DNA of 64,000 nucleotides from Paraspadella gotoi (GCA_051294375.1 CM119265.1:6457489-6521488); one strand, 5' to 3'. Counted from the first letter of the stretch, positions 1-64,000 are shown. Numbers and translations are program-made. Notes: generated by a model from the sequence alone, not told the origin.

Positions 1-255
1 CCCCCCCCTCTCTCTCTCTCTTTCACCAGTTTAAAATTTACTTTCTCTCTCTTTCCCTGACCTCATCTTCACCTGTCCTCACATCTAACCACTATCCTTT
101 TCTCAATTCTTTGTTGGAAACTTTATATCCATCTTTCTCATAGCAAATTAATTAACAAAACCCTAACGTTTTAGTACTTGCTATTGCTTTCCAAATAGTT
201 CATCGCCCTTAATAATTACAAAAAAAGAAGTTCGATACGCCGATACAAAGCAAAC

Positions 256-1155
256 CTGATGAAATGCGAGAATGTCGTCAAGATTCCCGCCAAGTTTGGA
301 AACTTCCTCCGAACTCAAGTTTCTCGCAAAACTCGTTAAAGGTGAACCAAGAGGCAGTGATGTTGACATGATTACATCAGCAACGTCAGCTGGGAAAGAA
401 CCAGGTTTTAGAAACAAATTACTAAATATGATTATAACCAATTAATACGAGAGATCGGATCAGAAAGAAAAAAAAAATGTAAAGCATTATTACATGCCAC
501 GTGGTTGTTGGGCAGCGACGAACTGACTTCGCCGAGCTTTTCCTCCGCTCCACTCCCGCATCGAAGCCTCAGTGGGATGAGCACCGAGGATATCAGAGCG
601 CGCATGTCGGCGACGAAGGCGGCCTCCGAGTCTATGATGTTATCGAGGACGACGTTGTGATAAAGGATCATGCTCTCGCGTTTGCGCGTCGGAAAATCTT
701 TGAGTTGATGAGAAGCGGCGTCGTTCTGCACGGCCGAAGTGGCCAAGGAGGAGGCCAGGCCGACTGAGTCATCGTCACCAACCGCGCCGCCCGGATCCTT
801 CGCAGCATGTCCATTCACTTGCGTCTCTTCGACGACGGGAAGAGACCCGACCGAAGCACTCGAGCAAGAAGCTACGGCGCCAGTAGGAGTCACGTAGTTT
901 GAAGGAAACCAACCGGTTTTGCCGTTGAAGCTTCCCTCCCACCATCCACCGTCGATTTGTTGAGTCACGGTGATAACATCGCCTTGGATGGGAGGACAGA
1001 TAAAGATAAATGGTAACAAGAACCAGACCATCAATGTAATTCTCTATACGTATAGGAAAATTTCCCAGCTTGCCTTTTTTAAAATTTAGTTCGTCGTTGT
1101 TCATGCCCCGGAACCGAAAGTTTGCTCGGACTAGAATGGGCGACGGTGTCGCCAT
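256..1155 (-). CDS. ARHGEF7: Rho GEF beta-PIX/ARHGEF7-like, 5' part (SH3 plus start of DH domain); continues off the left edge
   Basis: Exon 1155-1074 spliced to exon 982-~480 gives [58 protein letters not shown] (PIX-type SH3), followed by [17 protein letters not shown] (DH start). Exon ~390-256 encodes [13 protein letters not shown]. Confidence 0.85.
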
Positions 1156-1479
1156 ATTTTTAATGGAGATGAGAATTTGAAATAAGATTAAAATGTTTTC
1201 TTTGCGAAACTTTCAAAAATTCCAGTTTTTTGTCTCGGTTCAAATAAGGCAGAAATCAAATTTTTAACCTGTTCCATCTAAAGAAAACAAAACCATTTTG
1301 AAAGTAAATTAAAATATCTCAAGAGAAGTCTCTCTTTCACACAAAAACGAAAAAGAAAAACAAAAAATAATCAGAACTACTAGTCGGGCAAAAAACTACT
1401 AACGAAAAAAAAAAATCTAACATTTGAATCGAATTCTTCATCCTCGATAACTCAAGACTCGTGAGTGGAAAATACTGAT

Positions 1480-4400
1480 CTATGAATGAAGGGCAAAGCC
1501 TGCTTGCACAAGGCGATCGGCGACCAAATTGGCGACTTCTTGTGTTCCAAGGCGAACGCGGTGAATCAGCCCATCCGCTGTTTTTTTGACAGAGTTGCAC
1601 CGTAAAACCAAATTATCTGCAGAAGAGATAGTAAAAGTGGGTTTTAAGGTCCTATCTTCAGAGAAAAAAAAACCCTTGTCCAAACCTTGTTCTTCACAAA
1701 TAGACAACATCGAATCGGCCGCGCTGTCCTGCCAATCGCCATTAGCACGAATTCCATCTAGCATGCAGTGAAACGCCAACGGACGAATATCAGCGAGAAC
1801 TGGTGGCAGTTTTCGAACACATTCCTGTCGACCGAAAAGAGATGGGTTAATGAGGAACCTCGAGATTTGATTAGGACCAAGTCTTACCGGTTTTAACGGC
1901 ATTTCCTCCACATTTCCAAAGTCAATAAATCTGATTTCGACGATTCTGCGGTCTCCTTTAGTCCTTATTCCCTGAACTTCGCCGCGATACCATTTACCGT
2001 CTTCCGAGAACTTGGCGGCGCACATGTCACACACGTCGACTTCCTTCAACTCGTCAAAACCAGTCGCTTCTACCAAAATCGAGTCCATGATCGCTAATTG
2101 ATTCTCGTCGGCTTGCGAACAGACGTAGAAACGAGAAGGGGATTCTACGAACAAAAGTTCTACGATAGTCGGATCTTCGACGGAAAGCTTCGGCGCGAAG
2201 CCGACTAACGGCTTCGCGAGTTGAAGAATCTTAGAAGCCAAAGAAAGGGCGGGAACTTTGGGATTGTCAGTCGACGCCTGCTTGGACTGTGGAGAGTCGC
2301 TTAGAATGGTCACGTATTTATCCGGCGCCACCGGGGCTTTCTGATCGACGCTAGGCTTTTCTGAACTCTTTCGTTCAGAAAATGAATTGGAGGCCACGAA
2401 TGGTTCCGCAGCCTTCTGATTGTCGGTCTGCATTGAACCCTCGGGCTCGTTGGATTTTTGCTCCACTCCACCGGCGTTCGCCTGTTGTTTCTTTGTAAGA
2501 ACCGCCAAAGCATCTTTCCCTTCCGAATCGAGTAGTTGAACGAAACAGGAAGCCTCATCCTTCAATATGGCTGTGTAAATTATGTCTTCGTCAAAGATTT
2601 CCTAAGAAATTAAATAATTTTACTCGTGGTCTGGTTTCTTAGTCTTTAACGGTAGGTTTTTAACCTCTACTTCGCCATTCCCGACGGACGTTAAATTAGC
2701 GAGCAAGCTGTATGGCCCCACGGCGTATCCTGGATTGACGAGAGGATCGAAAAGAGCCGAGTTTGCATCTCCTTCTTCCGGAAGACGGAAGATGTCGTCA
2801 ACGACGACGCCACGCTCGACGTTTCCGAAGTCGATGAAGAGTATGTCGACGACGGGACGTTGGCCGGTCTCGAGGCGGGGATCCGTCAGCAGCCTGGGCA
2901 AAAAAAAAAATGACAAAGAGGTCAGTGAAAAGCAAAGACGCGAGAAATAGAATGAGAGATGATCCATTCACTTTTTTTTAAAAATGCAAAACAAAGTTAT
3001 TTCACGAAAAGACAGATCATTTTTGTTTTTCTATAAAATCTTAAAAACGGGAACGGCTAGTATGTCTTTGACTTTCACTGAATAAAGAATGGGAACACTG
3101 ATCACTAGTATTCACTCCTAATATTTTTAAGCACGGATAAAAAGGCAAAAAAGTATTCACGCCGAGAAACTTTGAATATTATTTCTTGCGACCCCTTGTC
3201 CCTCAATAATTCGGACAAAACACTCGGGTTAGGGCGTCGAAAAAAACTTAAAATCTTCTGGCCCTTGATCGCATTCGACAACTAATTTCTAGAAGGGAAA
3301 ATAAGCACAAAGTAGCGGAAGGGGAAAGGAAAGAGATGGTGAAAGAAAATCACTATGACAAGTAAGTAATGCGAATTATAATATAATCGATTACGTCTGG
3401 CGTTTTAGACGAACTTTAGGGGGGACAAAAAAAAAAAAAAAAAATCCCCCATCCGAGGCCAAAATACTGAACCCCATTTGGACGGGAGAGACGGAGGATC
3501 GATGATGAGAGGATTCAAGTAGAAAGAGATCGAGGGATAAAAAAGAGAAAATATTACTGCCTAAAAATAGAATTCGTTTACGCACGGTACTTGAAAACGA
3601 CGTAACAAACTACATGTGTTATTTTTTGTTAATTTTTTTTATACGCGACATCAAAGGCGAGAAAATTTACGAAGAGAATACGGGTGGTTCTTTTTCTTTT
3701 TTTTTTTATAGCGTCGCGCGACCCATCCAGACTTTACGACCATGTTTACTATAATTATCTAAACGTCAAGCCTTTTCAATTTGTCAATAGTTTTTGAATT
3801 GCCGCATTTATTCGGCCTTTATGCTCGTTCGCGCACGGGCGCGAATTTGAGGTCAAGGTCTCAAGTCAAAGTCGGAGCCGTCATGGTGGGCGGAGCTCCA
3901 GTGACGCTCGTCATCTCTCCAGAACCGGTGACGGATGTCGGAGGTGAAGCGGCGTTTCCAGGATACGCCACTGTAGCGCCACCCATGGGCGCCAGACGCG
4001 CTTGCTCCTTGACGACGGGATGAAAGTAAGGATGCTCCATAGCCTCGCGAGCGGAGATACGCTCTTGATGATCGTAGCGCAGAAGTTTGTCGAGAAGGTC
4101 CAGCGCCTCCACGGAGACGAGATGCTGATTCTCCGAGTGGACGAACCTCTCCCAACGCTTCCTCGAGTGGCGACCGAGAATGTCATTGAAGCGAGGGTCG
4201 AGTTCGATGCGGTATTTGTCTATGTACTCGTGCAGCTCCTCCGTTCCCAACACCTTGGCGATGCGCACCAGCTGATCGTAATTGTCGTGTCCGTGGAAGA
4301 ACGGCTCCTTGCGAAATATCATAGACGCGAGCATGCAGCCCAGCGACCACATGTCCAACGAGTAGTCGTAGTACTGGTAGTCGACGAGCAGCTCGGGGCC

Positions 4401-7400
4401 TTTGAAGTAACGAGAGGCGACGCGGACATTGTACTCTTGATCAGGATGATAAAACTCCGCCAATCCCCAGTCGATGAGGCGCAATTTTCGGTTTTCGTGG
4501 TCGATCATGACGTTGTGAGGCTTCACGTCCCGGTGCATAATTCCCATCGAGTGGCAATAATCGAGCGCCTTGAGCAGTTCGAAGAGGTAATACCGGATAT
4601 CGTGATCGGTGAGCGTCTGGTACAACTGCTTAAAGTCAGTGTTGTTGACGTGCTCGAACGTGAGGGCCGGGGTGCGCGAGATTGGATCCTTGACAATGTC
4701 GAGCAGAGTGATGATGTTGGGTCCTCCGCGCAGGTTCTGCAGGATCTTGATCTCGCGTCGAATCTTTTTCTTCTTGACGGGCTTGAGAATTTTAATGACG
4801 GCCTTGTCGTTGTTGGTAATGTTGATGGCGTCAAAGACTTCGCTATATTTCCCGCGTCCCAGTTTGCGAACGATCTGATTGAGATGATGGTTAGTTTTTC
4901 AATACTTGTTGATAACTAATTATCATTATCTCGCGTCTACCTGATAGTCATCTTGATTTCCCCACTCGACGACGTGGGATTCGTAATCCCAATAGTCCCG
5001 CGATCTGTTGGTATTGGCGTCCGCGTACACGCGGGACTTGGATGGCAACGCCATCAACGGAGACAGCTGAGACGAGCAACGGCGGATGACGGTCAAGCCG
5101 TTTAGCATCCGATGGTAACGTCTTTATTTTTTTATCTAAACGTGTCGTTTTTCAATCTTTGGTTCTAAGATATTAAACAACAATAAAAATAATAACTAAA
5201 TAAAAGAGTAACACGTACTCTGAGACTCGAACAACTTATCATACAGTGGGCGAGAAAGGTTTTTTTTTTTTCTCAAACACTTCGCCGTCACAAATTAATC
5301 TTAATCGATCTAAAATGAACGTGTTTTTTCGAAGGTGCAGACTTTAAGGGCTTCACCTTCCCCACTCCCCTACCCTTCCCCTTTTCGTCCTCCTCATCGC
5401 CTCCTTCCTCTTCCTCCTCAAATCCATGGTGCATCCGGGAAGAGTTTCATTCAAATCATAAAGAGAATCATCTCGTCGGCCTTCAGAGTCCCATAGTGGT
5501 AGCCGAACAGAAGAACATCGCCCCACTCCGTTTAAATCACTTTGTTTCGGAACAGTTTTTTTTCTTCATTATTATCAGTATTATACGTACGAAGTTTTTA
5601 AATATATAATTAAATCTGTCAAAGAATGAAATACAACAAATAGCTATCATAAAATAACGTGGTCCCCTTGACCCAAGAAATCACCTGCATCTGTAAGGCA
5701 TTCCGTCCTCAGCGAAGATGCTGCATCCAAAGTCTCCCTTCTTAGGTTGCGACAGGGGACGGCAATTTGACGGGATTGCATAGTAGTGATCGACGGCGTT
5801 AAGCAGCGATCGACATTTCCCACTAAAGTGAACGAGAGGAGGGAAGGGCAATAATAATCGTAGGGTAAAGACTAAAGAGTTGCCCCGACCTTGATCGCGG
5901 CGACGACTTACCCGAGTTCCATCAGGTGAAAGTAAACTCTTTGGCACGATTCCGAAAAGACGACGTTGACTTTGGTGGCCTCTCCCGCCGTCAGTTTATG
6001 TTTCGACGGGGCAATGGAGCGCGGAGGGCTTGCCGGTTTGGAGGGAGATTTCTCTTTTACCGGAGAAACGAGTGTCGAACAAGCAAGCGGCTGAGGGGTC
6101 TTGGCCGACGGCGCGATCAAAGACGAGTTTGCGCGCGCGACGAACCTTTCTAACTCGTCGTTAAGGCACTTGCCAGTCGAATCAATCAGCGTCACGTAAC
6201 GGTCGTTGCCCAAGGTGACGGAATAGCTCTCCTTATTTATGACTACAAGCTGAAATCGAAAACAAGGAACGAAACGATTAAGTTAAAGAGACGATTCCAA
6301 AATTATTTTTATAAAAACCTGTGACGTTTCTTTTGCAAGGTCGACAGAGCTTTTTTGAAGAAGACTATAGGGCCCGACGGCAAACGGTGGTAGCTTTTCC
6401 AACTAAAATGGGGAATTTGGGATTCAAACGTTAACTAGACGAATCCTCGTCCCACAACGAACAAGAGTAGGTAGATAGGTACTAACCGCGGGGGGCAACG
6501 CAAAGATCTCGCGTTTGTGGCGTACAATGAATTCGGGATAATCAATGATAAAAAGTTCGAGGTCATCTTCCCCCTTTGATTTCACCACCTGATAGTATTC
6601 AATTTAGAACTGCCATTAGGAACAATTAATTTAAATTAGCTTAAATACGATTTCCATAAGAAATAAAATTCGTTCCACATATATTTCTAATAGTCAGAAC
6701 TCTAATAATATATAATAAAGATAATCTACTAATGTACTAACTTGGCATCGGTAAAATGCTTCGTGGTGCTGGGTCATCCCCACATCCCCAACTAATGGGT
6801 ACTCCAATGCCTGAAGATTGTTTTGATCTTCACAAAATTCAGCGACGGTTTCGGTGAAAGCATTAAAAGCTTCATCGTTGCTGTAAATAGAAAATTTGAA
6901 AAATGCATTTTCAAATATAATATCTTTAACTCATTTCTGTAAGTATAATTCAAATAATTCAAACCTTTCTAAATGAAAATAAGCTTGGTCGTAAGTCTGG
7001 CAGCTACAGCAGAAAGCCTTAGTCGGCTTGTTCAACAGGAAATCGCGAACTGAATCGGGCGACAAAGCGGGTCCCGCAACTTTTAGTGGGACGGGTTCAA
7101 CGGGTGAACCAATCTTCCGGGCCGATGTCACATCTTTATTTGATTGAACTTTGTTTCTGGTCAAGTTTGTTGACACGTCTACACCGTCCAACGTCGTCAA
7201 GCGGACAAGGAAGGGTTCCTGATTAAACCATATGGACCATACGACAATACGGAGAGATCATCATCGCGACATTTAAAAACAAATTAGTGGAGTTCACTTT
7301 ATTTAAATTGGGCTTACCGTTTCAGAAAGGAAGTTTATTTTCACGTCTTTTTCGGCAAATTCGGAAAGGAGTGTGTCGGCGCTGTCCGCCCACTCCCGAT

Positions 7401-9700
7401 CCGGCCCTTTCATTAATCGACATGGAAAAGCGAACGGCGCCGGAGAGACGAATTCTGGCGACAGACGATAAACTGCAAGAGGTAACGAAGCAAATTAGTT
7501 TTTCGCCGCATCTCGATACTCTTGACATAGTAGAATTGCTGACCTTCGGAGACGCTTGCGGAAAAACAGTTGCCATAGTCTACGAAGAGAATTGTGACGA
7601 CGTCGGTAATACATTTAACGATTCCACGGTACCTAAAAGCGAACGTTCTGATAAATGATTAGGCAAAAAGCTAATAAACCTTATTAGAATACAAACCAGA
7701 GCTCATCGGGGGGAAAATATGTTGCGACAAGGTCAGCGACGACAGGGACGTATCCAGAGTCTTTTAGCTCGAGCTTATGCTTCTCATAGTGATCACTCAT
7801 TTTCTCGACAAAATTGATGATGCGGTCCTGATCTTCCGATTTCTGTTTATTGAGATTGAATGTTATTAACATTGTTAAGACTGTACAGTATACACGGATT
7901 TAAAATGGAAGTGAAATGAAAAAATTAAATACTCTGGCTAAATCATTAGTTATTGCGACTTCAGATTTTGCACCCAGATAAAAAAATTGTTAACGTTTTT
8001 TTATTTTTCAACTCCCAGTAGTCCAGCTTGCTTAATTTTTTAGTTATATTAGATATCTACTATGAAATTAAAATCAAAAGGGGCGGGGATATATAGTCTT
8101 TTTGCATCCTACCTGAATCTTATTTTAAAAATAAAGTCTTAAAATTTTTTTTAGCATTTCCTATCTATAAATAAATATTTAAAATTAATATATAGGGTAT
8201 AGAGTCATGTTAAAAGTACTCGCAGCGCAACGAAAAATGGTCCTGCTAGTTGTAATAATGTAAAGTATTCTCAATTTGTTTTATATGAACATAAACGTGA
8301 GGGAATTTTCAAAGTAATGATCAAATATCTATCATAGTCAGTGAAGAGTTTTAACAACTTTTCATTTCAGTCCCATTTGAAATCCGTATAAGTCGAGTAG
8401 TAATCCTAATCGCTCGCTTTTACCTGAACGTAAAAAAGGTCTACCGAGCCTTCAACCAGATAAACTAGGGAGTTTTCTTCTAAAATCGCGATGCGAGAAA
8501 AGCTCTTTGGAATCGGAACGGATTGGAAATCTGGCATTGAAGTTCCGAGAGGAATTAAATCGCGAGTTTCGCTTGTTGGTACCAATCTAATAATTAAAAG
8601 CACACGTTTTCAACGATAGATCAATTCGCGGAAGGACAGATCAACGCGCACCTGTCGGTGTCTTCTTCATTCTCCAGGAGATCATTTTCGTCTTCACAAT
8701 CTGTACCATGTATGATCTCAGCTTCGTATTGATTATTCTCCTCATCGAACTTGTGCACAAGAAGGTTCGCTCTTGGCGTCTGCTTCAAGTATTCCATATC
8801 GGTAGCTCCATCGCTACCCTCGCACAGTCGCATGGGTACGGCGAACGGCGGAATACTGGCGAAGCCGCGCGGAATGGCGCAAAGGTCGACAACCGAAAGC
8901 TGCGATTCATTTCCGTAGTCGATAAAGTAAACTGAGACGCTTTTCTCGGAATGAATCATCCTCACAATTGCGCGGCACCAATCGTCTGCCGGAAAATTAA
9001 ATTCGCAAGACTTCAAGTCGGTCATACCTTGGAATCCTCTCATTCTGGACGACTCACCTTCGTATTTGGCCATCACCAGTATTCCTTTCCGCAGGTCCGG
9101 CAGCTTGGCCTCAGAGGCGACCGAAAGGGCCAAATCGGCCGTCAATTCTTCCAACCCCTCGATAGTTTCTATGAGATGGACAAAAATTCGGCGTGGGCTC
9201 TCAACCCAACAGGGCACGCACGCGACGACGCTTCCCGGTTTAATCGCCACGGCTGTGACGGTCGTCACGCTAGGACAATCATCCGGAAACCCGATTTTTC
9301 CGCCTTCGATGAGATTAAAAGGCGCACCGCCTTTGCAGGGAACAAACTCAGGAGTGAGCGGATTGAGCTCTGCCGATTCGTCGACCGTTCCCCGGTCCGC
9401 GATGGCGTTTTTTCGGATGATGATGCTTTGAGGATCTTCGGCGGAGCGAAACACACTGTAAGTGTGATCGTCAAACCACCTGACGAACTGAGATATTTTC
9501 TCGTACATGGATTCAAGCTCCATGTTCGTGTATTTGTTAATTTGGTTGGTAGGAAAAATGATCTGAAAATAGTTAGTATTACGAAGGAAAAGAATAAATA
9601 TGGTAAAAAAACATCAGCAGTGAGCTTGAATCATCGATGAAACTAAATCAAAGAAGTACATGTAACTATGAATTCTTCCAGTAACACAGTCTCTTCATCG
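1480..9700 (-). CDS. Multi-exon protein with about five extended Tudor domains (TDRD1/6/15-like, germline/piRNA type); 5' end unresolved, may extend to ~10800
   Basis: Repeated eTudor motifs: [24 protein letters not shown] (~9200-8800); [23 protein letters not shown] (~7750-7560); AFYRCQ..LFIIDYP (~6780-6500); [14 protein letters not shown]/..ILFIDFGN (5750-5685 joined to 2893-2700); [27 protein letters not shown] (2170-1900). Stop at 1480. Confidence 0.85.
3861..5054 (-). CDS. CSNK2A1: Casein kinase II catalytic subunit alpha, 375 aa, two coding exons (5054-4941, 4874-3861)
   Basis: [86 protein letters not shown] are CK2-alpha hallmarks. One GT-AG phase-0 intron at 4940-4875. Confidence 0.97.
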
Positions 9701-11046
9701 CTAGGTACTGCAATTAACATCCAAGGTCAAGTCAAATCTATTATGAAAACCGGATCTTAACAGAATCACATTGGAAAAGAAGGCGAGTTTGGAGATTTTG
9801 AAAGTGAAGCAAATTTGTATGTTTTCATCGTGATTTTCTTCGTTGCTAGAGAAGACAAAATATTCAAAAGTAATCAAAATGTCAGGTCAATGGTAAAAAT
9901 TTACAGAACAGTATATATACACACACAAGTCTGTAAAACCGAAATGCTTTTATTAAAACTAGTGTAGCTTTGATAAAATCTCTAGATTAGGGAAGAAATA
10001 GAGGATGAAGAGTCGGCGAAAATCCAGAAATTGACACGAAATTTAAGAACTTATCAAGCGTCAAAAAATAAACGTTTCCCCTCTACGTTCACAGTAATTT
10101 AGTAACTCAGGAGGTGGAAATGAACAGATTTACACAATGCGGGAGTCAAATTGCAATAACTCCCCATGGGTAAGCTGTATCTTATCAAAACGTTTAGTAG
10201 TTTTTAAGGAATGTTTGCATTTTACCTCATACTTCCGCCATCTTTCGGGTATACAATTTAGCTGATATCTTGAAATCGATTCCCACCTAAATGCCACAGC
10301 CAATTTTAAAAACACAATCGTCATGCAGTGGGAAGGAATTTTTTGACGAGCATTTAATATTTTGTGTCAATTTTTACTGTGTTCAGCGTGCTCAACAATA
10401 CCACACGCCCAAACTTTTCGAGATGATTTTTTGAGTCATACAATAAAATAAATTATAAATTGAATGGCTTTAACATTAAGGTAAATGAAAAAAAAATTGT
10501 ATGAATTTTATGCTAATTAATAAACTTATGCGTAGGTAGAATTAAATATATAAGACTATCGTATCGAATATCTTAACCCAAAAAACTTACTCAAATTAAA
10601 AGTTAACCTAATTGACAAAGTAATTATTTGATAAAATTAATATTTTAACGATACCTAACAGGCGCGAAGCAAAAATCAGGTAGAAGTTGGCGAATAAAAT
10701 TTTCGCAACGATCAAGGGATGCAAAAACCTAGCATGAGAGGGTAACTGAATATTGAATCCGATAATTCGCCATGCCATATCATTGTCACAAGGCGTCATA
10801 GTTCCATCACAGAAAGGGTTAATTTTGAAAATGAAAATCAAAAGTAAAATACTAAGAGTTACGCTCACCGCGTAAAACGTTTCGTTTTCTCTAACTCCTC
10901 GTTAAGTTAAACGTATATAGTGAAAAACAATACTTTCTATACCTATACATTTAATAATTTCAATAATCGAAATAGGCGACAATTTGAGGAGTAACAAAAA
11001 GCATCAAAATTTGTTGAAAAAAAAAGGGTCCGCGATGGGTAAGTTT

Positions 11047-14000
11047 TTATCCGGAATTTGCTTGCGGCATCACGAAGGGCTTTACAAGAAAGAGTTTCAC
11101 TTTGCCCCCATCGCCCGTATAGATGGGGGCTTTTTTGTAGTGATCTACAAGTTCCTCGAGAGAAGCAAACCGTCGTGTGCCGATGTTGAAGACGCCGTCG
11201 ACAAACCGGACGCGAAAATGCTTGTTTTTACCTTAATAAAAACGCACGTTTAAGTACTAATAGTTCTTGATAAAACTTAAGCGGTAAAAATAGTGGAATC
11301 GGAGGAGGAAACGTTTACCAGGCGCTTTGAGGGAAACGGAGTAATCTCCGACATTAGTCTCGCTGTCTCTTATCGCGAAATCCCCATCGACGCCGTATCG
11401 ATTGAGCATTTCGTCGCAGTCATGACGCTTTATCGTTCCATAGTACCACTCCTTTGACGCGAAAGGACCAGTCAGTCCTGAGATAAAACAAAATAAATTC
11501 TTTCAAAGCTCGAGGGGTATTGAAGAAATAGAAGGAAAATAATGGTATATTTCGCGAAGAGTAGAAACGAGAGAATGTATCGCTAGACAAAATATACTGA
11601 GGGGCAGGAGGAGGAAAGAAGAATAAGAGGAAGAGGAGAATTGGACGGCAGGCTAAATCCTCCTCTGCAAAGCGTGGTTCATATTAAGAATTCTTTGAAG
11701 GATTTACAAGCGCATTTATATTTACCGTATTCAACACTTACAATCAGACATTTAAAACTTTTGACCATTTATTTTTTAATGACTCCGAGAGTCGGCAATT
11801 GCAAACCAAATTAACCTTGTCTATAGTACAAGGCGGTTATCGCGGACTGATCAGCGCTGGAAGTGTCGTCGGAGGCTCGCCCAGTGGAACTCGTAGTGTT
11901 ATGATTCTGTCCACCAATCAATTGACTGAAAAGAAAACACAAATGACAAGGTAAATGAAGTCGGATTCTTCTTCATTTTATCAATCGCCGTACCTCGTGG
12001 AGCTATTGTTCATGAGATGCTGGTCCCCTTGCGAGACGGTGGAATTATTGAGTGCGTCGTCCTCGACGACCTCGACGTAGTTGCGCGGAACAAGGCCGAT
12101 CTCGCCTCGGGCGTTGCGAGCGCGCCACCATTCGGGATCGTTGGCCGGTTTTTCAACGATTTCCAACCTGATGAGGATTGAGGAAGTTATTAAAATAAAA
12201 GAGAAGCAGCAGCAGCCGGGTATCTCAAAAGGGATACTAACTTTTCCCCGTGATGAAAAGACAGTTCTTCCTCGTTTTGAGCGCGGAATGGGTAAAGGGT
12301 TTGGACAATGTGAAGCACGTCGGAATCGCCGTGAGAGTCGTACAACCGACCATCAGCGTGTATGAACTGAAAAAAAAAAAGAGCGAGCCAGTTTATTGAC
12401 AAAATCTGCACAGGGGACAGCCGGAGAAAAAAAACTGAAGAACGAACCTGAGGCGTGGTCGTTTTGTTGTTCTGTTGATTCGTTGGCGTCGGAGGTAAAG
12501 CTCCAAATCCCCGCGAGGGACCTTTCGAACAAAATAACATTACTTTAGAGTAAGTATCAAAATCGTTAACTCAAACAGCAATCAAGAACATGTGACTAGA
12601 ATTTTCATTCAGGATCGTCTTTCACTCACTCTCCTGTCCCATTCCGGGAGGAAAGGTGGTCGGTGACGAAGGCGTGGAAGAAGCGAGGCCGACTTTGGAA
12701 GAATTGGCGTTGGTGGTGGTGGCGGTTGTCTGGCCGGCGGAGACGAAAGGGCTTCCGGTCGAAGGAATGGCTAAATCAAAATTTTATCTTTAGTATTGTG
12801 GCAGTAAATTCACACTGCCTGACAGCCAGCCTCATTCAGCCAATCGAATTGCCTCAGAGGGGGAACGCACCATTTTATGCGTTGCGTTCCATTCCACAGT
12901 CCTAAACACTTCCCTCTGTGTTGGCAAAGCGAGAACGTCCTAGGGTAACCGCGCTAGTGGCAGGCGGCGCCACTTAGGGTCGGAAGCCCCTAAAGCATCA
13001 CATGCAACTCGGCTGTTGCTATAAGTGGTAAGCCCTACTAAGGAACACGCAACTTTCTCAGGGTATGCTACCTCAAACGCCTATGTCCTGACAACTTCGG
13101 GTACGCTACGGCAAACTCCTATGCCCCTGGGGTATGCTACGACAAATGCCTATGTCCCACTACAACGCGCTCTGTATCTCTCTCCCACTATAATAGCAGT
13201 TTTCTCACACACCTCTCAGGCCTAGAGAACCTGAGTGATGGCTTGCCCGATAATCCTGTGGCACTAAATTAATTCTGTTTCACATCCAGCATTGACTCAG
13301 GGGGGGAATGCAACATCCCATCTCTAGTAAGTACTTTTATGACAAACTTATTTTATTTCTAAGGCAACAGCTTCAAATTCATACTCGAGAGCTGTGGCGT
13401 GTTGGAGTGCATGTCGTAGAGCTCCTGGACGTAGTTGGAGGGGAACCAGCCGATCTTGCCGGCTCCCGAGTCTCCGCGCCACCACCCGTCGGGACTCTTT
13501 TCCATTATCGTCACAATCGATCCTTTCACCAGAGAGATTTCGTCGTCACGGACCGCGTCGTACTTGTATTTTACTGATAGAAAAAAGGGTAAAAATTTAT
13601 GTTATGAGACGTAGCGAGTCTTAATAATCACACAAATAGTTTAAATATCTACAAATTTTGTTTCGGGTTCTAATTTTTTAGTCTTAACGGCTAATCGGCA
13701 TCCGTCTCACCGATGGCGTTTATGTTGAGGTTGCACTGATTTCCCTCGCTGTTGGTGCTGGCGGAATCGGATCCGCCGGGGTAGCTGCTGTTGCCGCTTT
13801 TATCACCGGCCATCGACGAAGCGACCGGGTTCGCGCCGCCGCCTACTCCGCCGCCGACGCGCTGGGCCTGACTAGAGTCTTCCGAGTGATGCAGCGTGGG
13901 CATTGACGTCGATTTGTCTTTGTCCTTCATCGTCACGAGGTTTTGCTTTATTCGCTTAAAGAAGGAAGCTTTTTCGCGTTTCACGTAGTTGCTAGGTACA

Positions 14001-14260
14001 TAGCCTGGAAAGGTAGGGGCGAAAATTAGGGAGAAAAAAAAGATGTATATAGGTAAAAGCTTCCGATTAAATCTAAACACGCACGAACCCGTTTGATTTT
14101 TGGCGTTTTGCACCCGCCACCAGTGTCTAGAGTCATCGAGTAAAACTAGTTTGTCGTTCTTCTTCATGTCGAGCTCCTGAGCGTCCTGAGCGGCGTAATC
14201 GAACTTGGCCACCACCATGACTGGTTCGCCTCCAGCCACCTTCGACAGGTCCGACTCCAT
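11047..14260 (-). CDS. NCK: Nck/Dreadlocks adaptor (SH3-SH3-SH3-SH2)
   Basis: SH3-1 [31 protein letters not shown]; SH3-2 exon ~13576-13385 ([10 protein letters not shown]); SH3-3 [40 protein letters not shown]; SH2 [43 protein letters not shown] lies in a GCCGCCATGG context; TAA at 11049-11047. Confidence 0.95.
12917..13002 (+). ncRNA. Twister ribozyme, type-P5 permutation, copy 1
   Basis: P5 UGUGUUGGC/GCAUCACA; GCGA-GA-ACG; P1 UCCUAGGG; U^AA at 12946/12947; P2 CCGC; GC (T2); P3 AGUGGC/GCCACU; P4 UUAGG/CCUAA around the twister L4 motif GUCGGAAGCC. One mismatch in T1 and a C-A pair at the L1 end of P2. Confidence 0.75.
13060..13160 (+). repeat. Three imperfect ~29-nt motifs (gggtatgctac..aaa.gcctatgtcc) in the internal region of the twister LTR element
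   Basis: gggtatgctacctcaaacgcctatgtcc / gggtacgctacggcaaactcctatgccc / gggtatgctacgacaaatgcctatgtcc. Confidence 0.85.
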
Positions 14261-14320
14261 GGCGGCCTTCAACTTCCCCTTTTTATAAAATTTAGTTTCT
14301 TCGAAAAGGGAAGATAAACG

Positions 14321-17300
14321 CTAAACCAAGTTTTCTCGTCGTCCGTTTCCTTTCGCCTGTTTTCTCAGGAGACCGCCGAGGTCGCTAAGTTCGTAGACGG
14401 CGACGACGGTGACGCGGACGAAGAGGGCGTGCGAAGAGACTAAATCCGTGAGCGAGACGATCTACATTACGATAGATTTATAACATCTAGTAAATGAATT
14501 ATGAATTGGAAGAAGTGAAAATTTCCAATCCGAAATGTTTCTGGAAAAATAATTAAAAAGACGTAGAACCCCCCCCCTGCAAAACAAAAACATTCAAACC
14601 AACTCGGGAGTCTCGGAGAGAGAATAAAAATTAAGAAATTCGCCAAAATTGATGCCCACCTGTTGAAAATCTCGCTCAGCGTTCGGTTTCCACTCGAGGA
14701 CTTCTTCCTCTCGGATGGAGATTGGCGAGCCGAGGCCGACGGTGGGACCGAGAGAGGCGAGAATCTCGATGGCTTTTCGCTTCGCGTTGTCGATGGCGAG
14801 AAGAGAGGTTTTGCTGCGCAGTTCCGCGATTCGTTGCGCCGGAAGTTCAACGACTTCAGGCGGGAAAATTCGAACGTTTATTGGGTCGAGTTTTTCGGTC
14901 AAAACGTTTGAAAGCGTCTCGCACTAAAACGGCGATAGGAGACATTACAATATTAATCTTAAATTTTTTTACAATCAGTTTCTGAATGTGGCAATTAAAG
15001 CAAATAAATTTACCTGTAAAAGATCGGAAAAAATCGCTGAGATTTGGGCAGTGAACGTGAAGGAGTTATCGCAATTTTCTTTTCGTTTCAAAACTTTAGA
15101 AACTTGAATCTTGCTTTCCGTTACTCCATGATGTTTTATCGCCTTTAAGAAAAAGGGTCATTCAAATCAACTTCAAAATAGGCCAAAATAAAAAGGCTGA
15201 GCTCCTGGCGATTCCGAAAATGTATTCACATTAAACATTTGATACATTCTACACCATTTTATATCGGTTTTAATTATAATATAAAATAAAAGAAACCTAT
15301 CTGAAGAGTTGCAGGTCACACGAAAAGGACGATCCATCTGATATTTTTTATGAATTTTTTATCAGTGAATTCGAAAAATGTAATAGAGACATTTTTAAAT
15401 TTTAACTTGTATCCTTGAAAATGAAACATTTTTAAACTTTAACCCTGAATTCTTCCTTAATGGAACGCGTTTATCAAAATGTCTCTCTATTACATTTTTA
15501 CAATTGTTTTTAAGATTGCTAATCAAATTTTTAAATCAATATTATATTAGTCGTTTAGGCTGCAACTCTTCAAATTCAGTGTAGATTCATTCATTCATTC
15601 ATTCATTCCATTTATTACTGTGTTTTGTCAAGTTAAATTGGTAGCATATGAAATTGGTACAACCAATATAAAAATTATCCATTCATTTAATAAATAAGCT
15701 ATCTTGCCCCTGACTTTGGACAGGCTTTGGTGGTTTCAGGCCTCCATCACTCTTACAAGATAATGACATAGCAGGTCCCTGCAAGCTTTCAATCAAGACT
15801 CTCTCACAGTCTCGTTTATTCACTCCCAGACTACCTGGCTTCCCTATCAATGAAGTGGTATAATATTTCAAAGAATGTTTCAATTGTATGAAAAGACCAC
15901 TCCCTTAAGTATTAGATCGGGGAATACTTATTGTACTCCGCACTAGCATCAAAATACAAGGAGCTGAATTTTATAAAATTGGTACAACCAATATAAAAAT
16001 TATCCATTCATTTAATAAAGATTAAAGATTTGTTTTTCAATTTTGTTATTTACCGATTTAAAAAAAATTCTTGAAAACAGAATGTTTATATATAAATAAA
16101 AACTTTTTTTTTGTGAGACAATATCATGGACAATCCCAAAAGACTCTAAACTTACCGATGCATGTTATTATAAAACATTGGCTATTTGATTCATGTCTAT
16201 TTATATTATTGTTTTCCCTTTCAGCCCTGTGAGCATCGTGTATTTATTATCATAGAAAGTACGTGTTCGAGTGTGTGTCCTAATCTAGTTGGCGTCCCCG
16301 TTCTCTTGTGCATTCCTATTCACAGATCCTATACTGTGGGCAACCTTGTGGTCGACCGTGCCGCCGTGTGGTTAACTGACATTGTGGTTCATACGTTAGA
16401 GGGTCTCGTGCTTCTCAAGCCCGGCCGGCGCCCGCCGGCATCGCCCACAACAATCACCCTCTAACAGTGGTGCATCGTCCTATCCATCTTCGTGTGGAGA
16501 ACACCCTTAGTGGTCGACAGTTCAAACACTTTTCTCTGGAGTGTCGCTTCATTAACCCATTGTCTATCGGGTTGACTCTGAGGCACTGTGGATTCGTGAC
16601 CACAACCTGTCCGTCAGCAGTCACGCTGTCATGATAGCCGTTGGTTCAGCCTGACTGTGAAGCTACATTGTTCCTTTCACAAAAATATTTTATCCGTGAT
16701 CTTCAACCCAGCATATCCACGAAGCAAAGGCTTGGTCGCTGCTTGGAACTTGGTCGGCCTTGTAAGGCGACAAACCTTACCAAGATCCGTTCGCCTTGTC
16801 GCGCGGCTTATCCCGGATTCTTGGCTACAAGCTCAACAGAAGATCCAGCTTTAAGAAGTCGGAGGGGCCGGGTCTAGCTAGCCCCCCCCCTCGTGTGGCA
16901 CGACTCAATCGTTCTATTTGCAAGTCCGCCTCTACAATTAGCACGGTGCTCACCCCAGCATCGCCCACAACAATCACCCTCTAACATGTATTTCTCTAAG
17001 TATTAGCTCTAATACATCAATGATTACAGAAGGCTTCATATTATAAAATGTGGTACTGTGGCGGTATATTCACACAGCCATCACCGTCCACCATCGTTTC
17101 AGCCCAAATCCATTGGCTCACAAGGGGGAACACACACCATCCCAGGCGTGAGTTTCATTAGGGCTGTGCCAAAAATTCTCAAACATCAAGTAAGCTCAAC
17201 TTTACATCCGGTTACAATATGTGGGGGTATAAAAAAAGATGTTTGCCAAAATCTCGTCGATTATGGCTTCAAACACCCTTAGCACTACCCTGCTTTAAAG

Positions 17301-20300
17301 GATTTTTGGCCAGCACTTTGAACTAAAAAATTAATTGTTGAAAAGTATGACTTAGTTTATCCGGTCCACTCAACTTTATTAGCTGAGGAAAATATCAAGA
17401 TTATTTCAACATCAATTTCGAGTGCTCTTTTCCATCCACAGCCCTTCAAGACTGGTCCACAGCACGGCTGAGGATGTGGAGTTTGATAACATCATTGCTT
17501 ATAAGATTTCCTAACCATTTAGGGTAGAATCTCTTACTTTGGCATAGTTTTACAACTAATATATGTTCACCTGTAAATAAATTGAAAACATTTGATTTTT
17601 TATTTAGTGGCTGTGGTTACAATCCTGGAGGATACTTCCTGTTCCTTTTTTTATTTTTAATAAAATTACTATTTTAAAATTACATCTTTTTGGATAATTT
17701 ATTGTTACAGGCTTGATGTAATAATGATTCAAAAAATTGGTTCACTAACATCCAGAAAAAATTGCATGAATTAACATAGGTTTCAAGAGAGCCTCTCTTG
17801 AAGGATCTGGGAGCACACTCACATCACCCCTTTTAACTTAGTTAAAGATTACTTCTTTTTTTTAAATATAAAATGCATGTTTTGGTTAAAATTTTTATGA
17901 ACCAAAAATTACTGCTTAAAGTTTTTAATACACATACCAATTAAAAACTAGAGTAGATTTGAATACTGCAACTATGGCCAAAATGGATTTATGGTTGTAA
18001 TTTGCCTTCACTAGAGAATCGTTGGAGAACAATAACAAAAGGGGGATAAATGTACAATATCATATTGAAAGAAATTCCTATTAAATTAACCGGAAGGATC
18101 TTATAACTACGACAATGACGAAAACGACGAACAACAATTGATACCAGAGGATTCCTGTAAATTATCGGGTGAAAAGAATCTTTGTGGCACTAAGGTCATG
18201 TAAATGACTGAGGTCATTCGAGTCACCCAAGTAAAACTAATTATTAAACACATAAATTTATGTCAAAGAATAATATTTAATAATAAGACTTTTTGATCAC
18301 CAATATATATTATATAATTTTATAGTAATATTAAATGATTAATTAATCGATAGTGAATCAAATAAATATTCACCAAGGAAAACTGGCAACAGCAACTACA
18401 GAGACAATAATCATTAACATACTAACAAGTTTGAGCAAACAATGTCGGATCTTGCCCACGAAATCATTTCGGTAATTAATTATAAAATAATTAAATAATT
18501 CAAGTTAATTAATTAATATATTAGGGCAATAATTTTTTAGGTCTTTTCGTCACTAAACCCGAACAACAAGCCAAATGACGAACGATGGAAAAAATGCTGA
18601 TAACGATTGACTTGATCAGATTGACTGATTAATTAATTATTGGATTGTTTATTTGACTAATTGATTATTAAACTAATTCATTAATTTGATTAAATTATAT
18701 AACCTTGCATTTTACAATTTAATAGCATAAGAAAAGAACAATAACTCAAATTAGTGAAACAGGTTTCTGTGTTTTCAGGATATCGTCCTATCCACTCATT
18801 GAGCAATTGGTGTTCAAATGGTGAAATATATTTTTTTGTTTTTTCCATTTAATCATTTCCACTCAGACGATTCCATCGAAACTTCATATCCAGCTCAATC
18901 ACAACATCCCTACCCAGTACCCACACACAAAATTTCATTCAATCCATCCATCCAATCACGAATAAATTGGTGTTTTTTGCTAAATGGGACGTACGGACGG
19001 ACGGACAGACAGACGGACAGGATGGACGGGATGGACATATTTTTTTGAATAATTTATCATAATTCGATGTTCTGACATGATATAAGTGAATGCCGACAAG
19101 TTGAGGGGGCGACTAAAATGCTAAATATTACTTGGATATTGTCAAAGTAAATAAGAATAAGGCAAAAAATTAGAAAAAGAGACAAACAATAGCCAAATAA
19201 TAAAAAAAACTATAACAATATAACAATTTGTATTTAATTATTCGTATTTAAAGTTGTTAAGTTGTCAAGGGAATGGTAATTGTGAATGCTTTCTTTCGTT
19301 GCACATTGTGAATTAGTTTGAGAGAAGAAATTTTTGTATTGTCGTTGACAAATAATGTACACTGTTTCAGACTTATTTGTAAGTCTCTTCAGCGCGAATT
19401 AAATGATTTCACAGCTTTGTATTTAATGTGAAAAAGATGAGTGAGAGAGAGAGCAGGAGAGAAGAGGCTTTCCAACAAAGGAATTTGAAAAAAGGACAGT
19501 GCTTGTTTTGAGGGAACGGATTAAATTTTGATTGACATAGAGTGAGGGAGAGTTGAAAGAGAAATGAAATTCAAATCAGATTTGAGTTAAAGTGAATAAA
19601 TACATTTGCACATTTAATGGAAATGGTACAATCGAGCTTGACACTATTCATCCTATTGATTCTAGCTTTTTAAAGACAAAATAGCAAGGGTTGAAAGGAA
19701 TAAAAAATTATGAGAGGAACATTATCGATAAAAATATCTAGAACACGTTGTCGAATTTAATTCCTACCAATTTCGGACGTTGTAGAAAATAATTTTATTT
19801 TTTTAACTATTTTTTTTTTTTTAACAGAAAGGAAAATTAATAATCCATCTCTCAATCAATTTTTCTGCATATTTCATTAAATCCATTTATAATATTTAAT
19901 AAAATGGCATCTTCTGTATTTTTTTCTTGATTTGTTGATTTTTATTTTAAATGTTAAAATTCAAGCTGCATTAACTTAATTATTAATAAATAAGTAATTA
20001 ATTAATTATTAATTATTCGTAATTAATTAATTATTTATATTAATTTTTATTTAATTAAATTTATTTAATCGACTATTGTTGTTTACGCCGGTCATGACAA
20101 GACACGACCGTTTGGCCGTGGGACACGACGAGTTAATATCTGGCTGCTGCTCGCCCGGTTTTACGAATGTGAAGGAAGATATCTGGTTATTTTTAACGTT
20201 TGAAACGTTGCGAGAGACGAGAATTAGTGCCTCTCGAAAACTCGGACGTTAAATCGCTTTTAACTCACAGCGTTTGGTAGTTTTAATTTAAAGTCCATTT

Positions 20301-23300
20301 AATCTCAGTTTTAAATTCATTTTTTAATCTCACGTTTTTAACCTTTTATTCTCGGAAATTAAACCTCATTAATTTCATCCCAGCCGTTTTTATAATAACT
20401 AAACTTTTATCTCCGTTCTTTGTGCCAAATTTGTTGATAAATACAACTTACGCAACCAGTTCCCAAATTCTTAGCGTTCCTTTGATTGAAAGGGCGAGAC
20501 AAAAGTGGAAAAAACGATTTTGACACGAAAATAAAAACAAAATTTAATACTTAATTATTAATTACTTAATTATCTTGATCAGCTGTTACCGCTAATTGAT
20601 CGTGGCATATTCGGGCATTGCTTTGCTCGCAAACTTGTACTTTTCTTTCTTTCTTTTTTCTTTCTTCTTTCTGTCAGTCGTTCTCGCCTTTAATAAAAGC
20701 TTATTATCATTCTTTCTTACAATTTACTTGCACTGTTAATCGTTAGAACCAGTTAATTTAATAAAATTTCTCTCAAATACATTCGTTCATTGTCCGCCCT
20801 TTTGTTATTATTCTCCACTATTCACTCTAGTGAAGCAAATACGTTACTCATAAATCCATTTTGCATAATGAGTAATTCGAAATCTTCCCTAGTTCTTTAA
20901 TGGTAAGTGTATTAAAACTATGAAAGGCAATAATTTGGCAATAAAATTTTCACCAAACATGTATTTTATATATTAAAAAAAAAGGTTCTTTACTCAGTTT
21001 AAAAAGGGGGCTGTTGGAGGGTGCTGCCAAGAAATTCCTTCAAGAGTGACTCTCTTGAACCTTAGGCTTTAATTCAATGCAATTTTTTTGGATGTGACCA
21101 ATTTTTGTATGCATCTTATCATCAGCCCTGTAATGTAAAGTTATCCAAAATGAGTAATTTTATAAATTAGAGTAATTTTATATAAAATTTAAAAAAAATG
21201 ATACAGGAAGTACTCATCCAGGATGTAACCACACCCTTCATTAAATAAAATTCAAAAGTTCGTTGATTTAGATATAGGGGAACATAATTAGTTGTAAAAA
21301 ACTTATGCAAAAGTAAGAGATTTCTACCCCTAAATGGTTAGGAATTTATAAGAATTGATGTTATCAACTCACACATCCTCAGCGTGCTGTGGAGCCAGTT
21401 GTAGAAGGCTGTGGATGAACAAGAAGCACTTCAAAATTGACTGTGAAATAAATCTTTGGATGATTTCTACTAATAAAGTTGAAGTGGAACGGATAAACAT
21501 GTCATACTTTTCAAGCAATAGATTTTTTAGTCAAAGAGGTGCTGCCAAAATCCTTTACAGCAAGGGTAGTGCTAAGGGTGTTGAAGCAAATTCGACGAGA
21601 ATTTGGGCAAAACATCCCTTTTTTATACCCTACTATTGTGCCGGATGTAAATGAGCCACTATGATTTTCTGAAATTTTTGGCACACACCTAGTGTTCCAT
21701 CCCAGTCCTAATGACTTCCCTCTGCATTGGCAAAGCGAGACCGTCCTAGGGTAACCGCGCCAGTGACTGGAGGCGTCACTGAGGGTCGGAAGCCCCCAAA
21801 GCCAACAGTGAGATGCCCCATCCCAATGGGCATCACGGGCAACCCGGCTGTTGCCATAGTACCCCTTTTTTGTGACCAGAATCTGTTCCTACCAAACTAC
21901 CTGATCGAATTTCATGAAATTTTACATTTAGAGTCTTAATGACGATATAAATGGAACTATCGAGGCGAATTTGAATATTCAACCGCTGACAAGAGATACA
22001 GGGCCCTGGGGGTGGGGCCCTGGGGGTGGACCCCTGGGGGGCCAAAAAAACCTAAAATTTTTTTTTCATTTTTTGAAATTTTTTTAGTGGCATCAGGTGC
22101 ATTTACGTTTTAAACATATAAAAAAAACATTTTAAAACTAAAATTGAAAAATTTTCAATAATTAAGAATAGTTTGAAGATGCATGGTTCATCATTTTTAC
22201 TTCCAATTTCCCTAAATTATTCCAAAACTGACTTGAACAGCTGATGTTCATGAAGCTAAAAATTAAGGTAAACTAATATTCTGTGGTAATTAATACGTTT
22301 TTGTGGAAAAGTAAACGTCTATACAACTGTTCAATACAAAAATAATGAAAACATTTTTTTGACCATTTATTGTCAACCATATATTGTCAGCCACGTGGAA
22401 ACAATTGCTAAAGTCATGGGGTATCCAACACAACCTAACAACATCTTACCATCCACAGTCTAACGGTTTAGTCCAGCGTTTTCACCGACGATTAAAAGAA
22501 TCGCTCATCACTCTCGGTAACGACGCTCGCGACAACTGGTGAGCCTCTCCGCGAACTTATCCAACCTTCTTATTAAATACTTACTTAATAAGTAATTAAA
22601 CAAATCAATCTCGGTCTGATACCTATCCTTGATACTTATCCCGATTTTATCTTCACTGAAACTGAAACCTTGGTAGCCTCTAACTCTAAAACAACATTGT
22701 GAAGCCAACAAACAATAATTTTACTAAATCGGATGTCAATGCCAAGAGGTGAAGCGTCAAGTGGACCAGATTCTCCCTTCAGGTTGGGCAAAAGATGAAT
22801 AATTAAGTTTTGTAAAAGCTTGCCCTCTGTTGATCGTTTCCTTCTCTCTCTCACATTCCCCAACCTCCCCTCACCCCCGTCCCGGCGATGAGTGAACCAC
22901 ATCGCGAACTCGTCAAGGAGCCCGTCTTCGCCGGCTCGCGGACGATTCCTTCTCTCCAGGCCACTCCCACCTCAATCTGCCAGGCGGTTTTGGACGCGGC
23001 TGCGCTCTCGCTCCACATCTCCAAACGTTGGAGGCAATGAAAATCAATTCGCCTTCCACCTGCCTCCTGATACGGCTCCTCACGAGATGGCTGCAGCCCG
23101 GATCCCCAGGAGGCATTGGCCCGCACCATCGCCGACACTCTCGCGGCGTCGTTCAAAAACATCAACCTCAAAAACACAAAGCTTCCCGATTTTGACGCCG
23201 ACAATGTCGATCTTTGGATCAAAAGGGTAGCGCCGCCTATACCCGCGCCAAATATCAGCTCCCAAAGGAAAATTTGCTCATCTGGAAGATAAGTTTAGCG

Positions 23301-24176
23301 TGGACTTCAATCACGCATCAATGCTTTCCTCTTTGGCGCGCCAACTCCAGACAGATGGGAGGACTTTATCAAATACCTCCGAGCAGAATATGGCCGCACA
23401 AAATCGCAACAAGCTGCTTCACTTATCGATGGAACACGACGAGAAGGCCGTCGACCATCCCAACTCCTCGCCATAATGAAGGAGAAGGCGGGTGAAGTTA
23501 CAATCGACGACATCCTGAAAGAATGGTTGTTAAGGGAACTGCCCGTCGACGTCCAGGCGCAACCTTGCCGAGCGTGTGGAAACACTTGATGCCGAAACAG
23601 CAGCAAAATTCGCCGACTCATACTCAGGGGTCAAATATTGAAATTCACCTCGATAGTTCTATTTATATTCACATAGGGATCGTTCATACTAAATTTCAAT
23701 AAATTTGGTCCAGTAGTTTCCTCGGAACGTGTTCTGGTCACAAAAAAGGGGTACCACATTTTATAATATGAAGCCTTCTGTACGCATTGTTATGCTGAAT
23801 GACCCTTCCTCTTAAAATAAATGGATTTTGGATACTAATAAAAGGATTGAACTTGAAGGCGAATAAAATATCATACCTGTAGGACATAATCGAGTCTTCG
23901 CAAGACGCTCGCCTTGACTTCCTCCACGTTCTCTTTGCAGCTGGAGACGAGAACGACGAGTTTCACTTCTTCGGGTCGCAGACTTTGCTCGCCAACTGCG
24001 CGCACCTGAAGTTCGCGAACTCGGGCGACGGGCAAGGCGGAATCCGACTTTTCCGCACGTTCCTTGTCGGGAGTCGTGCTTTGCACGTCCAAGGAGTCCG
24101 CGAGGTGCGGGCTGCGAAGAGCCGGCAAAATAGATGCCACTACGCGGGAGGGACGTTGATGCGAGAAATTGGACAT
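14321..24176 (-). CDS. IRAK1BP1: IRAK1-binding protein 1 (SIMPL domain), ~277 aa, 4 exons: 24176-23877, 15142-15014, 14923-14660, 14461-14321
   Basis: All junctions are GT-AG, phase 0. Motifs PSRVVASILP, RELQVRAVGE..VSSCKENVEEVKASVLRRLDYVLQ, LTEKLD, LLAIDNAKRKAIE..GSPISIREEEVLEW match the SIMPL family as recalled. Intron 1 is 8.7 kb and filled with transposons. Confidence 0.9.
15146..15572. mobile_element. MITE/foldback-like repeat with nested inverted repeats; related copy near 61900-62283
   Basis: gaagagttgcag (15303) is inverted to ctgcaactcttc (~15560); aaaatgtaatagagacat is inverted to atgtctc(tc)tattacatttt. aagaaaaagggtcattcaaa..aaaataggccaaaa recurs reverse-complemented at ~62240-62282. 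Confidence 0.6.
15587..16020 (-). repeat. Dispersed retroelement-like 3' end with (AATG)n tail; related fragments at ~37955-38025, 43333-43430 and ~53270-53320
   Basis: aaattggtacaaccaatataaaaattatccattcatttaataaa occurs at ~15651 and ~15976, and nearly identically at ~43335. A (CATT)n microsatellite lies at 15587-15610. Confidence 0.6.
16163..16986 (+). mobile_element. Degenerate non-coding LTR element (TRIM-like) with a tRNA-Gly-type PBS
   Basis: Direct repeat gcatcgcccacaacaatcaccctctaACA ends at 16466 and at 16986. The first copy is followed by G-TGGTGCATCG, complementary to the tRNA-Gly 3' end CGAUGCACCA. The 5' boundary is uncertain. Confidence 0.5.
17159..21691. mobile_element. Non-autonomous DNA transposon with ~930 bp terminal inverted repeats (MULE/hAT/foldback-like)
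   Basis: 17159-~18095 is the indel-rich reverse complement of ~20750-21691. Ends are TAGGGCTGTGCCAAAA and TAGGTGTGTGCCAAAA. Degenerate 9-bp TSD gagtttcat/gtgttccat. No transposase ORF. Confidence 0.75.
18424..19116 (+). mobile_element. Helentron-associated (HINE/DINE-1/pearl-like) non-autonomous element, copy 1
   Basis: Starts aacaagtttgagcaaacaatgtcggatc, shared with 49270 and 58099. Subterminal inverted tgtcgg/ccgaca; (GGAC/AGAC)n microsatellite at ~18988-19036. Confidence 0.65.
21723..21808 (+). ncRNA. Twister ribozyme, type-P5 permutation, copy 2
   Basis: P5 UUGGC/GCCAA (extendable by CUG/CAG); GCGA-GA-CCG with perfect T1 pairing to CGG of L4 GUCGGAAGCC; P1 UCCUAGGG; U^AA at 21752/21753; P2 CCGC; T2 GC/GC; P3 CAGUGAC/GUCACUG, compensatory relative to copy 1. 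Confidence 0.8.
21863..23782. repeat. Inverted pair of an interspersed repeat (17026-17056 plus 21863-~21995 versus 23620-23782) bracketing a gag fragment
   Basis: cccttttttgtgaccagaa..aaactac..gaaattt..aactatcgagg.gaattt.aatatt is present in both orientations. Confidence 0.7.
23087..23620 (+). pseudogene. Frameshifted Ty3/Gypsy gag fragment
   Basis: Joined frames give KLPDFDADNVDLWIKRV and EGRRPSQLLAIMKEKAGEVTIDDILKEWLLRELPVDVQ, resembling the KLPxFxxxxxxxW / RxPSQLL gag motifs. A possible PBS (TGGTGAGCC) lies at ~22537. Confidence 0.65.
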
Positions 24177-25296
24177 GTCAAATCGTGGAACATTTTTTCG
24201 GCGTCGAATGAAGGCCCGCAATCGACATAATTTGGCTCTCTTTTCTTACTAGGAAAGAGTACTGAACACAATCGTTAGAACCTGAAAATAAAGCATATAA
24301 TAACCGAGTGCGTGTATGCTCCATAACAAAAGTGAATTTAATAAAACAAAATTCATAATTCTTATTTATAAACACGAGATTCTTTTTAGAGAAATAACTT
24401 TAAAAAATTTAATCATCAAAACCATATGTAAAGTTTATTCCGATCCACTAAGACTAACAAAGGCACTGCAGTTTAAAAACTGGAAGACGAACCTCACAGG
24501 GCTCTAAATTGAAACAAACAATTACTTCAAAAAAGCTGCATTATCGAAAACCCCGCAACGTGATTAACTGATTTTTGTTACGGAGTAGAATTCATACTTA
24601 AAATAATTTTTTAACTTAACACATAGTTACTTTAAATATATTAGATTTTATAAAAAGAAAAATCTAATGGTTCATAATTAGTAAGATTTCCTAAAGCCTA
24701 AAATTTGACAAAAATGGTAAACGGAGAATAATACAACAGCTCTACTATTCATAATGCATAATAGAAATACCATAAAATATCACAGTCAAAGACAAAAAAG
24801 GAGAGTACACCGTATTATTATAGAATATGAGTAAAAACGACCAAATGCATCGGTAACAATTCGGGTAACAAGTGAAAAAAGGCACCTCATATACAAAAAC
24901 AAGAATCTGAAGTCTATAAGTATGAGTACTACATTGTCAGACCAACCCGAAAATGTTATAGTATTTATGCTGTCGTCTAACACACGTTTCTGCATCGCTT
25001 AAAATAAAATTTCATTGGTTTAATGGAAGACCAAGCACAAATATGAATGAAACCAAGTTTTAAGCACCAACCAAATTGTCACAGATGTAAAATATATTAC
25101 ATATCCCTGAAACAATAACAAGCAAAACTTTAAAAAGATCTGATATACTGAGATCTGCTAATACCAAGAATCCTTAAAGCACCTCAATTGTAAATATACT
25201 ATGTCTATGCCATGCAACGACAGAGATTGAGAAATGGACGCAGGGACTAACTCTCGTGAGTTCCACGACCTCTGATATAAAATGTTAACCCGGTTA

Positions 25297-28200
25297 TTAA
25301 ATCGGTGGTGGTCCATTGGGATGAGATAATGCCGGACGAATTGAATAAGCAAAGTTGTTTTTAGTGACCGTACACGCGTACGCAGGCTCACGACGAGCGT
25401 AGATAAAAAGAAACAAAATAAACGGAATCAAAAGTAAGAACCATTTCAATAAAAACCAACACATTTGACCTCTGCTCGGGGTTTCTTTGTTTTCATTCAC
25501 GGATCTTACGTTCAAATTTTTATCCAATGATTCTTTTTCGCACCATTGTTCTCTATTCGAATCGTTATCGTAGGTTGGAAAAACTATTTTCTCTCTTTTA
25601 AACCAATTAAAAATTGAAAAACCGCTTACTTGGTTGATTTTATTTGAATAGTGACAGCTGGTCCAATCTAATTTTATATGACTTACTTCCAAAAATTTTT
25701 TGTAATAAAAAGCATTGGAAATCCAAACGCAAAATTTATTTCTGAGTGCGTTTCCTGCAGTGTTTTCTTCTGTCTCCCGGCACAACTGGGAATGAACTCC
25801 AGCGTTGATTGAATGACATCCATATAAGAATTCAGAACAATAATTATAGTTCGTCCAATCAAGCGATTTTGAGTGACGTAAGTCAAAAATCTTTTCTGTT
25901 TTTCCATCAGACTTTTTACCATGAAAATTAAAAAAATAATCGAATTTAGAGTATCCTTGTTGTGTTAGCACATCCACATTTGGTAATTCCACGCTGTCTC
26001 TCACAGAATCGGGTTTCGGGTTTTGATTAAATTCACTAACCAGGAGATTTGCATTTTGATGTCTAATAGTATTTTTTATATTTGTAGAAACGCCGTTCCC
26101 TATAAAATCAGTATTTAGAACATGTTCGCTAATTTTTGTTTTCTTGTAACAATTTCCGTAGTGATAGTTAAAAGTAGACCATTCAAGGTGTTTTTCAAAA
26201 TTTTCAACACAACTTTTCGTTTTCATAACTGCCATTTGGTTCAAGTCATCATTTTCCAGTTTACTTTTTAAAGAGACACGAGAAACATTCGAAATCGTTG
26301 CATCATTACCTTCGTCATAGTTTTGAGCGGCATCATGAAAAAAATGCTCAATATTCTTATCTAGAGAATTTCTGCTTCTCATTAAAATGCTATGCTCCTC
26401 AAGATCAGGCATATCGCCATTGTCATATTGGTCCTCCTCGTCGTCCGCAAAATAACCAGAAACCACACCTGCCTTTGCATTAGTAGTTTGACAAGTCGTT
26501 GACACATAGGTTGGGGCAGAGGAATTAACTTTAATCAATAAGATTTCCTTTTCGTCGCCGGACTTAGTATCTATAACTTCAGACGGTGATCCTGAATGCA
26601 TCGCGTCTATTGGTTCATTATGAGTTGAATTCAATTTCGTGTCAAGCAATTCGTTAGTTGATAACTGAGTCATTACGATTTCTTTAATGTCATGCGAGTT
26701 AGAAGGAGAAAGAGAAACATTCAGTCCCAATTTTTTTTCGCTGGCTTCCTGCTCATTAGTCACGTGGGGAACCATAGACGTAATTAAGGAAGTACTGATT
26801 ACCTCAGTAGGTAGTTTCAGATCTTTTGTACCAATGACATCTTCACTAGAAGCAACCACTTCCATTACTTTTGATTTTTCAACGTTCAAACTTTGAATGC
26901 TTGTTGCAACATAATGAACTTTCCCATGAAAATCTTCCTTATCTTGCTCTTTAGCAAATAGATCGGTTTGTTCGTTAGAAAATTGATTATCATTCTCTCT
27001 CTTAATTTTGAAATGATCTTTCTTCTTATTTTCAACCCACGATTGATCATCACTGATCTCAGAGAATCGCTCGTATATTTTAGTTTGGTCAATCTTATAC
27101 CATGAAAGGCCTTCATTTATTTCGGCAGCCAAGCGCTCCTCCTTCTCAGCAATGCGCAGATTACCCTTTTCTGTTTCTTCTGCAGCCAAGCTTAAACGCT
27201 TCTCTTTTTTCTTTGGAGATAAGCTCAGGCTCTCCTTCCCCACAGTAATACGCTGACGCTCCTTTTCTGCCTCCCCCACAGTAATGCGCTGACGCTCCTT
27301 TTCTGCCTCCCCTTCAGTAATGCGCTGACGCTCCTTTTCTGCCTCCCCTTCAGTAATGCGCTGACGCTCCTTTTCTGCCTCCCCTTCAGTAATGCGCTGA
27401 TGCTCTTTTTCTGCCTTCTCTGCAGTAATGCGCTGATGCTCATTTTCTGCCTTCTCTGCAGTAATGCGCAAGTGCTTTTTCTCTTTTTTCTTCACAGATA
27501 AGCTCAGGCTCTCTTTCTCTCTTGTTTTGTGGTGTTTCTGCTCTTTATTCTCTGCAGCAATGTGCAGGCGCTCCTTTTCTGCTTCTGCAACAATGTGCAG
27601 ACAATCCTTTTTTATCTCTGCTGAAGCAATGCGCAAGCATTCCTTTTCTGCCACCTCTGCAGCATTGTCAAAACGCTCCTTTTCTGCAGAATTGCTCAGA
27701 CGCCCTTTTTCTGCCCGATCTGCAGCCAAGCGCAAGCGCTTCTTCTCTTTCTTCTTCACAGATAAGCTCAGGCTCTCTTTCTCTCTCTTCTCGGCTGCCT
27801 TGTAGTGGCTTTGTTCTTTCTCTGCAGTAATGCGCAGACGCTCCTTTTCTGCTTCTTCAGCCGCAATTTGCAGACGCTCCTTTTCTGCTTCTGCTACAAT
27901 GCACAGACGTTCTTTTTCTGCTTCTGCTACAATGCACAGGCGTTCTTTTTCTGCTTCTGCCACAATGCACAGACGTTCCTTTTCTGCTTCCTCTTCTTGC
28001 CGCAATGCGCAGACGCTCCTTTTCTGCTTCCTCTTCTGCCGCAATGCGCAGACGCTCCTTTTCTGCTTCCTCTTCTGCCGCAATGCGCGACGCTCCTTTT
28101 CTTGCTTCTGCCACAATGCGCAGACGCTCTTTTCTGTTCTGCCACAATGCGCAGACGCTCCTTTTCTGCTTCTTCTGCGCAATGCGCAGACGCGCCTTTT

Positions 28201-31200
28201 CTTGCTTTTACCACAATGCGCAGACGCTCCTTTTCTGCTTCCTCTTCTGCCGCAATGCGCAGACGCTCCTTTTCTGCTTCCTCTTCTGCCCAATGCGCAG
28301 ACGCTCCTTTTCTGCTTCCTCTTCTGCCACAATGCGCAGACGCTCCTTTTCTGCTTCTTCGCAATGCGAGACGTCCTTTTCTTCTCTCTGCCGCAATGCG
28401 CAGACGCTCCTTTCTGCTTCTTCTGCAGCAATGTGTCAGACGCTCCTTTTCTGCTTCCTCTTCTGCCGCAATGCGCAGACGCTCCTTTTCTGCTCCTCTT
28501 CTGCCGCAATTCGCAGACGCTCCTTTTCTGCTTCTCTTCTGCCGAATGCGCAGACGCTCCTTTTCTGCTTCCTCTTCTGCCGCAATGCGCAACGCTCCTT
28601 TCTGTTTCTCTTTTGCCGAAATGCGCAGACGCTCCTTTCTGCTTCTGCAGCAATGCGCAGGACGCTCCTTTTCTGCTTCCTTTCTGCGCCAATGCGCAGA
28701 CGCTCCTTTTCTGCTTCCTCTTCTGCCGCAATGCGCAGACGCTCCTTTTCTGCTTCCTCTTCTGCGCGCAATGCGCAGACGCTCCTTTTCTGCTTCTTTC
28801 TGCGCAAATGCGCAGACGCTCCTTTTCTGCTTCTCTTCTGCCGCAATGCGCAGACGCTCCTCTTTCCTCTTCTGCCGCAATGCGCAGACGCTCCTTTCTG
28901 CTTCCTCTTCTGCCGCAATGCGCAGACGCTCCTTTTCTGCTTCCTCTTCTGCCGCAATGCGCAGACGCTCCTTTTTCTGCTTCCTCTTCTGCCCGCAATG
29001 CGCAGACGCTCCTTTTCTGCTTCTCTGCCACAATGCGCAGACGCTCCTTTTCTGCTTCTTCCGCAATGCGCAGACGCTCTTTTCTGCTTTCTTGCCGCAA
29101 TGCGCAGACGCTCCTTTTCTGCTTCTTCCGCAATGCGCAGACGCTCCTTTTCTGCTTCCTCTTCTGCGCAATGCGCAGACGCTCCTTTCTGCTCTTCTGC
29201 CGCAATGCGCAGACGCTCCTTTTCTGCTTCCTCTTCTGCCGCAATGCGCAGACGCTCCTTTTCTGCTCTTCGCGCAATGCGCAGACGCTCCTTTCTGCCT
29301 CTTCTCGCAATGCGCAGACCTCCTTTCTGCTTCCTCTTCTGCCAGCAATGCGCAGACGCTCCTTTTCTGCTTCCTCTTCTGCCGCAATGCGCAGACGCTC
29401 CTTTTCTGCTTCCTCTTCTGCCCGCAATGCCAGACGCTCCTTTTCTGCTTCCTCTTCTCCGCAATGCGCAGACGCTCCTTTCTGCTTCCTCTTCTGCCGC
29501 AATGCGCAGACGCTCCTTTTCTGTTTCTCTTTTGCCGCAATGCGCAGACGCTCCTTTTCTGCTCTTCTTGCCGCAATGCGCAGGCGCTCCTTTTCTGCTT
29601 CTTCCGCAATGCGCAGAGCGCTCCTTTTCTGCTTTCTTCCGCAATGCGCAGACGCTCCTTTCTGCTTCTGCAATGCGGCAGACGCTCCTTTTCTGCTTCT
29701 GCCGCAATGCGCAGAAGCTCCTTTTCTGCTTCCTCTTCTGCCGCAATGCGCAGACGCTCCTTTTCTGCTTCCTCTTCTGCCGCAATGCGCAGACGCTCCT
29801 TTCTGCTTCTCTTCTGCCGCAATGCGCAGACGCTCCTTTTCTGCTTCTTCTGCCACAATGCGCAGACGCTCCTTTTCTGCTTCTTCCGCAATGCGCAGAC
29901 GCTCCTTTTCTGCTTCTTCCGCAATGCGCAGACGCTCCTTTTCTGCTTCTTCCGCAATGCGCAGACGCTCCTTTTCTGCTTCCTCTTTCTGCGCAATGCG
30001 CAGACGCTCCTTTTCTGCTTCCTCTTCTGCCGCAATGCGCAGACGCTCCTTTTCTGCTTCCTCTTCTCCGCAATGCGCAGACGCTCCTTTTCTGCTTCTC
30101 TTCTGCCGCAATGCGCAGACGCTCCTTTTCTGCTTCTCTTCTTGCCGCAATGCGCAGACGCTCCTTTTCTGTTTCTTCTGCCGCAATGCGCAGACGCTCC
30201 TTTTCTGCTTCTTCCGCAATGCAGCGCTCCTTTGCTTCTTCTCGCAATGCGCAGACGCTCCTTTTCTGCTTCTGCCGCAATGCGCAGACGCTCCTTTCTG
30301 CTTCTGCCGCATGCGCGGCTCCTTTTCTGCTCTTTGCCGCAATGCGCAGACGCTCCTTTTCTGGCTTCCTCTTTCGCGCAATGCGCAGACGCTCCTTTTC
30401 TGTTTCTGCTTCTTCTGCCCAATTCGCAGACGCTCCTTTCTGCTTCTTCCGCAATGCGCAGACGCTCCTTTTCTGCTTCCTTCCGCAATGCGCAGACGCT
30501 CCTTTTCTGCTTCTTCCGCAATGCGCAGACGCTCCTTTTCTGCTTCTTCTGCCGCAATGCGCAGACGCTCCTTTTCTGCTTCCTCTTCTGCCGCAATGCG
30601 CAGACGCTTCCTTTTCTGCTTCCTCTTCTGCCGCAATGCGCAGACGCTCTTTTTCTGCTTCCTCTTTCTGCCGCAATGCGCAGACGCTCCTTTTCTGCTT
30701 CCTCTTCTGCCGCAATGCGCAGACGCTCCTTTTCTGCTTCCTCTTCTGCCAGCAATGCGCAGACGCTCCTTTTCTGCTCATCCTCTTCTGCGCACAATGC
30801 GCAGACGCTCCTTTTCTGCTTCCTTTCTGCCGCAATGCGCAGACGCTCCTTTTCTGTTTCTTCTTTTGCCGCAATGCGCAGGCGCTCCTTTTCTGCTTCT
30901 TCCGCAATGCGCAGGCGCTCCTTTTCTGCTTCTTCCGCAATGCGCAGACGCTCCTTTTCTGCTTCTGCAATGCGCAGACGCTCCTTTTCTGCTTCTGCCG
31001 CAATGCGCAGAAGCTCCTTTTCTGCTTCCTCTTCTGCCGCAATGCGCAGCCGCTCCTTTTCTGGCTTCCTCTTTTGCCGCAATGCGCAGACGCTCTTTTC
31101 TGCTTCCTCTTTTTGCCGCAATGCGCAGACCGCTTCTTTTTTGCTTCTGCCGCAATGCGCAGACGCTCCTTTTCTGCTCCTCTCTGCCGCAATGCGCAGA

Positions 31201-34200
31201 CGCTCCTTTTCTGCCTTCTGCCAACAATGCACAGACGCTCCTTTTCTGCTTCTTCAGCCACAATGCGCAGACGCTCCTTTTCTGCTTCCTCTTCAGCCAC
31301 AATGCGCAGACGCTCCTTTTCTGCTTCTGCCGCAATGAGCAAACGCTCTTCTGCCTCCTCTGCAGCCAAACGAAGGCGCTCGTCTTCTTCTTTCTTAGCT
31401 AGCTTTTCTTCAAGAAGCAATTCCATTTCTCGAGTCTGTTTTTCAACTTTTTTCTCAAAAGTTGTAACCCTTTGCTGAACTATAGTAACATTGTTTGAAA
31501 TGCGTTCAACCATTTCAGTTTTCATGGTCGATGTTATCTAAAAAAATAAAAATTAAAAAAAACTTTACAGTTTCATTGATTGTTAAAAAAAATCAATACT
31601 ATTTTACTTGCCTGATAAACAATTTTAATGTAGTGGGTGTAAACGCTTTTAATTTCAATGACCATAGTTTGTAGATCGAGCATTCTCGAAATGTTTGTCT
31701 CAATTCTTTCATACGACTGACACTCCACAATTTCCTCCTTCAAAGACAAAAAGAATAGAAATACAGTAAAATCAATTTAAAATACAACAAAAGAATTGAG
31801 CTACAGAGAAAAAAATTAAGAGTATCACGTGAAAGATACTTAAAAACTGTTTTAAAATCAAACTTAAAAAGATTTTAAGTGTGGTGAATCAATGAGTATG
31901 CAATTTTCGAATTCATGTTATCAAACTCATCAACGTGGGAATAGATTATGTACTTTAGCTAATACTTCTGCTTATGCCTCACTTTATAAAACTAAAATAA
32001 TAAAATATGCTCATAACCTTAAAGCAGAGAGAAAGGAAACTTTCCAAGAAATGGTTTTAAAACAGTTTTTAACATCTTTCATATGGTTTTAAAACAGTTT
32101 TTAACGTCTTTTATATGGTTTTATTCATTTTTTCCCTTTAACTATTACACATTTCCAGCGAGAGGCAATTCTTTTGTCGCATTTGATATAGATCTCACTG
32201 TAGGTAAATGTTTTTCTTATTATAATTATATGTGTATCATATATACATATATATTTATTATATACACTATAAATAATTTTATCTTTACCTCCAAGACGTC
32301 TAGAGAAGTTTCCACGAGTTTTCCAACACCCTCAACTTGATCAGCAATATTTGCTTCAAGCAGAATATTTTGTTGAACAGCCATAATTCGAGTTGTTGTC
32401 TTTCGATTACTAATAACCGTAGTGACTTTTTCAATCTTGATAAATAAATATTTTTTATAAAATTAATAATATTCAGTTCATTTATATGCCATTTCGTTTT
32501 AAAACTTACCGAAGTAAATATCTGTTTGTACTGAGTATTGTACATTTCAAGTTGAGATCTTGTCGTATTTACTTCTTGCAACAACTCGCCCATCTGCTCA
32601 TTAATTATCGTCACATCCGCTTGTAACAAAGTTTGTCCTTCGGTCGAGGTATTTTTTAATACAAGGTCCGATTCTTCAGCAAGGCGTTTTTTCATTTGAG
32701 ACATGGTTTCATCCGTAAGTTTTAGGTAAACTTGATCGAGTGTACGAACCCGTTCATCAACGTTCTGCACTCCTTTTGTCATACCTTTTATAAAAAGACA
32801 TTGAAAAATAATCGGTTCTTATACAAATTTATTACTTATTAATCATCTTCTTCTAATTTAGTCCTGTATGGACGTACAAACCCTAGATTTACCTTTTCCA
32901 AAACTACTGGAATTTTCCTCCCTTTTCGTAATTTTCGCGAAAGTTTCGTAAACAGATTTTTGACCCAAATAGATTTCCCTGACGCTCTCCATCGTTTCTT
33001 GCAATTTTTCGTGTTCGTCGGCCCGAGATCTCGCGACCGTCTTCAAAGTTTTTATCGATTCTAAGAGCGAATCGTATTTTTTCTCCAACGCCGAAGATCT
33101 GTATAAAATCGTAAAAACAAGATCACTTCTCCGAGTATTTAGGCCTTAGGTAGTTCCTTCGTTTCGCGCATCGCTTCCTGCTCAACTATCCCTTTTCCGA
33201 TACGCGCAGAACAAAAATTCATTTTTGTTAGTTTCTCATTGGATCTTCAAAAACGCATATCATATGTGGAGGACGGTTCTTCGACCACAAGTGGCCACGG
33301 TAAAACGCTCGTTTCTTTCTCTCTCTGATAGTGAAAGACTTGACCGAACTCCTTTTCCATAATGAATTTTACTTAACGGACGGATCGACAGTCAAGGCTG
33401 TCATCGTGACTAATAATGCTAAACAGCAGAACGGATTAAAAGATCTGAAGAGACAGCCCCGTCCCTCTTTAACTGCAAAGCGGCCACCGGGCTAAAACCC
33501 CGGACCTTTGGGTTGGGAGGCGAATGACTTGCCTCCCGCACCAATGACCGCTGTGAACGATTGGTGGATTTTGAGTCACCAGAGATCGTAAGGTACACAC
33601 CTCTCAACGAAACGTGAAAAATCGTGCGAAACGACGGAGATATCGCGGATTCGCGTTCGCAATCGCTCGACCATCTCTTTTTCGACGACGGCCAAATCGA
33701 CGGCTCTCTTCCTTTTAGACGCCTCCGTGGCTTCCAGTGGCAACTCCATCGAAGGCGGTAGGGTGGCCTCAATCGCCGCTAACCTACAACGAGAAAGGGA
33801 GAAAAAATGAAGCTTCGTCGAGTATCGATAAAGGTCGTAGGGTAAATATTTGGCTTACTTTTTCTCGAGCTCTTCGATAGAGTCTTGCAACTCTGTTTCA
33901 GCCCGTATTAAGTTTTCTTTTTCAAATTTTTTCCCAACGATTTGGGTCATCACTTGCTCGTACGATTGATTCACCGAAGAAATCTTTTCCCTTTAAAATA
34001 ATCTGTAATGTTTTAGTAACTAAACTACGACAGACCCTGATTTCCCACATCCCGACAAATACCTCACGATTTTAGCTCCTAATTCGCCGGACGAACTTAT
34101 TACGTCCTCGCCGACAGAGGCCATAGACCCTAGTTCGTCGAGCCGTTCCTTTAGATGAAGAGACAAAATCAACGACTCCAGTTCCTCCAAAGTTTCCGCG

Positions 34201-37200
34201 TTCATAGCCTCGGACTGCATCGACATGAGCCATAGTGTTATACTGTCATAGATCCTGTAAAACGAATCATTTTAAAGTAGGCGAATCCTAGATAATAAAC
34301 GAGTTAATCACCGAGTTTCCGGTTTTTATATAGTAAATAGTAATATAAAATATAGTAAAATAGTCTTTTTTTTTCAGTAGAGAAGTCAATGGACCTCAAG
34401 AACTCGACGTGTTGTTCAATTCTCCAGTGAAGTAAATCATGAACCTCACGGATTTTTTCGGAAACCATCCGGAACTCTTCTCGTTTCTCGCGGACGATTC
34501 TCTCAAATTCATTGGTATCCAGCAATTTGTCCAGATTAATGGCTTGACTTTGAAGATTATTTAATCGTGAACTGTAGAGAGAGAGAAAAAATGTAAACAA
34601 ATCTATACTGATACACACATAATTTCTGAGCATTGAACACAACCTTTTAGACCTTTTACCACCTTAATTTCAAGAATACCTGTGTGTTTCAAGAAGATTC
34701 TCCTTTTCTTTGACAAAGACGGTAAACTGTTGATCTTTTTGTTCATGGGTGTCTTTAAGTTCGAGCGGCTTTGCAAGACGTTCAATAAGAAACCAAGAAT
34801 CAAGAATTTCCTTGATGGTCAATTCGTAACTTTTCCGTAGCTCAATCTCCATCTCAAATTTATGCTGACAAGTTTTTAACTCAGTTATAATCCGAAGATG
34901 TTCGCTTTTGCATTCCTATAAAAATTATAATGATGTAGTAAAACGCTATCCAGGAACAAGCAGGCCCCTCAAACCTCAAAATATTCTGGAGCAAGCCCCC
35001 CTCCCAAAGCTTATCACCCTCACAATATTTAAAATACGATTTCGTTCAATTTTTATCAATTTATGACTTTCTTAATCACTAACCATAATTTGCTTTGTGA
35101 TTTCTTCTGCTCCAATTAAGCCAGTTTCTTGCAAAACGAGATTGCCCATTTTTTCCAATTCCATAAACAACCTTGATATTTCTCCAGCTTCGAATTCTCG
35201 AATTATCATGGTTACCTCCTCCACCCTGCTGTCTAAATTCTTCACCTACAAAAGAAAAACGTGGTTCTCTCATTTTTTTTCAACCTAATGTCTAGGGACC
35301 ATCTGACTAAATACAAAATATCTAAATAAGCGGACTTACAATAACATTATGGTAACTCAAATCACCGACGACCACGGTCACTTTCACCGATCCCGTTTTT
35401 ACCACAACGGTTCTGGGGTCGCCTTATGTGACCACACGCAACTCGTTCACTGTTTCGGGTCAATGATCGTTATAAGGTAGCTCTCTCCGCCTTAAATTAC
35501 ATTCGATTAAACCCACGTACCATTTTGTTTCGCTTTGTCTGTTTACAGTCATGTGCAAAAAAATCACGCCACTTTATATCTATCAGACCTTAAATATTAC
35601 TTTAGATATTTATATTTTTTTTAAATTTAAAAAAAAAAAATTTTATTCAAGATATTAAAAATAAATATGAAAAAAATGTAATTATTTAAAATTTCTGATC
35701 TTTTGTAATATATTAAAAATAAACAAAAATTATACTGGATATCTGGATGGTTAGCTGAACAACCGAATTTTCCCAGATCTTTAAAAAATAATTTTAAAAT
35801 TATTAAAAAATATTATAAATAATAAATTAATAATTTTAAAACTTAAATAAAACTTTTTTTTTGTTTTAAAATCTATACTCAATTTTTTTTTAAATTCATT
35901 TTTTATATATTTTTTAAAAATATTTTTTTAAAACATTTGGAAAGTTGTAAAGTGATGCGTTTTTTTTTTTTGCACATGGGTGAACATTTTGATTGTTAAT
36001 AAACTTAATATTAAATAAATATACATAAATACCTTTTCACCAAAATTTTGTTGCCCTCTAATCATCTCCAAAAACTCAGATTTCTTCACTAAAAATCTGT
36101 GATGACGATTAAAAAACGAACTTCTCCTTTCCAATTCAATCGAAATATTTTTTTGCAGAAGCGTGTAACGTTCAACAACCGCCATAATTTTATCGGCCAC
36201 ATCTGGATTACCTTATTTAAGAAAGTTTTATAAATTAATAAAACTTTACAATAAAGGGACTTCAATCTGGGGTGATAAGAAAATACTTGATTAAACTCGT
36301 AATTCTTTAAGTGTAGGACCGGCGATGGCTAATTAATATTATCACAATCTGTATGAAAGAATAGAATTATAAGCAATAATGTTTATAGACAAATACTACG
36401 AGTTTGTCCTACATGTATATTATTTTTAAAACATTTATTAGTTAGAAAACTACTTGGTTTATTTTGTCCTAAAAAATGTTTACATTTCCTAACTGTATTA
36501 TATTCAATTTTAACAGTTAATTTTTAACTGTGATTGTAAAGTTATCTGATGTAAAAATTAAAATAATTTGGTGATAAAAAGTCAGTTTGGTGGTTTGTTA
36601 TAATAAAAAAAATTATCATGTAAAACCTAACTTATTTACTATGGTAATTGTTTTTTTATCAAGAAAGTTATCTTTCAAAATTTTTCTTGAAATTTCCTTG
36701 TAATTTTTATTTTAATAAAATAATAAATTTTTGCTTGTTCTGGTTCGTGATGCATTTACTACAGTATCTTGTTAATAAAAAAAAAGCTAAAAAAAAAAGT
36801 AATCGTTTTAATAGTAAATGAAGAATCAATAGTAAAGTCCTCTTCCAAAGTAAAAATTATGCTTCTTCAGAAATTTACCCTCTGAGGAAAATCTTTATGA
36901 ATAATTGCAAGATTACTTGTTTTACTATATTAGACTAAGATTTTTTATTAAAATTTAAAAATAAATGTAAAAAGTTAATATATTTCACTATGTATTAGAT
37001 TTAATTGTATTCTTTATATGTATAATTGTATATTCTTTTATAGAAACTAAGTTTTTTCGTATTACTCGAGATTGAAGTCCCTGTATATTGAAAAATCAAC
37101 AATGGTACCTTGCACAATTTCTGAATAGATAATTTGAAAGTTAATGATTTCGGGCTCGTATTCTTTTACTTCTTTTTTCAGCATCTCTATTTCTTGAACT

Positions 37201-40200
37201 AAAGACTCTTTTTCCGAAATATAATTGTCCCCGCCAACGTTGAAACGAGTGAGCTTTCGCTCAGTGACTTCCAGCCATTCGATTATTCGGGCTTCTTTTA
37301 CGAAGAATTGTTTGTGCATTTCCAACTTTTCGATCGAGAACTATCCAAAAATACGGATTAAAAATTACAGTACAAAGCTTTAACTTTTATCCATAGAAAA
37401 AAAAATTGTTTTGATTAAATTTTACCGTTCTAATTTCGATAAGGCTATTCCAATCGGCTTCTAAATCAGCCAAATTTTGATTTATCTTTGAACTTAGCAT
37501 TTCTTCCCGCTCCATGATTTTCATTGATTGCTTGATTTTCTCAAAAGCAAAACGAAACTGGGACTCCACCGAGTCAAAATGCTCAATTTCTTCAATCCCA
37601 TTTTCTATCCATCGGATTGTTTCCTAAAAAATTCACATATTAGTCTTTTAAAAAATGGCATGATTAAAAAATTAAAAGTTTATATTAAGACATTAATTAA
37701 GAATAAGATGAACATATTTACCAGCTTATCTGAAAGTTGAAAATTATATTCTTCGATTTCCGAAATTTTCTTATTAATGTATTGACGATGCTTATGAATT
37801 AACAAACGACAAGTTTCAAATTCTTTTTCCAGTTGTTTTATGATAACCACAAATTTTTCCCACCACGCAGTGACATTAATAACGTGGGCAAGCAAAGCCT
37901 GAGAGATGAAAAAACCGTCTAAATTTAAAAAAAAAAATACATAGTAAGAGGGATGGAGGCCCTAACCCACCATAGCATAGCCTGTTCAAAGATAGCTTCT
38001 TTATTAAATGAATAGATAATTTTTATCATTCTTATCATTAACTGATTTTTTAGTCAGTCTCTTGGAATGAATAATGCGACTTCTCTCTCCCTTTCTTTTC
38101 AACCAAGTCAAACGGCGCCGGTACTTTCCTATTTCTCCCTTTCAGTTTAAATAAATACCTCATGCCTTATAACGAATTCGTTCGCCGAATGAACAAGTCG
38201 AGTTTGATGGCCGGTTTGGCTGAGTTGACGAGCAATTTTGAGAGTGCATTCAAATTCGCTCTTCTTTAATTCAACTTCCATTTTAATTTGCCCAATCGAC
38301 CTTAAAGTTTCTTCACAACTGTCTTCGTGAGCTTGATAGAAAGAATTGTAAAAGTTACGTCAGTTATTCTACCAAATTAAAATCTACTGTATGATAAGCT
38401 TTCAAAATAAATTTTACCATTTTACCAATCGTGACGCGAGTATTCGTTTAATTTAAGTGAAAGACGCCTCTTGAATCTAGTAAATAAATTACCTTCTTTA
38501 CAAAGATCGTCCAGACGTTCTCGAGTATACGAAAGCCACCGCTCCATTTCAACTCGATACAGATCCCATTGGGTCCATAGTTGAATAGTTTCTTTTAGTT
38601 CCCCCAAACTCATGTCCAAAGTGATTCTGTATTCATCAAATTTTTTGCCATATTCCAATTGTTCTTGCTGAAGCATTCGGTTACCTTCAGGAGATGTTTG
38701 AGAGCCAACCACATTTTCTGAATTTTCGCGAATCTGCCAAAATTTGTTAAATGTCGAAATATACGTCTTAATAAAAACGGAATGCCAATATTAATTTTAC
38801 CTGGTTGAGCATCAGTTCCCCTTCGCTTGTACCTCTGTGAAGCACTTCCACCTTTTCAAGGGCATCAGCCGCTTCTTTTGGTCCCAAAAACATTAACCCA
38901 TTTAACTGAGCTAACGATTTTTTACAAGCTTCGAGCCAATCGAAATACGAATGAACGAGCTCACTTAACTGCGTATGAAACTTTACGTGTTGAGAGCATT
39001 CATCTTAAAGACGAGAAAATGAAAAAAAAAAAGGTTAACAAATATTAAATCAACAACATATTGAGCAATAAACTTACCCACTCTTTGTCCTGCCAAAGAA
39101 AGGAGGTTATCGTAACGAAAACGCAACGCTTGACCATGTGATACCGAGTCTGCGTCTACGACACGTTTGACGAGGTCATCGACGATGCTCTCGTGATCGA
39201 CTGCATTGTGATGAAACTCTTTTAACCTTTCCATCTGCAAAATCTTTTGGCTCAAGTTGTCTTGTAGTTTCAAAAATGGAGTAAAAATTTTCTCCATGTC
39301 CTCAAACCACTAAAAGAAAATGGTATAAATAACAAATAAATTCCACGTATAAGGTAAGAACGTAGATTGTTCAAACGCACCTGATTTAATGTTGTAATGC
39401 TCTCCATGACTGATTTCCACTTCAAGAGAGAAAAATCTAATTCTTTTTGACCAACCGTGAGGAGGTTTAGATAAATTTCCCACTCGGTTTGTAACCTGAT
39501 TGTATAAAAGCCGATCAATACGTAGAAACAGCGAAACAAGTTCTGATGAACCCTGACTTACTTTCGGATTTTTTCCTTAATTTGGATCCGTCCCTCCGGA
39601 CTAGTTTCGGCATTAAGTGCCTCACCCGATGCGCTGGTGGCGCGAACACGACGTCGCCCTTCTTCTGTTTCTCTGAGAAGGCGCTGAATTTCGTCGCGTG
39701 TCGTCTCAAGAAAGGCGCGATCTCCTTGGGTTCTGAGGCAATAAAATAAAGTATGAGGAACAATTTTTAAACCGCAGGCAACCTCATAAAATACATGACA
39801 TGTTATGTTTCAGCGCATTTTTAAATCAACAGGGGGGGGCTTGTGTTCTGGAGCCAGTATTTGGAACGATAGTTTATGAAAGAGGAAGCATGAACAAATG
39901 TGAATAAAAAGCCGGCCAAACTCCGCCCAGGAAGTGAGTTGGAAAAAAAGGGTGGTAAGAAAAGAGGGGTTATATGAGTAAATATAGTAAGTATATTTTG
40001 CGTTATTCCTAATTCATTTTGAATGGAGTTGCAGTCCTGGGTCACATCTCCTAAAGCAAATCGTTTCTGAACCAGATAAATAAAAATCACTATTAAAAGA
40101 CAAAAGTTAATTTTTACCTGGCAGTAAGATTTTGAATAAACGATCTGAGATCGGATATCCAATTCAGTGTATCATCGTATTCATTTTCAAAATCGTAATG

Positions 40201-42580
40201 TTCATTGACGATCCTGTTTACTATGTCAATCTTCGCTTTGGATGTCCGTTCCAGGCTGTAATAACGTTCAGCGATAAAGCTAACGGATTCGGATGCCTGA
40301 ATTACGAAATAATTGGTAATTACTAACAAAAATCCTCACGAAATTTTTTTTCACCAATGGTAGCAAAAGCGCAATCTTCGCTAGTCACAAAGATTTAAAA
40401 GATATAATAGGTGATGGAGCTAAGCGAATCACTAATATAGCATATTAGTCGCAGAGTAAATTATAAATTGGTTACGGATTATTATCATGGCAAAATATGT
40501 ATCCCCCTCAGCACATTCAACCTTTAAACAACAAAGGTTAACTTGACCACTTAAAGGGTCTACTAATGACAAACTATTTGTGACTTTTTTTTTTTAGAAT
40601 TAGAATCTTAACAACCTTACACTAGTGAACTAATAGCAGTAATAATTATATTAGTACTCTACGGCTGAAAAAGCTCATGTCCTTGGCGATGAATGCTTCA
40701 CCCCCACAGCCATAATTCATCACCAGTGACGCGTAGCCGTGAAGATACTAAGTCAATCTTCTTTATATGATATAATTGTGCTTTGATAATATTTTAAATT
40801 TTGATTAATCAAAAAGAAAATCTCTCTCCACAATCAAAAGCTAATTTTAGATGGCTTACTCACGGAGCGTTTGAATTTTGTTTTAAATTCTAATATTTTA
40901 ACTGAAAGAATACTTAAAATTTTATAAGGACAATTGAAGCATAAAAAAAAAACCAAATTGACGATTTGATGAGATCAATAAGAAGAAAGTGAAGTGATTT
41001 TTTTTCAAACAGAAAAAAAAATTTTCATGCAGAATTCTGATTTTAACCAACGATTCCTACACCTTCTCACGACGGTCAGCAGGGAGAGTGTCCAGAAATT
41101 GTTGTAACTTATCGATCTCATAAGTTCTTGTAACTATATCGTAATCAATTTCTCGGAATCTGTCCAATTGATCGTTTTTGGCTTCAAGATCCGAACGTAA
41201 GCCATCGTTTTCTCGGAGAGATTCCTCAATTGAAGGAATCCACCTAAAAAAATAAGACGATTGAACCTGTGATTTCAATACTTTAAGCATAATGTTATGT
41301 TCGTTTACTTGGATAGTTCGTTGTAGGCATCGTCAAAATTTTTCCAACGCGATTGACATTCAATCAATCTCGTTTGAGCCTCTGAAGCTGACCAGTCGCC
41401 AGCACCGAGTAGGCTATTTTCACCCTGATAACACAAATCAAACAAGTAATTTTGCTTATCCCATAGACTAACAGTCCCTGCAAAGTCCCTGCCAATAACG
41501 GCATTCCTGGAGATCAATACGCTCTGGAGGCATATGGAAAACGAAGAACAAGGTTTTTCTTAAAGAATTATCGGAAAAAGAAGAGGAACACAAAGAAACG
41601 TAACGGAAGAGGATAATTTTACAGAAAAAAAAATTTGAGGAATTCAGATATCATAATTTTTTAATATTAATTATTTTTGTTATATATTTAGGTAAAAATT
41701 AAAATTACAATAAATTATGGTTAAGAATAAATTAAAAATGAATTAGGGTTAAAAATAGGTTAGGGGTAAGTTAGGGTTAGGGGTAAGTTAGGGTTAGGGG
41801 TAAGTTAGGGTTAGGGGTAAATTAAGGTTAGGGGTAAGTTAAGGTTAGGGGTAAGTTAAGATTTAAAATTGTTTCAGCTTTTCAAAAAATATTTTAATAA
41901 TAATAAATTTTAAAAAAATATAATAATAATATTTATAAAATAACAGTTTATTTATGATTACAAAGATCATTTAAGAATTCGGAGAGAGAGGTTAAAATTG
42001 CCCCTCTATCTCTCGCTTTCTCTCAAAATTAATATCCAAATATTTTTCAAAACTATCAAAACTGGCTGATGAAAGTTCAAAGAACAAAAACCAAAACATG
42101 TCTGAATTATTCAATGATTGTTGCAATCACAAATAAAAACTCTGTTACTTTATAAATATTTATCAAAGGCAACGAAAAAAAACAACCTATAATTACTAAT
42201 ATTTAAAAAAAAGAAATCCTTCGCCCGTGAAGCTTATCAACGTTTTTAAAATCATTGTTGTTACGGACTTAAATATTCTTTTCCGTAAAGAAACAAACTT
42301 TATTTTTTCATCTTCTTTCTCTTCGTTTTCCCATTAGCCGATATATATATCACGATTCGCGAGTCTGGATCTAACATCCAGAGCGTATTCAACTCCGGGA
42401 TCGCCCTCTAAAACTAATTGGCTGGACACCCGCCGTTCTTTATTCACTTAAAAGTTCAACTAATAGTTCATGTTTCCGAAATTTGAAATATACCTGCGTA
42501 AACACATTTTCTTGTGTTCTTCCAGGAGACGAACTCCTTGAAGACCCTCTGCTTGTTGAAGTCTTCAACGGTGACAGCAT
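25297..42580 (-). CDS. Spectrin-repeat KASH-domain outer nuclear membrane protein (nesprin/ANC-1/MSP-300-like), ~24 exons with a giant last exon 31537-25297
   Basis: C-terminal TM plus luminal tail WFLLLIPFILFLFIYARREPAYACTVTKNNFAYSIRPALSHPNGPPPI* is a KASH domain. Upstream exons are spectrin-repeat-like (QTSPEGNRMLQQE, ETSPEGRIQIKEK, IIEWLEVTERKL). Candidate first exon 42580-42494 joins 41523 in phase 0. Frameshifts inside the repeat array. Confidence 0.85.
27240..31340 (-). repeat. Coding tandem array of ~33-39 bp units encoding (A)AEEEAEKERLRI
   Basis: Unit gcaatgcgcagacgctccttttctgcttcctcttctgcc repeats across ~3.5 kb, with degenerate ITEGEAEKERQR units at 27240-27470. Confidence 0.97.
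33470..33560 (-). mobile_element. Possible tRNA-derived SINE head in a KASH-gene intron
   Basis: GC-rich island with degenerate A box (TGGTGCGGGAGG) and B box (GGTTTTAGCCC) at tRNA-like spacing. Confidence 0.3.
35546..35982. mobile_element. Tc1/mariner-type MITE
   Basis: TA-CAGTCATGTGCAAAAAAATCACGCCACTTTA at the left end; the right end reverse-complements to CACCCATGTGCAAAA..ACGCATCACTTTA; AT-rich interior. Confidence 0.6.
41757..41860 (+). repeat. 17-bp minisatellite (gttagggttaggggtaa) x ~6 containing TTAGGG
   Basis: Directly visible tandem array. Confidence 0.9.
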
Positions 42581-43479
42581 ATTTAATCAGATAAACCTTT
42601 CATCTTCACACTCAAGTCTGTCTCAAAACCTTTTTTTAAAAACTTTTCAAATTAATGCGAGGAACATTAAAACTTAGCAAGTCAAGCAAGCAAATTATAA
42701 GCATGTAATAATAATTTTTTCACAGTAATTATCTTCAAAACTACAAATTTATCAAGCAGTAATCCAAACTGCTAATTATTCTCTAAAGAAAGGTTATTTT
42801 TTTCATTATTACAAGCTTTCGGCATCTTTAACCAATGATTATCAAAACGAGGTTGTTTATTTTGGTTTCAAATAGACACCGCATGAAGGCGACAGTTTTC
42901 AAAAGTTTAATTCAAACAAATTATTAAAATTTAATTTTATTATTATTTATTAAAAATTATAATTACATTTTTAATTGATAATAAATTTACTCAACCCTTA
43001 AACCCTCTCAACCTTAATTACCTCTAATACTAAATTATTTTTAAACCTTATATTATAATAAAATTTGTTTTAAAAATTTATTTTTTTTAAATTTAGCTTC
43101 CAGCCTCAGAGCTTTTTATTGTTTGTCAAATATTAAATATCAAAATTTTTAAATTGTATTTATATTATTATTAAGATTAAATATAAAATTTAATAAAATT
43201 CAATCAGGTAATTTCGTAAGAACAGATTCTGGTTATATAAAATAAGTATTTTATTTTATAACATAAAACCTTTGATATATAATAAAAAAATTATTTTAAA
43301 AATTATATTTATATATTTAATATTTTATTTTATGAAATTGGTACAACCAATATAAAAATTATCCATCCATTTAATAAATAAGCTATCTTGTCTTTGACTT
43401 TAGACAAGCTTTGGTGGTTTAAAGCCTCCATCTATAATTTTTATTTAATTCATACTCAGCTATGCTTATGGATTCGATG

Positions 43480-43900
43480 CGGTGTTCGCCTCGGCGGCGG
43501 CGGCGTCGTCGTCGTCGACGTCGCCGCAGCCTTGAATCGAAATTTGCAATGAAGAGATACAACCAATTCGAGAACGATGACTCATTCATTTCTTCTTTCC
43601 TTCTCTTTGTAGCTCCTCCCTTTCTCCGCCGCTCTCCGCCGCTCCACCGCGACGTTACCGCCGCAGCCACCCGCCTTTAATTTTAGTTGGGTCCTCTTCG
43701 CGGCTGCTGCGGCCGCGTAGCTGAGAGTCGAGGTTTTAAATAAAGCTGAGGAAATGAGAGGGCGAACGCCGCAGCCGAATCGATCCCAGCAGAAAGAGCG
43801 AGATAGAGAGCGAGAGCTTCCCTTCGAATTCCTCGAGAGCGTCATCCAAACATTTCCTTACTTGGGCATATATCTCTTCCTCACCTTCCGTCGACCCGGG
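43480..43900. promoter_or_regulatory. GC/CpG-rich putative promoter/5' UTR between the divergent KASH gene and alpha-catenin
   Basis: (CGG/CGT)n run at ~43492-43527 and GA repeats in otherwise very AT-rich DNA, just upstream of the ATG at 44004. Confidence 0.4.
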
Positions 43901-44003
43901 AGCACCGCTGTTAATTTAGTTTTAAATGAAACCGTCGGCCATTTCTCAGAGTGAAACGGAAAAACGGAAGCAACGAGGCCTTCAAGAACTTTGACAAAGA
44001 AGA

Positions 44004-47000
44004 ATGTCTGTCAACACGCAAGGGATTACCCTAAAATGGGATCCAAAGAATTTGGAGATACGGACAAAATCGGTTGAGAAAACCCTGGAGCCACTCGTTA
44101 CACAGGTATACTTTGCATAATTGGTACTAAAAATGGTCAATCGCTTTGATATTAAGTATCTACTTTTTAATTTGGAATAATCTACAGGTGACGACTCTTG
44201 TAAATACGAAAGGCCCATCTCAGAAAAAAAAAGGCCGATCAAAGAAAGCTCAAGTGCTCGTCGCGGCCGTCACAAAATCAGTCGAGCACTTTATTCTGAA
44301 AGGGGAGGAAATTGCACACGAAAACCCAGAAATCAAAAATGAAATGCTCGCGGCTGTCGAGGAGGTCAGGAAGACTGGTAAGTAAATTCCTTCTCGCCAA
44401 TCTGGCGTTTTTAAATTTAATTTTGCTGTGGTTTTGTACATAAGTGGCGTCGTCGTCGTCCCAAATTTTAGATTGCCTTTTTCATGATTAAATTTGGGTG
44501 TATGAAGCTGAAAATTTAGATACAGCTTCTCATCATCGATGTCCTTAAATTTGGGTCAGGACAGTTATTAAATATGTTTTGTTTACGTTTTATCAAAACA
44601 AACAAATATCCTCTATTTTTATTCTCCTTCTCTCTCTCTTTTCTCTTTAATTATATGTAGCTATCTCTTCTCTTTTCCCCAGTGCTGATTCATCGGGAAA
44701 AAAAAGAGTCTGCAGCTGGCTCTGCAGAGGCTCTTCCTTTTTCTCTCTTTTCTCCTGCTGCTTCTGCCTTTTGATTTCTTTCTTTTTGTCTGGCTGACTC
44801 TGCTGCTATCGCTGCTGATTTATCCGAAAACTATTTGGCTTCTCTCTCTCTCTCTCTTTCATCGCGTTCGTGCATGTTATCATTTTGCTATTGCAACATC
44901 GGGTTTTTATTTTTATTTTTTTCAGGGGCTGCGTCTGCTGATCAGTTTATTTTTTGACAATGAAATTTTTTTTTTCTTCAGAAACTGTAACTTTAATTTC
45001 CTCGGTACTTTATTTTTTTTTTAATTGACAATCGCAAAATAGAATTTTTTATTCTGTTTATAAATTAATTTTCTTTTCTCAAATTTTATTTTTTTTAGTA
45101 TCAAAATTTGTCGTCAATCCATATTTTTCTTATGCGATTGCTACGATCCTTATGCTTTTTAGATTTATTATCATGCAATTAATTTTCTTTCTCCAACTGG
45201 ATCTGAACGTTCTCTCATGTGTTCTTGATTTCATTTACCTATTATTTTATCTCTTTTCACTGTCCTTTACACATGTCATCTTTTCGCAATATAAATTCTA
45301 AGCTTCATCCATTTAATATCTTTAGGCGAAACGATGCGCTCAGCCTCGCAAGATTTCGCCGACGATCCCTGTTCCTCCGTCAAGCGCGGGACGATGGTCC
45401 GAGCAGCGCGTGCCTTACTTTCCGCTGTGACGAGACTGTTGATATTGGCGGGTAAGATCGTTACTTGTATCTCTGTTATAAAAGAGCATCTGAGTTGTAG
45501 ATGGTAGTCCGGACTTTACATTGTCACCGAGTCAATCATTAACATTGATTACCTACTCATATTTAACTCGTTGACGACAGACATGGTGGACGTTCACCTC
45601 CTACTGAAGAGTCTGCGCGTGGTCGAGGACGACGTGGAAAGGATCAAGGGAGCGACGACGCAGGAGGACGTCATCCAATCCTTTAAAGAATTCGGAAAGA
45701 GCGTCATTGATTTGGTCAATCACGCCGCCAAACGACAAGTCTGTGCCGGAGGCTTTGATGATTCGTAGCATCGGACATAAATGTTTGAACCGTTTTGTTT
45801 TCTGAACAGAACGACCTGAAAGACCCTCGCCGCCGTGATGACTTGGCCTCCGCGCGCGCCACCCTCAAGAAAAACTCCATGATGCTCTTGACGACCTCCA
45901 AGACGTATGTGCGTCATCCGGAGTTACCCGCGGCAAAGTCCAACCGAGACTACGTCCTTGGCGAAGTCACTGACGCCGTCAATATAATTTCCAATGTGGC
46001 GCAATCAACCGGTAGGGGAAAAGTCAATATTTTATTTTATCCTATTACAGGGATGGGCACGATAAAATAATAATTTTTCGAGATAGGGTAGAGTATTTTT
46101 TTAATTAAGTCTCTTCGGTGTCATGGGTTTGAATCGCACCGCTGCCACCACGTTGACATTTTGTCAAATAACGAAGGTAAATAATAACTGAAGGCAAGTA
46201 TCAGGTTGACAAGTTTTAATCACGACGGACAATGATTAATGACAATATAAACAATTCAATAATTATTTGAAGAACAGTTGTTTCTTCAGTTTGGATGTTG
46301 AGGAGAGTCTCTCGAGATCCCTCGGCAGTCTCGGCCGTTGACTCCTTCGTCTCTCCATCGGTCATTGGTCGGTCTAAGGTTGAAATAAGGTCTGTGATTG
46401 AACCATCATGGTTGATATTCCAGGAGTGTCCGAGGTTCACCCCTACGAGGGCGCTGGCGAATTGGCTTTGGCGCTTTCCGAATTCGACGAGCAGATTATC
46501 ATGGAACCTTCATCGTACAGCGAAGTCCGCATGCGACCCATGCTGGAGGAGCGTCTCGAGTCGATTATATCCGGCGCCGCGTTGATGGCCGACTCTTCGT
46601 GTACGAGAGACGAGCGCCGCGAACGCATCGTCGCTGAATGCAACGCCGTCAGACAGGCACTCCAGGTAAGTAGAACGTCCTCCGAAGTCTCCGTTACACT
46701 TGATTAAAAACATTAAATCTTTTTTGTAACTGGGAATCTCGATCCTACTCAGGATCTGCTTAGCGAATATATGAACAACGCTCACGGTCGTCGCGACGAG
46801 GAAGGTTTGAACTCTGCCATCGATCAAATGGCTCGTAAGACGCGGGATCTGCGTCGCCAACTCCGAAAGGTTCGCTATCGTATATATCGCTCTCTATATC
46901 TGAAACATTGGCGAGACATCTTTTTTTTTTTTATCGGAAATCATTTATTTTGGGTAGGCTGTGGTGGACCACGTGTCCGACACGTTCCTCGAAACAAATG

Positions 47001-50000
47001 TACCCCTTTTGGTCCTCATCGAAGCCGCGAAAAACGGGCACGAGGGCGAAGTAGAGGAGTACGCTCAGGTCTTTACCGAGCACGCCAATAAGCTGGTCGA
47101 GGTGGCAAACCTCGCCTGCTCCATGTCAGACAATGAGGAGGGCGTCAAGCTCGTGCGCGTCGCCGCGTCGCAGATCGAGACCCTGTGCCCGCAAGTTATC
47201 AACGCCGCCAGGATACTTGCAGCGAGGCCCAGGTAATCATGAATTTCTTTTACTCGATCAGTAGATGAGCTCTTTCAAAAATTCGAAATTTATGGAAAAG
47301 TGACTTCCCAAGTGAAAGTAAGAGAATGGAGGGTATCAGTATTTAGGGGAGATCAATTAAAAATGTTCCCCATAATTATCTCGTCCTTGTTCGCCTTGCA
47401 ACTAGGAGATGGGAATTTTTTTCTCCACTTTCCTGTGCGAAGAAAAATTAATGACTATCACCATTCGAATTCCTTTAATGATAGACCCTTAAGCTTATGA
47501 TATCATTTTTATCTCTGGGTCCCCTTAAACTTTAAAGCGTAAGACGATTTGTTTTTCTATTACTGATAATCACTCACTCGGTTTTCAACTTTCTTTTTCC
47601 AAGGTCCAAAGTGGCACAAGAAAACATGGATGTCTTCAAAGATGCATGGGAGCGACAGGTCCGCATTTTAACGGAAGCCGTGGACGACATCACGACGATC
47701 GATGACTTTTTGGCCGTGTCCGAGTCCCACATCCTCGAAGATGTCAATAAGTGCGTCTTAGCTCTGCAGGTTATAGATTAAATATTTTTACAAATGATTA
47801 ACTAAAAAAAATTGTTTGCAGTTTTTCGAGTTAATCTTTTATGGCATTTTCTGCAGGAAAAAGACGCTGATACTTTGGATCGTACGGCTGGGGCAATTAG
47901 AGGCCGCTCCTCTAGGGTCTGCAACGTGGTGACGGCAGAGATGGACAATTATGAGCCAGGTATCATTTTATTTTATCAACGTGAAACAAATTATAATCTT
48001 TATAATCTTTAAAAAGGTTTTTAAATTTTACCTTGTATGTATCCGAGTTAGACAGAAAAATAAATTTCACACTTTCTTCAGGCGTCTACACTGAGCGCGT
48101 TTTGGAGGCTGTTCAAACGCTTCGCGATCACGTGATGCCAAACTTTGCGGAGAAGGTGGAGATCGCGGTTGACGCTCTATCGGCGACGCCGATGCGCGAA
48201 ACCGACGAAAATGAGTTCATCGACGCCTCCCGACTCGTCTACGACGGTGTCAGGGACATCAGAAGAGCGGTCCTGATGAATAGAGAGCCGGACGAACTGG
48301 CCGACGAGAGCGACTTGGAGGATGAGTTCGACAAATCCTCCATGTACTCTACCAACACTAACACCGGTAAGGCTCAGCGTTGATTTCGACGTCGACCAAA
48401 AAAGAAATATCATTGATTAATCAATAATCTCTTACTTTTTAGACGATTTTGATTTGCGAAATGTTAACCCCGAAATGGGAGCGAGGACCTTGATGAGACA
48501 TCTACCTGTAGAACACAAGGAAAAAATCCAGATGGAGGCGAGTGAATCGATAGGCGGAGAAAACTGAGCTGGCAGATCGATTCTTGTTTTATTTTTGAAA
48601 TTACATTTGTTTTTATTATTAGGTAGAGGAATTTAAAGTAGAAAGAAGGAAGTTCGACTATGAAGTCGCAAAGTGGGACGACTCTGCCAATGACATCGTT
48701 GTTTTGGCCAAACAGATGTGCATGATAATGATGGAAATGACGGATTTCACTAGGTAAATTTTAAATCTCGACGAAATAATTATTTTTTTATGTAAATATT
48801 TAATTATGTAAATATTTTTAAAAGGGGGGCTGGTCCGCTCAAAACCGCAATGGATGTCATCAATGCTGCCAAAAGAATAAGCGACGCCGGTAGGAACAAT
48901 TGTTTCCAAGAATTAGATGGTTTAGAGACAAATTATAAGACATATGTTATTAACTGTTACGCAAAAAAAGAAGCCACTTTTTTCAAACCGAAAAAAAAAC
49001 GGTATTTAACGAAGATCAAGAAACAAAACGGCTTCTTGAAGATGAAGCGATTGGTCCAAGTCCCATTAAAATACAGCCAAGCGTTTGAAAGTTATAGAAC
49101 GTCAGTCGATTAGTACAAAAATTCTGAAGAAAAAATTAGTTTTAGTCAATAAGTGTATGGCTTTCCATTTTATGATATGTTTATATTATGAATTTGGCTG
49201 AACAAATTCAGCATTGAATATCTGTAAGGATAGGTGTCAACCATTTATAACCTAAATCAAACTATATGAAACAAGTTTGAGCAAACAATGTCGGATCTGC
49301 CCACGATCATTATCGATAATTAATTAATTAATAATTCATGTTAATTATTTAATTAATTTATAATTAATTTATTCAAGGTAATTATTTAATCAATTATGCA
49401 ATTAATTAATTAATTTGATCCAAAATGTTTGTTTTGATTGATTAATTAACTGATTAATTAATTATTGATTAATTAATTGACTAATTGATTAATTAACTGA
49501 TTAATTATTTGATTAATTAATACATCTTGAATTTACATTTAAAATAAAAAGAAAAAGAAGCATAATCAATTCGTGAAACAGGTTCTTTGTTTTTTCCATT
49601 TAAATTCATTTCCACTTAAACGATTCCATCGAAACTTGATTTCCAGTTTAATCACACACATTTCTACCCAAATACAAAATTTCAAGTCAATCGGCCCATC
49701 CATATTGGTGTTCAAATAGTGAAATATATATATATTTTTTTTCATTTAAACTCATTTCCACTCGGACGATTCCATCGAAACTTCATATCCATCTCAATCA
49801 CACACTTCCCTACCCACACACAATATTTCATTCCAATCCTTCCATCCAATAAAAGTAAGGAAAAAGCAGTCGAGTGATAATTTGGCCAAGGTTATTTTCA
49901 AAGCCTTTTCGCATCTTAGTTTTTTCCTTGTGGCATCTCGACTCGAATTGCAGCAAACTAATATAAACTTTCACAATTGTATTAGAGCTAAATTATTTAT

Positions 50001-51171
50001 ATTTTGTCATATAATTACTTTTTGATTTTAATATAATTTAAAAAAAATATTTGTCAGTATTTATTGTTAAAAGTTATTTGGAAGGAATTTTAAAAAAATT
50101 ATAAAAAAATAAAGCAAATTTATTGCCAACCCTTTCATATGTTTACCTCCATTATGACATAATCATAAATTATCTATATTGTAAGCATCAGTCAGTAAAA
50201 GAAGTGTCATCAACGCTAACCTATGGGAATTACTTTTGCCTAATTCCGTTTTGAGACTTTAAAGTATTGCCTTGAACCAAATTAAATTTTTTTGCCCAAT
50301 AGATAGCTCTTTGAAAGAGCTATACTTTTGATATATTTATTCTCAAAATTAAAAAAAGTTTTTTTTTAAAATCTAACTTTTTTTGCCCCGCAGTGTAATT
50401 GTAACCGAGGATCAATCAATGAAAAAATATATAGTAAATTTGATTCTTTGGTTAGGTGATCAATTGGACAAACTTGCGCGTCAAATCGCAGATCAGTGCC
50501 CTGATTCGGCCTCGAAAAAAGATTTAATCGCTTATCTTCAGAGAATCTCGCTTTACACTCACCAGGTATAAAATTGGTATTCGGTAGTTATTCTTGATTG
50601 ATTCTGGTAATCTTTTATCTTAATTCATTTCATACAGCTCAAAATTACATCGAAAGTCAAAGCTGATGTTCAAAATATTTCTGGCGAATTAATAGTGTCT
50701 GGCTTAGATTCGGCCACTTCGCTTATTCAGGTAAAGAATTTTTAGAAGTAAATAAGTTGAAATGACGAAAAGTAAAGTAACCAATGATTTTCTTTTTCCT
50801 TCAGGCGGCAAAAAATCTGATGAATGCCGTTGTACTTACTGTGAAAGCTACTTACGTTGCCTCAACCAAATATACGCGACTTCAAGTAAGAGTTAACATC
50901 AATGTGGCTCCAATTCATGACTTTATTTCTTATGTCATTAGATCTACAAAATCTATATCAAATATGTGCCTAGCTTATCTATTGATTCGTATGATTCATT
51001 ATATAGAAAGACAATGCTCCTGTGGTATTGTGGAAAATGCGAGCTCCGGAGAAGAAACCTCTTGTACGTCGAGAAAAGCCCGAGGAAGCAAAACAGAAGA
51101 TCCGCAAAGGAAGTCAGAAGAAAAAAATGGAACCTGTGAAAGAACTCGCTGACTTTGAGCAGACCTTTTAG
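44004..51171 (+). CDS. CTNNA: Alpha-catenin, ~18 exons
   Basis: MSVNTQGITLKWDPKNLEIRTKSVEKTLEPLVTQVTTLVN..DDPCSSVKRGTMVRAARALLSAVTRLLILAD..VVDHVSDTFLETNVPLL..KWDDSANDIVVLAKQMCMIMMEMTDFTRG..AAKNLMNAVVLTVKA..WKMRAPEKKPLVRRE; TAG at 51169-51171. Confidence 0.97.
49270..49850 (+). mobile_element. HINE-like element copy 2 (3'-truncated) in an alpha-catenin intron
   Basis: Same 5' end as 18424 and shared acgattccatcgaaactt..tcaatcacac blocks. Confidence 0.65.
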
Positions 51172-54100
51172 CTTTACTCGCTCGTATGTCCAAGAAATTT
51201 AACATTTAGGTTGCAAAAAACCTATTCGTTAGCTATTTCATTGATTTTTTTTCCAATCACAATGTAGTGGCTGCCCATTAAATGTGCAATGACGTCGATA
51301 CAGTTAGTCATTTTAATTTTACCATCTTCGAAAATGAATAAGTCGCCAACACTTTGGGCTAACTTTAGACCCCTTTAATATAGAAATCGTGAGTTGGAAA
51401 ATGATATATTTAAAAAAATTTATTTTTGTAATTCGAATTAGCGGTAAAATGCGATTTAAATATTGAGATTCTAATAAAAGGAAGGATGTTAAAGAAAAAT
51501 CTGACCTTTTCCATTTTTATGAGAATTTTCTAAAAACAATCATTTATCTCATAATTTTTTTTTGATCTATTATTATACTTAATATAACCTTTAGGGGTTT
51601 AGATCTATGCCTTATTTTATATTAGTATTAAGCTATACTAAATAAAATGTTTACTTACTGAGATAATCTTAACGTTGAAAACTTATTTCGTAACAATGAT
51701 TTCATATACCTCTTTTCTTTTATTCCTTACTATGGTATTTTTAATCATATTACGCTATATAAAAAAATTGACTTTATTTTTATTCAAATATTTTTTTTAT
51801 CTTTAAAACAAAAGCTGTCAAAGTTACGGTAACTAGAAAAGGATTCCGCGACTAATTTTCCAAGATGGTATTTAATCAAATTTAATGTGGATAAAGATAT
51901 TTATTTTAAATTTTAATATAAAAATTGAAGTATTTTAATATAAATTAAAAAATGTAATTTAATTAAATATATTTTGCTTTTTTTTTACCGATACGGGAAA
52001 TTGCTTAAAAAATTAATTAAAACAAAAAAAATTACCTTTTCTTTTGCTTTGTTATGTAATAAGTGTTTTGGTTTTTTTCTTTTGTATTTTATTTTATTTT
52101 TAACTGTTTTTTAGTTAAAAATAAAATAAAATTATTATTTACCTTACTCATAGACTTTTCGTTTCTCTAAATAAACGAATGGAGGTACAGTTTAAATTTT
52201 TTATCCATTATCACATTCAAAGCCATAAAATCGGGTTTTCGTATTATTAAAGTTATATTAATACTACTCCTATCAACAAACTTGAAACAATAATACAGAA
52301 AGCAAGATGAAACTCCACTTTAACTTCATCACAAAAAATTATGAGTACAAGAGAGGAAACCGTAAAATATCCCAATAAGGGGTTGTAATGATTTTTTGTA
52401 TTATCTGCTGATTTAAACTTAGTGACTAAGAGTAGATCGACGCAAAAGAGTAAATGTGTCGCCCTCATGCATTTTTCTTTTTGGAGGGCATTAAGGAATG
52501 CTCTTTTCACATTTAAAAAGACGTCGAGCTGCCTTATAGTTGTAGCAACAAAAGAAGAACATATCATATTTTACGAAACATCCTGAGAAAAATTGTCTTA
52601 AATATATGGAGTATGTTAGAGATGCAGAGACTGCAACACCTAGGTAGATTTAATCTAAAATCTGTTCCTGTTGTCGCGTTTTTAAATACCTTTGTTTCAT
52701 TGTAGTATGTAAATCTGTGGAAAAAGTTAAATGTTTACTTATTTATTTTGAGAAAAAAACTTGAAGCTGGCTATGTCTATAAGTTGATATATACTTGAAA
52801 GTCGACCAGTCATGATTTATATATTAAATGGCGGGCTTTGTTTTAGATTCAGGCTTGCCTTCGTTTTGTTGATTCTTCTTGGCAAGTTTTTACCCGAGCT
52901 AGTTAAAGAAATTGAATAACGATTAATGGTAGTCGCATGTATCACTTAATTTTAGATTTAAATTTTGGCTATTTATTACTCTAAAAAATCAATTTGTTTA
53001 CAAAAAACTCGGATTAAACTAGCTGTGTTTTGTGTTATGCATTTTTTTGTGTTTAAATTCCACGCTTTTTGGATGAGCACTTAATGATCATTCTTTTGGA
53101 ATAATTTTTCAAATTGATACTGCTAAGCTTTGAAAACAATACTAATCACAAGAAATGATGCTGTTTAAGCACCCAAATTATTTGTAATAAACTTAAAAGA
53201 TCCATTCGCCTCGTTATTTTTGGTAGATGCGTCAAATTAGTAATGGGCAATTAATTGAGGTCATAACAGGCCTTAACCGATCATAGCCTGTCCAAAGTCT
53301 AATGCAAGATAGCTTATTTGGCATAATTGGCATAATTTTACTTTCGCCGAGGGTTTACTATTAGGGTAATTAGGTAATTATTTTTTTTTATCTCGCCAGA
53401 TGGGCAAATGCCCGACTTAAGTGAGATGTTAATTCGTTTTTGCTTTTGATTAAAGTTGTTGTCGTTGTCACGTTTTAACATTAAAAATAGTTCAAATGTG
53501 TAGTTAAGAAGTTAAAAATTTATATATAGTTTTTAATCAGTAAGATCTTTTAGATTCATACATTTCATATTTTTATTCATTTTTATTATCATTGTATTAA
53601 TAATTATTATTATATTAATAATTTGTTATTATTGTATCAATAATTCGTTATCATAGCTAGGGATTGTAAGAAAAAAAAATAAAAAAAAGAAGGGAAGAAA
53701 AAAAGGGGGGAAAAAGAAATTGAGTAATTATATAAAAGGTTTATTCTGTTACAGATAATTTAATTGATAAAATTGTAATTAGATTTTGTTTGGGCCCTTT
53801 TAAAGTTAAGGGGTAAAGTTAGGCCCCTATTTAAGTCAAATCAAAGCATCTTTATTAGTAATGTCCTAAATTTTTTTAATATATAGTTTATTTTATTTTT
53901 AATGGGGTTTTTAATTAAATCAATTTAAGGCTTTTTTTAAATTATCGAGAGCAGGGGGCCCTCCATTTCCATTACCCCCTTGATCATAACATCAATAATT
54001 CATTATTAATGCATCAATAATCAATTATTATTATATTAATATTTTTTTATCGTATCAATCATTTTATTTTTTTTCGGATTTTTTTTGATAGTAACGTCTG

Positions 54101-56006
54101 GCGAGATCACTATACTTTTAAGATTTAATTACAAAACACAGATGAAGAGAGAGAAAAAAAAAGAAATTTCTACTTTATTTTCATACCTATAAAGTAAAAT
54201 CTGTTCTGTAAAGATGAGTTTTCAATGATTTTAACAAGGATGGCACAGTTTATTTCCACAAGACAATGTTCAATCTATATGGGTTCATGATGCAATTTAT
54301 GATCGAATAATGTTATAACTCAATTCGGAGAACAACACAAGACACAAGGTAAGACCATTATAACAAATTTATGATCCAATCAAGGGAGGTTCTGATCTAT
54401 ATAAGGCGAAAATATTTCTAGGTTGAACTTTTTCAGAAACCCATATTAAATATTTGTGTACTTTATTTACTATAATAATTAATGTTTAAAAGATGGGTTT
54501 GCGTCAAGTTCTTCCCAATGCTTGATTAGGATCATGTTTTTCCAAGTGATTTCCTTGAATACGGTCAGTTCAACATGAACAGAAGAGGAATACTACTTTT
54601 CACATGCCTATGCTTCTTACAATGATTCTTTTTTCACAAAGGGAATATTTGATTGACAGTAATTTCATTAATAAAATAATGGGTTTATCTGGTGTAGAAT
54701 TCGGTTGTCGCTTTTCTAACACAGGTTCATATTATGTATGATTTTCCTCCGTTGTTAATCGTAAAAGATACTAAAAGAGGACAGAATCATGGGGGGTATT
54801 TAGAAGCCTTGGCATGCAAAATTGTTTGCATATTTCTTGAGTATATGCTGCTAGGTCGTTCAAATGTATATTTACATTTTTCAGTTTTAGTTTAATCAAT
54901 ATCTCAGTTGGGTATCGAGATTCCGCGATTAGTATAGTCAGTATATTATTGGTGATGTAAAAATGTTGCATTGTATGGTTACTATTCACTACCGGTGTTT
55001 GTGATTGTTAAAATGAAGTGTTGAAATATTTTTTTTTGATAGCTTCTAAATAATAAAATCTAGTTCCGGATCCGATTTAGTATTTTCGGGATTAAAATCT
55101 AGAATGTATCACCATAAATTATACTGATTTCATTAGAATTAAAAGGCAATGTATGATCATTTGTCAAGGATCATGCGCATGTTTTAATTTGTAGTAAATT
55201 CATCTTTAACTATTTCTTAAAATAGTTATTATATTTATTGCTTTTGATGAGTTTAGCAACAGTTCTGTTTAAGTAATCAACCCAGAAATAAAATCCACTA
55301 GAAAGCAATTTTAACTCAGCATATAGTTGTGACTCAAGGGTACAAGCACTCATGCAAGTTTGTGGGAATGATTACATGACAGCAAAAAACAATGTAAGGC
55401 AGGTAAGTAAACATCTCCCTCTATTTGAGATTTCTGAAAATAGGTTTCGCTGACTAGAGCTACATAGTGGGAAGTGATTCACTATATACTGTTTCGAAAT
55501 TCATACATCAATTCAACAGTTTTCATCATAATTGAGCGAAAGATATATCACGTTCAAGACTTCCTTGTCCAACAAGGACTGAATCGTAACTTACAGCAGA
55601 TAACGAGATAGTACTTGGGGATCATTAATGAAGGTAATCATTTTATTATTTCTTTTGCTTGTGGGACGTACATGGCTTCGTGTTTTAAGAAATATATTTT
55701 GAGTGAAGCCTCAAGTCATTTTTATTAAATTAATATGGTTTAGATAATAATCTAAATATACTTAGTAATTCCCTTTGATTAAAAATACTAATTATGACCG
55801 ATTTAAACTTGTTTGTTGTACATAAACACCCTCGTCCGTTTAACCTAAGAGGTTAGGAATAATAAAAATGTTAGGCGATAAATTCAGGGAATGTTGAAGT
55901 GGCAATGATGCTTTGGTAGAAAGGGTCACTTTTTGCATAGGGAAAACCAGAGTATGATAAACATTTCTTAAACAAAACTATTTTTAAATAAAAATTATCT
56001 TAAAAG

Positions 56007-59000
56007 TCAGGAAGGAAAATAGGTTAATATCAGAGAACATATTTTTTGAGGGTGAACCTCCTCAGGATGGCGCGACATGACATACTTAACTTTCTCCTCT
56101 TCAAATATACCGCATAGTCTGTTGTACAGCATTTCTTTAGCAGTTTCAGGAGACATTTCCCCCAATACTGGTTCAGCGTTAAAGTCAACACACCCTTCAG
56201 AAGCATCTTTTATTTTCGTTGGTCCTGTTTCTTTATTTTCATTTGAACAAGCACTGTCAGTCAAACTTGTTCGGTTTGGGTGCACGACTTCACTTGTTGC
56301 CCTAGTAGTCCCTGAAGATACTGATATTGTAGGTGGTTCTCGAGTCACAGCCCATGGTGAAGGCGCTCTTTGTTGATAAAGATGCCGATATCCTGTACTC
56401 TCTTGCCAGGCTCCCCAGGTGCTTTCATGATTTGAACTTTTTCCCGCTGGAACATTTATATGAGAGGCGTTACACCATTGATTGTAGTTTGGTGAATAAT
56501 CCCCTGGAAAATCGAAGTATTGTCAGTCATAGACACTTATGAAAAGAACTTTAGTTATGAAAAGAACTTACCAAAGTTTACGTTTAATTGAGTATCTGAG
56601 CAAGAATTTTGGCGAGTCAATCTCATAATACCACTTTGTATAAAGTGGCCTCTTCCTCTGACGCCAGTGTCCATGTATGTTTGCAACCTTCCTCTTATTA
56701 TATTTGGAGGAGGAAATTGTTCTAAGGTTCCAGGCTGTATATTTCCATGACCTACAGTTCTCGTCACTGATGGCGTAGTAACATTTTGAAAATATACTCC
56801 TGGTCTTCTATGGACATCTGGACTAACGCTTCTGCCCCTCCTACCACCCGAAATGTTCAGATGGTCACCCCCCGGTGATAAAGATCGTATAAAAGATTCA
56901 TTCGAAGGGGTAATCGTTACTTGTCTCGCCAACGGTGAATGACCATGAGATGTCAATTGTGATGGATTAATTTGAGAATCTTCATTAAAAATAGGCATGC
57001 TATGTTTCAGCAGCCCTACGGGATTCACTGTGGAGTTTGCCCCGCCAGCAGGGCCTGCTCCACTCCCTGTGCTGAAGTTGTCCCCATACGGGGCGTCGAG
57101 CCTTGTTTCCGAAAGTTGTTTTGCCACAGACAAACAGCTGCCATCGTCGTAAAAACTAGCGCCCGCCCCGGGAACGGCGGAAGTTAGTAGAGAAGGTGGT
57201 GGAAAGTTTGTTTGCAAAGTTCGAGGAAATCCTGAGGGAGACTGTGTTCGTGGACTTCCGAACGCCGGCAAGTGAGGTTCACTTGTGGCTGGACGAATTG
57301 GGCCATGAAAATGAGAAAACCATGTTTGACCAGTCGGTTTTTGAATTGGCGGAGGTGGTTGAGAAAAAAGTGGTAGTGGCGGTGGGATTCCTGTCAAATT
57401 AAGTATACAGTCAGTTTTCTATTCAGAAGAAATAAAAAAAAATATATTTTGAGAAAACCAATTATGTGCCTGGTGGGGGTAGATTTGGATGAAATACAGT
57501 TGATTGTAGTTCTGACGGAAATGCATAACAATGGTTTGATGATGTAGGTTTTGGACCTTTTTGTTGATCGTATTTGCGTTGAATATCATCATAGCTCAAA
57601 GCCTTCCCCGTATCAGAAGTAACAACTAACGAAACTGGGAAAATTAAAACCTTTTGACTTAAAAAACATCGATGAATAAAGAAATATACGACTGCGGAAT
57701 ACCTAGAAGATTATCACTTGATCCAGTTGCAGTCGTAGTAAGTCGATGTTGGTTGGCGCTCGCGTGTAACATCCAACCGGGGGATGCCCTCTGGAATCCC
57801 TGGCAGGAACTTCCTGAGCTCATGGAATCCAAACTCTCTTGATGTCCACATTCATCAAGGCTCTGAAATATGCATTATGTCAGTTAATTTTCAAAACAGA
57901 TCAAGCTTTTTTTTTTATAACATAGCTCGCCATCATTATCAAGTTTATCGTTCTTATCATCAACGTTGTCAACGTCACTGCTGTTTTTTCGTCAGTATTT
58001 AAATCGCCATCTTCATTATGAACAAGAATTTTACCATTCCGATCGTCTCAATTTTATATCCATTGCGAATCATCATAGTACTTAGTAGTTCGTTTTTGAA
58101 CAAGTTTGAGCAAACAATGTCGGATCTGCCTACAATAATTAAGTGGTAATCAACTAATCCGATGATAAATAACGATAATTCTTTTTGACTTTCATTTTGA
58201 CTTTCAGTTTATAACAAATCATAACCTAACAAACCATAATAGACTTCTTAAAAAAAATATGAAAAAAATCTATAAATTATGTATCAATGAACCAGTAGCT
58301 GCGCCAATACCAACTTGCAAAATTTGGTCAACTGGCATAACTTGGTCAACTGGCATAATTTGGTCAACTGGCATAATTTGATCAACTGGCATAATTTGGT
58401 CAACTGGCATAATTTTGTCAACTTGCAAATATTGTCAACTGACATAATTTGTTCAACTGACATAATTTGGTCAACCTGCATAATTTGGACAACTGGCATA
58501 ATTTGGTCGACTGGCATAATTTGGTCGACTGGCATAATTTGGTCAACTGGCATAATTTGGTCAACTGGCATAATTTGGTCAACTGGCATAATTTGGTCAA
58601 CTTACATAATTTTGTCAACTTGCATAATTTTTTCATATATTTTTTTATTATATATCATTTTGATAATAGATCATAACAGATAAAAAAAACCTAACAGATA
58701 AATAAAAATTTTAAAAAAAATATCAATCAATCAGTCAAACAACATAACAATTATCTAATTAAAGATTGAATTAAAGATTAAAGATTTTATTTGTGAGAAA
58801 GAGAGCGAGAGAGAGAAACTTTAATTAAGTTTAAATATATGTGACTTTTCTTTTTTCTATTAAAACTAATTTCCAATTGCACGATTCAATCGAGATTTTA
58901 TATCCAGCTCAATCACACAATTTTCTACCCACATACAAAATTTTATTCCAATCCAACCATCCAATCACGAGTATTTGGAGTTTAATGCTAAGGAGGGACG

Positions 59001-62000
59001 GACGGATATACAAACGGATGGAGGGACATCTTTTTTTTGCATAATTTATCATAATTTAACGTTCTGAGATGATCTAAGTAACTTACCGACAAGATTTAGG
59101 GGTCGGACCAACGGACCGACAAAGTGGATTATAGAGTCTGCTGATAAACAGATCCGACTAAAAACAAAAGTCATCATCTTTACCTTCATTGTAAGGTCAG
59201 TGGGTAATATCATTTTAGTCAGAAATAATCGCATATTGTATATCATTGCTTTCACATTTTACATAGCATACGAGTAAAGATTTTCTAGCGTTAAGTTGAT
59301 TTCAAAAAGAAACTAATAAATGTGGCGTCATTTATAGTTGTACACAATTTCTAACTATTGAATAATATGAATATACCTTATAAGTTGACTTTTTTGAGTT
59401 GTTAGATTGATCTCCAGTCGTTTCAGTACCCTCTTCAGATTTAGATTTTGGTGGCAACAGTTTTGTTGGGGAAAGCAAGATAGCTTTAGATTTTTGTAGT
59501 TTCCTTGCTGTTCGTGGTGTCATCGCCCCTGAGGTACTGTCACTTGATGTCGGTGACAGATCTCTTGGACTTCGTTGAGATTTTGAAGATTCCGTTGATG
59601 ATGTTCTACTTTTGTTGAGACTACTTGAGGTTGATTTGCTATGCGCTTTCCTCTCTTCCTTTCTCTGCTGTAACTTTTCTACAAGATGAATAAAATTTAA
59701 TAAATATTAATGTGAACTTTGTAATATTTACAAAAGAGAAAAACGTTCTCCTGTCCGTTTTTGTATTTATTGTACCTTTGGCCTGTTCTGCTAGCATTTC
59801 CGTAACAGAACGGTGAGGTTTTCCAGGGTGATAGAATTTACATTTGTTTCCATATGTACACTTTTTTCCATAGGGACATATGGGCAAATGTGTTTCACTT
59901 TGTTCCCTCGATAGCAAAGCATCTAAGGTAGTGCCTTGTCTGAAAACGATCATGCAATTTGTTATCTTTATGTTAAGAGTAAATCATTTACTGTAATAGT
60001 CAGTAACATCCTAGCACATATTTTGGCTTTCTTCTTTTGTACATACATATTCGTAGTTTGTTTTTTATTCATCTTATTTGACATTAGAAACACATGTTGC
60101 ATGCTGTTAGAGCGGTTTTTAATATTATAAAAAAATTATTTGTAGATACATTATGAAGTGATCATTTTATATAGAAAAGAACGAAAGAAGAAGAAATAAA
60201 AAAGTTGACACGAAGAATAAACAGATAAAAAACTCTTTCAGAATAGGAATTTCGCTTAATTGAAATTCACCTGATTAACGTGTCCTCTGGTGGCACAAAC
60301 CTATCATTCACAAAAGAATACAAGAGTATCCTCTCTTCTATTAACTTTCTGTTGTCTTCATTATCATTGACTAGATCCCGAAAATTCTCATTAGAAACGA
60401 GAATCCCATCAGTTTGTGCCGCCATTTTGAGTAACCAACGTTCTTCATGATTGCTATGTCGACCTAAAGAAAAAAAGTTTAGTTATGCATTAAGGATTGA
60501 CGCAAGCGGGTTTTAAAAAGCTTATACAGGAAAAAATTAAGCTTGATTCTATAAAGAAATAAAAAGTTTTATTATCACAATACACCTAAAACCAAGGAGA
60601 GACAGAATTGGCAGAAGGAGAGAGAAACGGGAGAGAAAACAAGAGAGAAAACGGGAAAATAAGAGAGGAAAAATTAACATGCCATGAACTGGAAATATTT
60701 TTTTTATCTGAATAAAAAGCAATTAGAAGCGCTAGCAGTCGACAGTCGCACCATCTTCTGGCACTTTACGAATTTGACAAAAGAGCGACAGCTGGAAAAA
60801 TTCGAGTGAAGCGAGGAAAAGAGGGGCGAGAAAGGGAACAGGGGAGAAAGAAGGAACTGGGGGAGAAAAAATGGAGAGGAAAAGAGAGAGAGAGGGAGAG
60901 AGAGAGAGAGAGCGATATATAATAAAAGAAACGAGATAAAGCGACGTATAAATGAGAACAAAAATTAGAGAAAATTAATGAATAAAAGAATCTCGCTTCT
61001 TGCGCCCTTTATAACCTTTTAGTCAAATTATACGAAAAACAGAGAATCAAAAAATAATTTTTAATTATGAAAACATAAGGTGATGAAGGACATCGATGAT
61101 TTAGATGCTATATCTAAATTTTCATCTTCATATAATACAACTTCTAACATAAGACGGACTATATGTTAGTTAATATTATTAAAAATATCTCCGATTGCCT
61201 TGGACAGAAAATTGAGGAAGACGACGACTACGTCATAATGATGCCATTATTGACAAAATCGACGATGAAAAAATCGATATCGACAGTTAAGAATGGCAAA
61301 GATTTTTTTTCACTCGTAATAAGACTATCAGCGCTTATAATTATTTAGTTATATATATCTAGTTGTATATATATAGTTATATGTACAAAAACGTTGCCGA
61401 GAAAAGTAATTTACCTGCTTCCATTCTTCTCGCAGGCACGTATGAAAGCATTCTGTCTTTTTCTAGTTGACCCAAAATTTCTGATTCGTTTTTATCATCA
61501 GGGACTCTTTGGGGCAACACGACGGTGATTTCTTGATGTCCTCTTTGCTTAAACCATTCGACAGCAATTTTAATACCCTATTTAAATTTATAATTTTTAA
61601 TCTTAAGAAGAAAAGAGCACGAAAAAAATTCATACCTGAGCAGAGAACCGTTCTTTATTACCATAAGTCATGGCAACATTATTTCCGTCAAGGATTACAT
61701 GTCTCAGAGGGGATGATCGAAAATCGAATTCTATTTCTGAACCATCTGAGCCAGAAATCACTGATGGTACTGAGTCCAAAGGTCCAGGGGTTGATCTTGC
61801 CGAGCCACCACTGCCACTTCCAGCTCCTATTGCAAAAAAAAAAATAGCCTTTTTAAAAGAATTTTTTGCAAAGATTTTACAGACCTTAAAAACATTTGTA
61901 ATATAACATAATGTAATAGAAAGAATTTAGGGTTAAAGTTTAAAAACGTTTCATTTTCAAGGTTACTAGTTGAAATTTATAAATGTCTTTATTACANNNN

Positions 62001-62887
62001 NNNNNNTTACTAGTTGAAATTTTAAAATGTCTTTATTACATTTTTCTAATTCAGTAATAAAAAATTCTTTACAAATATCACATGGATTGGCTTTTTCGTT
62101 TGACCTGCAACTCTTCAGATAGATATTCTTTTATTTTATATTATAATTAAGACCGATATAAAATGGCGTAGAATGGCATCAAATGTTTAAAATGAATAAA
62201 TTTTCGACAGGAGCTCAGCTTTTTGAATCTGTACTTCGTTTTGGCCTATTTTAAAGTTGTTTTGAATGACCCTTTTTCTTAAGCAGATTTGTTTCAACTC
62301 TAATGATATTTTTTTTAAATTTTATAACAAATTATTAAGAATATATATAAATAGAGTAGTCCTCATGATCAAAAAGAAATGCATAAAATAATTGTATTCT
62401 GTTGAGAAAGAATCTTTTTATTCCGTCCTAAGGAGGTCATGCTATATATTTAAACCTATTTACCGGTCAAAAAATATATTTGATAGCTGTCCAAGCCAAT
62501 AGGACAAGCTCATTTTCACCAAGCTAAACGGAAGGCGAATTTAGGATTCGCCACAGATTAATAAATATTTTTAAGTGGTTTTTCAAAAGACGCCAAAATC
62601 CTGGTCGGCGAAATTAAAATTTTGCCAATATTTTAATAAAGGAATATGTAAGTTATAAAATGGCGCGTTTTTTTACACATGCGAGTATATTGGCCGCTTA
62701 CCGGTTGCTCCTTCGTATTCACTATCAGTTCTTGCCAAAGAACCTAATTTAATAAGCTCTGCCAAAAGATCATTTTGAGTATGGTGCGGTCCAATTTTCA
62801 CCAAAGCTTGTTGTAACTGTTCTTCAGTATAACCAAGTTTGACCGCAAATTCGAGTTTTTGTTCGTATTCTGGATCCTCAACCGATT
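56007..62887 (-). CDS. ZC3H12: Regnase/ZC3H12 family protein (N-terminal UBA-like domain, PIN/NYN, CCCH finger, C-terminal domain); 5' exon(s) probably extend to ~63600
   Basis: KLEFAVKLGYTEEQ..NDLLAELIKLG; LRHVILDGNNVAMTYGNKERFS..WFKQRGH; DGILVSNENFRD..IEERILLYSFVNDRFVPPED; CPYGKKCTYGNKCKFYHP; LCGIFEEEKVKYVMSRHP. Confidence 0.93.
58099..59111 (+). mobile_element. HINE-like element copy 3 carrying an internal 18-bp tandem array
   Basis: Shared 5' end, GGAC microsatellite remnant at ~58996, and 3' end ccgacaagatttaggggtcggac. Confidence 0.65.
58310..58630 (+). repeat. 18-bp minisatellite (tggtcaactggcataatt) x ~17
   Basis: Directly visible; it explains the repetitive ORFs on both strands. 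Confidence 0.95.
61997..62006. other. Assembly gap (10 N) with duplicated flanks
   Basis: ttactagttgaaattt.taaatgtctttattaca appears on both sides of the N run. Confidence 0.95.
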
Positions 62888-64000
62888 CTGAAGTTTAAAA
62901 GACAAAAACGATTCAAAAATAAAACTTTCAATCGCAAAAGCTGCTCCTTATTGTGAGTTCTGTCAATAACAAATTATACAGTATGATTCTTCTCAATTGT
63001 AACATTTACTGTGACGATAACTCAGAGACCTTTCACCCTAGATACTTAAAATTTAATAAGTCTTTAGCAGTAACTTCTTTACCCCAATGAAATCATCATA
63101 TTTGTTGAGTATTGCTCAACAAATATGATGATTTCAAAGTTGCTCAATGAGCAACTTTTTATTTTTTTATCTTTTAATGTTTCAGGAAGTCACAACCAAT
63201 CAAAACTTAGTTAAATTTAAAGGATATAGTATGCAAAATGTAGCATCTTAAGCTCAAGCTTAAGTGCTTAGTAACATTTCAAAATTATGAGGAAATATTT
63301 TTTTTATAAAACGTCAGCTGATTTTATAAACTTTTTTAAATTTAAAAAATTCAGTTTAAAAAAAATTTTAAAAAATTATTAAATGGGTAACGCAGGGGCC
63401 CCCCCCCCGCTCTCCATAATTTTAGTTTTCGATTACCGACTTTCTGCCTTGAAAATTGCTCCAGTGCTCAAACTTCTGCCTCCAGGACTTGCAACCTGGC
63501 ATTGGTGTTTTACTGGCACTTTTTTTTTTAAATCACAATTATTGTGCCTCTCCTCTCGTCTGAGCGAGGGGTCTAAATTTTTTAAACCTTCTGACTAGAT
63601 GAGATTTAGCGCTTATTTTTAACCATGAGCGGCAATAGAGATAAAATATAATATAATATATGTAAATATATAAATTAATAATAACCCAAGTCCCAAAGAA
63701 AAGGATTATCGTGTATGCTATCATTGCTTTGGTTACTATCTCATAAAGTATTGTGGGGCCCGCATTGATTTTAAATAAAGTCATAAGAACTTTCCTTTGA
63801 AATGGTTTGTTTTTTACCTCTAGAAGAGCCCTAACTTGACTGAATTAGTGGCCCCATTAAAAGTGAAATGGACTTTATCCTGAAACAGTTGGGACATTAC
63901 CAATGGGCCTTGATTTGACTTAAATAGGGGCCCAACTTGACCCCTAAAGTCTAAAGGGGCCCCAAGCATGATCTAAGTTGAATTTGATCAGTTAGACTAA

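What the first reader, a model, noticed from the sequence alone, without database searches (positions are those of the whole stretch)
12797..21858. Animal LTR element carrying a type-P5 twister ribozyme in its LTR: candidate twister LTR retrozyme
Seen: two diverged copies of a ~230-270 bp unit (12797-13023; 17057-17158 plus 21692-21858) with TGTGGC..GC(C/T)ATA ends. Copy 2 has a GTAC TSD, and its empty target is visible at ~23735-23782. Copy 1 is followed by a PBS-like TGG, a short non-coding interior and the start of a second LTR ~460 nt downstream. Both copies contain the twister core in P5-permuted order (GA+T1 strand, P1, UAA, P2, GC, P3, P4 with GUNNNAAGC loop), with compensatory changes in P3, P5 and an upstream GGAAC..GUUCC hairpin. 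Known: plant LTR retrozymes carry hammerheads in their LTRs and give circular RNAs; described animal retrozymes are non-LTR and mostly hammerhead-based; Schistosoma twisters are linked to non-LTR retrotransposons. Inference: a non-autonomous Gypsy-mobilised element whose LTR-to-LTR transcript self-cleaves to a ~460-nt monomer that may circularise. I do not recall this combination being described but cannot confirm novelty.
Basis: partly seen in the sequence, partly recalled or inferred. Interest (0 to 1): 0.92.

Follow-up and report, generated by a model that had tools for sequence, protein, structure and literature searches.

The report
Twister ribozyme in animal retrotransposon LTR
A short, multi-copy jumping element in this animal genome has the ends and primer site of a CsRn1-type Gypsy retrotransposon and carries in its terminal repeat a twister-ribozyme pattern that is predicted to cut its RNA and would let it spread through a small RNA circle, a strategy that the papers searched describe only for plant elements with a different ribozyme.

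Summary
The anatomy holds. The unit is a real LTR: TGT...ATA ends, a 4-bp GTAC duplication proven by an empty site, and a tRNA-Trp-type primer site. All three are published hallmarks of CsRn1-clade Gypsy elements, and a CsRn1-type gag remnant with the same primer motif lies in the window. Contigs of public runs show a high-copy family and other loci in which the interior runs into a second LTR. Both copies carry every twister landmark in type-P5 order (descriptor: 2 hits in the window, 1 hit in 300 shuffled windows), and this is the best-conserved part. Against: Rfam twister-P5 and my own model miss it. P1 is an 8-nt palindrome, the first P2 pair is C.A, and a rival fold is predicted to be more stable. 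No PPT is seen. Neither window locus can yield a monomer, and the claimed P5 covariation fails. Cleavage and circles are untested. Best reading: a non-autonomous, probably CsRn1-mobilised LTR retrozyme with a twister in place of a hammerhead (0.55). It may cut as a strand-swapped dimer. Not found in 10 literature searches.

The parts
12797..13023 (+). LTR copy 1 (5' LTR position), TGT...ATA ends; lacks 29 nt that copy 2 has after P4
12862..12890 (+). 8-bp hairpin upstream of the ribozyme, one compensatory pair against copy 2
   Evidence: loose ends
12929..12991 (+). type-P5 twister pattern, copy 1: P2b 12929-32, G12933-A12934, T1 strand 12935-37 (one mismatch), P1 12938-45, U12946^A12947, P2a 12949-52, GC 12953-54, P3 12955-75, P4/L4 12976-91
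13026..13035 (+). primer-binding-site-like motif TGGTAAGCCC, 2 nt after the LTR end; tRNA-Trp type of the CsRn1 clade, one letter off the published motif in its first 10 letters
13024..13256 (+). 233-bp interior, no coding capacity found (66-codon frame without Pfam match); three ~28-nt repeats at about 13061, 13099 and 13130; multi-copy; no purine tract at its 3' end
13257..13320 (+). truncated second LTR (5' ~65 nt only; 46 of 58 aligned letters equal to copy 1), no ribozyme
12771..13384 (-). intron of an Nck-like SH3 adaptor gene; the element fills about 525 of its 614 nt, antisense to the gene
   Evidence: splice sites inferred from GT/AG and reading phase
17053..17056 (+). GTAC target-site duplication, left
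17057..17158 (+). LTR copy 2 (solo LTR), 5' part
17159..21691 (.). later insertion into copy 2: non-coding DNA transposon with ~940-bp inverted repeats and a 9-bp duplication (7 of 9 letters alike); Mutator/foldback-like by inference
21692..21858 (+). LTR copy 2, 3' part, ends GCCATA
21727..21805 (+). type-P5 twister pattern, copy 2: P5 21727-31/21801-05, P2b 21735-38, G21739, T1 21741-43 pairing L4 21787-89 (3 of 3), P1 21744-51, U21752^A21753, P2a 21755-58, GC 21759-60, P3 7 bp, P4 3 bp
21859..21862 (+). GTAC target-site duplication, right
17027..23780 (.). host element with TA-flanked inverted repeats (Tc1/mariner-like by inference); copy 2 sits in its left repeat
23751..23754 (-). empty target site (single GTAC) in the right inverted repeat
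22366..23589 (+). decayed CsRn1-type Gypsy pieces: integrase core fragment 22366-22539, primer motif TGGTGAGCC at 22537, broken gag to 23589; candidate type of helper element, does not carry this LTR

Best explanation
This is a high-copy, miniature LTR element with CsRn1-type ends and primer site whose LTR holds a P5-permuted twister pattern; it is likely non-autonomous and mobilised by a CsRn1-clade Gypsy, and the twister is predicted to cut the transcript in both LTRs, giving a roughly 490-nt unit that would be ligated into a circle and reverse-transcribed. Shown: LTR ends, 4-bp TSD with empty site, primer motif, short non-coding interior, high copy number, twister landmarks and their conservation. 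Inferred: (1) an LTR-interior-LTR transcript is made; (2) each LTR cuts at U^A, probably inefficiently, because P1 is a tiny palindrome and a blocking fold competes; pairing of two P1 palindromes (8 bp) may be what switches it on; (3) a cut at the same site in both LTRs removes the terminal repeat needed for strand transfer, so ligation into a circle would replace it, as argued for plant retrozymes (PMC4918200); (4) tRNA-Trp primes at the PBS and the helper's RT and integrase make new copies, solo LTRs included. The two window loci are decayed: copy 1 has a pseudoknot mismatch, a deletion and no second ribozyme; copy 2 is a solo LTR split by a transposon.
For: CsRn1 hallmarks (TGT...ATA or AAA, 4-bp TSD, TGGTGAG/CCCCGT/A) from PMC2582038 section 6 are matched by the window. 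The motif TGGT[AG]A[GC]CC occurs only twice in 64 kb: after copy 1 and before the gag remnant. The gag piece is 59% identical to P0001, which has the CX2HX9CX3C signature. 1191, 420, 548 and 114 contigs were laid in the 4 of 9 listed runs examined; 7 DNA contigs (4 joint types) run from the interior end back into an LTR. Descriptor: 2 hits against 1 in 300 shuffles; the same descriptor describes 28 distinct phage sequences, and 12 of 20 phage loci scanned scored as Rfam Twister-P5. Core identity between copies is 40/42 against 118/142 in the head and tail (p=0.03). The same CCG/CGG pseudoknot occurs in a phage twister-P1 (L060, E=2.4e-9). P1 is dispensable and P1/P2 imperfections are tolerated in tested twisters (PMC5408937; PMC11662667). 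Plant retrozyme hammerheads are also blocked in their predicted minimum-energy folds. No AATAAA in the LTR.
Against: No Rfam twister-P5 hit, and my model from 22 phage P5 twisters also misses both copies (best overlap E=3.6; that training set had only GGG/CCC pseudoknots and long P1 by my own selection). P1 is 8 nt against 15-26 nt in the phage set; the first P2 pair is C.A, where 21 of 21 phage examples pair. The pseudoknot-free minimum-energy fold of copy 2 is a rival that buries the T2 GC and is 7.7-12.9 kcal/mol below the twister fold, whereas 17 of 21 phage examples keep P4 in theirs. No PPT before 13257 and no clear right-hand TSD for copy 1. No complete two-ribozyme element was read. 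The tolerance data cover type-P1 twisters only. No helper element sharing this LTR's boxes was read in full. The conservation test rests on two copies.
Confidence: 0.55

Rival explanations
1. The twister cuts, but only to make one end of a linear RNA (for example the 3' end in place of a poly(A) signal, with the 5' copy held in the blocking fold). The element then replicates as an ordinary TRIM with normal strand transfer and no circle.
For: No AATAAA/ATTAAA in either LTR copy; a strong blocking fold is predicted at all 9 growing 3' ends tested; twisters define one end of Perere-3 RNA in Schistosoma (PMC8501958 abstract).
Against: Both LTRs are identical at insertion, so selective cutting of one needs an extra context effect that was not shown; plant LTR elements with this anatomy give circles (PMC4918200).
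Confidence: 0.2
2. The motif is twister-derived but does not cut; it persists as a structural signal, such as a palindromic RNA dimerisation or packaging site, or as a relic amplified with a successful LTR.
For: Covariance models miss it; C.A at the first P2 pair, 2-3-bp P1 and the rival fold; the P1 palindrome forms an 8-bp self-duplex.
Against: All catalytic landmarks and both pseudoknots are kept in copy 2; among the 40 of 84 variant rows shown, only 12935 falls in the 26-nt core, and there the contigs side with the paired form; a purely structural role would not need G21739, U^AA and L4 to be kept.
Confidence: 0.15
3. The LTR belongs to an autonomous CsRn1-clade Gypsy family, and the 233-bp interior is a deletion derivative. 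The ribozyme would then be a feature of a coding retrotransposon (not exclusive of the best explanation).
For: Ends and primer motif are those of autonomous CsRn1 elements; the LTR core is 8-14 times deeper than the interior peak in the three DNA runs, which leaves room for other interiors.
Against: The short interior is itself multi-copy and joins to a second LTR at other loci; it has no similarity to the leader of the gag remnant; solo LTRs also explain the excess.
Confidence: 0.1
4. It is a Penelope-mobilised tandem (non-LTR) retrozyme or the pseudo-LTR of a Naiad-type element.
For: Described animal retrozymes are non-LTR and Penelope-linked; unchecked earlier notes of this scan report similar P5 twisters with abnormal P1 in Naiad elements; interior-to-LTR joints would also arise in tandem arrays.
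Against: Exact solo-unit insertion with a 4-bp TSD and an empty site, CsRn1-type ends and a primer motif; animal non-LTR retrozymes lack LTR, PBS and PPT (PMC7761336).
Confidence: 0.03

Closest known systems
Plant LTR retrozymes (Cervera, Urbina and de la Pena 2016, PMC4918200; passages read)
   Same: Short non-coding LTR element, ribozyme inside the LTR, 4-bp TSD, LTR end and PBS shared with a Gypsy lineage, solo LTRs, ribozyme blocked in the predicted minimum-energy fold.
   Different: Animal host; twister pattern instead of a type III hammerhead; tRNA-Trp/CsRn1 instead of tRNA-Met; smaller (LTR about 260 bp, interior 233 bp); PPT not seen; cleavage and circles not shown.
Type-P5 twister ribozyme (Rfam RF02684; layout; review PMC5408937, passages read)
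   Same: Order P2b-GA-T1-P1-UAA-P2a-GC-P3-P4/L4 with UNNNAAGC; both pseudoknots can pair in copy 2.
   Different: P1 is an 8-nt palindrome rather than a 6-11-bp hairpin; first P2 pair is C.A; a closed P5 is present; not detected by the Rfam model; sits in an animal LTR.
CsRn1-clade Ty3/Gypsy elements (PwRn1, AgCR; PMC2582038, section 6 and passages read)
   Same: TGT...ATA ends, 4-bp TSD, tRNA-Trp-type PBS; a CsRn1-type gag remnant lies in the window.
   Different: No gag-pol in this element, no PPT in this copy; the search 'ribozyme' + 'CsRn1' returned 0 papers.
Animal TRIMs, including Helenus and Ajax (PMC10886601; passages read)
   Same: Under 1 kb, two LTRs, non-coding; animal Helenus makes 4-bp TSDs; a small-RNA-like module inside the LTR.
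   Different: The LTR module there is a tRNA or 5S promoter, not a ribozyme; ARAGORN finds no tRNA in this window.
Schistosoma Perere-3 twister variants (PMC8501958; abstract and introduction read) and animal non-LTR retrozymes (PMC7761336 passages; bioRxiv 10.64898/2026.07.22.740005, part 1 of 5)
   Same: Self-cleaving ribozyme carried by an animal retroelement.
   Different: Those are non-LTR (an RTE 5' end with a twister, or tandem type I hammerhead arrays) and have no LTR ends, PBS or 4-bp TSD.

Membership tests
Twister ribozyme, type P5 | Elements in P5-permuted order with U^AA, G-A, GC and UNNNAAGC | tested here: met
   both copies; 1 chance hit in 300 shuffles
Twister ribozyme, type P5 | Pseudoknot T1, three pairs | tested here: met
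   copy 2 3 of 3; copy 1 2 of 3; contigs side with the paired letter at 12935; same pairing in phage twister L060
Twister ribozyme, type P5 | Pseudoknot T2 (GC with GC) | tested here: met
   sequence of both copies
Twister ribozyme, type P5 | Four-pair P2 | tested here: not met
   3 of 4; first pair C.A in both copies, paired in 21 of 21 phage examples; P2 imperfections tolerated in type-P1 tests
Twister ribozyme, type P5 | P1 closed as a stable hairpin | tested here: not met
   8 nt, hairpin +2.7 kcal/mol, self-duplex -11; P1 is reported dispensable
Twister ribozyme, type P5 | Significant covariance-model match | tested here: not met
   Rfam; own model
Twister ribozyme, type P5 | Site-specific self-cleavage at U^A | not testable with these tools
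   needs an in vitro assay
LTR retrozyme | LTR direct repeats flanked by a 4-bp TSD | tested here: met
   solo copy 2 with GTAC duplication and empty site; paired LTRs only partly seen (13257 truncated; joints)
LTR retrozyme | A complete ribozyme in each of two LTRs of one element | tested here: inconclusive
   not in this window; contig joints reach the ribozyme-proximal LTR at other loci but no full element was read
LTR retrozyme | PBS after the 5' LTR | tested here: met
   13026-13035
LTR retrozyme | PPT before the 3' LTR | tested here: not met
   none before 13257; other copies diverge from the window after 13244 and their letters were not seen
LTR retrozyme | Non-coding interior | tested here: met
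   233 bp, 66-codon frame without Pfam match
LTR retrozyme | Type III hammerhead as the ribozyme | tested here: not met
   no hammerhead match; twister pattern instead
LTR retrozyme | Accumulation of unit-length circular RNA | not testable with these tools
   no raw RNA reads were listed
CsRn1-clade Gypsy system (as passenger) | LTR ends TGT...ATA or TGT...AAA | tested here: met
   an AAA-ending variant followed by AG-TGGTGAG in one X9 contig
CsRn1-clade Gypsy system (as passenger) | tRNA-Trp-type PBS and 4-bp TSD | tested here: met
   the organism's own tRNA-Trp was not available for comparison
CsRn1-clade Gypsy system (as passenger) | Gag with CX2HX9CX3C and pol in the same element | tested here: not met
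   absent from this element; a separate remnant's homologue has the signature
Animal non-LTR retrozyme / Penelope pseudo-LTR | Tandem type I hammerhead units without PBS, LTR ends or 4-bp TSD | tested here: not met

The most novel reading that the evidence does not exclude
The first animal LTR retrozyme, built on a twister that cuts only as a strand-swapped dimer: two RNAs pair through the palindromic P1 (8 bp), so cleavage and circle formation would be tied to RNA dimerisation in the Gypsy particle, while a built-in rival fold keeps monomers and finished circles uncut.
Probability: 0.2. Interest if true: 0.92.

Novelty: new variant of a known kind. Interest (0 to 1): 0.74.

Why it matters
In the papers read, LTR retrozymes are plant elements with hammerheads and animal retrozymes are non-LTR. 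An animal Gypsy passenger with an unrelated ribozyme at the same place would show that the LTR-ribozyme-circle strategy arose more than once and does not depend on the ribozyme class. It gives a direct test of the proposed circle-templated reverse transcription, since a cut in both LTRs leaves no terminal repeat for strand transfer. It also points to twister variants in animal repeats that Rfam does not detect.

Tried and rejected
Rfam scans: window at gathering level, 0 hits; both copies at E<=10, only a partial twister-P1 match. Own covariance model R1: no significant hit. My first regular-expression scan missed both copies because it demanded one P4 pair too many; the corrected descriptor is. 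The P5 coordinates were off by one and were corrected. Searches for the short palindromic-P1 variant elsewhere: viral contigs 0 hits and 1 hit; JGI metagenomes 2 hits; GTDB 52 hits. None of these passes the P5 descriptor (and 34 for L002 and L001), so no relative outside this organism was found; these collections hold few animal sequences. Gag relatives in viral contigs: none. Expression: no RNA holder listed. Run X9 is only guessed to be RNA; its interior-to-core depth ratio is 0.79 against 0.07-0.13 in the DNA runs, which I do not count as evidence because contigs cannot show RNA level. Zero cover at 13271-13450 is not interpreted (filtered records). No whole genome is held, so copies could not be listed and no further TSDs checked. 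Whether any contig joins this LTR to the gag-bearing leader at 22537 remains open. The sigma-70 promoter scan is irrelevant to an animal locus. Folding z-scores are unremarkable (-1.77 and 0.14). Rejected: P5 covariation between the two copies; MITE or SINE reading (no terminal inverted repeat beyond 6 nt, no tRNA head, primer motif present); a coding role for the interior.


Full report
Setting. The window is animal genomic DNA: it holds SH3 adaptor (Nck-like), Tudor, CK2, nesprin-like and alpha-catenin-like genes (the names beyond the Pfam domains are my recognition, not a tool result). No whole genome is held. Nine public runs of one organism, from 3 studies, hold the region; one sample may be the source of the window.

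The unit and its ends. Copy 1 is 12797-13023. Copy 2 is 17057-17158 plus 21692-21858, split by a 4.5-kb element with ~940-bp inverted repeats and a 9-bp duplication. Both start TGTGGC and end GC(C/T)ATA. Copy 2 is flanked by GTAC on both sides. It sits in the left inverted repeat of a TA-flanked element (17027-23780), whose right repeat preserves the target with a single GTAC. So the unit inserted, or was left by recombination, as a precise piece with a 4-bp duplication. Two bases after copy 1 comes TGGTAAGCCC, then a 233-bp interior, then about 65 nt of another LTR head at 13257 (46 of 58 aligned letters equal to copy 1). That head stops before the ribozyme; no purine tract precedes it and no AATAAA occurs in either LTR. 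Copy 1 lies antisense in an intron of the Nck-like gene, so the host pre-mRNA would not carry the cutting strand.

Which retrotransposon lineage. PMC2582038 (section 6 read whole; passages) states that CsRn1-like elements have 4-bp TSDs, LTR ends modified to TGT...AAA or TGT...ATA, a tRNA-Trp PBS TGGTGAG/CCCCGT/A, a PPT and a CX2HX9CX3C Gag. The unit matches the first three. The motif TGGT[AG]A[GC]CC occurs twice in the 64 kb, both strands counted: at 13026 and at 22537. The second site precedes a broken gag whose 93-residue stop-free piece is 59% identical to P0001, the only hit among 183 candidates. P0001 carries the CX2HX9CX3C signature and a weak DUF7041 match below cut-off. An integrase-core fragment lies just upstream (below cut-off). 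This remnant does not carry the twister LTR, so it shows the type of helper present in the genome, not the helper itself.

The family. I laid contigs from 4 of the 9 runs on 12650-13450 at 80% likeness: 1191, 420, 548 and 114 contigs were laid. Depth rises from single-copy level exactly at the LTR start and peaks on the twister core. Summed depth at 12935 is 18,000-21,000 times the flank in the three DNA runs. The tool warns that this is no copy number; dividing by 31 for overlapping words (my assumption) leaves roughly 600 as a floor. The interior is multi-copy too, most of all its thrice-repeated 28-nt motif. Seven DNA contigs, in 4 joint types, go from the interior's end (13218-13244) back into an LTR (12799-12908), so other loci have interior followed by LTR; tandem arrays would look the same. 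Of 84 variant rows 40 were shown. Eleven fall in 12893-13000, and at 10 of them the contigs' common letter is that of copy 2 (compared), so copy 2 is the typical form and copy 1 the outlier. Loose ends at 12995-12996 show that the 29 nt missing from copy 1 are normally present. One contig of run X9 ends the LTR in AAA followed by AG-TGGTGAG, the other published CsRn1 terminus.

The twister pattern. To have an independent yardstick I fetched phage loci by pattern (48 and 5 loci); 12 of 20 scanned scored as Rfam Twister-P5 at 44-59 bits. A descriptor of that layout with pairing filters describes 28 distinct phage sequences and hits the window only at 12929 and 21735. In 300 block-wise dinucleotide shuffles of the window it hit once; its tolerances were set knowing the window copies, so this is somewhat generous. 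Copy 2 has the catalytic G (21739), U^AA (21752-54), both pseudoknots (T1 3 of 3), a 7-bp P3, a 3-bp P4 and a 5-bp P5. Copy 1 has one T1 mismatch. The CCG/CGG pseudoknot also occurs in a phage twister-P1 (L060, 1 of 4 loci; E=2.4e-9). Between the copies, core plus P4/L4 are 40/42 identical against 118/142 for LTR head and tail (one-sided p=0.03; P3 and P5a left out of this test). P3 has one compensatory pair and one broken pair in copy 1; the upstream hairpin has one compensatory pair.

Results against. Rfam gives no gathering-level hit, no Twister-P5 hit at E<=10, and only a 15-bit partial twister-P1 match. My model from 22 phage P5 twisters also fails (best overlap E=3.6); it was trained on sequences selected for GGG/CCC and long P1, so the miss is expected in part, but it is a miss. 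P1 is 8 nt against 15-26 nt in the main phage registers. The first P2 pair is C.A, where 21 of 21 phage examples pair. The predicted minimum-energy fold of copy 2 pairs the P5 5' arm with the T2 GC and P3a, and P3b with the P5 3' arm; it lies 7.7-12.9 kcal/mol below the twister fold before pseudoknots are counted and dominates at all 9 lengths tested. In 17 of 21 phage examples P4 survives in the minimum-energy fold. Mitigating: P1 can be deleted without loss (PMC5408937, passages); P1, P2 and outer P4 imperfections were tolerated among 1948 scored natural twisters, while pseudoknot mismatches were not (PMC11662667, section 31 and part 1 of 2 of section 32; type P1 only); and plant retrozyme hammerheads are likewise blocked in their predicted folds (PMC4918200, passages). 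The P1 segment is a palindrome: hairpin +2.7, self-duplex -11 kcal/mol, 8 pairs. Dimer cleavage is known for Penelope-linked hammerheads (PMC7761336, passages); for this twister it is my inference.

Mechanism. Shown: a miniature LTR family with CsRn1 signals and a conserved twister pattern in the LTR. Inferred: an LTR-to-LTR transcript is cut at U^A in both repeats, conditionally, perhaps as a strand-swapped pair; the unit (260 + 233, about 490 nt for a copy-2-type LTR) has no terminal repeat, so ligation into a circle would stand in for the first strand transfer, as argued in PMC4918200; tRNA-Trp primes, and a CsRn1 helper copies and integrates it. I give this 0.55: about 0.9 for the LTR passenger, 0.75-0.8 for a working ribozyme in active members, and the circle as the likeliest but not the only use of the cut. 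Rivals are single-end processing of a linear RNA (0.2), a non-cutting structural motif (0.15), an autonomous carrier (0.1, partly compatible) and a Penelope-type element (0.03).

What is known. Ten full-text searches found no description of a ribozyme in an animal Gypsy LTR or of a twister LTR retrozyme; 'ribozyme' + 'CsRn1' gave 0 papers. A 2026 preprint still divides retrozymes into mainly plant LTR/type III and mainly animal non-LTR/type I hammerhead kinds (10.64898/2026.07.22.740005, part 1 of 5; supplements not seen). The nearest statement is an enrichment of type-P1 twisters among non-coding RNAs linked to plant Copia and Gypsy insertions (PMC11933835, one passage and two supplement rows), without anatomy. 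Twisters at non-LTR 5' ends are described (PMC8501958, abstract and introduction; PMC7761336), and twister-bearing circular RNAs are known from metatranscriptomes (10.1101/2022.07.19.500677, passages). Passages of PMC6765202, PMC10886601, PMC13725137, PMC10085705 and PMC12471100 added nothing closer. Roth et al. 2014, Repbase and Dfam were not seen, and most subscription papers are outside the library, so prior listing cannot be excluded. Unchecked notes from this scan report similar P5 twisters with abnormal P1 in Naiad elements, but none in a true LTR among the results shown.

Verdict. A real feature and a new variant of a known kind: it is built like a plant LTR retrozyme but fails membership on the ribozyme class and, in this copy, the PPT, and it should be filed as twister-like until it is shown to cut. 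Interest 0.74.

Noticed in passing
window 13061-13157: Three ~28-nt repeats in the interior are its most repeated part across contigs; candidate packaging or transcription signal. They do not share one predicted hairpin.
   Followed up: partly
window 21719-21811: The P5 3' arm resembles the T2-GC/P3a segment, so two mutually exclusive folds are possible; looks like a built-in on/off switch.
   Followed up: partly
window 17027-23780: Three-level nest: a TA-flanked inverted-repeat element carries a solo LTR in its left repeat, itself split by a long-TIR element with a 9-bp duplication, and holds Gypsy integrase and gag pieces in its interior.
   Followed up: partly
window 22366-22545: The integrase fragment runs directly into a primer motif and leader with no LTR between; the TGG of a Trp codon coincides with the primer motif, suggesting a microhomology-mediated join.
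   Followed up: no
window 3861-4898 (-): Intron-free CK2-alpha-like reading frame among genes that have introns; possible retrocopy.
   Followed up: no
window 27131-31396: Long coding tandem repeat (EAEKERLRIAA-like units) in a nesprin-like gene, with frequent frame changes that suggest assembly errors in the repeat.
   Followed up: no
window 12844-12860 and 17100-17120: CCAAT/ATTGG-like inverted motif in the LTR head; possible promoter element or hairpin.
   Followed up: no
L060:57-125 (-): Phage type-P1 twister with a CCG/CGG pseudoknot, below Rfam's gathering score (48.3 against 67.2 bits) but E=2.4e-9.
   Followed up: partly
L003-L050: Many IMG/VR phage contigs hold type-P5 twisters, some with a P3 hairpin that the Rfam consensus lacks.
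   Followed up: partly
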